A stretch of DNA of 64,000 nt from Deltaproteobacteria bacterium (GCA_030638575.1 DAOWEJ010000014.1:5041-69040); one strand, 5' to 3'. Shown: positions 1 to 64,000, counted from the stretch's first letter. Notes: generated from the sequence alone by a model not told the origin. Numbers and translations are program-made.

Positions 1-165
1 TTCACCTACAACATTGCTGCGCGATTTTGTCTCACATCGGGTTACTTTTTTAAAACCTGCCTCCCCCTTAACCGCCCGTTCCCATGTTTTTTCAAAGGTT
101 TTTCCAAGGGGTGTGGCTGCGCCGTACCCGATAACAAAAACGCGTCTATTTTTTGGTGCCTTCAT
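1..165 (-). CDS. beta-ketoacyl-ACP synthase, N-terminal fragment (gene continues beyond window start)
   Basis: Reverse-strand ATG at 165-163 translates to MKAPKNRRVFVIGYGAATPLGKTFEKTWERAVKGEAGF..., a typical KAS N-terminus. It is missing from the ORF track because the window edge truncates it. Confidence 0.7.
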   Translation of the reverse strand, partial: MKAPKNRRVFVIGYGAATPLGKTFEKTWERAVKGEAGFKKVTRCETKSRSNVVGE

Positions 166-185
166 AAATTGCCTGATCTTATTTC

Positions 186-454
186 TTGATGAGCAGCCCT
201 TCGGGCTTTGACGAGCGTCCCTTCGGGACTTGATGAGCACTACGTTTGAGGAGCGCTACGCTTAAAGAGCACTACGTTTGAGGAGCGCTACGCTTTAGGC
301 CTTAAATCCGCCGCAGGCGGATGCTCCTCAAGGCCGCTTGTCACGGCGTAGCCAGAGGCGAAGCCTGGAAGGTCGCTCATCAAGTCCCGAAGGGACACTC
401 GTCAAAGCCCGAAGGGCTGCTCCTCAAACGAAGTGCTCCTCAAGCGAAGCGCTC
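186..454. repeat. About 270-bp imperfect palindrome built of GAGC...TTGAG mini-hairpin modules (copy 1 of 3)
   Basis: 191-237 is the near-perfect reverse complement of 377-424. The interior holds tandem units gagcactacgtttgag/gagcgctacgcttaaa and a central hairpin tccgccgcaggcgga. Related arrays lie at 10052-10236 and 59062-59226. Confidence 0.85.
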
Positions 455-466
455 GGTTTTTCCGTG

Positions 467-1729
467 TTATGCTGTTCTGCGGAAAACAATACATGAGTTA
501 CAGCCGCCAAACCCGAAAGAATTTTTAAGCACATATTCCTGATCATGACTGCGCGCACCTTCAGGCACACAATCTAAAACCATATCCGGGTCCGGTGTAT
601 AATTTATTGTCGGAAGCAAAGTGCTTTTTTGCATTCCCTCCATTGCAAAAATCGATTCGATTGCACTCGAAGCTCCCATTGCATGACCTATAAGTGATTT
701 ATTTGCACTTACCGGAGGCATATCATTTCCGAATACCGCTTTCAAGGCATCAAATTCAACTTTATCGCCGACTTTCGTAGATGTGCCGTGTGCATTTACT
801 GCATCAATATCATCAGGGGTTATGCCTGCATTGTCAATACTTTCAACGATACACCTTTTTACGGTCTCAAAATTCGGAGCCACAAAGTGGTGGGCATCTG
901 AAGTCATGGACCAGCCGGCAATTTCCGTATTGTAATTCAGTCCGTGGGAATCGGCAAATTCTTTTGTGGTGATAATAATGCTCCCTGCTCCTTCTGAGAT
1001 TACAAAGCCTCTCCTGTCAACCGAAAATGGACGACTGGCCCTTGCTGCAGGTTCTTCGGCCTGACCAGGTTTAGGGCTGTATGTACCGTTCATGGTGGCA
1101 AATCCGGCCACGATGGGCTCAACAAGTGCAAAATCAACAGCACCGCAGAGGACTACATCGGCCCGGCCCTGCTCCATCAACATGGCACCGATAATCATTG
1201 AAGTAACACCGGTTGCACATGCTGTAATGGTTGAAGTGATAGGACCTGTGGCATTTGTTAAAATTGATATTTTCCCACCGATCATATTTATACATGAATT
1301 GGGATTTGTAAAAGGATGGGGCAGTTTGCCTTCTGAAATCATGAGCCGGTCTGCTTTTAAAACAGCATCCTGGCCCCCCACCGCTGAACTGAAAGTAATC
1401 GCAACTCTTGGAGACAGATCAGATGTGATTTCTATTTTGCTCTTTTCAAGTGCACGGTGCACAACCAGCATAGCATATTTAAAAATCGGGGAGGTCCATT
1501 GTGCCAGCTTGCGCGCACTTAGAAAAGGGTAGGGTGTTGTGTCGATATCGTCAACCTGGCCTGCAATGCGGACGGGAAAATCTTTATCTACCGGGAACCG
1601 TGTCAGATTACCGATTCCGCTTTCACCTCTGACTGCACGCGACCATTGGGTTTGAATATCAGCTCCCAAAGGTGAAACTGCATCATATCCGACAATTACC
1701 GCTTTTTTAGATGACATATTACTTACCAC
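467..1729 (-). CDS. beta-ketoacyl-ACP synthase (KAS I/II type)
   Basis: 420-aa ORF with active-site Cys motif ACATGVTS, His motifs NAHGTSTKVGD and GHAMGASSAIE, and C-terminal NSFGFGGCN. Confidence 0.9.
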   Translation of the reverse strand: MVSNMSSKKAVIVGYDAVSPLGADIQTQWSRAVRGESGIGNLTRFPVDKDFPVRIAGQVDDIDTTPYPFLSARKLAQWTSPIFKYAMLVVHRALEKSKIEITSDLSPRVAITFSSAVGGQDAVLKADRLMISEGKLPHPFTNPNSCINMIGGKISILTNATGPITSTITACATGVTSMIIGAMLMEQGRADVVLCGAVDFALVEPIVAGFATMNGTYSPKPGQAEEPAARASRPFSVDRRGFVISEGAGSIIITTKEFADSHGLNYNTEIAGWSMTSDAHHFVAPNFETVKRCIVESIDNAGITPDDIDAVNAHGTSTKVGDKVEFDALKAVFGNDMPPVSANKSLIGHAMGASSAIESIFAMEGMQKSTLLPTINYTPDPDMVLDCVPEGARSHDQEYVLKNSFGFGGCNSCIVFRRTA

Positions 1730-2811
1730 GGGATAAACTGATACAGCTTGGCAAACATCTCGTAAACCTCAATCCAGTTTTGCATATCCTTGGGTGTGCG
1801 GATGTGAGCCCGCTTGTTCACCATTACCCAGCTCATATGAGCAGCCCCGTCTTTGCAGGTTGAACAATTTCTGGTTGCCGAAGTGCAGCACCGATGCATT
1901 GTTTTAAGATCAGACGCCCACCGGATAAATTCTATCAGCCTTTTCGGCTGAGGATTTCTTTTATCCAGCGGCTGTGTGACTGAAGGGCATTCCATCCATC
2001 CGAATTTACGCCCAAGCATTCTTCCCGTGGTAATTATTTCATGATAATATTTAGACGATATAACGGTATCGGGATACTGATCGAGCATGTCATCCATTTC
2101 CGCCCGCAGATCCTTTAGCTCCTCGGGCTTCCAGAAAAAGCCGTCAACACCTTCATCATTGGAAAGAAGCTGCATATGCACTTTAAGGCCTGCATCACTT
2201 ATCTTCTTTATAATTCGTTGGGTCTTGCCTATCTGTTTCGGGGTAATTGTATAAAGGTAATAAGTATAAGGATCACCTTCATAATTTTTGCTGGAAATGG
2301 CAAAGGTATCCTTTCCCCTTAAAACCTTTTCATCTTCTTCATCCCCCCACAAAGAAATCCCCACCATCATATCCGGAAACCTGTCTCTTGGAACCTTGAT
2401 CAGGCCGTTTGTTGCACAAAATGTAGGAAGCTGTTTATAAAACGCCTCCACCCGGTCTAAACAGAGAGTCGGCTCTCCGCCGATGAGTATTGCAAGGTTA
2501 ACCCCACGCTCCTTTTCCCTGTCGATAAACCCTTCCCATTTTTTAATACCCATCTCTTCGACGGCAGCTTTATGCTCCCCGGAGGAAAAAAAGAAACAGC
2601 CCTGGCAACGCAGGTTGCACCTGTTTGTTACATCATAAATCGAACTTCGTATATTAAGCTTCGATATTCTTTTATATCGCTGATACCAATTATCATCGAG
2701 CAGGGAACTGACGGTTTTCATTAATACACTCCTTGAGACCTTTGCAAAACGCCACTTTTCGAAGTCTGCGCTTATCTGCCCAATTTCTTTGTCAGGCTCA
2801 AATTTTGGCAC
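1723..2811 (-). CDS. radical SAM protein (paralog 1) with C-terminal Cys cluster
   Basis: CNLRCQGC (CX3CX2C) near residue 65; C-terminal CCTSATRNCSTC; GTG start. Paralogous to 3073-4176. The first ~26 codons lie in a sequence duplicated at 29185-29357. Confidence 0.85.
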   Translation of the reverse strand: MPKFEPDKEIGQISADFEKWRFAKVSRSVLMKTVSSLLDDNWYQRYKRISKLNIRSSIYDVTNRCNLRCQGCFFFSSGEHKAAVEEMGIKKWEGFIDREKERGVNLAILIGGEPTLCLDRVEAFYKQLPTFCATNGLIKVPRDRFPDMMVGISLWGDEEDEKVLRGKDTFAISSKNYEGDPYTYYLYTITPKQIGKTQRIIKKISDAGLKVHMQLLSNDEGVDGFFWKPEELKDLRAEMDDMLDQYPDTVISSKYYHEIITTGRMLGRKFGWMECPSVTQPLDKRNPQPKRLIEFIRWASDLKTMHRCCTSATRNCSTCKDGAAHMSWVMVNKRAHIRTPKDMQNWIEVYEMFAKLYQFIPW

Positions 2812-2965
2812 GCAGTGAAGCTTTAGCGCTATCCTCGATCCGCCTCAGGCGGACCTGTGGTTAATCCGCCTGAGGCGGATCGCATTCCTTGAACTTGAAC
2901 CCCGGTTAAATATAAAAAAGATTTAACAGGGCAGGCAAAAATCAGCATTTTTCAAAGGTCTCTCC
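2733..2965. repeat. Repeat shared with 29185-29357; covers the 5' end and upstream region of the radical SAM gene
   Basis: Shared strings: ttgagRcctttgcaaaacg, gcccaatYtctYtgtStggctcaRattttggcac, agtgaagctttagcgctatcctcga, cctgtggtta, ccttgaMcttgaac, catttttcaaaggtctct. Confidence 0.8.
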
Positions 2966-2999
2966 TTAATTACAAAAGAGAATCTAAAATGCTTGTTCT

Positions 3000-3061
3000 A
3001 ACCACAAGGTCACAAAGAAAAACAAATATAGAATCTCTGTGACTCTGTGTGCTCTGTGGTT
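3000..3061. repeat. Empty palindromic element with CACNAAG-type arms
   Basis: aaccacaaggtcacaaag ... ctgtgtgctctgtggtt inverted arms with a 20-nt AT-rich centre. Confidence 0.7.
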
Positions 3062-3072
3062 AATAATTTTAT

Positions 3073-4176
3073 TTATGAATCAAAAACCTCATGCCCGGGA
3101 GGCGCTACAAAATAATCACTAAGATTTTTACCCTTCTCATATCCCATGACCCATACTGCCAGGTAAGTGTCTACATAGTCCAGCCAGGCCTTAAACGTCT
3201 CAGGGTTGGTGGCATGCCTGAACAGCCTGGCAGTTACAACTGCACTCCCCGCAGCATAATGCCTGCAATCAACGCAGTCTGTATCCGGAACACAGCATGC
3301 TGCACTTCTGTCCCAGGTAAGATCCGTCCGATACTGTCTGAAAGAACGGCCCAGGCCGATTGCTGTGGATGGATTCATCCTAGGATACGAGCAGGAATAA
3401 ATGTCATGCAACCCTAATTTGTGAGTATGTGCCACAGCGCTGTAATGTGAAAACAAAGTATTATCGGGATATTTTAAAAGAAGCTCCACCATTGTTTTAC
3501 GGGTGCGGGCGAGGGATTCTTCATTATGTCGCAGGTCTCCTTCATACCCAACAGGGGCGGAAAACATGTTAAAGGTTATCTTGCATCCATGTTCGGCAAG
3601 GGTTTTTGTTACTTCATCAACTTCGTCGATATTGTCTTTGGTAAAAGTATATACAAATACGGCCCTGGGATCGCTCTTATAATTATCAATCTGCCTTAAG
3701 AGCAGATTCTTTGCATTTCGGACTTTAAGGCTTGTTTCGTCATTTCCCCAGACTGATATGTGTATTTTGTAAACAACGGACTCAGATATGAATTTTAAAC
3801 CATTGGATGCAATAGCTCCAAGGGGCATTTCCTCATAGCAGACTTCACAAAGCTCAGGGACTAAAGAGGGTTCGGCTCCGGCAAGAACAACATAGGTTAT
3901 TCCCCTTTCTTTCTCTTTTCTCATGAGATTGCGCCATGCTTTAATATCTTTATTGTCCTTGGCAAACTGTTTGTCACCTTCATAATAATAGCACCCGTCA
4001 CATTTTATATTGCATCGATGGGTCATGTCATAGGTTGACTCACGCAGGAAAAAGTATTTTCGTACCTTTTCCCATCTTTCCCCTATTTCGGGATCTGCTA
4101 TAATGTCTGAAAACTTCCACTGCTTTTCAGCCGGGTCTGGCTCAACACAGGCCTTTTTAACCTTTTCAGTGCTCAC
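3073..4176 (-). CDS. radical SAM protein (paralog 2) with C-terminal Cys cluster
   Basis: CNIKCDGC (CX3CX2C); C-terminal CCVPDTDCVDC. Collinear similarity to 1723-2811 (GAEPSL/GGEPTL, SVWGNDE/SLWGDEE). Confidence 0.85.
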   Translation of the reverse strand: MSTEKVKKACVEPDPAEKQWKFSDIIADPEIGERWEKVRKYFFLRESTYDMTHRCNIKCDGCYYYEGDKQFAKDNKDIKAWRNLMRKEKERGITYVVLAGAEPSLVPELCEVCYEEMPLGAIASNGLKFISESVVYKIHISVWGNDETSLKVRNAKNLLLRQIDNYKSDPRAVFVYTFTKDNIDEVDEVTKTLAEHGCKITFNMFSAPVGYEGDLRHNEESLARTRKTMVELLLKYPDNTLFSHYSAVAHTHKLGLHDIYSCSYPRMNPSTAIGLGRSFRQYRTDLTWDRSAACCVPDTDCVDCRHYAAGSAVVTARLFRHATNPETFKAWLDYVDTYLAVWVMGYEKGKNLSDYFVAPPGHEVFDS

Positions 4177-4214
4177 TTCATACTCTCCAATAGGAAACGT
4201 TGAAACATTATAAT

Positions 4215-4255
4215 TTGATGAATTCGTAAAAAGTCCGATTTTTACGAGACTGTCA
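4215..4255. repeat. Minimal member of the TGATG-N3-TCGTAAAAAGTC terminal-inverted-repeat family
   Basis: ttgatgaattcgtaaaaagtc cgatttttacgagactgtca. Confidence 0.7.
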
Positions 4256-4341
4256 TAATATATCTGTATAATCCGTGTTCCATTTGTAAAATAGTTAGAA
4301 TATCAAATTTGACCGCCGGATTCAATTATAAAAATAAAATA

Positions 4342-4602
4342 TTACAATTTTCCTTCAACATATTTCGCAATCAGACGGATCGTGGTTAGTTTCGGATAAT
4401 CGTCTTCATCGATTTTCATTCCGTATTTGTCCTGAAGAACAAGGGCAACGGTAGCCAGATCCATACTGTCAATACCGACTTCATCTATAAGGTCGATATC
4501 AGGGTCGAATGTCTCCGGCGTTACATCTTCCAGCTTAAGTTCATTAATCATTATCTTAGCTATATTAATGATAATTTCTTGCGTATCTGTGGATACAGAC
4601 AT
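4342..4602 (-). CDS. acyl carrier protein
   Basis: 86 aa with phosphopantetheine site GIDSMDLATV; acidic helical protein. Confidence 0.9.
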   Translation of the reverse strand: MSVSTDTQEIIINIAKIMINELKLEDVTPETFDPDIDLIDEVGIDSMDLATVALVLQDKYGMKIDEDDYPKLTTIRLIAKYVEGKL

Positions 4603-4646
4603 TTTTTTTCCTCCTTAAAACTAAATATTTATGAATCCAAGAAAAT

Positions 4647-4724
4647 TTGATGCCATCGTAAAAAGTCAATAAAGAACTTTTTACAAAACGTTTTAGGTTT
4701 TAGGTGTTAAGTATTAAGTATTTG
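4647..4724. repeat. Hairpin repeat, second copy at 50683-50760
   Basis: cgtaaaaagtca...ttttacRaaacgttttaRgttttaggWKttaagtWttaagtat is present in both copies. Confidence 0.75.
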
Positions 4725-4768
4725 ATAAAACGGTTAATTGCTTTAACATAATCCCGCCTGGGCGGCAC

Positions 4769-5126
4769 TGATGAATTCGACTTTTTACTTAGTACACATA
4801 TTCTTAAATACGATTACGTATAATGTTTTATTTTCACCGCAGAGCCGCAAAGCACGCAAAGAATTATTTTTATATTGCTTTCCGCTGAGAGGGAGGAAAG
4901 CAATAAAGAATTCATCCCTACGGGAAAAAATAATTTTATATAAAAACATACAGTTGTAACAAAATAAGCGTTGATTGATTTTTCTTTGCCGTCCTCTCAA
5001 CGGCAAAGAAAAAAACTTCTAACTTTGCGTGCTCAGCGTCTTGAGCGAAGTCCCGTTAGGCGGGACAAGCCGGGCGGTGAAAGAAATCTATATAAAATAC
5101 GTTATCGAATTAACGAATTAGAGCAC
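4769..5126. repeat. About 360-bp composite nested-palindrome element, copy 1 (copy 2 at 27136-27527)
   Basis: About 90 percent identity by eye to 27136-27527. Outer arms are caccgcagagccgcaaagcacgcaaag / ctttgcgtgct...ggcggtgaaa. Inner hairpins are ctttgccg..cggcaaag and ttgctttcc..ggaaagcaa. Confidence 0.9.
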
Positions 5127-5519
5127 TTAGCCATCAGCTTCTTTTGTGATCATAATGCCGCTGCAAGCAAGTTCGCTGTCAACCATTATTTTAAATGAAT
5201 AAGAGTTGTTGTCTTCATCTTTAGGTATTGCAATAATTTGTATCTTATCGTCGGGCCTTATAATCTGTTTGAACTTTACCCTCTTAACCTGTGAAATTTT
5301 CAAATTTTTACCACATGCCTGCTTTATTGCATCAAAAACCATCCCAAGCTGGGCAACTCCCGGAAAAATCGGCTCGCCTGGAAAATGCCCTGAAAACCAT
5401 GGTGATTCCGGTGCCGCTTTGGCGTCTGCAGTAATCTCATTTGAAGACTTACTTATATTCGCCAGAGAATACCATTTTTCCTGCTGGGGCGTGGATATAT
5501 CCTGACCATCATTTTTCAT
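5127..5519 (-). CDS. FabZ/FabA-like 3-hydroxyacyl-ACP dehydratase (hotdog fold)
   Basis: Motif FSGHFPGEPIFPGVAQLGM. The likely start ATG at 5519 forms an ATGA overlap with the stop of the upstream radical SAM gene. Confidence 0.85.
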   Translation of the reverse strand: MKNDGQDISTPQQEKWYSLANISKSSNEITADAKAAPESPWFSGHFPGEPIFPGVAQLGMVFDAIKQACGKNLKISQVKRVKFKQIIRPDDKIQIIAIPKDEDNNSYSFKIMVDSELACSGIMITKEADG

Positions 5520-6865
5520 CGAACTAAATACTCCCACAGAGGGCCATAATGCCCGCGGTCGTACATCCTTGAAATATTTTTAGCTGTTTCTTCACCGCCT
5601 GCTCCGATTATCCAGTTTATACGTCCTTTTGCATGTTCTTCAACGCAACTGATAATATCTTCCCTGCTTATCGATTTAGACTGGTAAAAAACAGGTTTAA
5701 GTATATTCTGGGTTTTCGATATCTGCCCCTCTAATACAGCAATGTCATAAAGTGCTGTGTATGGATATATTCGCATACCGCAGAAAAAAAATAGAACGGT
5801 TTTATCCAGTTTGTCAATATTTGAAAGGGTTTCATTCAGCGAATCGGCATTTTCTCCGGGACCTCCCAGGAGAAAATAATGTGCGGCATGCAGGCCTGCA
5901 TCATTTGCAAATTTATGTGCATCAAAGACATCGCTTTTTCTAAACGGTTTCCGGTAAGATACCAGCATATCCCTGGACAAAGATTCAGTGCCGAATTCAA
6001 CATGGGTAAGCCCCGCATCGGCCATTATACGATAGTAATCTTTGGGAGGGCTTGTTGGTGAAAAAAAAGCTCCCCATGGAATAGAAACCTTCGATTTTAT
6101 AAATGCACGCGCAACTTCAATACTGTGGGAATAATCCGAGTTAAATACCGAATCAGTGATAAAAAAATATTTTGCCCCTGCTTTCTGAAGCTCTAATGCC
6201 GTATTTGCGACCTCTTCGGGAGGGATTAGTCTTAGTTTGCTCCCTTCAATATGGGGATAAGTGCAATAAATACATTTATAATTGCATCCCCGCTTGGTTT
6301 GAAGATTAAGCATTCCTCCTTTTTTAAGGTAAAAGTCAATATGGGAATTATTTGTATCGATTTTTCTACAAAACGATTTCTCCCATGGTTTGGGTATTTG
6401 TGCTTTGTTTCCCCTGGTAATTACTCCGGGAATACCGGATACATCTTCCTTTCTTTCGAGAGCATTAAGAAGGAGGGAGAACCTTTCTCCTTCGCCTATT
6501 ATGCCGTAATCTGCTTTCACAGCTTCTAAAATTTCAGTAGGAAATATTGTAAAACCGCTTCCTCCCAAAACCACCGGTGCTTTTGAATGGTTTCTGATAG
6601 ACTCTACAACTTTCTGATAAGTACCGATAAAACCTTTTGGGTCGATGGTATCCGCTGTATCAATGTTTCGAATAGAAACCCCGACAATATCGGGCAGCAT
6701 GCTATTTATTACTTCCTTTATTTCATCATAATTTTTAAAATCATTCAGATCGAATATTTTAACCTGATGGTTTTCTGAAATAGCATCAGCGACATAATCA
6801 AGTCCCAGCGGATATACCGGGTAAGGATAGGTTAAAGTATTTGCCGAAATAAGTAAAACCTTCAT
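5516..6865 (-). CDS. B12-binding-domain radical SAM protein (class B)
   Basis: N-terminal Rossmann-like MKVLLISANT...GLDYVA, then KRGCNYKCIYCTY (CX3CX2C). Confidence 0.85.
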   Translation of the reverse strand: MKVLLISANTLTYPYPVYPLGLDYVADAISENHQVKIFDLNDFKNYDEIKEVINSMLPDIVGVSIRNIDTADTIDPKGFIGTYQKVVESIRNHSKAPVVLGGSGFTIFPTEILEAVKADYGIIGEGERFSLLLNALERKEDVSGIPGVITRGNKAQIPKPWEKSFCRKIDTNNSHIDFYLKKGGMLNLQTKRGCNYKCIYCTYPHIEGSKLRLIPPEEVANTALELQKAGAKYFFITDSVFNSDYSHSIEVARAFIKSKVSIPWGAFFSPTSPPKDYYRIMADAGLTHVEFGTESLSRDMLVSYRKPFRKSDVFDAHKFANDAGLHAAHYFLLGGPGENADSLNETLSNIDKLDKTVLFFFCGMRIYPYTALYDIAVLEGQISKTQNILKPVFYQSKSISREDIISCVEEHAKGRINWIIGAGGEETAKNISRMYDRGHYGPLWEYLVR

Positions 6866-6871
6866 AATAAT

Positions 6872-9049
6872 TTACGGTATTACCTCGATTGCCGTTACAG
6901 ATTTGCCAAGGCCTATAATAAGAATACCTTTTCCATTCAGGTGATAATCTTCACTGCCGCTAAGTTGCACAGGTATCTTGCCGTTTTGAACAAATCGTAC
7001 GGCAAGAACCGCAGCTACTGCCGATGCGCTGGCAAATTCACCGGTGAGCTTTCTATAGTCATTTACAGGATTCAAAAAACCGGAAAGGGACAAAAATTCA
7101 TCAAGCTGCTTTTCCCCAGCCTTTCTATGTGCTGCTGGAATCCCTGCAAAAACAAGCCCGTATTTTTCATTGATTTTTTCCGTTTCTCCCAGATTTTCTA
7201 TTAAAGATGACATAACCTTTCGGTTATTATCGGCACTTTCAAAAAAAGCCGGATATATTTTTAACCCTGAAGAGGTTTCTCCTGTTTTTAAGCAAAGAGC
7301 TCCACCTCCATCAGACCTTGTTTGATCCAGTAATACCGACCGGTCAAAGATATGTGACAGTATCTCATGCGATTCATCCGCCCCGATTACAAATATCGTA
7401 TCATCAGCATCAATATCATCCGACAAAAGGCTTGCCGTCATTAAAGCCTGCTCAAATGAATAATCTCCGCCGGTTGTTGTAATATTGGGTCCGGTCGCTT
7501 TAAACCGTATTGCAACCTGACCTGCCGGTGCATTATGCACAGAGCCCACAAAATTGGTAGGACTGGCAAACTGTTCATTTGATTCATAAAGATTTACAAG
7601 AAAATCATATGTTTCGGAAAGCCCTCCCCAACCTGTGCCGAGAAAAATTGATGAAGGAGGATCTGATACACCCGAGTTCTCATGGGCTGCAACTGCTAAG
7701 GATAAAACCATTCGAGGCAGGCGTTTAAGACGTCTGACTGCATTAGGTGGGAAATTCTGTGATATTTCCTTAGTCGACAGCAACCCCTTGCAGTCTTTCC
7801 CATGTAATATCTCATCCATTGTTTGATCTGTATCACCTGCGCCGGTTATACAGGAAGAGCCGACTATAGATAAATATGAGACTTTTTTTAACTTTGCTTT
7901 CGATCTTTCTTTTTCAGGTTTCCCAAGTACAATTGCAGCATTATTCCCCCCAAAGCCAAAGGAATTGGAAAGAACGGTCTTTACCCCGGTTTCAAGGTAA
8001 TTCATAGCTATGTTTAAATTTAATTCAGGATCCGGTTCGTCACAACCGATATTTGCCGGGATCATGTTTTCAGAAATACTCATGGCAGATACTACAGATT
8101 CTATTGCACCTGCAGCAGCAAGGGAGTGTCCAAAAGCACCTTTTACTGATGACATTAGAGGCTTTTTATCGCCGAACAGACTGTTTAAAGCCTTTGCCTC
8201 GGAAAGATCATTATGAAAGGTCCCCGTGCCATGCAAATTGATATAATCTATATCAGAAAGAGAGATATCAGAATCATTAACCGCCGCTAATATTGCACCG
8301 GCTCCTCCTCTACCTTCAGGATGCGGAGTTGAAGAATGATAAGCGTCACAGGACAATCCTGCACCAAGAACCTCTGCAACTGCATTGTCAGGAACATCTT
8401 CATCAGATACAAGAAGAAGCATTGCAGCTCCTTCAGATACGGACATCCCGTTTCTGTTCCTGTCAAAGGGGCGGGCCCCTTCAGGATCTATTAATTGCAG
8501 GGAATTGAATCCGTAATATGTAAGCCGGCAAAGTGAATCCGCACCACCGGCAAGGACTCTTTTTACCTTGCCGGTTCTCAACATCTCAAGGGCAACCTTT
8601 ATCGCCACAGTTCCGGATGAACAGGCTGTCGAAACGGTAATAACCGGCCCTGTGCATTTATATTCACCGGCGATATATTCCGCAACAGACCCGGTTGAAT
8701 GAAATCTAAACAGTTCCGGCTCCAAATCCCCCTTTTTCATGTGCTCTTCAGTGGTTAATATTCCACCTGTTGACACACCCATTACTACTGCATCCAAGGC
8801 ATCATTAAACCCTTTCATAGCTTCCTTTGCAGCGATGAGAGCAAGACTGTGAGTTCGGGGGACATTACCTGTTTCAAAAGATTCTCGTATTTCGCCGACG
8901 GGCAACGGCTTGCTTTGAGCGGTAGGAAAAAGGCTTAAAGGCGTAATTCCCTTTCTGCCCTCTTTAATTGCATCTTTTGTTTGCAAAAGCCCATGTCCGA
9001 CAGGACTGATTATTCCCATGGAAACAATGAAAATTCGTACGCCTGTCAA
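6872..9049 (-). CDS. fused beta-ketoacyl synthase plus KS-like (chain-length-factor-like) domain protein
   Basis: The N-terminal half has TACSSG, HGTGTFHND and GHSLAAAGA. The C-terminal ~320 aa has a KS-like fold, but I could not find the Cys-His-His triad in it. Confidence 0.8.
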   Translation of the reverse strand: MTGVRIFIVSMGIISPVGHGLLQTKDAIKEGRKGITPLSLFPTAQSKPLPVGEIRESFETGNVPRTHSLALIAAKEAMKGFNDALDAVVMGVSTGGILTTEEHMKKGDLEPELFRFHSTGSVAEYIAGEYKCTGPVITVSTACSSGTVAIKVALEMLRTGKVKRVLAGGADSLCRLTYYGFNSLQLIDPEGARPFDRNRNGMSVSEGAAMLLLVSDEDVPDNAVAEVLGAGLSCDAYHSSTPHPEGRGGAGAILAAVNDSDISLSDIDYINLHGTGTFHNDLSEAKALNSLFGDKKPLMSSVKGAFGHSLAAAGAIESVVSAMSISENMIPANIGCDEPDPELNLNIAMNYLETGVKTVLSNSFGFGGNNAAIVLGKPEKERSKAKLKKVSYLSIVGSSCITGAGDTDQTMDEILHGKDCKGLLSTKEISQNFPPNAVRRLKRLPRMVLSLAVAAHENSGVSDPPSSIFLGTGWGGLSETYDFLVNLYESNEQFASPTNFVGSVHNAPAGQVAIRFKATGPNITTTGGDYSFEQALMTASLLSDDIDADDTIFVIGADESHEILSHIFDRSVLLDQTRSDGGGALCLKTGETSSGLKIYPAFFESADNNRKVMSSLIENLGETEKINEKYGLVFAGIPAAHRKAGEKQLDEFLSLSGFLNPVNDYRKLTGEFASASAVAAVLAVRFVQNGKIPVQLSGSEDYHLNGKGILIIGLGKSVTAIEVIP

Positions 9050-9312
9050 TTAGATTTCTCCGGGGATTTTTCGCAGATATAGTCAGCCATTGTCCTAAGG
9101 GATGAAAAAACTTTTGCACCCAGCTCCTTATTATTAACTATAACGGAATAATCTTTTTCCATCATTAATACAAGTTCCAGGACGTCTATGGAATCTATTT
9201 CCAGTTCTCCTCCAACCAACTGACTGTCCTCATCAATATCATCAGGAGTTACACCCTCAAGATTGAGTGTCTCGATAATTTTAACCTTTAGTTCATTTAA
9301 TAATTGCTCCAT
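9046..9312 (-). CDS. acyl carrier protein
   Basis: 88 aa with LEIDSIDVLELV Ser motif; 4-nt overlap with the downstream KS gene. Confidence 0.85.
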   Translation of the reverse strand: MEQLLNELKVKIIETLNLEGVTPDDIDEDSQLVGGELEIDSIDVLELVLMMEKDYSVIVNNKELGAKVFSSLRTMADYICEKSPEKSN

Positions 9313-9544
9313 TAACTCTATCTACCCCGCATTATTTCGATTAGTTTTAGAGACCTTTTCAAAGGTCTCTTTTAGTTGATAAATTCGTAAAAAATCCGTT
9401 TTTAAGCCGTGTCAAACTCAAAGTCGTAAGTTGTATCTTTACAGGACATTTAAATTATTGTACCATTTAATCAAAACTTTATTTATATATTTATTTTTTA
9501 TCCTTTTCAATGTTTTTTTTCAATGATGAAAAAGGTATGCGACA

Positions 9545-9988
9545 ATGATCAATGTAAGTATTGAGGAGCTCATCCCCCACCGAAATCGAATGAAACTTAT
9601 CGACAAAATCATCGAAGCAGACGATGAAAAGGCTATTACGGAAGCAACAGTTACGGGAAAATGGCCTCTTTTTGAAGAAAACTATGTAAATTCGATTATC
9701 ATTATTGAACTCGTTGCTCAAACGGCCAGTGTTTGCATAGGGTATAAGGAACTAAAAAAAACGAATGAAAAACTAGGGGGAAGAGGCTGGCTTGTTGGAA
9801 TAAAGAATGCCTCTTTTAATTTAGATAAAATCCCTTTAAACACAAAAATAATAACCTGTTCTAAACACCATTTTAATTTTGAAAATTACACACAAATCCT
9901 GGGAACCGCGACAATAGGCTCAGACCTTATTGGTGAAGTCAACCTGCAGGTTCTTCGGTCTGAATCAGGTTCTGTCTTAGGGGATTGA
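9545..9988 (+). CDS. hotdog-fold dehydratase (ApeP/ApeI-like 3-hydroxyacyl-ACP dehydratase)
   Basis: N-terminal LIPHRNRMKLIDKI motif, typical of APE-cluster dehydratases; 147 aa. Confidence 0.7.
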   Translation: MINVSIEELIPHRNRMKLIDKIIEADDEKAITEATVTGKWPLFEENYVNSIIIIELVAQTASVCIGYKELKKTNEKLGGRGWLVGIKNASFNLDKIPLNTKIITCSKHHFNFENYTQILGTATIGSDLIGEVNLQVLRSESGSVLGD

Positions 9989-10051
9989 TTGAGTTTTTGA
10001 TTTTTTACGGCAAAAAAATTTAAATCGGAGAAATTATCCACTGCAATCAAT

Positions 10052-10236
10052 GAGCGGCCAAAGGCCTTAAAGAGCGTCACTTCGTGACTTGAGGAGCAGC
10101 CCTTCGGGGCTTTGGAGAGCGTCCCTGCGAGACTTAAAGATCGCCCCGTTAGGGCTTGAGGAGGGTCCGCCTGCGGCGGACGTGAGGCCTCGAGCGAAGC
10201 GCTCCTCAAACAAAGTGCTCCTCAAGCAAAGCGATC
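10052..10236. repeat. GAGC...TTGAG mini-hairpin module array (copy 2 of 3), ending 27 nt before the fabG ATG
   Basis: Units: gagcggccaaaggccttaaa, gagcgtcacttcgtgacttgag, gagcagcccttcggggctttgga, gagcgtccctgcgagacttaaa, gatcgccccgttagggcttgag. These are followed by the central hairpin gtccgcctgcggcggac, then reversed units ctcaaacaaagtgctc and ctcaagcaaagcgatc. Confidence 0.85.
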
Positions 10237-10263
10237 GGTTTCTCTTGGTTAGGAGTTAAAAAC

Positions 10264-10995
10264 ATGCATGACAACAAAAAAATAGCAATTGTTACCGGAG
10301 GGAGCAAAGGAATCGGGCGGGCAATAGCACTCGAGCTTGCAGATGCAGGATATTATATTGTCATAAATTATAAATCTGATGATAAGGCAGCGGCAGATAC
10401 CCTTAAAACAATGAAGAATAAGGGAAGTGATGGTGAGGTTGTCAAATTCGATGTTTCAGATTCCGAAGAGGCGGAAAAAGCGATAAATGATATTACCTCC
10501 CGTTTTAGTAATATCGAAGTTCTGGTGAACAATGCCGGCATAGCAGCAGACGGATTATTCGTTTTTATGCCTGAAAACGATTGGGACAAGGTAATTAACA
10601 CCACTCTTAAAGGTTTTTATAATGTTACGAAACCTGTTTTAATGAAAATGGTTCCAAATAAACGGGGAGCTATCGTATCAATATCGTCTGTTGCCGCACT
10701 GGTCAGCAATAGAGGACAGGCTAACTACTCTGCAGCAAAGGCAGGCTTGATCGGGGCAAGCAGGGCTATTTCATCTGAAGTTGCCAGGCTCGGTATTCGT
10801 GTTAATGTTGTGGCACCCGGACTCATTGAAACGGAAATGATAAAGGATGTGCCTTTAAATAACATCAAACAGATGATTCCCATGGCAAGGGTCGGCCGGC
10901 CGGAAGAAGTTGCAAAGGTTGTAAGGTTTCTTTGTTCAGAAGACGCCTCGTATATTAGCGGTCAGGTTATCTCTGTAAATGGAGGGATGTTTTAA
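10264..10995 (+). CDS. fabG: 3-oxoacyl-ACP reductase (SDR)
   Basis: TGGSKGIGRAIA cofactor motif; catalytic YSAAKAG; 243 aa. Confidence 0.9.
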   Translation: MHDNKKIAIVTGGSKGIGRAIALELADAGYYIVINYKSDDKAAADTLKTMKNKGSDGEVVKFDVSDSEEAEKAINDITSRFSNIEVLVNNAGIAADGLFVFMPENDWDKVINTTLKGFYNVTKPVLMKMVPNKRGAIVSISSVAALVSNRGQANYSAAKAGLIGASRAISSEVARLGIRVNVVAPGLIETEMIKDVPLNNIKQMIPMARVGRPEEVAKVVRFLCSEDASYISGQVISVNGGMF

Positions 10996-11030
10996 AACCG
11001 GATCACCTGAAAGCTCTTCTTTTAGGGTAA

Positions 11031-11206
11031 CAGTTCAGCCACTAAGGCACCAAGGCACAAAGAAGAGATATGAATTATAAAACTTTGACAAAAAGAGAAG
11101 AATCAATAGCTGAAAAACTGTAGATGCAGCATATACCGTTTATTAAAAATGGCACTAAATGAATTATATTATAATCTTAGTGTCTTTGTGACTTTGTGGC
11201 TGAACT
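11031..11206. repeat. Palindromic cassette with CACNAAG-triplet arms enclosing a decayed small gene
   Basis: Arms are cagttcagccactaaggcaccaaggcacaaag / ctttgtgactttgtggctgaact. The interior reads MNYKTLTKREESIAEKL*, which resembles the N-terminus of GxxExxY-family proteins (recognition from memory, low certainty). Confidence 0.7.
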
Positions 11207-11252
11207 ATTACCTTTTAGGTTTATTTTAAAAAAGGCTAAATTAATACGAAAA

Positions 11253-11870
11253 ATGAAAATAAAGAAATGCTATAGTTCTGTTTCGATATTTATCTTGTTC
11301 ATTGCAAGCTATCTGTCGATTGGATGGGCCGACAACTGGGACCAGATAAAAAAGTCGGCAGTGGAGGTTAATACAGTTAAAGCCGATTTCATTCAGGAAA
11401 AGCACATGAAAATTCTGACAAAGCCGCTGATTTCAAGAGGGGTTTTTTATTATAAAGTGCCGAAATCTCTTAGATGGGAATATATTTCGCCGGTTAAAAG
11501 CATTCTGATGATGCAAAATGGAAAAACAAAGCGCTTTATAAAAAAAAATGAGGGCTATATTGAAGATAACAGCGCTAATCTTCAGGCAATGAAGTTTGTT
11601 CTGCAGGAAATCACCATGTGGCTTAGCGGCCGCTTTGATGAAAATCCGGATTTTACTGCAACTTTAGAATCCGGGCATAAAATACTCCTTTTGCCTAAAG
11701 AAAAATCTCTTTCCATGATGATCCAGAAAATAGAATTAACACTCTCCGACCGGCCGGGCATAATAAAATCGGTCAAAATATATGAAAGCGAAAACTCTTT
11801 TACAAAACTTGTTTTTAAAAAAGTTATACTAAATGATAAGATCGAAGATTCTTTATTCCGGAAGATTTAA
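11253..11870 (+). CDS. LolA-like outer-membrane lipoprotein carrier family protein
   Basis: Signal peptide MKIKKCYSSVSIFILFIAS; motifs VKADFIQEKHMKILTKPLISRGVFYY and LRWEY. ATG at 11253 is preferred because 11196 lies inside a repeat. Confidence 0.7.
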   Translation: MKIKKCYSSVSIFILFIASYLSIGWADNWDQIKKSAVEVNTVKADFIQEKHMKILTKPLISRGVFYYKVPKSLRWEYISPVKSILMMQNGKTKRFIKKNEGYIEDNSANLQAMKFVLQEITMWLSGRFDENPDFTATLESGHKILLLPKEKSLSMMIQKIELTLSDRPGIIKSVKIYESENSFTKLVFKKVILNDKIEDSLFRKI

Positions 11871-11874
11871 TGAA

Positions 11875-12001
11875 GATGGCGTCGTAGAAAGTCCCATCTA
11901 CTGCGTTGCAGCGGTTTTTCAGACACTCGGCATACTACATGTATTGCCTCGTCCCTGAAAAACCGCTGCGCCTTGTATATGGAACTTTCTACTTAGCCAT
12001 C
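11875..12001. repeat. Hairpin element of the GATGGCGTCGTAGAAAGTC family
   Basis: The same element occurs reverse-complemented at 16811-16937 and 57467-57593. The core hairpin pairs gcagcggtttttcag with ctgaaaaaccgctgc. Confidence 0.85.
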
Positions 12002-12026
12002 GGTTATAATTTTTACGAGTTTATCA

Positions 12027-12704
12027 ATGAAAAGTGTCACATTTCTGTTCATACTTATATTTGGGACTATCTCCTGCACCGGCCTTCCAAAACTTGACCC
12101 TGTCAATTCTTCGATAATACCGGAAATCCATAAAAGATGCTCTGCTTTGTTTCTAAATGGCAGATGGGAATTTATCCACTCCATTGAAGCCACAATGCCG
12201 AATAATAAAAAGAGCTTCATAATAGGAATAACCGTTATTTCCCCGGAAATAAAAAGAGTCGAATCTGTGATAATGACCATTGAGGGACTCGTTCTTTTTG
12301 ATGCATGTTATGAACAAAAAGTAGTTATTAATCGGGGAATTCCGCCATTTGACTCTGTCGATTTTGCCAGGCACCTAATGGATGATATCAAGCTGATGTT
12401 TTTTAAACCCGATGGCCAAATCATTGAAGCAGGAATGTTAAGTAGTGGTGAATATGTCTGCAGACATAAGAGTAATGACGGCCATTTTGTTGATATTGTC
12501 ACAAATAACGTCTGCGCCTGGGAAATTCGCCGGTACACCCCAAGTGCTGCTTTAAGAAAAACTATTAAGGCCAGCCATTGTAAAACGCTGCCCGGCTCAA
12601 ACGGCATTCGCATTCCAGGCAGAATAGAACTTGATGACCGCGGAGCTAATGGATATTCATTGACATTGGAACTGATAGGGGCTAAGCCTCTGGCAAAAAA
12701 TTAA
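12027..12704 (+). CDS. putative lipoprotein (occupies the position of ApeN/DUF3261 in APE clusters)
   Basis: Signal sequence MKSVTFLFILIFGTISC with Cys. Its position between the LolA-like and radical SAM genes supports the call; no catalytic motif recognised. Confidence 0.45.
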   Translation: MKSVTFLFILIFGTISCTGLPKLDPVNSSIIPEIHKRCSALFLNGRWEFIHSIEATMPNNKKSFIIGITVISPEIKRVESVIMTIEGLVLFDACYEQKVVINRGIPPFDSVDFARHLMDDIKLMFFKPDGQIIEAGMLSSGEYVCRHKSNDGHFVDIVTNNVCAWEIRRYTPSAALRKTIKASHCKTLPGSNGIRIPGRIELDDRGANGYSLTLELIGAKPLAKN

Positions 12705-12716
12705 GGGGATTGTTTT

Positions 12717-13991
12717 ATGAAATTCAGACTGATCTATCCAAAATGGGCGAAACTTCAGAGGCAAACCGAGTTTCACCTTCCCCCCCACGGCCCTGTTGTT
12801 TTTGCCGCAACTTTGCCGGATTACGTAGAGGTGGAATTTATCGATGAAAACTTAGAAGAGATTAATTTTGATGATCCGGTAGATTTTGTGGGTATATCCA
12901 TGATGCTGACCATCCAGGTGAAAAGGGGATGGGAAATTGCCGATATATACAGAAAAAAGGGTGTTAAAGTAATCTTTGGCGGTATCTCTACCATGCTTCA
13001 CGCTGAAGAAACCATGAAGCGCGCAGATTCCGTATTTCTGGGTGAAGCAGAAGGAAGAATGGAGAAGGTGTTTTCGGACTTTGAGAAGAATAAATTGCAA
13101 AAGCTGTATAACTATATAGATGACAGGCCGCCTATAGAAATTGTAGGTACGGCACGAAGAGAAATTTTAAAAAGAGACCTGTATAATTACAAGGGTGTCC
13201 AGATGGTTGATCTGGTTCACGCGTCGAGAGGATGTAAATTTCATTGTTACCCCTGTGCTGTTGCCTACCTTGGCGGAAGAAAATTCAGACCGCGTCCCAT
13301 AGAAAAATCCATAGAGGAAATGGAGAGCATAGACAACAACCGATTGTTTCTTGTAGACAATTCACTTGCACAGGATACTAAATGGGAAATGGACCTTTTT
13401 CGGGAAATGATTCCCCTTAAAAAAAACTGGTGCAGTCACCCCATTGAAGATAAGCCGGAAGTGCTGGATCTGGCAGCCCAGGCAGGCGCATGGTATGTCT
13501 ACCAGGCTGTTTTTGACACATCAGATTTGATTAAAGACAGGATTAAACGATACCATGACCATGGAATCGGAGTTGAGGGCACCATCCTTCTCGGCCTGGA
13601 TACGCACACGGAAGACTATATTAAAAGACTTATAGATTTTCTTCTGGAAATCGATCTGGATCTTGCGGAATTTACAGTTCTGGCTCCATTCCCCCACACA
13701 AAAGCCTGGGATGATCTTCACAGGCAAAAGAGGATTTTCTCTTATGACTGGGATGAATACTCCGCCGATAGAGTAGTATATTATCCTAAACATATGACAC
13801 CGGAAAAGCTTCAGGAATTATTTCTATATGCCTGGGACGAATTTTACAAAGACGAACCCCAAAGAATCAAGATGTTCAAACTACTTCAGAAAGTGGTTAG
13901 AAAAGAAAAGGATGCTAATACATTTACTCCAAGAAGAAGAGAGCTCGCCAAACACGCCTTTGGAAGAAAAGTGGGTCTCGCAAAAGAATAA
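12717..13991 (+). CDS. B12-binding-domain radical SAM protein (class B), second copy
   Basis: N-terminal B12-binding-like region (DFVGISMM), then SRGCKFHCYPC (CX3CX2C); 424 aa. Confidence 0.8.
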   Translation: MKFRLIYPKWAKLQRQTEFHLPPHGPVVFAATLPDYVEVEFIDENLEEINFDDPVDFVGISMMLTIQVKRGWEIADIYRKKGVKVIFGGISTMLHAEETMKRADSVFLGEAEGRMEKVFSDFEKNKLQKLYNYIDDRPPIEIVGTARREILKRDLYNYKGVQMVDLVHASRGCKFHCYPCAVAYLGGRKFRPRPIEKSIEEMESIDNNRLFLVDNSLAQDTKWEMDLFREMIPLKKNWCSHPIEDKPEVLDLAAQAGAWYVYQAVFDTSDLIKDRIKRYHDHGIGVEGTILLGLDTHTEDYIKRLIDFLLEIDLDLAEFTVLAPFPHTKAWDDLHRQKRIFSYDWDEYSADRVVYYPKHMTPEKLQELFLYAWDEFYKDEPQRIKMFKLLQKVVRKEKDANTFTPRRRELAKHAFGRKVGLAKE

Positions 13992-14041
13992 CAATACTTC
14001 CTTAAAACATTTCCCCAAAAGCTTTCCAAGACTTTAAGAAA

Positions 14042-14131
14042 GAGAAATAACATGTCCAAAGAACACATTCTTGTGGTTGACGATGAGGAAGATATCCTTG
14101 AACCCATGAAGTTCAACACCAGTTTTTCTCA
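14042..14131 (+). pseudogene. 29-codon remnant of a response-regulator receiver domain
   Basis: MSKEHILVVDDEEDILEPMKFNTSFSQTA*. The first 17 aa match the receiver N-terminus (compare PhoB MAGETILIVDDEEDILE). Confidence 0.4.
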
Positions 14132-14163
14132 AACAGCTTAAATTTGTTCCTCTTTGAATTTTA

Positions 14164-15936
14164 CTATCCTGGCAGATGGATTGTGAAAGTACTTCCTTTG
14201 CCGGGAGTGCTGTCAACCGTTACATGGCCACCGTGGGCCTGGACAATATGTTTTACAATAGCAAGGCCCAGACCTGTACCGCCCTGCTCGCGGCTTCTGG
14301 CTTTGTCAACTCTGTAGAACCTTTCAAAAAGACGGGGGAGATGCTTTTTTGAAATTCCTATACCGCTGTCTTTAATGCTGAAGGAAACGCCTAAATCAGT
14401 CTTTATAGCATTGATTTGAATCTTGCTTTTTTCCATACTGTACTTAACCGCATTATTAATCAGGTTAACCATGGCCTGTTCAAAAAGCACAGGTTCGATC
14501 ATGGCTTCAAGGGAATCGTAACATGTAAAATTTATTTCTATCTGTTTTGCTTCGGCCTCTGCCTTGCAGATCTTAATTGAAGAGGTTATTATTTTTTTTA
14601 CTGCTGTCTTTGTTAACTGAATAAGATTTTCTTCGTTTTCCTTCTCTATTCTGGAAAGTTGAAGAAGATCATCAATAATAGCCCCGAGACGATTTACATG
14701 CTTTTCGATGATCGACAAAAAGCGAATTGCTTCTTTGGGATTATCCTTTGCGCCGCTTTGAAGTGTCTCAACAAAGCCCTTTATGGTTGTTAAAGGGGTT
14801 TTTATCTCATGAGAAACATTTGCCACAAAATCCTGCCGCATTTTTTCAAGACGCCTTAACTGCGTAACATCGTTTAATACGAGAAGAGTGCCGATGCGCT
14901 TTTCTTTTGAATCGCGAAGGGAAGAAGCCTTAACATTTATAATCCGTTCACCGTTTTGGTTTAAAATGATGTCTTCTTTTACAGGAATACTGCTTCCCTG
15001 AGCTTTTTCCATGAATTGTTGAAAATTGCGGTTTCTGATTATCTCATGAAGGCTCTGGTTTTTCGCAGCAGCCGGCAGTCTTGCAAACATGGTCGCCGCA
15101 GCCTGATTGAAGCTCAGGATGTGTTCATCCATATCCAGGGCAATAACCCCTTCAGCCATGCTTGACAGCACTGCTTCAATTTGGTTTCGCTGGTTTACTT
15201 CTGTCTCTATTCTGCTTTCAAGCCTGGCGGCCATCAGGTTCATCGCTTCGGCAAGATTTGCAGACTCTGTTGTACCGGGAGAGGATAAACGGTATTTCAA
15301 GTCCCCTTTGGCAAAATATTCAGCCCCCTTTCTCATCTCTTCAATGGGCCGACTGATGCGCCGTGAAACATAAAAACATACCAGTGCTGCAAACAGGGCG
15401 ATAAGGAAACCACCAAAGGTTATTCTCTCCTGTATGGAGCTGAGTTCCTCATCGACTTCCGTTAGGGGAATGGAAACCCTTAAAATCGCTTCGAGCCTGT
15501 CAGGGGATCTAAGGGGAAGGGCAACATACATCATTCTTTTTTGAAGAGTCCTGCTGTATCTGAGAGCGCTTCCAGCTTCTCCTGATAACGCCTTTATCAC
15601 TTCTGGGCGATCAGTATGATTGTCCATATCGGCAGGGTTTTTCTCTGAATCACCGATTACTCTGCCGCCAGGAAGCAACACTGTAACACGGATCTGGGCT
15701 GATTTACCTATCTCTTTGCACAGGCGGTCAACTTCACTGGCATTCAGGGGGAAAAGCTGCGGTGCGATCCTGCCCATGATGATCCGGCCTTGGACTTTTA
15801 AACCTGCAATTGTTCTTTCCATGAAGTAATCGCTTAAAAAGCTTGACGCATACCAGCTTGCAGCTCCCAGGGCAATCAGGGTGATCAAAAGATAAGTAGG
15901 ATAAAGCTGCCAGATTAACCGAATAGTTTTTTTCAT
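14164..15936 (-). CDS. phoR: phosphate regulon sensor histidine kinase
   Basis: Two TM segments, HAMP, PAS, H-box SHEIKTPLT, and an ATPase domain (GGTGLGLAIVKHIV). Overlaps phoB by 4 nt within the pst-phoU operon. Confidence 0.85.
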   Translation of the reverse strand: MKKTIRLIWQLYPTYLLITLIALGAASWYASSFLSDYFMERTIAGLKVQGRIIMGRIAPQLFPLNASEVDRLCKEIGKSAQIRVTVLLPGGRVIGDSEKNPADMDNHTDRPEVIKALSGEAGSALRYSRTLQKRMMYVALPLRSPDRLEAILRVSIPLTEVDEELSSIQERITFGGFLIALFAALVCFYVSRRISRPIEEMRKGAEYFAKGDLKYRLSSPGTTESANLAEAMNLMAARLESRIETEVNQRNQIEAVLSSMAEGVIALDMDEHILSFNQAAATMFARLPAAAKNQSLHEIIRNRNFQQFMEKAQGSSIPVKEDIILNQNGERIINVKASSLRDSKEKRIGTLLVLNDVTQLRRLEKMRQDFVANVSHEIKTPLTTIKGFVETLQSGAKDNPKEAIRFLSIIEKHVNRLGAIIDDLLQLSRIEKENEENLIQLTKTAVKKIITSSIKICKAEAEAKQIEINFTCYDSLEAMIEPVLFEQAMVNLINNAVKYSMEKSKIQINAIKTDLGVSFSIKDSGIGISKKHLPRLFERFYRVDKARSREQGGTGLGLAIVKHIVQAHGGHVTVDSTPGKGSTFTIHLPG

Positions 15937-24902: not shown

Positions 24903-25871
24903 ATGACAGAAATCAAATACAAAAAACATAAAAAAGGAAATAGAGAAGTTGCCAAATCAGGGAAATCTACGCCTGACTCAAAGATAACGTCAACCAGAGC
25001 AGGCAGGAAGGTAACGCTGGTCGGAGCCCTGGTCAATGGCATATTGATTCTGTTAAAGTTTTTAGCCGGTATATTCGGCCAAAGCCAGGCTCTCATAGCA
25101 GATGCAGTCCACTCCGTTTCCGACCTTTTTACCGACATTGTGGTTCTGATAGGTATCCAAATCGGGCGAAAGCCTCCGGATGAAAACCATCCTTTTGGTC
25201 ATGCCCGCATTGAGACCTTGGCATCTGCCATTGTAGGGCTGGCCCTTATAGCTACGGCTTTGTATTTAGGGATTGAGGCAGCCTTGAATATCTACCGCCA
25301 TACTCAATACCACCCCAACATCCTTGCCCTGACCGGGGCTGGCGTTTCTATCGCCTTGAAGGAGGCCCTCTATCATTATACGGTACACACCGGGCGACGT
25401 ATTAAGAGCCAACTGATTGTAGCAAACGCATGGCATCATCGCTCGGATGCCTTTTCCTCAGTAGCTGTTCTATTTGGTGTTGCGGGGACGCTCATCAATC
25501 CTGACTGGCACATACTCGACTCCTTCGCCGCCCTTTTGGTATCTTTCTTTATCGTAAAAGTCGGTCTTGATATCCTCTGGAGAAGTCTCCGTGAATTTAC
25601 CGACGCAGCTCCGCATCCCGAAATCCTGAGTAAAATCACCCTATGTGCTCGCAGCGTGGAAGGGGTGATCGATATGCATGATCTCAGAGTCCGAACTTCC
25701 GGGGGCCTTTATCAAATGGAAACTCACATCGTGGTGGATGGCCAACTGACCGTTGCCCAAGGGCATAAAATCGCCAAGGAAGTGGAAATTTGCCTGGCTG
25801 AAGAAGTCGAGGACCTTGACCGGGTCATTGTCCATATAGATCCTGCGATGGTAGAGGAAAAGCCGAAATAA
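24903..25871 (+). CDS. cation diffusion facilitator family transporter
   Basis: HSVSDLFTD and HHRSDAFSS metal-site motifs, six TM segments, and a C-terminal cytoplasmic domain. ATG at 24903 is preferred over the upstream ORF extension. Confidence 0.85.
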   Translation: MTEIKYKKHKKGNREVAKSGKSTPDSKITSTRAGRKVTLVGALVNGILILLKFLAGIFGQSQALIADAVHSVSDLFTDIVVLIGIQIGRKPPDENHPFGHARIETLASAIVGLALIATALYLGIEAALNIYRHTQYHPNILALTGAGVSIALKEALYHYTVHTGRRIKSQLIVANAWHHRSDAFSSVAVLFGVAGTLINPDWHILDSFAALLVSFFIVKVGLDILWRSLREFTDAAPHPEILSKITLCARSVEGVIDMHDLRVRTSGGLYQMETHIVVDGQLTVAQGHKIAKEVEICLAEEVEDLDRVIVHIDPAMVEEKPK

Positions 25872-25993
25872 GAGCTTACCATATAATAGGCTGTCTATAA
25901 TCTTACCCTGATGTCTTGAAATTCTTTCATACCGCCCCAATTTTTCAAAAAAGTTAATCAAATGTTGACCTCGGCCTGTTAAATCGGGTAATA

Positions 25994-26120
25994 TTGACGA
26001 TCTCGTAAAAAGTCCAACTTCTGCGTTGTGCTACATTTCGTAATCATTCAACGTACGATAAGTACGCCTCATGATTACAAAATTTGCACGCCTTGAATTT
26101 GAACTTTTTACGAAACCGTC
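25994..26120. repeat. Hairpin element, copy of 16661-16795
   Basis: Same core (catttcgtaatcattcaacgtacgataagtacgcctcatgatta) and cgtaaaaagtc / ttttacgaaaccgtc termini. Confidence 0.85.
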
Positions 26121-26231
26121 TAAATCTGACTTTTTACGACTTCATAAATATTAAGACACTGCAAAAATATTATGCCCAAATTCGACATCCACAGCGTTAG
26201 CGGACTCTGAAATCCATGGGAGAACACAGGC

Positions 26232-26333
26232 ATGAAGACAACGGCCAGAGATATAATGACTACCAATTTTCATACGGTTTTCCCTCATACGTCCATAAAT
26301 GATGCAGTTAAAATGTTTAAAAAGGTCGGCTAA
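26232..26333 (+). pseudogene. 33-codon CBS-domain gene remnant
   Basis: MKTTARDIMTTNFHTVFPHTSINDAVKMFKKVG* matches the start of a CBS domain (ARDIMT...V.P..S...A...M) and is then truncated. Confidence 0.4.
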
Positions 26334-26505
26334 GATCCGTTTCGGGTCTTGCCATGCATGTATGAACAGTAGTATTAAAGTAGATGAACACGAATAACTT
26401 TTATAATCACGGTTTTGAACACGGACTTTGCGATTGCCGACGCTAATGATGCTTATCTTAAAATTTGTTAAAAAATCAAAAAGATTTACTAAACGAGGTG
26501 ATATT

Positions 26506-27132
26506 ATGAACAGTATTAAGAAATTATTTATTGTGTTTGCCGTCCTTTTCGGGCTTTTCGTTGCTTTCTCCTGCGTTAAGGCCGGGACTTACTTTATTAG
26601 TTTAAATTATCAAGGAGAGCCTGAAACACTCATCCAGGGGTCTCATTTTATGGGGATACAAACTTTCCTGGATCAAAGAGAAGAAGAAAGTAAAAATCTT
26701 ATCGGCACCAGGATCATCGGAAAGGATCAGAAGGAATTGTTTCTGTCAAGAGCGGGATCTGTTGCGGATTTGGTTACTTTAGCTTTTGAAGAATTTGCGG
26801 TGAAAAGAGGGTTTAAAGCGCAAGGCATATCCGGCTGGGACTTTACTCCTGAAGGAATGAAAATCGCAGGCAAGGGACTGAAATATGTTGTAGGGGGATC
26901 AATAGAAAAGCTAAGATGCGATGCCACGAAACGTGTAGGTAGAACAAACATGGTTTTGGAGGTAAAAATAACGACCTACGTGGGTAATTTAGAAATCGGC
27001 ATAGTAAAAAAGCATCCTATAGAGATTAAGCTGACAAGAACAGATCCGACCTTTGGCGCATCGAGCCTCGAAAAGTTTACCAATGAAGCACTTACAAAGA
27101 TAATTACCGATACGATAGGGGATTTGAATTGA
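26506..27132 (+). CDS. hypothetical lipoprotein/secreted protein
   Basis: RBS GAGGTG, then MNSIKKLFIVFAVLFGLFVAFSC signal with a lipobox-like Cys. No recognised domain. Confidence 0.55.
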   Translation: MNSIKKLFIVFAVLFGLFVAFSCVKAGTYFISLNYQGEPETLIQGSHFMGIQTFLDQREEESKNLIGTRIIGKDQKELFLSRAGSVADLVTLAFEEFAVKRGFKAQGISGWDFTPEGMKIAGKGLKYVVGGSIEKLRCDATKRVGRTNMVLEVKITTYVGNLEIGIVKKHPIEIKLTRTDPTFGASSLEKFTNEALTKIITDTIGDLN

Positions 27133-27135
27133 CAT

Positions 27136-27527
27136 TGATGAATTTGTAAAAAATTTTCTTTTTACTAAGTACACATATTCTTAAATACGATTACGTATAA
27201 TGTTTTATTTTCACCGCAGAGTCGCAAAGCACGCAAAGAATCATTTTTTTTATTGCTTTCCGCTGAGAGGGCGGAAAGCAATAAAAAATTCATCCCTACG
27301 GGAAAAAATAATTTGATATAAAAACATATAGTTGTAACATTATAAACGCTGATTGATTTTCCTTTGCCGGCGTCCCTGTCCCGCAACAAGCGGGGTCAAC
27401 GGCAAAGGAAAAAACTTTAAACTATGCGTGCTTAGCGTCTTGAGTGAAGCCCCGCTAAAACGGGACAAGCCGGGCGGTGAAAGAAATCTATATAAAATAC
27501 GTCATCGAATTAACGAATTAGAGCACT
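27136..27527. repeat. About 390-bp composite nested-palindrome element, copy 2
   Basis: Collinear with 4769-5126. Its right end gagcacta overlaps the stop codon of the MBL hydrolase gene. Confidence 0.9.
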
Positions 27528-28191
27528 AAGCCGTTAAAAATGATTTAATAAACTTATCTATAGCTTTTTTTCCTTTATAAATACCGAAATGCCCTTCGCA
27601 TAGTATATCAACTTCAAGTGACAGAAGCAGCTCGAGGGATTTTAAGTAGTCTTTTCTATTCGACAGGAAGCTTGGATCAAGAGGGCCGTGTACATCTTGT
27701 GCAAAAAGGACTTTTTCCCCTTGAGACTCGGTTAAATAAACTACCGATCCCGGAGAGTGCCCCGGGGCATGAATAGCCTCAATATCCCTACCTCCTAAGT
27801 TAATATTTTCCCGTGAGCCTTTTAATTTTCTGTCAATGGAAAATGGCTTAAGGTTTGAGCCATACCAGTTTGCAGCGGTTACCGTATTATTTCCATGTTC
27901 AAGATACTTGGCATCAAGTTCATGGGCGATGACCCGGCATTGAAATTTGTCTTTCAAGGCTTTAGCACCACCGGTGTGATCGAAATGACAATGGGTTAGT
28001 AAAAGATAATCGATTTGATTGGAATCGATACCACAAGCCTTGATGTTCTTTAAGACTTTATCCTGATTTCCACCACAACCTGCATCAACAATGGCAGCGT
28101 GCTTTCCAAAAACGATCAAATAGATTGCCGCATCTTCAGGTGAAGAAAATCCAGAGCCGCCAACCTGGTATATTTCATCGGTAATTTTCAT
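27526..28191 (-). CDS. MBL-fold metallo-hydrolase
   Basis: THCHFDHTGG (HxHxDH) motif; later HAPGHSPG. Confidence 0.85.
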   Translation of the reverse strand: MKITDEIYQVGGSGFSSPEDAAIYLIVFGKHAAIVDAGCGGNQDKVLKNIKACGIDSNQIDYLLLTHCHFDHTGGAKALKDKFQCRVIAHELDAKYLEHGNNTVTAANWYGSNLKPFSIDRKLKGSRENINLGGRDIEAIHAPGHSPGSVVYLTESQGEKVLFAQDVHGPLDPSFLSNRKDYLKSLELLLSLEVDILCEGHFGIYKGKKAIDKFIKSFLTA

Positions 28192-28232
28192 AGTATGCTA
28201 CTTTACATATTAACTTACAAATCTACCTAAAG

Positions 28233-29090
28233 TTAAACAGACTGCCGGGATTCTTTTTGCCGAAAATACAGAAATAGAAAAATTCCACCGGCAATCATCG
28301 CAGCGCAAAGCATCTGGCCCATGGAAAACGACAAAAAGATGTATCCGAGGTGGGAATCCGGCTGACGGAAATATTCGATGAAAAACCTGACCACACCGTA
28401 GCCGATAAGATAAAAGGCAAGCATTGCGCCCTGCGGTTTCTTTATCTTTCGTATGCTCCATAAAACAGCAAAAAGAAATATTCCTTCAAAAAATGCTTCG
28501 TAAAGTTGTGAAGGATGGCGAAGTTCACGGCCCGGTGCCATGGGAAAGTACATACCTATCCATGAAGATGTAACTTTGCCGTATAATTCACCGTTAATAA
28601 AATTGCCGAGCCGTCCGAATGTGTATCCCAGCGGAATAACCGTAGTATATAAATCGGCAACTTCCCAGAAATTAAGGCTTGCTCTACGCGTATATATCCA
28701 GGTGACTACGATGACCCCGATAAGGCCCCCATGATAGGACATGCCGGATATGCCTGTAAAGGTTACTCCATTTGAGAAACTAAAGGGTAAAATTATTTCA
28801 AGGGGATGTTTAAGATAATATGATAAATTGTAAAAAAGAACATACCCGAGACGCGCACCAATAATTAGTCCCACCATCATTAAAGTAGTGAGATCTTTAA
28901 CCTGATCGGAAGATATTTCAAAGCCCTTTTCACGCTTTATACGAAACATAACCAGAAAAAATGTAAATGCAAAAGCAATGACATACATAAGTCCGTAATA
29001 CTGAAGCTTAAATGACCCTATTTCAAAGATAACCGGGCTTATATTTTCAGGAAGATGTTGCCACCATATTATAAGTTCATCCATATTCAA
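28233..29090 (-). CDS. lgt: prolipoprotein diacylglyceryl transferase
   Basis: GRLGNFINGELYG and HPSQLYEAFFEG motifs; multi-TM; 285 aa. Confidence 0.9.
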   Translation of the reverse strand: MNMDELIIWWQHLPENISPVIFEIGSFKLQYYGLMYVIAFAFTFFLVMFRIKREKGFEISSDQVKDLTTLMMVGLIIGARLGYVLFYNLSYYLKHPLEIILPFSFSNGVTFTGISGMSYHGGLIGVIVVTWIYTRRASLNFWEVADLYTTVIPLGYTFGRLGNFINGELYGKVTSSWIGMYFPMAPGRELRHPSQLYEAFFEGIFLFAVLWSIRKIKKPQGAMLAFYLIGYGVVRFFIEYFRQPDSHLGYIFLSFSMGQMLCAAMIAGGIFLFLYFRQKESRQSV

Positions 29091-29184
29091 TTCCGTTTTT
29101 TGTTTTGTTTAATTAGTGTTGCAGGAAAACTTTTGCAAAACCGGCCGGCTTTAAGAAGGAGATTACACAAAGAGCTTAGACTAC

Positions 29185-29357
29185 TTGAGGCCTTTGCAAA
29201 ACGTCCCTTTTTGCCCAATCTCTGTGTCTGGCTCAGATTTTGGCACTTTAGTGAAGCTTTAGCGCTATCCTCGAAATACTCAGTGTATTCCTGTGGTTAA
29301 AATCTTCGCCATCCTTGACCTTGAACAAAAATGAACATTTTTCAAAGGTCTCTACTT
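29185..29357. repeat. Decayed duplicate of the 5' end and upstream region of radical SAM gene 1723-2811
   Basis: The reverse strand reads VPKSEPDTEIGQKG..., versus (GTG-start) PKFEPDKEIGQ of the intact gene. A 17-nt deletion breaks the frame. The upstream strings agtgaagctttagcgctatcctcga are shared. Confidence 0.7.
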
Positions 29358-29444
29358 ATAGCTCTGGAAGAACAAAATTCTCAGCGCCATCCGGGACGTC
29401 GACCGACCCATAGAAGATACTATATTTAAAGACAGGCTGTTCTT

Positions 29445-30020
29445 TTATTGATCCTTTATTTGAGGCGGCTTTTTAATTTTCTCTTCATAAACCGAAAGGA
29501 GAAAGATCGTAGCTAAAGGCTGAGTAAAAAGTGATCCAATAAAAACAGCACTTCCTGCAGCAGAAATACCCAGGAACAAGAGAAGAACCACTAGTTGATC
29601 TACAAATACACCCTTGGTTGTCATTGTATAGCTTTCCTTTATTGCTTCGAATAATCCCAGTTCCTTATCTGTCATAAGGGGCACCATATAAAGACAACAA
29701 AAGGATACGGCCAGGGCAATGACAATTCCCGGTAAAACGAGCAGCATTAATCCTATCATAGTTGCAATAAAAACCAGAATTCCAAACCCCAATAAGGGCA
29801 AAAAGAGTTTCATCTGAGAAAATAAATCCTGAATTTTTGGTTCACGACCTTCTCTTAACATTAAAAGGATGGACTGCATGTAACCTGCCATTGTAACCGG
29901 TGCAAGTATTCCTAAGGTAAAAAACCATAAAATAAACATTGCCAGCGTCATGAAAATAAGCGGTGCAATGAACTTTAATGTCATGTTCCATGCTGTTTCC
30001 AGATGTTTTTTAAAATCCAT
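29445..30020 (-). CDS. hypothetical integral membrane protein
   Basis: 191 aa with 4-5 predicted hydrophobic helices; no motif recognised. Confidence 0.5.
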   Translation of the reverse strand: MDFKKHLETAWNMTLKFIAPLIFMTLAMFILWFFTLGILAPVTMAGYMQSILLMLREGREPKIQDLFSQMKLFLPLLGFGILVFIATMIGLMLLVLPGIVIALAVSFCCLYMVPLMTDKELGLFEAIKESYTMTTKGVFVDQLVVLLLFLGISAAGSAVFIGSLFTQPLATIFLLSVYEEKIKKPPQIKDQ

Positions 30021-30177
30021 TGATTTCTCCTTTAAGTATTCTTTTATGTGTTATATTTCCATAAAACTCAGTTAATGTATTTGAATTTTCCTGTAACTGT
30101 TGAGACCGGAGTATATTTAAGTGAATATTGTATGTCAATAAAAAGGAAATGCATAGAACCTGTTCTAAAAAATTATA

Positions 30178-30205
30178 TTGACACTGCTTCTTTACATGCT
30201 AAAAT
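30178..30205 (+). promoter_or_regulatory. Near-consensus sigma70-type promoter
   Basis: TTGACA (30178-30183), 16-nt spacer, TAAAAT (30200-30205). Confidence 0.5.
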
Positions 30206-30251
30206 CTTTATAAAAATTTAAAATAATAAAGCACTATTTATAACTACCAAC

Positions 30252-30275
30252 GCCCCGCCAGTGTGGGGCTTTTTT
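30252..30275 (+). terminator. Intrinsic terminator/attenuator hairpin just upstream of lnt
   Basis: gcccc gccagtgt ggggc followed by tttttt; 18 nt before the lnt start. Confidence 0.5.
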
Positions 30276-30293
30276 GTGATATAAATATTTAAA

Positions 30294-31859
30294 TTGAAAG
30301 CAAAAAAAGTTAATAAAATAAAAATCGTCTTAGCCGTATCCAGCGGTTTGTTTCTGACCGGATCTTTTCCGACTTTTAACTTTAGCTATCTTGCCTGGTT
30401 TGCCTTTGTTCCTCTCCTCATCTCCTTGAGAAACCTTTCTATAAAGGAGAGTTTTTTCGTCGGTTTTTTGACAGGACTTACCCATTATCTAACGCTGGTA
30501 TACTGGCTTGTATATACAATGAGAACTTACGGTCACCTGCCATGGCCTTTGTGTGTGGTTATTCTCATCCTACTTTCCGCTTATCTTGCACTTTACTTTG
30601 CTGTGTTTTCCGCAGCTATTTCAAGGCTGTTCTCAAGGCCTTTGTTCTTATTTCTTATGATCCCTGTTTTATGGGTTTCGCTTGAGTATATACGCTCGTT
30701 CTTTTTATCCGGATTTCCGTGGGAATTAATCGGATACTCCCAATTTAATACGTTGCACATCCTGCAGGTTTCAGATATATTTGGAGTATATGGCGTATCT
30801 TATTTAATAGCCTTTTCCAATGCGTCAATTTTTATCGTACTTCTGTATCTGACCGGGCTCGACTGACAGAACGAAAAGATAACTAAACGTCTTTTCGCAG
30901 GATCTGTTTTCGCATGTGTACTGATTGTTGGACTTGCCATCTCTTATGGTGCGTGGCGCATAAAATCTGTTGATGAACTTATTTCAGCGTCCCCTTCTAA
31001 ACATGTAGCTATTGTTCAGGGAAATATTAAGCAGTCAGAAAAATGGGACCGGGCATTTCAACTTGTAACAATAAAAAAATATTTAGATCTATCCCATATA
31101 GCAAAAGAGCAAAAGGCGGATCTTGTTGTTTGGCCTGAAACAGCCGCTCCGTTTTATTTTTCATTTAATACCCGGCTTGCGGATATTGTTAAAAAAGGGA
31201 TTGCCGATATGCCTGCAACTTTTTTGTTTGGCAGTCCTTCATTTGATCGCGTAAATAATAGAGTAGAATATTACAACAGCGCATACCTGATCAGCCCCAA
31301 GGGAGATATTTATGGCAGGTATGACAAAGCCCATCTTGTACCGTTTGGAGAATACATCCCTTTAAAAAACTGGTTTCCGTTCTTAGGTAAAATAGTGGAG
31401 CACGTTGGTGATTTTAGGCCGGGAAAAAAGGGAAAGACAATTGAGTGGGGCAATCACAGGATAGGTTTACTGATCTGTTATGAAATAATTTTTCCGGACC
31501 TTTCCAGGGCAATGGCGAAAAACCAGGCGTCTTTGCTGATAAATATCACAAATGATGCATGGTACGGAAGAACCAGCGCACCGTATCAGCATTTCTCCAT
31601 GGCTGTATTCAGGGCTGTGGAAAACAGAAGGGCGCTTGTAAGATCGGCGAATACAGGCATAAGCGGATTTATTGATCCTGTGGGTAGGGTTATTGATTCA
31701 ACGGAGCTTTTTGAAGATGCAGTCAAGACACGCACTGTTCCTTTAATACACGAAACATCTTTTTATACCCGCTTTGGAGACGTATTTGCCATGGGCTGCC
31801 TGGCCATTATAATGCTGGTTATTTTGGCAGATTTTATCCGGAAAAAACGGAAGGAATAA
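30294..31859 (+). pseudogene. lnt: apolipoprotein N-acyltransferase interrupted by one in-frame TGA (30864-30866)
   Basis: ORFs 30294-30866 and 31209-31859 are in the same frame. The sequence between them translates without further stops (…VAIVQGNIKQSEKWD…DLVVWPETA…). The catalytic LICYE Cys and WPE Glu motifs are present. Confidence 0.8.
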
Positions 31860-31976
31860 AACGTTTTATTTATCAAGGAATGACGAAAATATAAGGTAAT
31901 ATTTACCACTGATTTTTATGGTGAACTTTTTCAATATGATCGATGCTATTGAACCAAACAACAGGAGGAAAACAAT

Positions 31977-33072
31977 ATGTCCATAGAACTTAAACAGACC
32001 ATAAAGGAGCTTTCCGATGAATTAGAACAATTGAAAGGTTATCTTTGACATAGCCGGCAAAGAAAATAGACTCGGTGAAATAGAAGATCAAATTGCAAAG
32101 GAAGGTTTTTGGGACAATCCTGATGAAACCACAGCTATTCTAAAAGAAAGGACATTCCTTTCCGGAAAGATAGAAAGCTTTAATTTGCTTTACAATGATC
32201 TTGAAGAAAATGAAATCCTTCTTGATCTGGCTTTAGAGGAATCGGATACTGAAACACTTGAAGAAGTCAGACGGCAGCTTAAAGCAATTGATAAAAGAAT
32301 AAAAAAGCTTTCCCTGGATCTCATGCTTGACGGCGAAGATGACCGAAATAATGCCATTGTTTCCATTAATGCAGGCGCAGGAGGGACAGAGGCACAGGAC
32401 TGGGCCGAGATGCTCCTTAGAATGTATGTGAGATGGGTTGAACGAAAAGGCTTTAAAGTCAATATGATAGATTTCCAGCCGGGTGATGAGGCAGGCATTA
32501 AAAGTGTCACATTCACAGCAAACGGAGAAAATGCATACGGCTATTTAAAGACAGAAATCGGTGTACATCGACTGGTGCGTATTTCGCCGTTTAATGCCAG
32601 CGGTAAAAGGCACACGTCCTTTGCGTCTGTTTTTGTCTATCCCGAGCTGGACAAAGAGATCGTTATAGATATTGATGATAAGGATCTGCGTATTGATGTT
32701 TACAGGGCCAGTGGCGCAGGAGGGCAGCACGTAAACAAAACCAGCAGTGCTGTCCGCATTACCCACCTTCCATCTGGAATTGTCGTGCAGTGCCAGCAGG
32801 AAAAATCCCAGTACAGAAACAAGGAAATGGCAATGAAGGTACTTAAGGCCCGGCTATACCAGCAGGAAAAGCAGAAGCAGGATGAGAAGTTTAAGGAAAT
32901 ACATGACAGCAAGGGCGAAATAGCCTGGGGAAACCAGATCAGGTCGTATGTCCTCCATCCTTATCAGATGGTAAAGGATCACAGGGTAAATCTTGAGGTC
33001 GGGAATGTAAATGATGTCCTGGACGGCGGACTTGACCCTTTTATTGAGAGAGTACTACTGACCGGAAAATAA
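31977..33072 (+). CDS. prfB: peptide chain release factor 2 (programmed +1 frameshift at 32043-32049)
   Basis: AGGAGG RBS, then ATG 31977, then 23 codons ending TAT CTT TGA C, the classic RF2 shift site. The +1 frame continues DIAGKENRLGE... into ORF 32185-33072, which carries the SPF and GGQ motifs. Confidence 0.95.
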
Positions 33073-33164
33073 TAAGAGACCTTTGCAAAAAGTGCCGTTT
33101 TTCAAAGGTCTCCATAAGATGAAAGTGGCTAAAGACCACGGACAACCTACAACTTTCTTTGCAT

Positions 33165-33725
33165 ATGGACCCGATTGATATTATAAGTAAATTTTATAAA
33201 CCAGACTCAAAACTGTTCGATATCCTGGTAAATCACGGCGAGCAGGTTGCAAAAAAGTCTCTACATGCCGCAAGCAAAGTTCCTCATTTAAATCCTGACA
33301 TCAATTTTATCAAAGAAGCTGCCATGCTTCATGACATCGGCATTTTTCTTACGAATTCACCGGAGATATGCTGCTTTGGCAAGCACCCTTATGTCAGTCA
33401 CGGATATCTTGGTCGTGAATTGCTGGAAAAAAACGGATTGCCGAGACATGCACTTGTGTGTGAACGCCATGTAGGACTCGGCATTACCGTTAATGATATA
33501 CTTTCACATAACCTGCCAATCCCCAGGCGGAATATGTTACCTGTCTCAATAGAAGAACAGATCATCTGTTATGCAGACAAGTTTTTCTCAAAAAACGGCA
33601 ACCAGAGTGCAAGGGAAAAGCCTGTTGAGGATGTTTTAAAGGGTCTTGAAAAATACGGCCATGATAAAGTCATGATATTTAAATCATGGGTAGATCTTTT
33701 TAACGGCAACTTGTCTAATCCTTAA
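33165..33725 (+). CDS. HD-domain phosphohydrolase
   Basis: AMLHDIG motif; later His/Asp residues (CERHVGLG, YADKF). Confidence 0.75.
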   Translation: MDPIDIISKFYKPDSKLFDILVNHGEQVAKKSLHAASKVPHLNPDINFIKEAAMLHDIGIFLTNSPEICCFGKHPYVSHGYLGRELLEKNGLPRHALVCERHVGLGITVNDILSHNLPIPRRNMLPVSIEEQIICYADKFFSKNGNQSAREKPVEDVLKGLEKYGHDKVMIFKSWVDLFNGNLSNP

Positions 33726-33779
33726 AACCGGATTGTCTGAACGCGGCTTTTTAAAAGCTAAAATGCTGCCTTTCAAGCA

Positions 33780-34724
33780 TTATTTCTCCCATATCTGAAG
33801 AATGGAATTCACATCAACCTTTCTTTCCACAAGCCCATATTTAAATGCAAAATCGGCAAACCTCTGCCAGCGCTTAACATCATGTTTCTGGTTATGTGCA
33901 AAGTACGGCAGTGTCAGCTTGAATGCTTCGGTTTCGGTTCTCCGATCAGCTTCGGGAACAGCTTTTAAATATTTTTCAAGTGCTTTTTCAGGATTTGCAC
34001 GTGCGTACGCAATGCCCCGGTCAACTGCCATAGAAAATGCTTTTATCGCCTTTGCATTTTTTTTCAAAGACTTTGCACCGCATACGAATATAAGTTCGTC
34101 ATAATCGGGTATGCCCCACTGCTCCAGTTCAAAGTAACCGGCATGATATCCCCTATGCTCCAATACAACGGTTTCATAGGTTTTAAACGGCCCCATAATG
34201 GCGTCCACTTTACCTGTTGTCAGTGATTGAACAATAGTAAAGCCCACATTGATTGGTGTATAGTTCCGGATGCCGTTAATTTTGGCAAAAGCCTCCATCA
34301 GCACATCCATTAAACCGGGCACTGTGTAGCCGATCTTTTTGCCTTCCAGATCAGACGGTGTATTTATCCCTTTCCCTTTTAAAAAAAGCAGGGTTGTCAG
34401 CGGATGTTCCACCAAACGCCCAACGGCTATAATGCCGAGTCCTTCTGATGCAGCAATAATAGTCTGGGGCTGGTAAGAAATTGCTATATCAACAGTGCCG
34501 GTAGCTGCAAGCTTCAATGCATCTGCAGTGTCCGATGGGCTTAGTATTTTGATTTCCAGTCCTTCATCAGAAAAGTATCCCTGCTGCCTGGCCACGTAAA
34601 TCGGAAGATGATCAACATTGGGAAACCAGTCAAGCATTAAAGTAAGTCTCTGCGCAGCAAAAGATGAAGATACTAACAAAAAAACAAGAAGCACTGACAC
34701 GGCAATTAATAATCCTTTTTTCAT
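33780..34724 (-). CDS. thiY: ABC transporter substrate-binding protein, NMT1/THI5-like (thiamine-pyrimidine salvage type)
   Basis: Signal peptide MKKGLLIAVSVLLVFLLVSSSFA; LDWFPNVDHLPIYVA motif. The operon is headed by a TPP riboswitch. Confidence 0.65.
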   Translation of the reverse strand: MKKGLLIAVSVLLVFLLVSSSFAAQRLTLMLDWFPNVDHLPIYVARQQGYFSDEGLEIKILSPSDTADALKLAATGTVDIAISYQPQTIIAASEGLGIIAVGRLVEHPLTTLLFLKGKGINTPSDLEGKKIGYTVPGLMDVLMEAFAKINGIRNYTPINVGFTIVQSLTTGKVDAIMGPFKTYETVVLEHRGYHAGYFELEQWGIPDYDELIFVCGAKSLKKNAKAIKAFSMAVDRGIAYARANPEKALEKYLKAVPEADRRTETEAFKLTLPYFAHNQKHDVKRWQRFADFAFKYGLVERKVDVNSILQIWEK

Positions 34725-34741
34725 AATACATTTCTCCTTAA

Positions 34742-35479
34742 CTATTTCCATTTAATGACTCTTTTTTCCAAAAATCCCACCAATACCCACAGTGTCAATC
34801 CCATCATGGAGAGCCACAATATTGCAGCAAAGACCATGTCAACCTTGAGTCTGGCATTGGCCTGTATCATTATATAACCAAGTCCCCTTTGAGCTCCCAC
34901 CCATTCTCCGATGACAGCGCCTATAGTTGCCACAGAGACACCAACCTTGAGCCCGGCAAAAAAATGGGGAAGTGCCCATGGCCAGTAAAGAAGGCGCATG
35001 GTTTTTAAAAATCGTGCGCCCATTAATTGAAAGAGGACCCTGTATTCTGAATCGCAGCTTTTAAAACCCTCCAAAAGGTTAACTGTGATAGGGAAAAAGA
35101 TAATAACAGCAGCCATAAGTACTTTACTTGCAATTCCGTATCCAAGCCACACAACCAGAAGAGGAGCGAGTGCAAAAACCGGTATAGCCTGGGATGCAAC
35201 CAGAAAGGGAGCAATTGCTTTTTCCATTGACGGATACGCAAACATTACCATGGCCAGAGGAACCGACACAGCAAGGGAAAGCAATATCCCCGTCAAAATT
35301 TCGAGGGCCGTAACTCCCACATGGGGAAGCAGTAAAGGAGCCTGGAAAACGGCAACGCTCAATATACCGGTAGGGGCAGGAAGTATAAAGTCAGGTATAT
35401 TGAAACTCCTGCACGACAGTTCCCATACGGCAAGAATAAATAAGACTATTGAAAGGGCTATTAAACTAGAGCGGCTCAA
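34742..35479 (-). CDS. thiX: ABC transporter permease (nitrate/sulfonate/thiamine-precursor family)
   Basis: Six TM segments with a binding-protein-dependent transport motif region; operon context. Confidence 0.7.
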   Translation of the reverse strand: MSRSSLIALSIVLFILAVWELSCRSFNIPDFILPAPTGILSVAVFQAPLLLPHVGVTALEILTGILLSLAVSVPLAMVMFAYPSMEKAIAPFLVASQAIPVFALAPLLVVWLGYGIASKVLMAAVIIFFPITVNLLEGFKSCDSEYRVLFQLMGARFLKTMRLLYWPWALPHFFAGLKVGVSVATIGAVIGEWVGAQRGLGYIMIQANARLKVDMVFAAILWLSMMGLTLWVLVGFLEKRVIKWK

Positions 35480-36212
35480 TATTCAAATCTCCCTGCAACT
35501 GATTAAGAACGTGCTCTTTGATTTCTATGAGCTGTGGATCGCTTACGCTTCGCGGCTTTTTACTATCCAGAGTAAATCGCTCACGGACACGCATGGGTGC
35601 CGGGGTTAAAACCAGCAGTTCGTCTGCCATAAGGAGAGCTTCTTCAATATCATGTGTAATCATTAAGATGCTTCTATTAAAATCGCTTTGGAGCATCAGA
35701 AGTAATGACTGGAGGCTTCTCCTTGTTATGGCGTCCAAAGCTGAAAGGGGCTCATCCAACAAAACCAGTTCCCGCTCAAACATAAGTGTGCGGATAAGGG
35801 CACACCTCTGGCGCATCCCCCCTGAAATTTCCATAGGTCTGTAATTTTCAAAACCATGAATGCCCAGCCTCTTGAAAAGTGCTAAAGCCTTTTCTCTGGA
35901 TTGATCTATATCTGCATTGGCGATGCGTGCCGGAAGCAAAGCATTGTCTATCAAGGAAAACCATGGCAAAAGCAGGTCCTTTTGCTGCATATATGCGGCG
36001 TTTTCTCCCAGATGAGGCAAACTTTCTCCAAGCCAGGAGATTTCACCTCTGTCGATTGGCCAAACACCGGTTAGCAAATCAAAAAGAGTACTTTTACCGC
36101 AGCCCGACGGTCCTATAAGGACAGTGAATCCATTTTTAGGAACACTTAAATTAAAATTATCCAGTATGGAAAGGTTGTCAAAACTTTTGGATAGATTAGT
36201 AACCGTAAGCAT
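35466..36212 (-). CDS. thiZ: ABC transporter ATP-binding protein
   Basis: [36 protein letters not shown] at 36212 (MLTVTNLSKSF) is preferred because the longer ORF runs into the riboswitch. Confidence 0.8.
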   Translation of the reverse strand: MLTVTNLSKSFDNLSILDNFNLSVPKNGFTVLIGPSGCGKSTLFDLLTGVWPIDRGEISWLGESLPHLGENAAYMQQKDLLLPWFSLIDNALLPARIANADIDQSREKALALFKRLGIHGFENYRPMEISGGMRQRCALIRTLMFERELVLLDEPLSALDAITRRSLQSLLLMLQSDFNRSILMITHDIEEALLMADELLVLTPAPMRVRERFTLDSKKPRSVSDPQLIEIKEHVLNQLQGDLNIEPL

Positions 36213-36290
36213 GGAGGTATTTCTTAACGAGACCTTTGCAAAGGATCTGGATCGGAGGAAGGGCGGGATAAAATTAAATTGTGAATTTAT

Positions 36291-36380
36291 CGACTTCCCT
36301 TCGCCGGCATGATCCGGATCAGGTTCCAGGAGTCGAGACGTCAAGTCTCCTCTCAGCCGATTTTCATCGACTCCCCCAGT
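36291..36380 (-). promoter_or_regulatory. TPP (THI-box) riboswitch
   Basis: The reverse strand reads CUGGGGGAGUCG...GGCUGAGAGGAGAC...CGACUCCUGGAACCUGAUCCGGAUCAUGCCGGCGAAGGGAAG. This matches the conserved CUGAGA and ACCUGAUCYGGNUNAUNCCNGCGNAGGGA cores. Confidence 0.9.
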
Positions 36381-36515
36381 GATTTAATATTAATTGCTAA
36401 CATTACCTGTATGGTTTGTCAAACGTAATTGCTGTTATCCTAAACCGGACAAACCGGTTTGGGCAAAGCAAAAATCTAAGATTTATCGGGGAATCAACCA
36501 GCTTTTATTTTTTTA

Positions 36516-36583
36516 TCACGAAAATACGAAGACACGAAAAAAATATTTTTATTTCGTGCTTTCAACCTTTCGTGTTTTCGTTA
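36516..36583. repeat. Palindromic element with CACGAAA-type arms
   Basis: tcacgaaaatacgaagacacgaaa ... tttcgtgctttcaacctttcgtgttttcgt. Confidence 0.65.
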
Positions 36584-36623
36584 TTGATTTTAAATTTCTT
36601 GCTATAAAACGCAAAATTTGTAC

Positions 36624-37514
36624 TTAAGCGCCTAATTTTCTTCCAAGAAAAGGCTCAAAATGATACCATTCCAGAGGATGCTCGCGAAGGTTTTGCTGAA
36701 TAAGGTCTGCATAGGCCTGGGCTGATTTTTCTATGGCCTCCTTCCTGCCGGCGCGAGATGCCGCCTTGACATATATAGGCTCGGATATTGAAAAATGGTA
36801 ACTGCTTTTACCGCTGCGGAAGGAAAAAAAGATGAATAGGGGAGCGCCGGAAAGAAGGGCAAAGATGTGGGGTACTTCAGGGAGGTTTACATTATGATCT
36901 AAAAATTTAACCGAAACGGTTCTTTCATTTCCGCTCCAGATACGATCTCCGGTCAGTGAAACAAGGCCGCCTTCTTTTAAAAACTTTATTCCGTCAAGAA
37001 TATCAAAAGGAGACCCGCCTCGTTGATCCACTGCAACTATCCTGACTCCACTTTTAGAAAGGCTTTCTTTTTGAATACTCTCGATTTGTTCTTTATTCTT
37101 TATTCCCATATAAAGTAAAAGGCGCATTTCACGCTGCTGACGGCTTAAAAAATGTGCGGCTACCTCCCAGTTTCCCATATGGGACATAAGGATAATTCCA
37201 CCTGTCTTTTTTTCTATAGCTTCTTCAAGATGTTCCCATCCTGTCGATGTATAAGAGATGTTGCCGAAATTCTGAATTAAAAACCGGTCTAGAAATACAT
37301 GTGTAAAATTATGATACTGTCTCCAAGTACACCAGATATGGTATAACCTGTTTTTATCCGGGAAAAGGGCTCGATAAAAGCGCACACCGACAGCTACTTT
37401 CAAGGGAGAGAAAAGAAAAAAACCGGTGGAAATAGGCCAGGCAAATAATGTAAATACCCATGGGCCGAGCTTTTTGGTTAGAGCTATAAGGAATTTGTAA
37501 AATAATTTTTTCAT
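36624..37514 (-). CDS. LpxL/HtrB-type lysophospholipid (lipid A-like) acyltransferase (ApeD-like)
   Basis: N-terminal TM segment; catalytic-region motif ILMSHMGNWEVAA; 296 aa. Confidence 0.7.
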   Translation of the reverse strand: MKKLFYKFLIALTKKLGPWVFTLFAWPISTGFFLFSPLKVAVGVRFYRALFPDKNRLYHIWCTWRQYHNFTHVFLDRFLIQNFGNISYTSTGWEHLEEAIEKKTGGIILMSHMGNWEVAAHFLSRQQREMRLLLYMGIKNKEQIESIQKESLSKSGVRIVAVDQRGGSPFDILDGIKFLKEGGLVSLTGDRIWSGNERTVSVKFLDHNVNLPEVPHIFALLSGAPLFIFFSFRSGKSSYHFSISEPIYVKAASRAGRKEAIEKSAQAYADLIQQNLREHPLEWYHFEPFLGRKLGA

Positions 37515-37645
37515 GTTTTCATTGATAGACAGTAATTTCTACAATGCTATCACCTGGATTTTTGCGCAAATTATGTGTGCCCACTCGTCGAAGCCCAAGA
37601 ATCTGATCCTGGTATCTAAGAATCAGCCACCGCCTGATTTCCTGA

Positions 37646-39025
37646 TCACATCGAACCCAGACGTAAAATGGACAAAGGCAAAGGTATTGCCGGGATACCT
37701 TGAATGAGACCGCTCTGTTTTGATTTTGTCAATATTATTCCGTTTTTGTATTTGGAGATCTGCTTGAGCTGCTTTGGCCTAAGTTGTGCAGTCCATTTCA
37801 CTTCAACCGGCCAGAAGCGGTTCTTATCAACATAGGCTATGTCCACTTCCCCCTTTGCTTTTATATAGTAAGTCGGAAAACGCCTGCTGTAATGAGTCGC
37901 TACAATGGCTTCAGTCAACTTCCCCGACCAGTCCGAATCGCGAAGTATAGGCTTTACCTGGTCGTTAAAAGGGTCCTCACATGGTTTTAACCAGGCATTA
38001 ACCGCATGAAAGATAAAAGGATCTGTAAACATTACCTTTCTAGCCTTTTTGGGAGAAGCGGTCAGCTTGTCTTCCTGCAGGGCCGGTTGGACAAATGTTG
38101 CATCCATGGAGGTAAGGAGCGCCACATAGTCGGCAATTGTCTTGGGATGATCGATGGATAGATCACTTGACAGAGAATTCCATGTAATTTGACTCCCATA
38201 CCGTTTGATAATTGCTTCTAATATTTCCTGTAAAAAATGTTCTCGTTTGTTCCGTTTGAGAACATCTCCTCTAATCCAGTCACTGTAAGTTGAAAAAGTG
38301 GCAGGCAATATGCGCCCATATAGAGCCATATCATTAATAGCAGTGAGAAAACCACCATGCACAAGATAAATTTCAAATTCTTCGAAGAGAAGATCCAGCA
38401 ATTCAACAGAAGGGGTTTTATCGAGATCTAGTAAAAGCTCTATTTCATTTTGAGCTATCCTTTTATTAAGCATTACAAAATCAAGAAAGCTGAGCGGATA
38501 CAGATGAAAATCAACCTTGTTTGATAATCCCCTTCTGCCGGGAAAGCGCATTCGCGCATCCTTTATAATCGCCAGGTCCGAACCTGTAATCACCAGTATG
38601 GTGCGTTCTAGTATACCGCTATCGGCAAGATATTTTATGCCTTTGTCCCAGTGGTTGATATAGGTGACTTCATCAAGCAGGATGATGTTTAGACCTGTAT
38701 CCGGCATCTCTTTTATCAAGTCGACAAGCAGTCTTACCAGGGAATGATGGTCATCAATCAGTTCGCCCGTAACGAAAACAATACTTGCTGGTTGGATATG
38801 ACGCTCAAGCAGTCTGGCCATCCATTGCTTCAGCAAGGTTGTTTTTCCGATCTGACGTCCTCCGGTTAGCGTGTATATCCCCTGTTTATTATATGGGATC
38901 TGATCAAGTAACCGGGAATAATGGACAAGCGGTCGTTTGCCAAGAAGCTGAAGATGAGGGTCCAGATCAAGAAAGGCATCGGGCTTCTCAATGTGCGTAT
39001 TATGGGGTAAGAATCTGGTATCCAT
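37646..39025 (-). CDS. AAA-family ATPase (DUF4143-type)
   Basis: Walker A TGGRQIGKTTL, Walker B ILLDEV; the C-terminal EVDIAY...WPVEVKW looks like a restriction-endonuclease-like tail. Confidence 0.7.
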   Translation of the reverse strand: MDTRFLPHNTHIEKPDAFLDLDPHLQLLGKRPLVHYSRLLDQIPYNKQGIYTLTGGRQIGKTTLLKQWMARLLERHIQPASIVFVTGELIDDHHSLVRLLVDLIKEMPDTGLNIILLDEVTYINHWDKGIKYLADSGILERTILVITGSDLAIIKDARMRFPGRRGLSNKVDFHLYPLSFLDFVMLNKRIAQNEIELLLDLDKTPSVELLDLLFEEFEIYLVHGGFLTAINDMALYGRILPATFSTYSDWIRGDVLKRNKREHFLQEILEAIIKRYGSQITWNSLSSDLSIDHPKTIADYVALLTSMDATFVQPALQEDKLTASPKKARKVMFTDPFIFHAVNAWLKPCEDPFNDQVKPILRDSDWSGKLTEAIVATHYSRRFPTYYIKAKGEVDIAYVDKNRFWPVEVKWTAQLRPKQLKQISKYKNGIILTKSKQSGLIQGIPAIPLPLSILRLGSM

Positions 39026-39189
39026 GGCAAAAACTCTAAATGAAAATTATAATCAATTTAGAATGAATAAATTTATTCATCGACTATTATCTATAATTTT
39101 CAAGCAATGTCAACCTAAAAATCTTTTAAAAAGAGACTAATTTGTCCGGGTTGGGGAGATATAGCAATATATTGATAGACTTTGTTTAA

Positions 39190-39370
39190 AATACTTATTA
39201 TGGCCATTAGATAAAGAAAGATCCGTTAAGTTATAGAAAATGGGGAGAGAAAAAACATGGTTCCGGATGACCAATGGTTGGAGACTGTACGCAAGAAAAG
39301 GCAGTAACGCTAAGACCGCTACTGCCTTGTGTTTATGATAGTTAGTTACTTATTTGCGGATGTCCAGGAT
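39190..39370. repeat. Partial copy (A) of the 320-bp direct repeat that brackets the TA modules
   Basis: Shares cttattatggccattagataaagaaa and ggcagtaacgctaagMccgctactgccttgtgtttatgatagttaKttacttatttRcgga with copies B and C. Carries a ~75-bp insertion. Confidence 0.8.
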
Positions 39371-39458
39371 TCCTGTCGGCATTGCTTTCGAATATTTGCC
39401 TTTTTTCAATACCCCTGGCGATGATGTGGTGGAGGGCTTCCGAAGCCCACCCTTCCGG
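39342..39458 (-). pseudogene. Fragment of a Y1 (IS200/RAYT-like) transposase N-terminus
   Basis: The reverse strand reads PEGWASEALHHIIARGIEKRQIFESNADRNPGHPQISN*. Compare YHVMNRGRRSEIIFSDKSD of the intact gene at 43755-44729. Confidence 0.4.
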
Positions 39459-39489
39459 TCAATGTGCAGTAATAGGTTCTGTTCTCACC

Positions 39490-39786
39490 CTATAACTTTG
39501 GAGCTAAGGAACCATTTAAATATTTATGCACTATACTGGAAATAAGTGTTTGATATGGAATCCCTTCTTCGATAGCCTTTATTTGAATCTGGCGATAGTC
39601 TTTTTGAGTAAGACGAAGATTTATACGTTTGTCTTTTTTTAAGGTATTTCGGGCTGCGGCGATTGCCTTCTCTTTTTCTTGTTTGATATTTTTAACAGAC
39701 CGCCATTCTTCACGCTCTATTGATTCCATCAAGTCTTTTTCTTCCTGATCAAGTGGCTCAAAAGCCTTTCGGCTTAATTTTTTCAT
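39490..39786 (-). CDS. brnA: BrnA/CopG-type antitoxin
   Basis: C-terminal RINLRLTQKDYRQIQIKAIEEGIPYQTLISSIVHKYLNG; overlaps the upstream toxin gene by 1 nt. Confidence 0.6.
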   Translation of the reverse strand: MKKLSRKAFEPLDQEEKDLMESIEREEWRSVKNIKQEKEKAIAAARNTLKKDKRINLRLTQKDYRQIQIKAIEEGIPYQTLISSIVHKYLNGSLAPKL

Positions 39787-40055
39787 TATTTCCCCCTTAA
39801 ACCGTAACGTTTGGCATATTTACGACTTGGAAAGGCCGTTTTAAGAAAAATTTCATTATCGTTTTCTACAAAAGGTACAACAACAGCATAATTCTCTATT
39901 TCCAGAATATAAATTTTTTGATCAGATCGTCTTGGATTCTCCTCTATTCCAAGTATCTGATCTGATTCAATTAGATATGCAATTTCCTCGAATGAAATTC
40001 CACGTACCTGCTTCAAAATCTCGTTTTTTTCGGAATCCCAGTTCAAATATTTCAT
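39786..40055 (-). CDS. brnT: BrnT-like (DUF497) toxin
   Basis: 89 aa. The WDSEKNEILKQVRGISFEEI pattern resembles the BrnT N-terminus; paired with the antitoxin. Confidence 0.55.
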   Translation of the reverse strand: MKYLNWDSEKNEILKQVRGISFEEIAYLIESDQILGIEENPRRSDQKIYILEIENYAVVVPFVENDNEIFLKTAFPSRKYAKRYGLRGK

Positions 40056-40133
40056 GTTATAAATATATGCTAATGTTTGCCTTTTGTCAACAGATAGTGC
40101 AACTCAGAAGATGAATATTAAAACAGAACACCG

Positions 40134-40565
40134 CTAATCGGTCGCGCGGCTTTTTTGAATTAGCTTGGTTAGCCGTTTACGAACCGCGCTGCAGAGTTCC
40201 GGTGACAAAGCTATCGCCGATAAGTGCACTTCCACCGCAACGATTGAACCAGACAATGTGGCGAATGATTTGTTGTGCGGCAAATCACTTTGTGTAATAT
40301 TATGATTTGCCATAAGATATTTTAAGACACCGAGTGGATCGCCTTCTGAAAAAGGAAAATGTTCCTTGTCATAAGCTTCAATTAATGTTCCAACCGTATC
40401 CATCAATGCAGCTAATGGATGGCGGTCATCATTCCCGACTTCATCAATTAATTGATCTAAAAAAGCTGACAAATTATCGTATTCAGCCTCTGTATGGGGA
40501 ACAGATAAATAAGGAGCTAATGGTTGCCATTTGTTTGATATTTCACTCAAGCTATACATAACCAT
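40134..40565 (-). CDS. higA: HigA-like antitoxin (divergent C-terminus)
   Basis: The N-terminal TEAEYDNLSAFLDQLIDEVGNDDRHPLAALMDTVGTLIEAYDKEHFP pattern is typical of long HigA antitoxins. I could not recognise the HTH part cleanly. Confidence 0.5.
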   Translation of the reverse strand: MVMYSLSEISNKWQPLAPYLSVPHTEAEYDNLSAFLDQLIDEVGNDDRHPLAALMDTVGTLIEAYDKEHFPFSEGDPLGVLKYLMANHNITQSDLPHNKSFATLSGSIVAVEVHLSAIALSPELCSAVRKRLTKLIQKSRATD

Positions 40566-40568
40566 AAT

Positions 40569-40703
40569 TCATTCCTTACATTTATCTTTGACATATTCTG
40601 CATGTGTTAATACATAACGGATATAAAGTTTGTTTCGGTTATAATGTATTGCTGTAACCAAACGTACCTTGTTTCCACCGATTCCGGGGCAAAGGCTTTC
40701 CAT
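40569..40703 (-). pseudogene. higB: Truncated HigB toxin (C-terminal half only)
   Basis: The reverse strand reads MESLCPGIGGNKVRLVTAIHYNRNKLYIRYVLTHAEYVKDKCKE*. The GNKxRL...THxEY motif is the HigB C-terminus; the stop lies 3 nt before the higA ATG. Confidence 0.55.
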
Positions 40704-40917
40704 AGAGGAATTTATTGCCGGTTATTGTATGGACACTATGGAAAACGGGTACATTGATATCAGTGTTGATGAAGCTAAACAGGCGGTTTTAAGTCGCGTG
40801 GTCTTGAAATAGCTTCTTTAAAGAGATAATGCTCTAAAAAGGACTAAACTGTTACACTTGGACTTCCAGTCTCCTATTGCAAGTTATTTTGTTTTTTTAA
40901 GACGTCCCAGAGCTCAA

Positions 40918-41236
40918 CCGCTGCCTTTTTGCAGGCTTTGTTCAGCAACTTCCCAGGTGCTATATAGCTGTCAGGCTTCCCATATTCGTTCATTGTTGAA
41001 TTGCGTCCTAAGACCGCCCAACACGCTCTCTGAATTCTCAAAGGCAAATATGGGAAATCCCGTTCCCCGAAATAGTCCGTCCTTCAGCATGTATAATCGG
41101 AGATAGAGTGCTCAGATAGGCGACTGAGGAATACTGTTAGAAGCTTATTATTCCCATTAAATAAAGAAAGGCAGTAACGCTAAGCCCGCTACTACCTTGT
41201 GTTTATGATAGTTAGTTACTTATTTACGGATGTCCC
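40918..41236. repeat. 320-bp direct repeat, copy B
   Basis: About 90 percent identity by eye to 42211-42530 over the full length. ORF-track entries 40858-41106 and 42136-42399 are artefacts of this repeat. Confidence 0.9.
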
Positions 41237-41406
41237 AGGACTCTATGTTAAGGATTAAGAGAAAATGATTTAAGGAGTGTATATAAAAATATATTTTGGG
41301 ATGCAGTAAAAAAGAATAGCTATATATTGATTGACTTTGATTAAAATATTAAGTACTTTTTCATGGTACTGATATTATAGAAAGTTTATTGCTTGTTGGA
41401 GTGATT

Positions 41407-41793
41407 ATGGACAAAATTGTTGGACATTGGGTTGAAAGATCGAAATATGATCTTGATACTGCCAAAGTTATGCTGGACACAGGTCGCTATCTTTACGTTG
41501 CATATATGTGTCAGCAGACGATTGAAAAAATGCTCAAAGCTATTATAGCACATCAAGGCAAGGAGAACTTTCCTATTCACAATTTAAATCGCCTTGCAGA
41601 AATTGCTTCTATTAGCAATGAGTTAACTTCTGAACAATTTAATTTTCTTGCCGAATTGACACCTTATCATATTGAGGCACGTTATGGAGATTACAAAGAA
41701 AGTTTGTCTGAAATAATTAATGACAAAGAGGCAGAACAAATTTATAGAAAGACTAAAGGAATCTATAAATGGCTTTATCAGAAAATGAAATAA
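41407..41793 (+). CDS. HEPN-domain protein (toxin-antitoxin partner of the MNT)
   Basis: HWVERSKYDLDTAKVML...QQTIEKMLKAII...EARYGDY pattern; overlaps the downstream nucleotidyltransferase gene. Confidence 0.7.
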   Translation: MDKIVGHWVERSKYDLDTAKVMLDTGRYLYVAYMCQQTIEKMLKAIIAHQGKENFPIHNLNRLAEIASISNELTSEQFNFLAELTPYHIEARYGDYKESLSEIINDKEAEQIYRKTKGIYKWLYQKMK

Positions 41794-42107
41794 ATGAAAT
41801 TATAAAGGGTTTCATTGTAAGGCTCAAGCAGGAGATTCCAATCAAGGGAGTCATATTATTCGGTTCATATGCACATGGGAAACCCAAAGAATACAGTGAC
41901 ATTGATTTGGCTGTGATTTCAGATTGGTTCGAAGGCAGACCTAAGATAGAAAATATGAAGCACCTTTCACGAATTGCTGCCGCTTATAACAGTATGATAG
42001 AAGCACTTCCGTTTACAGAAAAAGAATATATAAATTTAGATAAAAGAACTTTTTTAGCTGGTATTGTCAAGAATGGTCGAAATTATTATGAATTAATTGA
42101 ACAGTGA
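41769..42107 (+). CDS. minimal nucleotidyltransferase (MNT)
   Basis: LFGSYAHGKPKEYSDIDLAV (GS...DxD NTase motif). Confidence 0.8.
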   Translation: MALSENEINEIIKGFIVRLKQEIPIKGVILFGSYAHGKPKEYSDIDLAVISDWFEGRPKIENMKHLSRIAAAYNSMIEALPFTEKEYINLDKRTFLAGIVKNGRNYYELIEQ

Positions 42108-42210
42108 AATTTGAAAAGCCCGGACGCAGTCAGTATTGCCCGGCGCTGTGTCCGAGTTATGTTTTGCTCAGACCGACCCCCCTTGGCCAACCCCCTTCCC
42201 TACATTACTT

Positions 42211-42530
42211 CCGCTGCCTTTTTGCAGGCTTTGTTCGGCAACTTCCCTGGTGCTATATAGCTGTCCGGCTTCCCATATTCGTTCATTTCTGGATTACGTC
42301 CTTAGAGTTCCCAACACGCTCTTTGAATTATCAAAGGCAAATATGGGAAATCCCGATCCCCGAAATAACCCGTTCTTCAGAATGTATAATCGGAGATAGA
42401 GTGCTCAGATAGGTGACTGAGAAATATTGATAAAAACTTATTATGGCCATTAGATAAAGAAAAGCAGTAACGCTAAGCCCGCTACTGCCTTGTGTTTATG
42501 ATAGTTATTTACTTATTTACGGAATGTCCC
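42211..42530. repeat. 320-bp direct repeat, copy C
   Basis: Collinear with 40918-41236; followed by a short ccggaat tandem tract at 42530-42560. Confidence 0.9.
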
Positions 42531-42575
42531 GGAATCCGTCCCGGAATCCGGAATCCGGCAACATACATATCTGCC

Positions 42576-43442
42576 TCAAAAACTCAGGATGGAATCCAAT
42601 TCCTTTTTCAGGCCATCTGAAACCGGTGTTAACGGCAAACGAACTTCCGCTGATTTGAGTAACCCAAGCCTCTTCAAACAGTATTTCAAAGGTGCCGGGT
42701 TTGGCTCTTCAAACAGCAGTGGAATAAAATCTGCAATTCTTCTCCATATAAGCAGTGCTGCTTTATGATCATTTTTTTCCAGCAATGAATATATTTCCAC
42801 AAATTTTTCAGTCATTAAATGGGCAGATGCCAGAATACCGCCATCACCGCCGTTAACCACAGTATTATAATAAAGAATATCTTCTCCGGTTAAAGCTGAA
42901 AAATCCGGGGGTTTGTTTTTTATCAGATCCATTGACTGTTTAATATTACCATTTGAATCTTTTACCCCGACGACATTTTTCTGCTCCGCCAGTTTAAAAA
43001 GAGTTTCATTTAAAAGGTTCACGCCGGTTCTGTATGGAATGTTGTAAATAATAATATTTAAATCCGTAGCCTCGGCAAGTTTTAAAAAATGCTCAGACAA
43101 ACCTCGCTGATTTGGCCTGCTATAGTAAGGGCATACCGAAAGTATTCCATCTATCTTATATTTCTCCACTTTTTTTAATTGCTTTAACAATTTGTCCGTA
43201 TAATTACCCCCAAGTCCGACATACACCGGAATGCAGTCGGCTACTGCAGCAACAGTCCGCTCAATGATTTCTTCATATTCCACATCAGTTACAACCGGGA
43301 TTTCTCCGGTGGTTCCAAGCGGTATCAGGCCCGAAATGTCATATGATAAATAATGATCGATCATCTTTTCATAGGAATCATAATCAATAACACCATTCGT
43401 GAAAGGCGTGATGATCGGCAGCCACACTCCATTAATCTTCAT
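42576..43442 (-). CDS. dihydrodipicolinate synthase (DapA) family lyase
   Basis: GTTGE motif (PLGTTGEIPV), Schiff-base Lys region VVGVKDSNGN, 288 aa. Substrate not assignable. Confidence 0.75.
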   Translation of the reverse strand: MKINGVWLPIITPFTNGVIDYDSYEKMIDHYLSYDISGLIPLGTTGEIPVVTDVEYEEIIERTVAAVADCIPVYVGLGGNYTDKLLKQLKKVEKYKIDGILSVCPYYSRPNQRGLSEHFLKLAEATDLNIIIYNIPYRTGVNLLNETLFKLAEQKNVVGVKDSNGNIKQSMDLIKNKPPDFSALTGEDILYYNTVVNGGDGGILASAHLMTEKFVEIYSLLEKNDHKAALLIWRRIADFIPLLFEEPNPAPLKYCLKRLGLLKSAEVRLPLTPVSDGLKKELDSILSF

Positions 43443-43484
43443 TTTTCAAGTCTCCTTTTTTTAGATCTCTTTTATCAAGCTGTT

Positions 43485-43530
43485 AAAAACAAAAAACCTC
43501 TTTAAGCCGGGGCAGCCTAAAGAGGTTTTT
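43485..43530 (-). terminator. Bidirectional intrinsic terminator downstream of the RAYT-like gene
   Basis: The 8-bp stem cctcttta/taaagagg is flanked by an A-run on one side and a T-run on the other. Confidence 0.55.
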
Positions 43531-43754
43531 CTCAAATAAACATATATTTATTAGTAAATCATGGTCTACCACGGCTGATATGAATCGCCTGCTTGTAAAA
43601 ACGTTTTATACGATCCTGCTTTATACGGGGTTTTCGAATCACTACATGTCTCCACTAAAATATATTGGTTTAACCACTTCATCCAACTTTATTGAATTTA
43701 TAATAAATGTCAATACTTTTGTGATTTGTCACAATCGAAATAAAGTGGTCAGGT

Positions 43755-44729
43755 CTACATTAGACCCTTAGTAATATTATCTTGTATGTTTACAAGCTGT
43801 TTTCTAATCTTTTTATCAGATTTTTTAAGCCTCGAAACTCTTTGTATTATGCTGCTCACAGTACTGTAGGTTCTGATATTAAATAATTTACCTATGTTGT
43901 TTAGGCTTTCACCACCTATATGACGTATCAGATAAACCGCAATATTACGCGGTTCATTAAATATTCCACGTTTTGTTAGAATTAATTCATTAAACGATAC
44001 GTTATAATGGTCACATACTGCTGAAATTATTAAATCAGGTGAGGGGACCATGCTTTTTGATTCAGGGACTTCATAACTTTTTTTCTTGAAATAATATTTT
44101 TCTTTAATTCCCGTTATGAAACTTTCGGGGCCAAATAATGGCGGCATATTCTTTAATGAAAAAAGCTTTTTTACCTCTTCGGAATCATCTTTGTGCGTAA
44201 ACTCAATAAATGGTTTTAATCTCCCGCGTTTCTTTGGCGTTATCATGGAAAAAATATAATCTTTGTGTAACCATTTCCACTTCTTTGCATATGACAAATA
44301 ACCTTTGTAACTGCTCCATTCATAATCCGAGATATCTTTAACTATACCGGCTTTTACCGGATTCTTATGTATATATCTCACCAGTTGCAGCAGATGACTG
44401 TCACCACAAACAAGAATAGATTTATATCTTCCCCTGAAAAGCTGACCATCAAGTCCATGCCTCCTGTTATATCTCTGGGTGTACAGACTATTTACGTGTC
44501 TCATGCATCTTGAAATATTTGCATCGGGTGTTTGTAATAAAACATGATAATGATTTGTCATTAAACAGTAAGCTGCAACATTTACATTCCACATTTCAGA
44601 TATTTCAATCAGCAGATCAATGAACATTAAATAATCGGACTTATCTGAAAAAATGATTTCGGAGCGCCTTCCACGGTTCATTACATGATACCATGCGTCT
44701 GGGAATTCTATTCTTAGTGGACGAGACAT
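43755..44729 (-). mobile_element. RAYT-like Y1 (HUH) transposase with C-terminal DnaA-C-like HTH
   Basis: WYHVMNRG, HUH motif TNHYHVLLQT, catalytic Tyr region VRYIHKNPVKAG. The C-terminal RNIAVYLIRH...SLNNIGKLFNIRTYSTVSSIIQR resembles DnaA domain IV. Confidence 0.8.
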
Positions 44730-45131
44730 GTAAATTATATAACAGTTTATTCATAAAGAGTCAACCGTAGACTTGACCCCCATTTTGACCCCCATTTTAC
44801 GAGGAATTGAAAGGAATAAAATGGATGGTAAAGAATTAACGCGATGAATTAGGGTAGGCAATCAAACGATGGTTCCAGTTATCAAATCTGCAATGAGGGT
44901 AATTGTCGGGCTTGAATCAGATGAACAAAATGAATATGCTTTTCAAGCTTTTTTTGGGGAATTAAATGAATTAAAAAAATTAGATGGATTTTTTAGTTTA
45001 TTTTGGAATAAGATAAGAGGAATTAAATGGGGGGAATTAAATTCTCACAACATAATTAAACTGGCAACATAACGTCCCCCTTTCCGTCCCCCTTGATCTG
45101 AAGTATCCAGAGGACTGAGAAAGCAAATATA

Positions 45132-48100
45132 TTACAATTTTTTAATTATATCCAGCGCCAATGGCGGTACAGAAGGCATACCTATATTTTCTGCTATTTT
45201 ATTGTAGGTTTCTGCCAGGCTTACGCCATAATCTCTCCCTTTGCGCAGCACCTTTAATGCTTTATGAATGCTTGATTTATCATCAGATAAATCATCGATA
45301 AAACGTTTCAATCGATTCTTTGATTTGGTAGGTGGTTCCTGGTTTTGTTTCTGTGCAATTTCTATTTCTCTTAAAGCTATTTCTGCAACTCCAACATCAC
45401 TTTTAGCAAATTCTATTTCTTCATCAGGAACCTTTTTAATTTTTAATTCCCGTTCAATATCCTCTTTTAATAGCTCTGTTTCGCCGAGAATGTTTTGGAT
45501 TTCAATGGATACTGTATTTGTTGCGGTTGCAGTTGCTTTGGCTTGAGCCCCAGCTTCTGCAGCTGTTCTAACATCTACTTTTATCACCGGCTTAAAGTTA
45601 ATATGTTTAGACTGTTTATTACGATATTCATCTTTCATGTTCTCTTCCTCTAATAATTCTTCTCTAAGATAAATACCTTCCAATAGTTCCATTACATTTA
45701 CAGGTTTAATTCTGTTATTGGAACATTTAATTTCTCTTTCACCCTGGTTCCTGTATTTAATTAATTCGTTGTATTCAAAAAAAGTAGACGTTTCCGAACC
45801 TTTACAATCATCACATATACAAGGCACCATTGGATCATACTTAACGTTTCTGAACCACTTTTTATGTATTGCCTCAATTTCTTCCCTTATTGTTCTTAAA
45901 AAGAATTTTCTCTCGTTAACATCTCCAATAACTTCAATATCTATAACATTAAGCCCCTCTTTGTTGCTTATGTCTTCAATTATGGATGCTTTACAGCCCC
46001 TATTTTCAATGACAATGCCTTTTTCCCAAACAAGCGGTTCTGGAGATTCATTGTAAGAAATATTCTTATTACATCTAACAATAAAGCGGGTAATAATACC
46101 TTTGGGCATAAATTGGTAGCGATATCTGAATCTTAAAGCCCTATCATTTCCCAATTTGTAACGTGGCTTTATCTTTCCTAATAATTGTGCGGCAATAAAC
46201 TCGTCATCATCCATCTCATAACATATCTCAAATGCCTCTTTTTTCATTAAATTAAGTAATTTGAATTTTTCATCCCTATCATACTTCTCCCAAATTGAAT
46301 CCAACTGTGTTCTATTAAACCGCCCTCCGTTTTTTGCGATTGTGTTATTCTCCAAAACACCATACACAGCGTCTACAGCCCATTGAGGATTTAAAATAAT
46401 AAAATCACGTAAATATTTATCATTTTGAAAATGTAAAATGCTGCCTAATTTATGAAGATATTTACTTATTAAAAGCTGGGCTTCTTCATCTTCCACATTA
46501 TGTTTATTACAAATATTAAAAAAGTCTTTCTCCGTAATGTGATTTTGAGATTTTGCCAATTCTTTTAGTTCTTTACGAATAGGAATCCATTGCTTTGGAA
46601 CTTCGTCCCCTACATGTTTTAGTTCGCACAGCATCTTCTGCACCTTATCACATAAAGCATAATACCTGGAATCCGTTTTTGAAAGATCAACCTCATTTTG
46701 TTGAATATCGGTTTGTGGGTATCTATTAAGATAAAAATGATAATCAAAATTCGTGATTGACTCATGCTTATTCTCATTCAAAACTACTAATATTGGGCTT
46801 TGATAATTATCCTCTCTACCTAATAAATGAATCGTCTCAAACCAATATGGGAAATTAGCATGCTGCTTTCGATCATCAGCGACTAAAACATACAAAGCGC
46901 TGGGTGTCAAAAAGAACTGATGGGTCATATATTGTATTTCCTGACCGCCAAAATCCCATAAATTGCAGCTAAAATGTAAGGATTCATTTTCTTCTGTAGG
47001 AAATGTCCAGCCGTCATGAATATTGATGCCAACAGTTGAATCTAAATTTTTAGCTTCCTCCGATTCAAGATCGTAATTAGAATTAATGAGTTTCCTCATC
47101 AGCGTCGTTTTACCCGCTCCGGGTTCACCTACAATTATTAATTTGGCTTCGAATAACTTGTCTAATCCGCCTTGTTTTTCTGCTTGCTCAAACCAGCTAA
47201 TAACAGCTTCCCGCCCTTCTTCAATTATGGACATTGGGGGAGTAGAAATTGGATTGATGCCGACACTAATTCCACTTCTCATATATTCTTTTGATACAGA
47301 CGCTCCCATTTTAAGCAGTATTAACAACGGTCTGATATCGATGATTTGATTTCTGCGAAGGTCTAAGGATTGTAATCCGGTCAGTTTTTCTAAAAAGCTG
47401 ATATCGCTGATTTGATTTCCGCTAATGTCTAAGGATTGTAATCCGGTCAGTTTTTCTAAAAAGCTGATATCGCTGATTTGATTTCCGCTAAGGTCTAAGG
47501 ATTGTAATCCGGTCACTTTTTCTAAAAAGCTGATATCGCTGATTTGATTTCCGCTAAGGTCTAAGGATTGTAATCCGGTCAGCTTTTCTAAAAAGCTGTA
47601 ATCGCTGATTTGATTTCCGCGAAGGTATAAGGATAGTAATCCGGTCAGCTTTTCTAAAAAGCTGATATCGCTGATTTGATTGTAGCTAAGGTATAAGGAT
47701 AGTAATCCGGTCAGCTTTTCTAAAAAGCTGTAATCGCTGATTTGATTTCCGCTAAGGTCTAAGGATTGTAATCCGGTCAGTTTTTCTAAAAAGCTGATAT
47801 CGCTGATTTGATTTCCGCGAAGGTCTAAGGATTGTAATCCGGTCACTTTTTCTAAAAAGCTGATATCGCTGATTTGATTGTAGCTAAGGTCTAAGGATTG
47901 TAATCCGGTCAGTTTTTCTAAAAAGCTGTAATCGCTGATTTGATTGTAGCTAAGGTATAAGGATTGTAATCCGGTCAGCTTTTCTAAAAAGCTGATATCG
48001 CTGATTTGATTGCAGCTAAGGTATAAGGATTCCAGACTTCCAAGACCACAAGGTATATTACAATTTTTTAATTTCCAACTTGCATTATATTCCCCTCCAA

Positions 48101-48365
48101 AATATAGTTTTTTTAGCCGGGTTAGCTTTTTAAATCCCTTTGGCAATTCTTCAATGTTTAATATATTTATGCCGCCTGTATTTGGGCTATCAATCCATTT
48201 GTTTCTCGTATTTTCCCATATTCTGTTGCAAAAAGATAATTCTTCAAACCACGTTAGCTCAAACAGTTCTTGTGGTATGTTTCTTAATCCGCATCTTCCT
48301 AAATCCAGTTTTCCCGTTTTTTCCTGTTTTTCTTTTTCTATTAATTTTATTGCCAGGTCAGACAT
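45132..48365 (-). CDS. LRR-Roc-COR (ROCO-type) GTPase with extended C-terminal region
   Basis: About 11 LRRs of 22 aa (LTGLQSLDLSGNQISDISFLEK); P-loop GEPGAGKTTL; switch II NLWDFGGQE; long COR-like region; Cys pair PCICDDC; coiled C-terminus. Confidence 0.8.
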   Translation of the reverse strand: MSDLAIKLIEKEKQEKTGKLDLGRCGLRNIPQELFELTWFEELSFCNRIWENTRNKWIDSPNTGGINILNIEELPKGFKKLTRLKKLYFGGEYNASWKLKNCNIPCGLGSLESLYLSCNQISDISFLEKLTGLQSLYLSYNQISDYSFLEKLTGLQSLDLSYNQISDISFLEKVTGLQSLDLRGNQISDISFLEKLTGLQSLDLSGNQISDYSFLEKLTGLLSLYLSYNQISDISFLEKLTGLLSLYLRGNQISDYSFLEKLTGLQSLDLSGNQISDISFLEKVTGLQSLDLSGNQISDISFLEKLTGLQSLDISGNQISDISFLEKLTGLQSLDLRRNQIIDIRPLLILLKMGASVSKEYMRSGISVGINPISTPPMSIIEEGREAVISWFEQAEKQGGLDKLFEAKLIIVGEPGAGKTTLMRKLINSNYDLESEEAKNLDSTVGINIHDGWTFPTEENESLHFSCNLWDFGGQEIQYMTHQFFLTPSALYVLVADDRKQHANFPYWFETIHLLGREDNYQSPILVVLNENKHESITNFDYHFYLNRYPQTDIQQNEVDLSKTDSRYYALCDKVQKMLCELKHVGDEVPKQWIPIRKELKELAKSQNHITEKDFFNICNKHNVEDEEAQLLISKYLHKLGSILHFQNDKYLRDFIILNPQWAVDAVYGVLENNTIAKNGGRFNRTQLDSIWEKYDRDEKFKLLNLMKKEAFEICYEMDDDEFIAAQLLGKIKPRYKLGNDRALRFRYRYQFMPKGIITRFIVRCNKNISYNESPEPLVWEKGIVIENRGCKASIIEDISNKEGLNVIDIEVIGDVNERKFFLRTIREEIEAIHKKWFRNVKYDPMVPCICDDCKGSETSTFFEYNELIKYRNQGEREIKCSNNRIKPVNVMELLEGIYLREELLEEENMKDEYRNKQSKHINFKPVIKVDVRTAAEAGAQAKATATATNTVSIEIQNILGETELLKEDIERELKIKKVPDEEIEFAKSDVGVAEIALREIEIAQKQNQEPPTKSKNRLKRFIDDLSDDKSSIHKALKVLRKGRDYGVSLAETYNKIAENIGMPSVPPLALDIIKKL
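47345..48041. repeat. About 10.5 tandem copies of a 66-bp unit (coding LRRs)
   Basis: ccggtcagYttttctaaaaagctgWaatcgctgatttgattKNNgctaaggtMtaaggatWgtaat repeats with only a few substitutions per unit. Confidence 0.9.
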
Positions 48366-48623
48366 TGTTAATCCTAACACTTATATTTCAATAATTTTAT
48401 AACTGAACAAAATTATTCCATTTTATTTACACAAAAACTATTCATAAAGTAAATACAAATATTTTATTTTAGGTTATTAGTTTGTTAATATTTTTATACA
48501 GATCCGTATTTTTACTTAATTCGTTTGGCACTTTCATTATCCTTTTTTTTGCATAACAGTTGTTTCTACAACCGCTGTAGAGCAAGCCATCAAGTGAAAC
48601 AGCGGGGTTAACTGATATTGAAC

Positions 48624-48857
48624 TTATTGTTGGCACAAACGGCTGACAGCACCCCAAAGTTGAATAATTGAACCTGCTATTATAAAACCCCAAGAAAGGT
48701 TCCATAGATAATATCCATTAAGAAAAAGAAAACGCTCTTTTGAATTCTTTAGTTGCCAAAGAGCTGTTGTGAAAGGAAATTTACTTGCAAAGACAAGCAT
48801 GCCAATAGAGCCGAGAATCACAAAGGCAGGTGGCAAGACATTAAATATAATATTCAT
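48624..48857 (-). CDS. hypothetical small 2-TM protein
   Basis: 77 aa with two hydrophobic helices, lying between the TIR and ROCO genes. No other support. Confidence 0.3.
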   Translation of the reverse strand: MNIIFNVLPPAFVILGSIGMLVFASKFPFTTALWQLKNSKERFLFLNGYYLWNLSWGFIIAGSIIQLWGAVSRLCQQ

Positions 48858-49023
48858 TATTTTATCTCTTACTTAGTAAAAATAGCAGCTCGCTAATGAT
48901 GAGCAGGGTCGAATAAATGGCGTAATAATTTTAACAAACAGGACACTTACATCAATGGCAACAGGTTCCAAATTGCCCCGGTTTTAGGTTTCTGCTCATC
49001 ATTTCGTTATAGCCTAATGGTTC

Positions 49024-50397
49024 CTATTTTCTCTGTTTTCTAAAGTAGTATTCTATGAAACCATTATTCAAAAATTTTTCCAAAATAGTATCTGGGTCAT
49101 CGTCAATCTTAAGTATCTCTACCGAGTGGTTTATCCAACCTTTCAGAGATTCTCGTGTCTTTTTCCCGAACCTAAATGTTTTGTAGCTTTTTGCCCTCCA
49201 TAGGGAATTTAGAAAGGTGTCCGAAATGCCGAATTCTATTTCTGTTGATGGTCTACTCCAAGCGTTCCATTTTTTCATACCGTCAATAAGATAGTCGCGT
49301 GTTTTTCCAGGTAGCCATTCAGCATCAGAAGAAAGAAACCAAACAACATATTCAAAAGTTTCATAAAATCTTATGTCTGGGCCACCAAGTTCGCCTTGCA
49401 CGAATTGACAGGCAATAGTGCTTGATCGATAATCGCCAAAAGTAGGATGCCTAAGGGCGATCTCTTCAGAACATGCAGGAGGAATCTTATTTGTTGTCAA
49501 ACCTGAACCTGAAATGCTTTTTTGGTCTCGATATTTTTGTTGTTTCTTAATTGAATTTTCCAGCAACAGATCAAAATCTCGCTCAAAATCACCTCCAAAA
49601 CCTTTTATCGTTAGCTGAGGTGCGTAATGTGCCAAAATGTCGGGGTATTTGCGACAAATTTCATTTAAACCTGGGTGTCTATCAATAAACTCCAATACAA
49701 TTTGTGGTCTAGTTATTTGGGTGATTTCATTAAGTTCTGCTTCTTTTTCCCATCTCATCTGCATGGCGGTCCAAGCGAGTCTTACTCCTCGGGCTTCACC
49801 CCTTGACTGAAAATTCGGCATAGGAAATGTCCACCGGCCCCAATCAACCCCCTCAGGCGGGGCAAAGCCCCAGCAAGGGATTCTATTTGATGCTTCAACA
49901 ACATCGAGCCACCATTCGTCGGTGACTACCGGAGGTTTTAATCCATAATGAATTAACTCATCTCGAGCAACTAGGAGGGGGCTTTCTTCAGGGCGTAGTT
50001 TTTTTAACAATTCATGGCATACAAATTCTAAGCCATCCTTCGTTTCAACAGCCTTACGATCAGCAAGAGGTGGAGAGTGTTCGACTATCTGTTTTGCTGA
50101 AATGTTATGCCAAACTGGAAGAATTACAGAATTTTCTCCAGACATTTCTCTGGCAACAAGTCCGTTTAATTCCCTTACTGGCCATTTTTTGTTAAAAAAG
50201 TCCGGGCTTAGAACAACTATTCCATATCTTGATTTTGACAAGCCTTTATCAATAGATTCTCTTAAACTATCTCCAATAATTAGAGAGAACTCATCATACC
50301 AGACTTCTAAATGGCTACTTCTAAGTGCCTCTGCAAGTGGACGAACGAAGTCGTCTTTATCCTCACTGGCATGACATATGAAAACATCATAAAGCAT
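49024..50397 (-). CDS. TIR-domain protein with an uncharacterised ~320-aa C-terminal domain
   Basis: The N-terminus YDVFICHASEDKDDFVRPLAEAL...GIVVLSPDFFNKKWPVRELNGL has the bacterial TIR pattern, including the W..EL glutamate. Confidence 0.8.
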   Translation of the reverse strand: MLYDVFICHASEDKDDFVRPLAEALRSSHLEVWYDEFSLIIGDSLRESIDKGLSKSRYGIVVLSPDFFNKKWPVRELNGLVAREMSGENSVILPVWHNISAKQIVEHSPPLADRKAVETKDGLEFVCHELLKKLRPEESPLLVARDELIHYGLKPPVVTDEWWLDVVEASNRIPCWGFAPPEGVDWGRWTFPMPNFQSRGEARGVRLAWTAMQMRWEKEAELNEITQITRPQIVLEFIDRHPGLNEICRKYPDILAHYAPQLTIKGFGGDFERDFDLLLENSIKKQQKYRDQKSISGSGLTTNKIPPACSEEIALRHPTFGDYRSSTIACQFVQGELGGPDIRFYETFEYVVWFLSSDAEWLPGKTRDYLIDGMKKWNAWSRPSTEIEFGISDTFLNSLWRAKSYKTFRFGKKTRESLKGWINHSVEILKIDDDPDTILEKFLNNGFIEYYFRKQRK

Positions 50398-50682
50398 TAT
50401 AATAGTCTATTTAAAGTTGCCAATTTAGGTTGAGGGCTATAACAAGTTATTCTATAGTTTCCTGATATCTACTCTAATTCGAAAGAGTTGACAACGCATT
50501 TGTGCCAGGTGATGCTGCTTCTATCCGGATATCACTCATTCGGGATTGATAACCGGAAACAGGATAACCTAACATGATTCAAGTCTCAGCCAATTTTACC
50601 AGCAAGTACACTGTGCTTCTTAATCAAAGAAGTGTGAAGGCTGGACAGCATCGGTATTATATCAGGTGGCTGCGATATTATA

Positions 50683-50760
50683 TTGACGGTTTCGTAAAAA
50701 GTCAGGAAAACATTTTTTACGAAACGTTTTAAGTTTTAGGATTTAAGTTTTAAGTATCTG
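50683..50760. repeat. Hairpin repeat, copy of 4647-4724
   Basis: ttgacggtttcgtaaaaagtcagg...ttttacgaaacgttttaagttttaggatttaagttttaagtat. Confidence 0.75.
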
Positions 50761-50770
50761 TTAAAATAGA

Positions 50771-53700
50771 TTATATCATAACCTTTGCAAAAACCCAGTA
50801 TTTTTTTCGTCCCGACCCCGAAGGCTTCACAGCTTCGATTTCAAAGCCGGACTTAAGCAGCAACTGTTTGATTTCCTCTGCTGATCTATGGCAGGGTTTT
50901 TTCCCGATAATCTTATGCCACATATTTTCACAACATGCCATCCGGGAAACAGCTTTATTAATAGGAGACGCTGCTCTTAAAAGCAGGCTGCCTCCAGGAC
51001 AAAGCTTTCCTTTGAGTCTTTTTAAAGTAAGTTTTAGTTCATCATCCTTTAAATATTGAATGGCATCGATCATCAGAGCGCAATCGACCGGGTCTTCGGT
51101 TTGTGGAATATCCGGCGCCCTTGCGCAATTAATATGTCCCCTTTGCCCGATTACTTTTGATGAAATCCTTGCCCTATGGCCGTCAGGTTCAATTCCGTAA
51201 ACTTTAGCTTTTGGGTATACTTCGAGAAGACAGACCGCGCAAAGACCATATCCGGTGTTAATGTCTATAATCTTTTCAGGTGACTTAATAAACTTGAACA
51301 GTTCCGTAAACATGGGATCAAACATTATTTTAAAACGGACAAACAGGCGTACGGATGCTTCCATGTGTCTGTATTGTTTTGCGATTCTTGTTAAGTGTTT
51401 TTTAGAACCCGGCTTAATATTTTCAGTGGGGAGCTTTTTATAAGTAAACAGATACTTTAGAACCGGCGGCAATATGGTAAAAGCGCCGATAAGGGAGTAG
51501 CCGATACCGAGAAATGAAGTTAGTCCTGCACTCTTTAACATGGAATGATCGGCAAAATTTAAAACGCCGAATCCTATTAAAGTGGATACTGATGCCAAAA
51601 ACACCGCCATCCTTATAAGTCCGAGTGACGTGTGATATTCATCAAAATAGCGCTGATATGACCTGACAAAGAAAAGTGAATAATCAATTCCCATACCCAT
51701 TACAACAATTGAGAGCATAAGTGCCGGTATATCCAGAGGGTGTCCGATAAGTTTCAGTGTGCCTAAAGTGCATACAAATGCAAATAATATAGGCGTCAGC
51801 GCAACAACGGTTAATGTCAAATCAAGAAAGAAAATAAACATTAAGATAACAACACTTATACCGATTATCATGACCATCTTAGTAAATGTAGAGGATAAAA
51901 GCTTTCCCAGCCTTTCTGAAAAGAAGTTGGGGTCAAACAGCCTCACCATTTGTGTGGACGCATATTTTAAATGGAAGGATTCAGCATTATAAGTCCTTCC
52001 CGAAGTTATGGTTGAAAACTGTATCCATGCAGGTCCGGCAGGATTTTTATTTCCGGATATTCCGACAATTGAGTAGAATCTTTCAGGGATATCACTATGG
52101 CTATAGTCAGGTTTAGAAATTGTGTTGAAAAAAGGGTTAAAGGCATCCGCTGCAAAGCCAAGATCCAAAGAGGTTTGTTTTATAGTATCTTTTAATGCTT
52201 TCACTTTGTTTTTATTCCAGAAATTTTTCCATGCAGAAAAATTTTCTTTCCCTTTTTTTTCTCCCGGGAAAACCATGGATGGAATAAAAGCGGAAAGCAA
52301 AGTGCCGGAAAGTACTTCCTGTTCCAGCAGTCCGGACAGCCTGTCTGATTTTCTCTGAAGTTCTTTAACACTCGATCCTTCCGTCATTAAAAAAATCCTG
52401 GAAAAAATATTTCCCCAGATGGTTGCAACAAGGGTTTCAGCAGCCTTTGTCTCTTTGCTGACTGTATTCATCGACCTTAAATCAACATGAAATTCAGGTT
52501 TTGCGAAACAAAACATTATCACGGCAAAAGCAAGCGCAGCCCACGCCTTGTATTTTCCGCCTGACAGAGCAAGTTTGCTGACGATGCCTTTAAGCGGCAG
52601 GGCCCTTTGTTTTTTTACAGGCGGCATACAAGGAAACATGAGAGGAAAAACCGTATGGACGAATAAAAATGAGAAGGCAATACCGAGTGCGGCGAACTGG
52701 CCGATTTGTGCAAGAACAGGAAACCCGCTGACGCAAAGAACAGAGAAAGCGCCGACTGTTGTGAGCGCGGATAGCAACCCAACAGCCCAGATTTCCCTTG
52801 CAGCTTCTTTTCCTGAAGTTTCATGCGGGCGGTCAAGGAACAGAAGATAAGCTATACCATGATCTACGGTGATCGATATTATTGCTCCCCCAAAGCCGAT
52901 TGTCAGGATGGAAATGGATTTATTCAAAAGGGAAAAAATAAAGAATGCAATGCAGGTTCCTGCAATGGCCGGTAGAAATGACAGCAATCCGATGTATGGT
53001 CGCGGGAAAGCTATAATAAGTAAAAATGCAATTCCGAGCATTGAAAACAAAATTACCTTTTTTATATCTCCTTTGGCCATGAGCTCATTATCCAGGGCCG
53101 CTCGATATGCACCGACCGGAGTCAGTGTGAATTTATATCCCTGATCGGCATATTGTTCGTTAATCTGTTTTGATAAATTATTTATAAGCTTAGTTGCCTG
53201 CCTGGCAAAAGTGGTATCAGTTCCGGAAGTTGCCGGTCTGGCAATCAAAAGAAGATGCCTGCCGTCGGAAGAGAGGAGCTGTCCTCTATAAAATTGCGCA
53301 TTCTGTGATGGAAAGAGATGCGACAATCTTGTCAAAACGATATTTCTAAAACCAAGAGGGTCCCTTGAAATCAGTTCGGACTGTCCGATTCCTTCCAGAT
53401 TTAGCAGATTTGAAAAATTTTCTTCAAGCTTTTTGCGAACCTTCGCAGGTTCCAGTAAAGGTTTTATATGTGTGTTAAGATCTCTTTCGGTGAAAAGTAC
53501 AGGCAGATTTTCCATTATGTAAAAAATCAACTCGGGTATGATGTTCTGGATCTCTTTCATCCCTGCGCTTTTAAAGAGCCCGCTTTCCATTAATTTTTTT
53601 TCAAGGAACTGGCCGGCTTCAACAAGAATATCCTGATCTTGCTTTTGATGACTGACATCAATCACCAGTTGATCCTGAGCCGGATGATTCATGATGACAT

Positions 53701-53854
53701 ACCTGGCATCTGATATAACGGGATCATGGACAGGCAGTGTCCCTATGATATCGGTGTCGATTTCAATCCTGTACAAACCGATACCTGCAAGACCTGCTAC
53801 AACAGCAGCTATTAAAATGATTAAAGGCAAATTAAAGTAAATCTTTTTTTTCAT
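50771..53854 (-). CDS. MMPL/RND-type lipid exporter fused to a C-terminal class I SAM methyltransferase
   Basis: About 800 aa with two 6-TM bundles (ApeM-like), then IDINTGYGLCAVCLLEVYPKAKVYGIEPD (SAM motif I) and LCPGGSLLL (motif III-like). Confidence 0.75.
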   Translation of the reverse strand: MKKKIYFNLPLIILIAAVVAGLAGIGLYRIEIDTDIIGTLPVHDPVISDARYVIMNHPAQDQLVIDVSHQKQDQDILVEAGQFLEKKLMESGLFKSAGMKEIQNIIPELIFYIMENLPVLFTERDLNTHIKPLLEPAKVRKKLEENFSNLLNLEGIGQSELISRDPLGFRNIVLTRLSHLFPSQNAQFYRGQLLSSDGRHLLLIARPATSGTDTTFARQATKLINNLSKQINEQYADQGYKFTLTPVGAYRAALDNELMAKGDIKKVILFSMLGIAFLLIIAFPRPYIGLLSFLPAIAGTCIAFFIFSLLNKSISILTIGFGGAIISITVDHGIAYLLFLDRPHETSGKEAAREIWAVGLLSALTTVGAFSVLCVSGFPVLAQIGQFAALGIAFSFLFVHTVFPLMFPCMPPVKKQRALPLKGIVSKLALSGGKYKAWAALAFAVIMFCFAKPEFHVDLRSMNTVSKETKAAETLVATIWGNIFSRIFLMTEGSSVKELQRKSDRLSGLLEQEVLSGTLLSAFIPSMVFPGEKKGKENFSAWKNFWNKNKVKALKDTIKQTSLDLGFAADAFNPFFNTISKPDYSHSDIPERFYSIVGISGNKNPAGPAWIQFSTITSGRTYNAESFHLKYASTQMVRLFDPNFFSERLGKLLSSTFTKMVMIIGISVVILMFIFFLDLTLTVVALTPILFAFVCTLGTLKLIGHPLDIPALMLSIVVMGMGIDYSLFFVRSYQRYFDEYHTSLGLIRMAVFLASVSTLIGFGVLNFADHSMLKSAGLTSFLGIGYSLIGAFTILPPVLKYLFTYKKLPTENIKPGSKKHLTRIAKQYRHMEASVRLFVRFKIMFDPMFTELFKFIKSPEKIIDINTGYGLCAVCLLEVYPKAKVYGIEPDGHRARISSKVIGQRGHINCARAPDIPQTEDPVDCALMIDAIQYLKDDELKLTLKRLKGKLCPGGSLLLRAASPINKAVSRMACCENMWHKIIGKKPCHRSAEEIKQLLLKSGFEIEAVKPSGSGRKKYWVFAKVMI

Positions 53855-53862
53855 ATTAGCGA

Positions 53863-54618
53863 TTACAATCTTTTTCTTATGGATTGCGGTACAAAGATCC
53901 TTTGTATGATAAGTCGTGAAAATGTGCAGGTGTTTCTTAAAAAATCGACAACCGGCCTGTAGTGGGATATACGCTTTTTCCCGGGCTCATAACTTACACG
54001 TATAGGCGCTTCTATTATCGGAATTTTTTTCCACTTTGCCTTTACAAGGATTTCAACCTCAAACTGGAATCTTTTGGACTTTGCATTCAAATTAAGCGAT
54101 TCAGGCAAAGGATATATCCTGAACCCGCTCTGGGAGTCGGTAATTATTGGGCCGCCCGAAGCAAGTACCCAGAAATTTGAAAATTTACGTCCGAACCGGC
54201 TTGTCCAGGGCACATTTTTTCCGGACATTCCTTTTCTTATTCCGACTATGATCGGCCTTTGGCCATCCGGAATAGCCAGGATTAAATTTATCAAGTCTTC
54301 AGGGTTATGCTGTCCATCTGCATCTATGGTTATCGCCCAGTCAGCGATCTTAACCGCTTCAGACCACCCTGTCATGATAGCCTTTCCCTTACCCAGGTTT
54401 ACTTTATGGCGCAGGAGGTTTATTCCCTTGATTTCCTTTAATATTTCCAGGGTGGAATCGGTTGATCCGTCATCCACCACAAAAACAGGCAATTTAAACT
54501 TCAGGGTTTCTTTTATTACATCGGCAACTTTTTGTTCATGGTTGTAAACGGGAATGATAAAGGCAAATCTTCCCTTTGCATGGATTTCTGACAATCTGTT
54601 GTTTGTAGATAATGCCAT
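53863..54618 (-). CDS. family 2 glycosyltransferase
   Basis: FIIPVYNHEQKV, VVDDGSTD and TIDADGQH (DxD) motifs. ATG at 54618 is preferred because the longer ORF enters a repeat. Confidence 0.85.
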   Translation of the reverse strand: MALSTNNRLSEIHAKGRFAFIIPVYNHEQKVADVIKETLKFKLPVFVVDDGSTDSTLEILKEIKGINLLRHKVNLGKGKAIMTGWSEAVKIADWAITIDADGQHNPEDLINLILAIPDGQRPIIVGIRKGMSGKNVPWTSRFGRKFSNFWVLASGGPIITDSQSGFRIYPLPESLNLNAKSKRFQFEVEILVKAKWKKIPIIEAPIRVSYEPGKKRISHYRPVVDFLRNTCTFSRLIIQRIFVPQSIRKRL

Positions 54619-54650
54619 AATTGTTTCAGTAAATTTAGACCAGGCGTAAT

Positions 54651-55000
54651 AGTTCAGCCACAAAGTCACAAAGACACAAAGATTATAATATAATTCTCTT
54701 GATGCCGTTTTTAACGAGAGACACGTTAAAATTAATGCAAGCGTTCGCGGAACGTTGAAATTAGAAAATAGAAATTGGAAATTCGGCCTTCATGCTTTTG
54801 TACGGTTGATGAACGCATTCAATTTGTATTCATTCAACTTGTAAACTCGTTTCATCTCTCCCGAATTTCTACTTTCCAATTTCCCCGCTTTCCTTTCGTT
54901 AAAGACGGGATCTGCGCTACGCTCCGACAAGTTTCAATCCGTAAACGGCAGATTTATAATTCATATCCTTCCTTTGAGCCTTTGTGCCTTAGTGGCTGGA
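54651..55000. repeat. Palindromic cassette with CACAAAG-triplet arms and a decayed interior
   Basis: Arms are agttcagccacaaagtcacaaagacacaaag / ctttgagcctttgtgccttagtggctgga. The interior, read on the reverse strand, begins ATGAATTATAAA like the 11031-11206 cassette. Confidence 0.75.
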
Positions 55001-55058
55001 CTAGTGCGACCAGGCAATTCGGCCGGCAAGACATCCGGGATGATTTTATAGAGGGCTC

Positions 55059-56774
55059 TTAAAACTCAGGTAAAAAAGCCATCGCCCAGGTTCCAGGACC
55101 CGTGTGGACACCAGTAGTTAAAGAAAGGGGTTGCAGTATAATCTCAGATGAAGGGAGGAGTTTTTTTATTTTTTTCCCGACAACATCATTTACCCACGAC
55201 CGGTTATCTGTATATTCCAGCATAATAAGGGGTGCTGAATCTTTATTTAAAGATTTTTCTATCTTATCAAGTGCGAATTTCAGTTGTCCTTCCTGATTTC
55301 TAACAGCCCCGACCTTTTTTGCTCCCTCTGCCGTCGGGCATACAATCGGCTTTACATTAAATGCATCACCAAAAAATGCATTGGTTTTAGACAACCTCCC
55401 ACCTGCAGCGAGGTATTTTAGCCTGTCAAGGAAGATATATTCCTCACAAAGATTAATTGCTCCTTTTGCAAATTCGATAACGGAATCAAGATCATTTGCT
55501 TTATTTGAGTATCTTGCTGTTGCAATCACGGCGATTCCCAAGCGGCCGGAAGCTGCGGTGGTGTCAATCACCATTAACCGGTCATCAGGATCGTTTCTTT
55601 CTTTCCAATTCATTACAACCTCATAATTTCCGGTGAAAACAGAACCCACACAAAGATATAATACCTTTTGATACTGTGCTAAAATTCTTTGATAATATTG
55701 ATGCCGTTCAAAAGTAGACGCCTGAGATGTTGAAACCTTTAATCCGTCTCTCATGGACTTGTAAAGTTCCAACCGGGGAAAATGCGTTTCCGGTAAGGAT
55801 TTATCACCTGCAGTTATATAGCTGTCAAGGAGTGTAAACCCTAAGTTTTGTGAATCTTCACGGGTTACGGAACCGGCTGCATCCGTCATGATGTGTATGA
55901 GCTTTTGGGTATTTTTTCGCTTGAACTCCTTGATTTGATTGTCTATATTATCTTCTGACCAGTTAAGGACTTTGCCTATGGATTCAATTTTTCTTTTAGC
56001 ATCTTCCCTGTTATCCGTATGCAGATGAACTTTTAAATAATCTTTATGTTCAATTACCACTACACTGCTGCCGCACTCTGAAAGTTTGCTGATATTTTCC
56101 CGGGTATTATCATCAAACCTGACTACAGTATCAACGCAATAACCTGCTTCGATTTCCTCATTAAATGAAGATGAAATCTTAAGAAAATCTTTGAATATTT
56201 CATTAATCGGCCGAAATTCATTATTCCTGCCGATCAGGCTGTTAAAAAAACCGTCTAGATATATAAAAATCCCTAAAGCACCTGAGTCCACCACACCGGC
56301 CTGTTTCAGCTTTGGAAGTAGTTTATTGGTTGATAACGTTGCCTTTTCAAGATGGTTTATTATTTTTACAACATATTCTTTTTTATTCTCAATATTATTT
56401 TTTTTCAAAAATTCGGCCAGGGCATCAAAAACCGTAAGCATTGTTCCTGTTACCGGGTTATGAACAGCCTGCCATGCCCTGTCTCTTCCCAATTTGGCAG
56501 CGCCGGGAAGAGTTTCAAATGAATCGGCTAAAAGAAAGCCGGAAAAAAAACGAGATGCAATATTCCCTGAATTTCCGCGGGCCGAAATTAAAAGCCTGTT
56601 AATTGTATTTTCAGTGTCCTTATTTAGCTGCCGCAACGGCGTAAGGCTTATGATTAGATTGCGTCCGGTATCACCGTCTGCAACAGGAAAAACATTAATA
56701 TCATCTAAAACATCAGACCATGCAGCAACCCGCTCCCCCCCTGAAATAAATGCGTTTTGAAAATCATATTCCAT
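55059..56774 (-). CDS. DAK2/DhaL-like domain fused to a DegV fatty-acid-binding domain
   Basis: N-terminus VADGDTGRNL (DhaL/FakA-N signature). The C-terminal ~285 aa is collinear with DegV (IHIMTDAAGS..., VSTSQAS, LDRLKYLAAGGRLS, GVHTGPGTWAMAF). Confidence 0.75.
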   Translation of the reverse strand: MEYDFQNAFISGGERVAAWSDVLDDINVFPVADGDTGRNLIISLTPLRQLNKDTENTINRLLISARGNSGNIASRFFSGFLLADSFETLPGAAKLGRDRAWQAVHNPVTGTMLTVFDALAEFLKKNNIENKKEYVVKIINHLEKATLSTNKLLPKLKQAGVVDSGALGIFIYLDGFFNSLIGRNNEFRPINEIFKDFLKISSSFNEEIEAGYCVDTVVRFDDNTRENISKLSECGSSVVVIEHKDYLKVHLHTDNREDAKRKIESIGKVLNWSEDNIDNQIKEFKRKNTQKLIHIMTDAAGSVTREDSQNLGFTLLDSYITAGDKSLPETHFPRLELYKSMRDGLKVSTSQASTFERHQYYQRILAQYQKVLYLCVGSVFTGNYEVVMNWKERNDPDDRLMVIDTTAASGRLGIAVIATARYSNKANDLDSVIEFAKGAINLCEEYIFLDRLKYLAAGGRLSKTNAFFGDAFNVKPIVCPTAEGAKKVGAVRNQEGQLKFALDKIEKSLNKDSAPLIMLEYTDNRSWVNDVVGKKIKKLLPSSEIILQPLSLTTGVHTGPGTWAMAFLPEF

Positions 56775-56776
56775 AT

Positions 56777-57196
56777 TTAAAAACCTAACGCCTTTCGTAT
56801 TTCATCCGGTATTTCAAACATAATTTCCATTTCAGGAAAATTTACGGCAACCTGTTCACTTCTTCCTTTTGTACAGATCTCGCCGTCATTCATGCGCCTT
56901 ATTTTAAAGTCGATTACGATCTTTATTTGTGCTTCGATAACGGTAGCTTTACAGGTAAATGTATCGCGATATCGCAGCGGAATAATATGTTTGGTGGATG
57001 TTTTGGTGATAGGAAACATGTAGTTAGTCTTTTTGTAAAACTCATAAAGATCGATACCGGCATTTCGAAATAATCCGAATCTTGCAATATCAAAATATTT
57101 CAAATAATTACCATGCCATACGATATGCATGGGGTCTAGATCGTGAAAAGGTACCGTCAACTTTTCTTCGTAACTTAATTGTTTATGTTTATCCAT
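56777..57196 (-). CDS. 4HBT/YbgC-type acyl-CoA or acyl-ACP thioesterase (hotdog)
   Basis: 139 aa. The pattern VPFHDLDPMHIVWHGNYLKYFDIARF is typical of the 4HBT family. Confidence 0.75.
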   Translation of the reverse strand: MDKHKQLSYEEKLTVPFHDLDPMHIVWHGNYLKYFDIARFGLFRNAGIDLYEFYKKTNYMFPITKTSTKHIIPLRYRDTFTCKATVIEAQIKIVIDFKIRRMNDGEICTKGRSEQVAVNFPEMEIMFEIPDEIRKALGF

Positions 57197-57466
57197 GGGT
57201 TCAAAAATATTTCCATATACATTGAGACCTTTGAAAAATTACCATTTTTCAAAGGTCTCTTCTGGTTCGGAGTCCACCAAAATGGAATATTTAAGACTTA
57301 TTTTGCAAAAAAATCAACAAATAATCAAAATATTGCCTGAAGTATTGCCTTTTTCCTGATAATGGTATATTTTACTAAGTTTATTTCAGTACATATTTTT
57401 GATAAATTTATAAAAAGTCTTATTTTGTTTTAATGCAGCTTATAGAAAGTCTTTGAATAAGCGCCG

Positions 57467-57593
57467 GATGGCTAAGTAAAAAGGCTCATATACAAGGCGT
57501 AGTGGTTTTTCAGGGAAGAGACTATACATATAGTATGTCGAGTTCCTGAAAAACCGCTACAACGCAGTAGATGAGACTTTTGACGACGCCATC
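57467..57593. repeat. Hairpin element of the GATGGCGTCGTAGAAAGTC family (third copy)
   Basis: Collinear with 16811-16937. Confidence 0.85.
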
Positions 57594-57620
57594 AATTTTA
57601 ATAGGCAAACGGAGTAATAA

Positions 57621-58049
57621 ATGAAGATTAGCGAAGTTCCTCAAGATCAAGGCATGATGACTGATGATGTCCATGAAGTCTGTTACGCCCTTGACAAGGA
57701 CGGCCGCTACGTGCTTGCTGCAAGTTCCGGATGGGAACCAAAAAACATCACAAACGATCAGGCGTGGGAAGTTATTGAGAAGCAGGTAACAAAGGCTCTA
57801 AAGGATATACATGCAGGAAAGCAGAGCCCTCTGGCTTTTCACATGGCAAAAAATCAAATGAACATAAGTCTGCTTTCTAAATATGTCCGATTCAGCCGGT
57901 GGCAGGTAAGGAGGCATCTAAAACCTGCTGTTTTCAAACGGTTAAAACCGGATATTCTTGAGCGATATGCCGATGTTTTTGAAATTACGGTAAAGCAGCT
58001 TCAAGAATATCCAGAAAATATAGACCAACGATTTTACAGGAATCTATAA
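57621..58049 (+). CDS. hypothetical protein, possible HTH
   Basis: 142-aa ORF directly preceding the BtrH-like gene. The central region SPLAFHMAKNQMNISLLSKYVRFSRWQVRRHL looks HTH-like. Confidence 0.4.
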   Translation: MKISEVPQDQGMMTDDVHEVCYALDKDGRYVLAASSGWEPKNITNDQAWEVIEKQVTKALKDIHAGKQSPLAFHMAKNQMNISLLSKYVRFSRWQVRRHLKPAVFKRLKPDILERYADVFEITVKQLQEYPENIDQRFYRNL

Positions 58050-58054
58050 AAATA

Positions 58055-59056
58055 ATGAAAATTGATTTTAAGCACAGGCATTCGGCCCACTGCGAAAGTG
58101 GGGTTTCCTCAAATTTACTTTTTCACTACGGAATAGATATCAGCGAGGCCATGGCTTTTGGAATCGGCGGCGGTCTCTTTTTTGGATATTTGCCATTTAT
58201 AAAGGTTAATAAACTTCCACTTACAACCTTTCGTTGCGAAGTTGGCGGCATCTTTAAACGCTTGACACGAAAAATTGGCGTTGGGGTTTACTGGCAGAAA
58301 TTCCGCAGCCCTGAAAAGGCCATGGATGCCTTAGATCACAGTCTCGAAGAAGGTATTCCAGTCGGGTGCAGGACCGGAGGATACTGGCTTCCATATTTTC
58401 CTTCGGCATTCAGGTTTCATTTTAATATGCATAATCTCGTTGTTTTTGGCAAAGAAGGAGACAAGTATCTAATCAGCGATCCTGTTTTTCCCGAGCCGGT
58501 AGTTTGTAACCGAAAAGACCTGATTAAGGCCCGTTTTGCCAAAGGTGCCCTTGCACCTAAAGGCACCATGTATTATCTAACCAGTGTGCCGGAAAAGGTG
58601 GATTTTTCTCCAGCCATCATTAAGGGTATAAAAGAGGTTTGCCGAAGGATGCTTAAAACACCTGGGCCCATCATCGGGGTTCGAGGTATCCGTTTTCTGG
58701 CAAACCAGGTCGAGAAATGGCCAAAAAAGTTCGGAAAACGCAAGACATCTCTTTATCTTGGACAGCTCATCCGTATGCAGGAAGAACTGGGAACTGGCGG
58801 AGGTGGGTTTCGTTTTATGTATGCTGCATTCCTGCAAGAAGCCGCCGGGATTTTAAAGGAAAATCGATTGCTTGATCTGTCACAAAAAATGACAAAGGCG
58901 GGTGACCGGTGGCGGGAATTTGCAGTTGTTGCATCACGTAATTGTAAAAACCGGGCATCGGACTCGGATTCATTCGAAGCAATGTCTGATATTTTGCGGG
59001 ATTGCGCCAACAGGGAAGCCGAGGTATATAAAGAGTTGATGGCAGTTGTTCATTAG
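58055..59056 (+). CDS. BtrH-N/DUF4872-like protein (putative ACP-dependent acyl/peptidyl transferase)
   Basis: The N-terminus FKHRHSAHCESGVSSNLLFHYGIDISEAMAFGIGGGLFFGY resembles the BtrH N-terminal Cys-peptidase-like domain (recognition from memory). Confidence 0.5.
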   Translation: MKIDFKHRHSAHCESGVSSNLLFHYGIDISEAMAFGIGGGLFFGYLPFIKVNKLPLTTFRCEVGGIFKRLTRKIGVGVYWQKFRSPEKAMDALDHSLEEGIPVGCRTGGYWLPYFPSAFRFHFNMHNLVVFGKEGDKYLISDPVFPEPVVCNRKDLIKARFAKGALAPKGTMYYLTSVPEKVDFSPAIIKGIKEVCRRMLKTPGPIIGVRGIRFLANQVEKWPKKFGKRKTSLYLGQLIRMQEELGTGGGGFRFMYAAFLQEAAGILKENRLLDLSQKMTKAGDRWREFAVVASRNCKNRASDSDSFEAMSDILRDCANREAEVYKELMAVVH

Positions 59057-59061
59057 AAATG

Positions 59062-59226
59062 GAGCGTCCCTTCAGGACTTGAAGAGCAGCCCTACGGGCT
59101 TTGAGGAGCGGCCTTTGGCCTTGAGGAGCGTCCCGCTCTATGCGGGACTTTAAGCCTAAAGCGTAGCGCTCATCAAGCAAAGCGATCCTCAAACGAAGTG
59201 CTCTTCAATCCCGCCGGGGCGGGATC
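59062..59226. repeat. GAGC...TTGAG mini-hairpin module array (copy 3 of 3), ending 8 nt before the ACP ATG
   Basis: Units: gagcgtcccttcaggacttgaa, gagcagccctacgggctttgag, gagcggcctttggccttgag, gagcgtcccgctctatgcgggactttaa. These are followed by reversed units and the terminal hairpin atcccgccggggcgggat. Confidence 0.85.
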
Positions 59227-59234
59227 AGTTTATT

Positions 59235-59483
59235 ATGACAATCAAAGAAAAATTAAAAAAGATAATTGTTGAAGCGCTGAACCTGGATGACATCACACCG
59301 GAAGAAATTAAGGATGATGAGCCGTTGTTCGGGAAAAAACTCGGCCTTGATTCCATTGATGCCGTTGAAATAGTATTCCAGGTTGAACAACATTTTGGCA
59401 TTGGAATTAAAAATATGAAGGAAGGACGTCCCGCCCTGCAGTCGATTAACACTCTTGCTGCTTTTATCGAGGCCCGCCTTTAG
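59235..59483 (+). CDS. acyl carrier protein
   Basis: 82 aa with LGLDSIDAVEIV Ser motif. Confidence 0.9.
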   Translation: MTIKEKLKKIIVEALNLDDITPEEIKDDEPLFGKKLGLDSIDAVEIVFQVEQHFGIGIKNMKEGRPALQSINTLAAFIEARL

Positions 59484-59485
59484 AC

Positions 59486-60688
59486 ATGAAACCTGTAAAA
59501 CCCGTAGCCATAGCCGGAATCGGTTGTATCTGCTCTGCCGGCTTGATACTAAAGGACTGCATCGATTTTTTGTATAAGGGAGAGCGTCACCCCGCACCAC
59601 CAGTCAATTTTTCCACAAGGTTAACCTTTCCGGTTTTTGAAATATTAGAAGATTTTTTCCCGTCAGACTTAATTAAAAAAACCAATTTGTTGCGTACATG
59701 CAAATTGGCATTGACGGCAACACTCGAAGCAATCAGCGATGCCGAGCTGGATAGAAAAATACTTGAAAACAAACGTGTGGGTGTGTGCATAGGAACAAAC
59801 GTTGGGAGTTCAATGAACAATGAGGCATTCTGCCTGGATGATGGAGATGGCCGAGATCCGTTTATTTCTCCTGTTAAAAGATTCCTGATTAGCAACCCAA
59901 CCAGCAGTATTGCTGCTGAATTCGGCACTACCGGGCCTTTGCAAACCGTGGTAAATGCATGTTCGTCCGGAAGCGACGCCCTGGGACTGGCTGCTTCATG
60001 GATCCGGTCGGGAATATGTGATGTGGTAATTGCCGGCGGGGCGGATGAAATGTATCAGATTACCTATACAGGCTTCAAATCACTGCTTATTAATGACGAT
60101 TCCCCGTGCAAACCCTTTGATATAAATCGAAAAGGCCTTAACCTGGGAGAAGGAGCGGCAATTTTTATACTGGTATCGGAGGAAATCCTTAAGGAAAGAA
60201 AAAAAGATCCTCGGGCTTATATCCTGGGTTACGGATCGGCTTCGGATGCGTATCATCATACAAAAACCAGACCGGACGGCAAGGGCCTGAAGGTTGCTAT
60301 TCAAGAGGCCATGGAAACCAGCAAGATGGTCCCTTCGGATATTGCATTTATTAATGCTCATGGAACTGGAACCCTGGACAATGATCTTGTGGAAAGCTGT
60401 GTTTTAAACGAAATATTTCCTGGAGTCCCCTTTTTTTCGACAAAAGGTTACACAGGGCACACCCTTGGTGCGGCAGGAGCTATTGAAGCGGCATTCACCA
60501 TAGCCTGCCTTGAACAAGGCATGGTGCCGGCAAACGTCGGCTTTACTACCCCAGATCCAAAAATGCCTCCTGCATATCCGGTTCAACAAAACTCAACTAT
60601 TAACGGCAATACAGCTCTTTCCGAAACCCTTGCTTTTGGCGGCAACAATTCGGTTTTAGTTCTGTCAACAGGAGAGCATCCGGCTTGA
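59486..60688 (+). CDS. beta-ketoacyl synthase
   Basis: NACSSGSDA active-site Cys; HGTGT; GHTLGAAGA; C-terminal AFGGNNS. Confidence 0.9.
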   Translation: MKPVKPVAIAGIGCICSAGLILKDCIDFLYKGERHPAPPVNFSTRLTFPVFEILEDFFPSDLIKKTNLLRTCKLALTATLEAISDAELDRKILENKRVGVCIGTNVGSSMNNEAFCLDDGDGRDPFISPVKRFLISNPTSSIAAEFGTTGPLQTVVNACSSGSDALGLAASWIRSGICDVVIAGGADEMYQITYTGFKSLLINDDSPCKPFDINRKGLNLGEGAAIFILVSEEILKERKKDPRAYILGYGSASDAYHHTKTRPDGKGLKVAIQEAMETSKMVPSDIAFINAHGTGTLDNDLVESCVLNEIFPGVPFFSTKGYTGHTLGAAGAIEAAFTIACLEQGMVPANVGFTTPDPKMPPAYPVQQNSTINGNTALSETLAFGGNNSVLVLSTGEHPA

Positions 60689-61788
60689 AAATTTCAATTA
60701 AGGGTATAGGTGTTTTAGGTGGATTCGGTTGCGGCATAGCTGAACTCGAGGAGGCTCTTAATGCCGGGAAAAGCTCTGTAAGCACCGTTGTTATAAAAAC
60801 CACGGCAGGCGACATTGACGTCCCTGCTTTTCTGGCAAATGCCGACATGCTTGAATCTTTTGTCGATAAAAGAAACTTGCGACGGATCGATCATTACACC
60901 CGTATGGCTCTTTTGGGATGTTATCTTGCCCTTGAAGATGCCGACATGCTGGATGTAGATCGCGGGCACATGGGAATCGTTGTTGCTACGGGCTATGGAG
61001 CGACCTGCAATACTTTTGATTTGCAACATTCGGTTATTACAGAAGCGGATCCGTTTTGCTCTCCGACCCAGTTTTCAAATTCGGTTCATAACGTGGCAGC
61101 CACCCAAATTTCTATTTTGCTTAAAGAGCTGGGTCCAAATTTATCCGTTAGCCATTATGACATGTCCATTACGTCGGCTTTTTCAAGTGCCTGCCAGTGG
61201 CTGCAGGAAGAGCGTGTAGAAACCGTGCTGGTTGGAGGTGTAGATGAATTTTGCAAGATACTGGGTTACTTTTGGCATTGCCTTTATAATGCGGGTAATG
61301 AAAAGGTGGACTTTGCCGGTAAAAAGAGCCCGGAGCATGCAATTATTGGTGAAGGCGCAAATTTCTTTGTTTTAACCAGGGAAAAGGAAGCTGCTTCTCC
61401 TTATGGTTTTATTGAAGCTGTCCGGATGGGAAATTTTGAACGCAAAGGGATAAACTTGCCTGAAAATGCCGCTTTCTTTATAGGTGCAGACGGTTACAGC
61501 GGGTGTGACGATAAATATGAAAGTTTTCTTTCTGAAAAGGCTAAAGTTGCTTCTTATTCGCATCTGTATGGCGGCATACCTGTCGGTATGGGCTTTGATA
61601 TTGCCATTGCCGCCCTGGGCAATAAAGCCGGAACTGTCTTTAAGTCTGCTGAATCTCCCATTTATAATCAGGGCCGGCTGGATGTGATCGAGCATGACGA
61701 AGATCTTGGCTCAAAACGCATCTGTTGCTTAAAGCTTGGTGCAGGCGGCAGCTTTGGATGGATTGGTTTAAATCGCTCAAACTTCTAA
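60685..61788 (+). CDS. KS-like partner protein (chain-length-factor-like)
   Basis: Thiolase-fold-like sequence (VVATGYG, VLVGGVDE, GEGANFFVL) without a recognisable CSSG/HGTGT triad; 4-nt overlap with the KS gene. Confidence 0.65.
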   Translation: MKISIKGIGVLGGFGCGIAELEEALNAGKSSVSTVVIKTTAGDIDVPAFLANADMLESFVDKRNLRRIDHYTRMALLGCYLALEDADMLDVDRGHMGIVVATGYGATCNTFDLQHSVITEADPFCSPTQFSNSVHNVAATQISILLKELGPNLSVSHYDMSITSAFSSACQWLQEERVETVLVGGVDEFCKILGYFWHCLYNAGNEKVDFAGKKSPEHAIIGEGANFFVLTREKEAASPYGFIEAVRMGNFERKGINLPENAAFFIGADGYSGCDDKYESFLSEKAKVASYSHLYGGIPVGMGFDIAIAALGNKAGTVFKSAESPIYNQGRLDVIEHDEDLGSKRICCLKLGAGGSFGWIGLNRSNF

Positions 61789-61844
61789 CCCGCTTTAAAA
61801 CCCGATGAATTCGATTTTTTAAAAAGCCGTCAATAATTGAAAAA

Positions 61845-62633
61845 ATGCAGATAATAGATACAGCAGAAAAAAGAGGCGAAACGGCCGGTGAAAAAGCTCT
61901 CGTTGTTAAGGACCTTGTCAAAAAATACAAAGGTTCATCCGGGCCTGCTCTCTCCGGATTGGATATTTCTGTTAACTACGGAGAGATTTTTGGTCTTTTA
62001 GGTCCAAACGGTGCCGGAAAGACAACAGCAATATCCATAATGTGCGCGCTTTTACGGCCAACAAGCGGAAGTGTCACAATTTGTGGTGTTGATGTCCTCA
62101 AACAGCCAAATCGCATAAGGAGATTAATAGGCCTGGTACCCCAGGATATCGCTCTTTATTCTAATTTAACGCTGCGGGAAAACCTGCGTTATTTTGGCCG
62201 AATCTGCGGGCTTAAAGGGCAAGAACTAAAAGATCGGATTGCCGAATGTATAGAGATAGTCGGGCTGGAGAAAAAGGCTGACCAGCGCATATTTACATAT
62301 TCGGGCGGTATGAAACGTCGCGCTAATCTGGCAGCAGGTATTTTACACAAGCCACGTATCCTTTTCCTTGATGAACCGACTGTGGGAATCGATGCACAGT
62401 CACGAAATATGATCCTGGAGAAACTCACCCTGCTCAAAGAAAACGGGACAACCATGATTTATACAACCCATTATATGGGCGAAGCAGAACAGCTTTGCGC
62501 TTGTGTTGCCATTATTGACGAAGGACATATTATTGCCGAAGGGCCTCCTCAGGAATTAATTAAACAGGCCCCGGGACATGCCAGTTTGAGAGATCTGTTT
62601 CTGGCTCTAACCGGAAAACGCCTGAGAGATTGA
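61845..62633 (+). CDS. ABC transporter ATP-binding protein (ABC-2 type)
   Basis: GPNGAGKTT, YSGGMKRRANLAAG, LFLDEPTVGID. Confidence 0.9.
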   Translation: MQIIDTAEKRGETAGEKALVVKDLVKKYKGSSGPALSGLDISVNYGEIFGLLGPNGAGKTTAISIMCALLRPTSGSVTICGVDVLKQPNRIRRLIGLVPQDIALYSNLTLRENLRYFGRICGLKGQELKDRIAECIEIVGLEKKADQRIFTYSGGMKRRANLAAGILHKPRILFLDEPTVGIDAQSRNMILEKLTLLKENGTTMIYTTHYMGEAEQLCACVAIIDEGHIIAEGPPQELIKQAPGHASLRDLFLALTGKRLRD

Positions 62634-63991
62634 ATATTATGTTTAAAATAGGCGCGACAGTTATCAAGGAACTTTTATTACTCTGGCGAGACAGGGCCGG
62701 TATGCTTGTGCTCTTTGTTATGCCCGCTCTGCTCGTGCTTGTAATTACATTGGTTCAGGAAAATGTTCTGAGAACGATGGGGGAAAGCAGCACCAGGATA
62801 CTGCTTGTAGATAAGGACGGGCAGTCCCTTGGGCAGACTGTTGAAAAAAAGCTGCTTGAATCCGGCCTTGTTGAAATCATAAAAGAGATAGATGGAAGAG
62901 AAGTTGACGAAAAAGAAGCTGTAGAGGCCGTTATAAATAGTGATTTTCAGCTGTGTATTATCATTCCTAAAGGAATTACAAAAGCGGTAAAAGCAAAGGC
63001 CAGGCAGGTTGTAATGAAGTCCCTTTCCATGGACGACACTTCGGCCGTAAATAAAACACCCGGAAAGGAAATACAACGGCCCGACATTGCCGTCTATTTC
63101 GATCCAACCGTACTTGGAGGATTTCGATCCGCTATCTTAAACTCTCTCAACCTGGTAATTGTCGGCATAGAAATAGACGAAAAAATGAAGGTGCTATCCA
63201 GGCTCTTGCCTGAATATATAAATATGAGTATTCGAAAGGAGATGGGTCCTTTTGTGCCTGAGGATCTCATTAAGGATATTCCCGGGATACAACTTGATTT
63301 TAGCAGCAATCCCCTGCTGGAGGTAAGGGAAAAACCGGCCTACGAAAATGCTTTTGAAAAAACACCTACCTCTGTGCAGCAAAACGTTCCTGCATGGGCG
63401 CTGTTCGGCATATTTTTTATTGTTGTTCCCATGGCAGGAGGTTTAATAAAAGAAAGGCACGATAAGACATTATCACGGCTTCTGACCATGCCGGTTTCAT
63501 ACATAACTCTGATTTCAGGTAAGGTCATTGCATATGTTTTTGTCTGCCTGATCCAGTTTGGGCTTATATTGGTCATCGGAAAGTTCCTACTTCCCCTTTT
63601 AGGGTCACCCATGCTGGAGATCGGTTCTGATCCCATGGCACTTATTATCATAACCTTAAGCGCCATACTCGCTGCAACAGGTTACGGGGTTTTGCTCGGA
63701 ACAGTTGCCAGAACCTATGAGCAGGCCTCAATGTTCGGTCCCATTTCAATAGTTATTGCTGCCGCCCTGGGCGGGATTATGGTTCCGGTGTATGCCATGC
63801 CGAAGATAATGCAAAAAATAAGCGCCTTTTCTCCTCTAGAATGGGGTCTCGATGCATTTCTGGACATTTTTGTTCGGGGGGGAAATATAAAAACCGTTCT
63901 TTTCGACGTGTTTTTACTGCTTTCCTTTTTTGTTGTCACCATGTTTGTATCGTGGATTTACTTCTTTCACAAAACGCGAAACGGTGCGTAG
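62630..63991 (+). CDS. ABC-2 family transporter permease
   Basis: N-terminal TM segment, large periplasmic loop, and a C-terminal 5-TM bundle; 4-nt overlap with the ATPase gene. Confidence 0.8.
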   Translation: MNIMFKIGATVIKELLLLWRDRAGMLVLFVMPALLVLVITLVQENVLRTMGESSTRILLVDKDGQSLGQTVEKKLLESGLVEIIKEIDGREVDEKEAVEAVINSDFQLCIIIPKGITKAVKAKARQVVMKSLSMDDTSAVNKTPGKEIQRPDIAVYFDPTVLGGFRSAILNSLNLVIVGIEIDEKMKVLSRLLPEYINMSIRKEMGPFVPEDLIKDIPGIQLDFSSNPLLEVREKPAYENAFEKTPTSVQQNVPAWALFGIFFIVVPMAGGLIKERHDKTLSRLLTMPVSYITLISGKVIAYVFVCLIQFGLILVIGKFLLPLLGSPMLEIGSDPMALIIITLSAILAATGYGVLLGTVARTYEQASMFGPISIVIAAALGGIMVPVYAMPKIMQKISAFSPLEWGLDAFLDIFVRGGNIKTVLFDVFLLLSFFVVTMFVSWIYFFHKTRNGA

Positions 63992-64000
63992 GCTGGTCAA

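Follow-up and report, generated by a model that had tools for sequence, protein, structure and literature searches.

Two divergent gene modules meet at positions 50771-63991

An earlier note on this DNA had described, at positions 50771-63991 of the window (the whole 64-kb stretch analysed here), genes for a thioesterase, a DAK2-DegV fusion, a family 2 glycosyltransferase (GT2), an MMPL-methyltransferase, a BtrH-like protein, an acyl carrier protein (ACP), a ketosynthase (KS), a KS-like partner and an ABC-2 pair. All of these were recovered: ORF calls and Pfam searches placed all 11 genes of the region at the same coordinates with the same domains (Table 1), and independent metagenome contigs (L001) carry identical gene calls, the ABC-2 permease gene being called there with a start at window position 62639. 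The DNA comes from a sulfate-reducer-type bacterium that has not been cultured. The note had treated these genes as one sub-cluster; we find that the region is instead the junction of two conserved modules, in which a dialkylresorcinol (DAR, phenolic lipid) gene set of known type is joined to the release/export end of an uncharacterised polyene-like lipid cluster. The plus-strand boundary needs correction, because the unit runs ~4 kb past the end of the window, through genes for a YegS-like kinase, DarB and DarA.

Table 1. Features of the junction and of related parts of the window.
Feature	Position	Strand	Basis
Core of lipid cluster (module A)	467..13991		Profile searches, BLASTP
Orphaned LpxL-like acyltransferase of the minus-strand operon, ApeJ C-terminal half	36624..37514	-	Lip_A_acyltrans 52 bits
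Module B, release/export operon	57196-50771	-	Thioesterase, FakA-DegV kinase, GT2, MMPL exporter::methyltransferase
MMPL/RND-type exporter (ApeM-like) with C-terminal class I SAM methyltransferase (aa ~850-1008)	50771..53854	-	Pfam, BLASTP
GT2 glycosyltransferase, ApeJ N-terminal half	53863..54669	-	Pfam Glycos_transf_2 82.8 bits
Spacer, 389 bp, Fak fusion to GT2	54670..55058		Pieces of dispersed intergenic repeat
Single-chain fatty-acid-kinase-like protein: FakA kinase, FakA middle and complete DegV (FakB-type fatty-acid-binding) domains	55059..56774	-	Pfam
Hotdog (4HBT) thioesterase, ApeK-like	56777..57196	-	Pfam 4HBT_2 36.6 bits
Divergent intergenic region between modules B and C	57197..57620		~200 bp longer than in relatives
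Module C, DAR	57621-63991 and beyond window	+	DarG, DarH, ACP, KS, Cys-less CLF-like partner, ABC-2 exporter
DarG-family protein; C-terminal two thirds an Xre/Cro-type HTH fold	57621..58049	+	NF053536 164 bits (cut-off 70)
DarH, BtrH-related acyltransferase	58055..59056	+	NF053550 482 bits (cut-off 300)
Dedicated ACP, DarC-type, ApeE-like	59235..59483	+	PP-binding 40.8 bits
Ketosynthase with Cys-His-His	59486..60688	+	Pfam KS N- and C-terminal domains
Chain-length-factor (CLF)-like KS partner, Asp replacing catalytic Cys	60685..61788	+	Pfam ketoacyl-synt N-terminal domain only
ABC transporter ATPase, DrrA/NodI type	61845..62633	+	ABC_tran 110 bits
ABC-2 permease	62630..63991	+	ABC2_membrane_3 133 bits

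Two of the intergenic stretches carry repeats. The spacer between the Fak fusion and GT2 genes matches positions 11036-11187 by blastn, and the corresponding gap in relatives is 9-100 bp (gene maps of L006 and L011). Within the divergent intergenic region lie a palindrome with 16-bp arms (57224-57259), which is absent from the relatives examined, and a copy of a ~150-bp dispersed repeat (57446-57595).

The minus-strand operon resembles the release and export end of aryl polyene clusters

The minus-strand genes had been described as similar to those of aryl polyene (APE) loci, and BLASTP against E. coli CFT073 proteins bears this out: the thioesterase matches ApeK over its full length (32% identity, E 7e-23), the GT2 matches residues 10-230 of ApeJ (32% identity, E ~2e-30 (1.5e-30)), and the MMPL protein matches ApeM (22% identity over 607 aa, E 1e-11). 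The exporter assignment is consistent with Pfam (MMPL 72 bits, cut-off 20.5; Methyltransf_23 33.7 bits, cut-off 27); all of its matches to HAE3/MMPL/HpnN-type NCBIfam models fall under cut-off. At least 15 related loci, with identities down to 46%, encode the methyltransferase domain in frame with the MMPL core; it is missing in L011 and L037.

The stop codon of the thioesterase gene abuts the start of the Fak fusion gene, whose product scores 64 bits for Dak2, 42 bits for FakA-like_M and 138 bits for DegV over 2-279/280; the YloV/FakA NCBIfam models cover only residues 5-292. Its kinase half matches the FakA N-domain in the PDB (E 7e-23) and retains the DGDTG, ARGNSG and GVVDSG motifs, and its DegV half retains the ligand-site motifs TSQ, S..TG, GGR and H.GPG. 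FakA and FakB are housekeeping proteins in Firmicutes, the fusion is highly conserved (53-77% identity across Desulfobacterales), and proteins of fused architecture are common (349 cluster representatives at E<=1e-30, of which many match over the full length, 560-620 aa), all of which would suit a housekeeping role in which the thioesterase and fusion, with the YegS-like kinase, scavenge free fatty acids into phospholipid and neighbour the other genes by chance. We regard this as very improbable given the neighbourhoods of 80 loci seeded on the fusion: the same thioesterase precedes the fusion in 64/70 loci, a GT2 (in most related loci) or LpxL-like acyltransferase follows it in 54/58, the ApeJ-type LpxL-like acyltransferase is present after it in 33 of the 34 loci with enough flank, and core-cluster genes follow where flanks allow (18/25 loci with >=12 kb of flank). 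Such linkage is unexpected for a general scavenging enzyme. The conserved Fak fusion is the least explained part of the locus. Together with the MMPL-methyltransferase fusion it is a true departure from APE loci, as the earlier note had proposed, and both fusions recur across the cluster family and are not peculiar to this locus.

A defence/mobile island separates the operon from its core cluster

The core of the lipid cluster comprises a first set of genes (KS, two radical SAM proteins, an ACP at 4342-4602, an ApeI-like dehydratase, a B12-radical SAM protein, a KS-CLF fusion and an ACP at 9046-9312) and a divergent set (an ApeP-like dehydratase, an ApeQ-like ketoreductase (KR), a LolA-like protein, a 225-aa ORF and a B12-binding radical SAM-like protein). 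The B12-radical SAM protein meets the TIGR04072 equivalog (411 bits, cut-off 360), and Pfam classes the two dehydratases as ApeP-like and ApeI-like. In all, the core holds KS-CLF, KR, two dehydratases, three to four radical SAM proteins and LolA, and no enoyl reductase.

In about 80 related Desulfobacterales loci, the genes that lie here at 0.4-14 kb and the acyltransferase gene join the minus-strand operon without a break. The core is contiguous with the thioesterase-Fak-GT2-acyltransferase operon in L004, L005, L092-L096, L113, L124-L129, L135 and L139, and the LpxL-like acyltransferase directly follows the MMPL-methyltransferase gene in L006, L077, L079 and L081. The proposal that the three pieces belong together is thus upheld by their physical contiguity in relatives; in this genome, a ~13-kb defence/mobile island has split the operon, core and acyltransferase apart. 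The earlier note had counted ApeD in an APE-style set completed with the lone acyltransferase, but this protein is not ApeD: it matches residues 358-545 of E. coli CFT073 ApeJ (E 2e-13), and no window protein compared with the E. coli APE set by BLASTP matched ApeD. Of the APE-style set claimed for the locus, ApeE, ApeJ, ApeK and ApeM are therefore supported and ApeD is not; BLASTP against the E. coli cluster supports equivalents of ApeL, ApeQ, ApeI and ApeO as well. Profile searches and BLASTP found no aryl-starter enzymes (TAL, 4CL, XanB2 or ApeH homologues) within the window, so the acyl partner may be something other than an aryl polyene.

The plus-strand genes form a dialkylresorcinol module

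The first plus-strand ORF had been called HTH-like. Its fold agrees: residues 46-135 have pLDDT >85 in an AlphaFold (AF2) model, and every top Foldseek match of that model is an Xre/Cro-type HTH domain, while the Pfam score for HTH_26 (21.0 bits) lies just under the cut-off of 22 and the family is DarG. DarH combines BtrH_N (160 bits) with DUF4872 (207 bits). The ACP carries a GLDSI serine motif and is 45% identical to ApeE by BLASTP. The KS, 33% identical to ApeO, appears from its sequence to be an active ketosynthase with its Cys-His-His intact; its best PDB match is 9s5h_B, with the catalytic residues aligned. The gene for its partner, whose second-best PDB match is 9s5h_C, overlaps the KS gene by 4 bp. 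The ABC ATPase scores 271 bits against TIGR01188, under cut-off.

Just outside the window, DarB meets the StlD/DarB NCBIfam (559 bits, cut-off 450), and NCBI names homologues 71-84% identical to DarA 'dialkylresorcinol condensing enzyme DarA'. The flexirubin-specific equivalogs are all missed (DarG 159 vs 170, FlxB 308 vs 340, LolA2 99 vs 125 and resorcinol_DarB 478 vs 550 bits). Across phyla, DarG, DarH and the ABC pair accompany DarB: among 70 DarH loci, DarG occurs in 68, the ABC ATPase in 58, the permease in 50, DarB in 47, the ACP in 45 and the KS in 37. In one close relative, DarA-DarB is separated from DarG-DarH on one contig.

These results bear on the original proposal of a single APE-style sub-cluster, in which the second ACP/KS, BtrH-like transferase and second exporter count as newly added tailoring functions and the product is a glycosylated and/or methylated acyl lipid devoid of resorcinol. 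We consider it improbable. The thioesterase, GT2, MMPL, ACP and KS proteins are indeed homologous to APE proteins, the ACP and KS being nearest to ApeE and ApeO within the APE set, and Pfam supports the glycosyl and methyl functions as real; yet DarB and DarA lie directly downstream on the same contig, DarG, DarH and the ABC pair move with DarB, and the lone acyltransferase is ApeJ-like rather than ApeD-like. Rather than atypical additions, the BtrH-like transferase and second exporter are standard in DAR/flexirubin clusters, and the predicted product had omitted the resorcinol. The ACP-KS-CLF trio, judged by sequence, resembles the APE polyene enzymes as much as anything else, and could build a second polyene chain instead of feeding DarB.

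The modules are separable and repeatedly adjoin

Across genomes, every pairwise adjacency of the core (A), minus-strand operon (B) and DAR module (C) occurs. B and C adjoin in this window and in L006, L011, L037, L077, L081, L083, L121 and L151, and in a different order in L025 and L046; A and B adjoin in many loci; and A and C adjoin in L008 and L009. In L009, the DAR module separates the 225-aa ORF from the B12-like gene, and only 12 bp lie between these two in this window. These adjacencies argue for a joint product, which is probably a DAR ester.

It is also possible, although we think it unlikely, that the modules are independent neighbours brought together at a shared integration hotspot, the DAR module making free dialkylresorcinols that leave by its own ABC pump and act as signals or antioxidants as in Photorhabdus and Pseudomonas, and the minus-strand operon serving an APE-like lipid only. 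The DAR module is self-contained and often stands alone (Desulfosarcina loci L014-L020 and L066): A or B genes lie near DarH in just 19/70 DarH loci, the module has no such neighbours within +/-10 kb in the Desulfosarcina group, among others, and DAR genes occur in just 7 of the 80 Fak loci and are missing from 73. The two modules are, moreover, divergently transcribed, each with its own promoter region, in a rearrangement-prone stretch (dispersed repeats, 13-kb island). Against independence, the modules adjoin repeatedly in at least four different arrangements, including the insertion inside the KR-LolA-hyp-B12 operon of L009; the acyltransferase DarH has no obvious role in free DAR synthesis; and in both studied systems, flexirubin and arcuflavin, the DAR is esterified to a polyene. 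We therefore favour, with a probability of roughly 60%, a back-to-back junction of two separable conserved modules that cooperate on a flexirubin/arcuflavin-type outer-membrane phenolic-lipid pigment.

A proposed route to the joint product

From the gene identities, catalytic motifs and conserved neighbourhoods described above, we infer every chemical step of this cooperation. As established for the family, DarB, a StlD/DarB-family KS III, would condense two fatty-acyl-derived thioesters to a cyclohexanedione, which DarA would aromatise. The ApeE-like ACP and the KS/CLF pair may supply dedicated acyl-ACP substrates. DarH, judging from its relationship to BtrH and its family name, would transfer an ACP-bound acyl chain to a resorcinol hydroxyl, the ABC-2 pump of the module would export the product, and DarG may be an Xre-fold partner or regulator.

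Module B is the finishing/export operon of an APE-like type II PKS cluster of Desulfobacterales, with its core at 0.4-14 kb. Here, the ApeK-like thioesterase may free the acyl chain from its ACP, and the fused FakA-DegV kinase may convert it to an acyl-phosphate for a glycerolipid anchor, a PlsX-bypass route. The GT2 and the displaced LpxL-like acyltransferase, jointly equivalent to ApeJ, would add a sugar to the anchor and an acyl chain to that sugar; the MMPL-methyltransferase would methylate and export the product, and LolA-like proteins would carry it to the outer membrane.

Comparison with known systems

The earlier note had allowed that the sub-cluster might belong to an already characterised pathway, and this holds in part: the plus-strand half parallels the darA-darK cluster of Azoarcus sp. 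BH72, in which a DAR is joined to a polyene from physically separate APE-type clusters to give arcuflavin (PMC3949708). Common to both are DarA, DarB, the ACP (DarC), the KS (DarJ) with an adjacent uncharacterised partner (DarK), a BtrH-like protein after a small conserved ORF, and an ABC ATPase and permease; an inserted toxin-antitoxin pair and a XanB2/AMP-ligase aryl starter belong to Azoarcus only (PMC3949708). The present locus differs in its anaerobic Desulfobacterales host, in having no aryl-starter genes seen, and in a partner cluster with radical SAM proteins and the Fak fusion. Flexirubin clusters of Bacteroidota (Chitinophaga pinensis flxA-Y with darAB, Flavobacterium johnsoniae, Maribacter L063) share the DarA-DarB-DarG-DarH-ABC-ABC block, embedded among KS, CLF, KR, dehydratase, LolA, thioesterase, acyltransferase, glycosyltransferase and exporter genes. 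The Maribacter locus is a bona fide flexirubin cluster (FlxA 888, cut-off 700; DarB 631, 550; DarG 206, 170; DarH 514, 300 bits), whereas the present locus falls below the flexirubin-specific equivalog cut-offs, and the window has neither the FlxA tyrosine ammonia-lyase nor the CoA ligase; conversely, flexirubin clusters such as L063 have no Fak fusion and no B12/radical SAM set.

The APE cluster (ApeA-R; E. coli CFT073, Xenorhabdus doucetiae) follows the same logic: a type II PKS builds the chain, the lipid anchor is glycosylated, and RND and LolA proteins serve export to the outer membrane. At this locus, in contrast, two genes together correspond to ApeJ, the exporter carries a fused methyltransferase in place of a free ApeB, and equivalents of ApeH, ApeG, ApeN, ApeD and ApeC were not found by BLASTP against the E. 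coli cluster. The locus has, in addition, radical SAM enzymes, the Fak fusion and the DAR module. The TIGR04072 B12-radical SAM protein and further radical SAM genes are shared with the anammox 'ladderane' FASII/radical-SAM cluster, which has a syntenic counterpart in Desulfotalea psychrophila (PMC2649909); antiSMASH 'ladderane'-type clusters occur in Desulfobacterota (PMC9902471). The anammox amxFabF heterodimer (9s5h B and C) is the best or near-best solved relative of the KS and inactive-KS pairs. The DAR module, Fak fusion and APE-type export set lie outside the description of the anammox cluster, and in the literature no ladderanes are known outside anammox bacteria.

With FakA and FakB of Firmicutes (S. 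aureus, Streptococcus), the Fak fusion shares the three FakA motifs, the FakA middle domain and the DegV carboxylate-site motifs; it differs in being one polypeptide, in which a complete DegV domain takes the place of the FakA C-terminal domain, and in that its gene belongs to a specialised lipid cluster in a Gram-negative anaerobe. In butirosin biosynthesis, BtrH takes the acyl group from an ACP and passes it to an acceptor. DarH has BtrH_N in common with it and adds DUF4872, and its presumed acceptor would be a phenol rather than an aminoglycoside amine. Because a known DAR set adjoins the export end of an uncharacterised polyene-like cluster, we count the locus as a variant within the flexirubin/aryl-polyene-type pigment systems and not as a new kind of pathway.

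Results

Every gene that the earlier note had listed for the interval at the right-hand end of the window is present where it had been placed, and the domains were borne out by profile searches (see table). The KS on the plus strand keeps its Cys-His-His residues. Because Asp replaces Cys in its neighbor and the C-terminal KS domain is not recognisable there, the label 'KS-like partner' is right. The 'HTH-like' label of the 142-aa ORF also holds: this protein falls one bit below the cut-off of Pfam HTH_26, and its AlphaFold model, which is confident at residues 46-135, matches Xre/Cro-type HTH domains only. Identical genes occur on the independent metagenome contigs L001, L076 and L158, and close homologues are annotated as belonging to Desulfobacterales, Thermodesulfobacteriota or 'Deltaproteobacteria' MAGs; on the left side, contigs with the leftmost genes of the window stop within 200 bp. 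The source is an uncultured bacterium of the sulfate-reducer type, not a member of the Bacteroidota. A Bacteroidota flexirubin locus, suggested by a G+C content of ~40% and by DarG and DarH matches, was rejected given these Desulfobacterales/Thermodesulfobacteriota homologues and scores that miss the cut-offs of the flexirubin-specific equivalogs (flexirubin_DarG, 159 vs 170 bits; FlxB, 308 vs 340; LolA2, 99 vs 125).

Features of the window and of contig L001, which runs past its end, with profile evidence and BLASTP matches (E<=1e-3) to the aryl polyene (APE) cluster of E. coli CFT073
Feature	Position	Strand	Evidence or content	APE cluster match
Radical-SAM-type proteins, four in total	1723-6865 and 12717-13991			
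ACP	4342-4602			ApeE, weaker, 24%, E 3e-7
DH	5127-5537			ApeI, 31% over 59 aa, E 3e-9
'Lipid biosynthesis B12-binding/radical SAM' equivalog	5516-6865		TIGR04072, 411 bits, cut-off 360	
ACP	9046-9312			ApeE, 41%, E 3e-16
KR				ApeQ, 45%, E 1.6e-70
LolA-like				ApeL, 24% over 106 aa, E 3e-6
KS-CLF fusion				ApeO, 34%, E 7e-54
Phosphate regulon block	14164-22114	-	complete: pstS-like binding protein, pstC, pstA, pstB, phoU, phoB-like regulator, PhoR/PnpS-like kinase	
Apparently split apolipoprotein N-acyltransferase	30294-30866 and 31209-31859	+	LNT_N and CN_hydrolase ORFs, ~340 bp apart	
Release factor 2-type gene	32185-33072	+	begins at PCRF profile position 50	
ABC transporter operon	33780-36344		NMT1/THI5-like binding protein	
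TPP riboswitch	36279-36387	-	RF00059, 74 bits, gathering score 54	
LpxL-like acyltransferase (AT)	36624-37514	-		ApeJ residues 358-545, 24%, E 2e-13
PDC-S01-type AAA_14/DUF4143 ATPase	within 37646-50397		PADLOC	
Y1 (IS200-like) transposase with DnaA-C HTH	within 37646-50397			
LRR-Roc-COR protein, 1082 aa	within 37646-50397			
ThsB-like TIR protein, 457 aa	within 37646-50397		PDC-S66	
MMPL transporter, C-terminal SAM methyltransferase domain, 1027 aa	50771-53854	-	profile search	ApeM, 22% over 607 aa, E 1e-11
GT2	53863-54669	-	profile search	ApeJ residues 10-230, 32%, E 2e-30
Dak2 + FakA-middle + DegV protein (Fak fusion), 571 aa	55059-56774	-	profile search	
4HBT thioesterase	56777-57196	-	profile search	ApeK, 32%, full length, E 7e-23
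Perfect palindrome, 16-bp arms	57224-57259			
142-aa ORF, BtrH_N/DUF4872 protein, ACP, KS, KS-like protein, ABC ATPase, ABC-2 permease	57621-63991	+	profile searches	
ACP of the preceding row	59235-59483	+		ApeE, 45%, E 4e-20
Dispersed intergenic repeats	57446-57595, 16790-16939, 11875-12001, 22602-22644			
Further repeat pairs	54953-54998 ~ 11036-11081; 50692-50766 ~ 4656-4730			
YegS/Rv2252/BmrU-family lipid kinase	L001 12153-13040, ~160 bp past window end		TIGR00147, 154 bits, cut-off 119	
DarB, StlD/DarB-family KS III	L001 13570-14715, ~1.4 kb past window end		NF005293, 559 bits, cut-off 450	
DarA, 307-aa ORF adjoining DarB	L001 14979-15902		no model in Pfam or NCBIfam	

The plus-strand genes form a dialkylresorcinol (DAR) module. 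In NCBIfam, the 142-aa ORF belongs to the DarG family (164 bits, cut-off 70) and the BtrH-like protein to the DarH equivalog (482 bits, cut-off 300), and a dedicated ACP, whose PP-binding domain carries the GLDSI serine, corresponds to DarC. Beyond the window end, contig L001 continues with a YegS-type lipid kinase, a KS III of the StlD/DarB family, which scores 478 bits with the narrower resorcinol_DarB model (under its cut-off of 550), and a 307-aa ORF lacking a profile. The latter was assigned as DarA from homologues at 83-84% and 71% identity that NCBI names 'dialkylresorcinol condensing enzyme DarA', and from a 44% homologue directly upstream of DarB in the flexirubin cluster of Maribacter. 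This bona fide cluster served as the positive control (FlxA, 888 bits, cut-off 700; DarB, 631, cut-off 550; DarG, 206, cut-off 170; DarH, 514, cut-off 300). The kinase lies between the ABC-2 permease and DarB, and no counterpart was found at the same position among the ~150 related loci compared.

Seventy loci seeded on DarH come from taxa across Desulfobacterales, Desulfobulbales, Bacteroidota, Gammaproteobacteria and Holophagaceae. DarG accompanies DarH in 68/70, the ABC ATPase in 58/70, the permease in 50/70, DarB in 47/70, the ACP in 45/70, the KS in 37/70 and the CLF-like gene in 29/70. The BtrH-like transferase and 'second exporter', which the earlier note had singled out as unusual additions, thus belong to the core of a module that is already known. 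As a member of this known kind the DAR half is ordinary; its host group is unusual. Our literature search returned nothing specific on tested DarH or DarG function, or on DAR in sulfate reducers.

The minus-strand genes make up the finishing part of a conserved cluster that is larger than this interval. On two long contigs, thioesterase, Fak, GT2, LpxL-like AT, ACP, KS, PlsC-like acyltransferase and B12-radical SAM genes follow in this order, and the opposite strand then carries the B12-binding protein, hypothetical protein, LolA and KR that occupy 10.2-14 kb of the window. Among 80 metagenome loci seeded on the Fak fusion (53-76% identity), the thioesterase lies immediately upstream of Fak in 64/70 with room for it, and the next gene is GT2 or the LpxL-like AT in 54/58; the AT is found in 33/34 and an MMPL gene in 14/34. 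Core genes (KR, LolA, dehydratase, ACP, KS-CLF, B12 proteins) are present in 18 of the 25 loci with flanks of at least 12 kb. Because these genes accompany Fak across loci, the Fak fusion is a gene of the cluster and not a housekeeping neighbor. The fusion of a methyltransferase domain to the exporter, as previously proposed, is likewise real: the two share a reading frame in at least 15 loci, at identities down to 46%, and L011 and L037 have an exporter without the methyltransferase. On the choice between O- and C-methylation, the methyltransferase domain gave one weak match in a sequence search of the PDB (E 0.005) and no BLASTP match to ApeB.

Homologues of the Fak fusion number in the thousands, and the nearest 120, at 65-100% identity, all have the same three-domain layout. 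Domains were assigned from sequence profiles and PDB sequence matches. The FakA portion is recognised by Pfam Dak2 (64 bits) and FakA-like_M (42 bits), and its Mg/ATP motifs DGDTG, ARGNSG and GVVDSG align to 8vip and 7w7h. FakA models end at residue ~292, and residues 293-569 are a full DegV domain keeping TSQ, S..TG, GGR and H.GPG, invariant in 11 homologues; in FakB these motifs line the fatty-acid carboxylate site. Instead of the two-component FakA/FakB organisation, there is a single 571-aa chain, which scores 129 bits with the FakA_VfrB equivalog (cut-off 975). Fused proteins of this architecture comprise 349 representatives at E<=1e-30, many matching over full length, and we found no paper describing a FakA-FakB fusion. 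An AlphaFold model from an 11-sequence alignment (mean pLDDT 56) was too poor for a fold search.

The APE-like core at 0.4-14 kb, the lone AT and the minus-strand operon once formed a single cluster. The AT directly follows the MMPL-methyltransferase gene in L006, L077, L079 and L081, the closest relatives, and is 13 kb away from it in the window; core genes are contiguous with the operon in relatives, which bears out the earlier claim that the three pieces belong together. The ~13 kb in between (37.6-50.4 kb) look like an insertion, a mobile or defence island, and pst/phoU/phoBR and other housekeeping genes further part the core from the operon.

Several other features of the window were recorded. 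Compared with other genomes, several spacers of the lipid cluster are lengthened by copies of dispersed intergenic repeats (~150 bp, 84-98% identical, with an internal inverted repeat); the family may be REP/MITE-like and linked to the Y1 transposase. The palindrome GAGACCTTTGAAAAAT-TACC-ATTTTTCAAAGGTCTC, just upstream of the thioesterase start, was rejected as a shared operator of the divergent operons, as 10 relatives lack it in the equivalent spacer. Across 50-64 kb, promoter-like sites are no commoner than in shuffles (31 vs 28.7). Terminator-like sites show a modest enrichment (24 vs 14.9) that is uninformative on operon structure, and no Rfam RNA family was found. The TPP riboswitch lies immediately downstream of the AT and overlaps the TTG codon annotated as the start (36344) of the ABC transporter operon. 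The CN_hydrolase ORF of the apparently split apolipoprotein N-acyltransferase begins at profile position 85, and the split could reflect a pseudogene or an assembly error. Where the release factor 2-type gene begins in its profile is consistent with the programmed +1 frameshift that prfB usually has close to its 5' end.

Proteins of the cluster were compared with the E. coli CFT073 APE cluster. The core has a KS and CLF, KR, two dehydratases and an ACP, with ApeP-like and ApeI-like Pfam matches, and no enoyl reductase family was found. The attachment and export set ApeK, ApeJ, ApeM and ApeL is represented, and ApeJ, one two-domain protein in APE clusters, corresponds to two genes here, GT2 and the AT. 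Of the APE-style set that the earlier note had proposed (ApeD, E/F, J, K, M), ApeE, J, K and M thus found matches and ApeD did not; the lone AT, taken for ApeD, instead matches the acyltransferase half of ApeJ at its C-terminus. ApeH, ApeG, ApeN, ApeB and ApeC were also without a match at E<=1e-3, a threshold at which distant homology, e.g. of the 225-aa ORF to ApeN, is possible.

Unlike APE clusters, the window core contains a TIGR04072 B12-radical SAM equivalog and three further radical-SAM-type proteins, which place it in a class described as syntenic between anammox bacteria and Desulfotalea, the latter carrying the cluster yet lacking ladderanes (Rattray et al.; PMC2649909), and recorded in Desulfobacterota as 'ladderane' BGCs of unknown function (PMC9902471). 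The pairing of a TIGR04072 protein with a KS/inactive-KS pair that marks anammox-type 'ladderane' clusters is present, and among solved structures the two chains of the anammox amxFabF heterodimer (9s5h chains B, C) are the closest, or nearly so, to the KS and its inactive partner. The minus-strand half is a member of a widespread, uncharacterised cluster family. Across relatives, the most conserved gene of the cluster encodes a 424-aa B12-like protein (70-81% identity).

We then asked how closely the DAR module and the APE-like cluster are coupled, viewing DarH- and Fak-seeded loci within +/-10 kb. The two are separable: genes of the core or minus-strand operon lie near DarH in only 19/70 loci, DAR genes occur in only 7/80 Fak loci, the module stands alone in the Desulfosarcina group, and in one relative DarA-DarB are apart from DarG-DarH. 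All pairwise adjacencies of core, operon and DAR module are nevertheless seen, in several arrangements. The divergent layout of the window recurs in L006, L011, L037, L077, L081, L083, L121 and L151, whereas the module and operon are in tandem in L025 and L046; DAR genes adjoin core genes in L008, and in L009 the module separates the 225-aa ORF from the B12-like gene as an insertion in the same orientation. In the window, 12 bp lie between these two genes.

Discussion

What was observed here are the identities of the genes, catalytic motifs that remain intact and gene neighbourhoods that are conserved; the chemical steps below are inferred. Going by what is known of the families, DarB would condense two acyl thioesters, DarA would aromatise, and the ACP and KS/CLF pair would supply dedicated acyl-ACPs. 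Alternatively, this ACP and pair, which are similar to ApeE/ApeO, might build a second polyene chain. DarH would transfer an ACP-bound acyl chain to the resorcinol and the ABC-2 pump would export the product. By analogy with the APE lipid pathway, the GT2 and LpxL-like AT would glycosylate a glycerolipid anchor and acylate its sugar, and the MMPL-methyltransferase would, with the LolA-like protein, carry the product to the outer membrane. The thioesterase and Fak fusion would turn a specialised acyl-ACP into an acyl-phosphate for entry into the anchor, bypassing PlsX.

These steps combine into a tentative model, to which we assign a chance of about one in four. Ladderane-type clusters would make a polyene-derived, radical-SAM-modified chain; DarH would esterify it to the DAR in DAR-bearing lineages; and the thioesterase and Fak fusion would lead acyl-ACP through free acid and acyl-phosphate to the glycerolipid anchor. 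If so, the DAR ester would be an anaerobe's counterpart of flexirubin, and the kinase the first fatty acid kinase to serve specialised lipid assembly only; conserved and single-chain, it stands out as an unexplained step in such assembly. A hybrid product, if it exists, would bear on how anaerobes protect their envelope from transient oxidative stress and would reveal the role of the enzymes shared with ladderane biosynthesis. Experimental tests are feasible, since the module is carried by the cultured Desulfosarcina variabilis, D. cetonica and Desulfonema limicola.

What is new is the documented link, in Desulfobacterales, between DAR modules and APE-like clusters of the 'ladderane' type, along with an ApeJ split in two, an exporter that is recurrently fused to a methyltransferase, and a single-chain Fak bound to the cluster. 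The module itself parallels darA-K of Azoarcus (PMC3949708) in its aromatase, KS III, small conserved ORF, BtrH-like protein, ABC ATPase and permease, ACP, KS and uncharacterised partner. In flexirubin, with linked clusters, and arcuflavin, with unlinked ones (PMC3949708), the resorcinol is esterified to a polyene. All told, the DAR and APE-like genes of the window probably contribute to a joint product. Flexirubin clusters obtain their aryl starter from FlxA tyrosine ammonia-lyase and a CoA ligase. Among window ORFs of at least 120 aa, scanned apart from a small number that overlap and one of 134 aa that was compared with PADLOC only, there was no ammonia-lyase or adenylating enzyme, though such genes may lie elsewhere in the genome; because an aryl-starter enzyme is not visible, the acyl partner may be something other than a known aryl polyene. 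Aryl-polyene lipids and dialkylresorcinol-polyene esters such as flexirubin and arcuflavin serve as antioxidant pigments of the outer membrane, and aerobes and host-associated bacteria are where they have been studied. The same modules are now seen in strictly anaerobic sulfate-reducer lineages, joined in several arrangements to radical-SAM 'ladderane-type' clusters.
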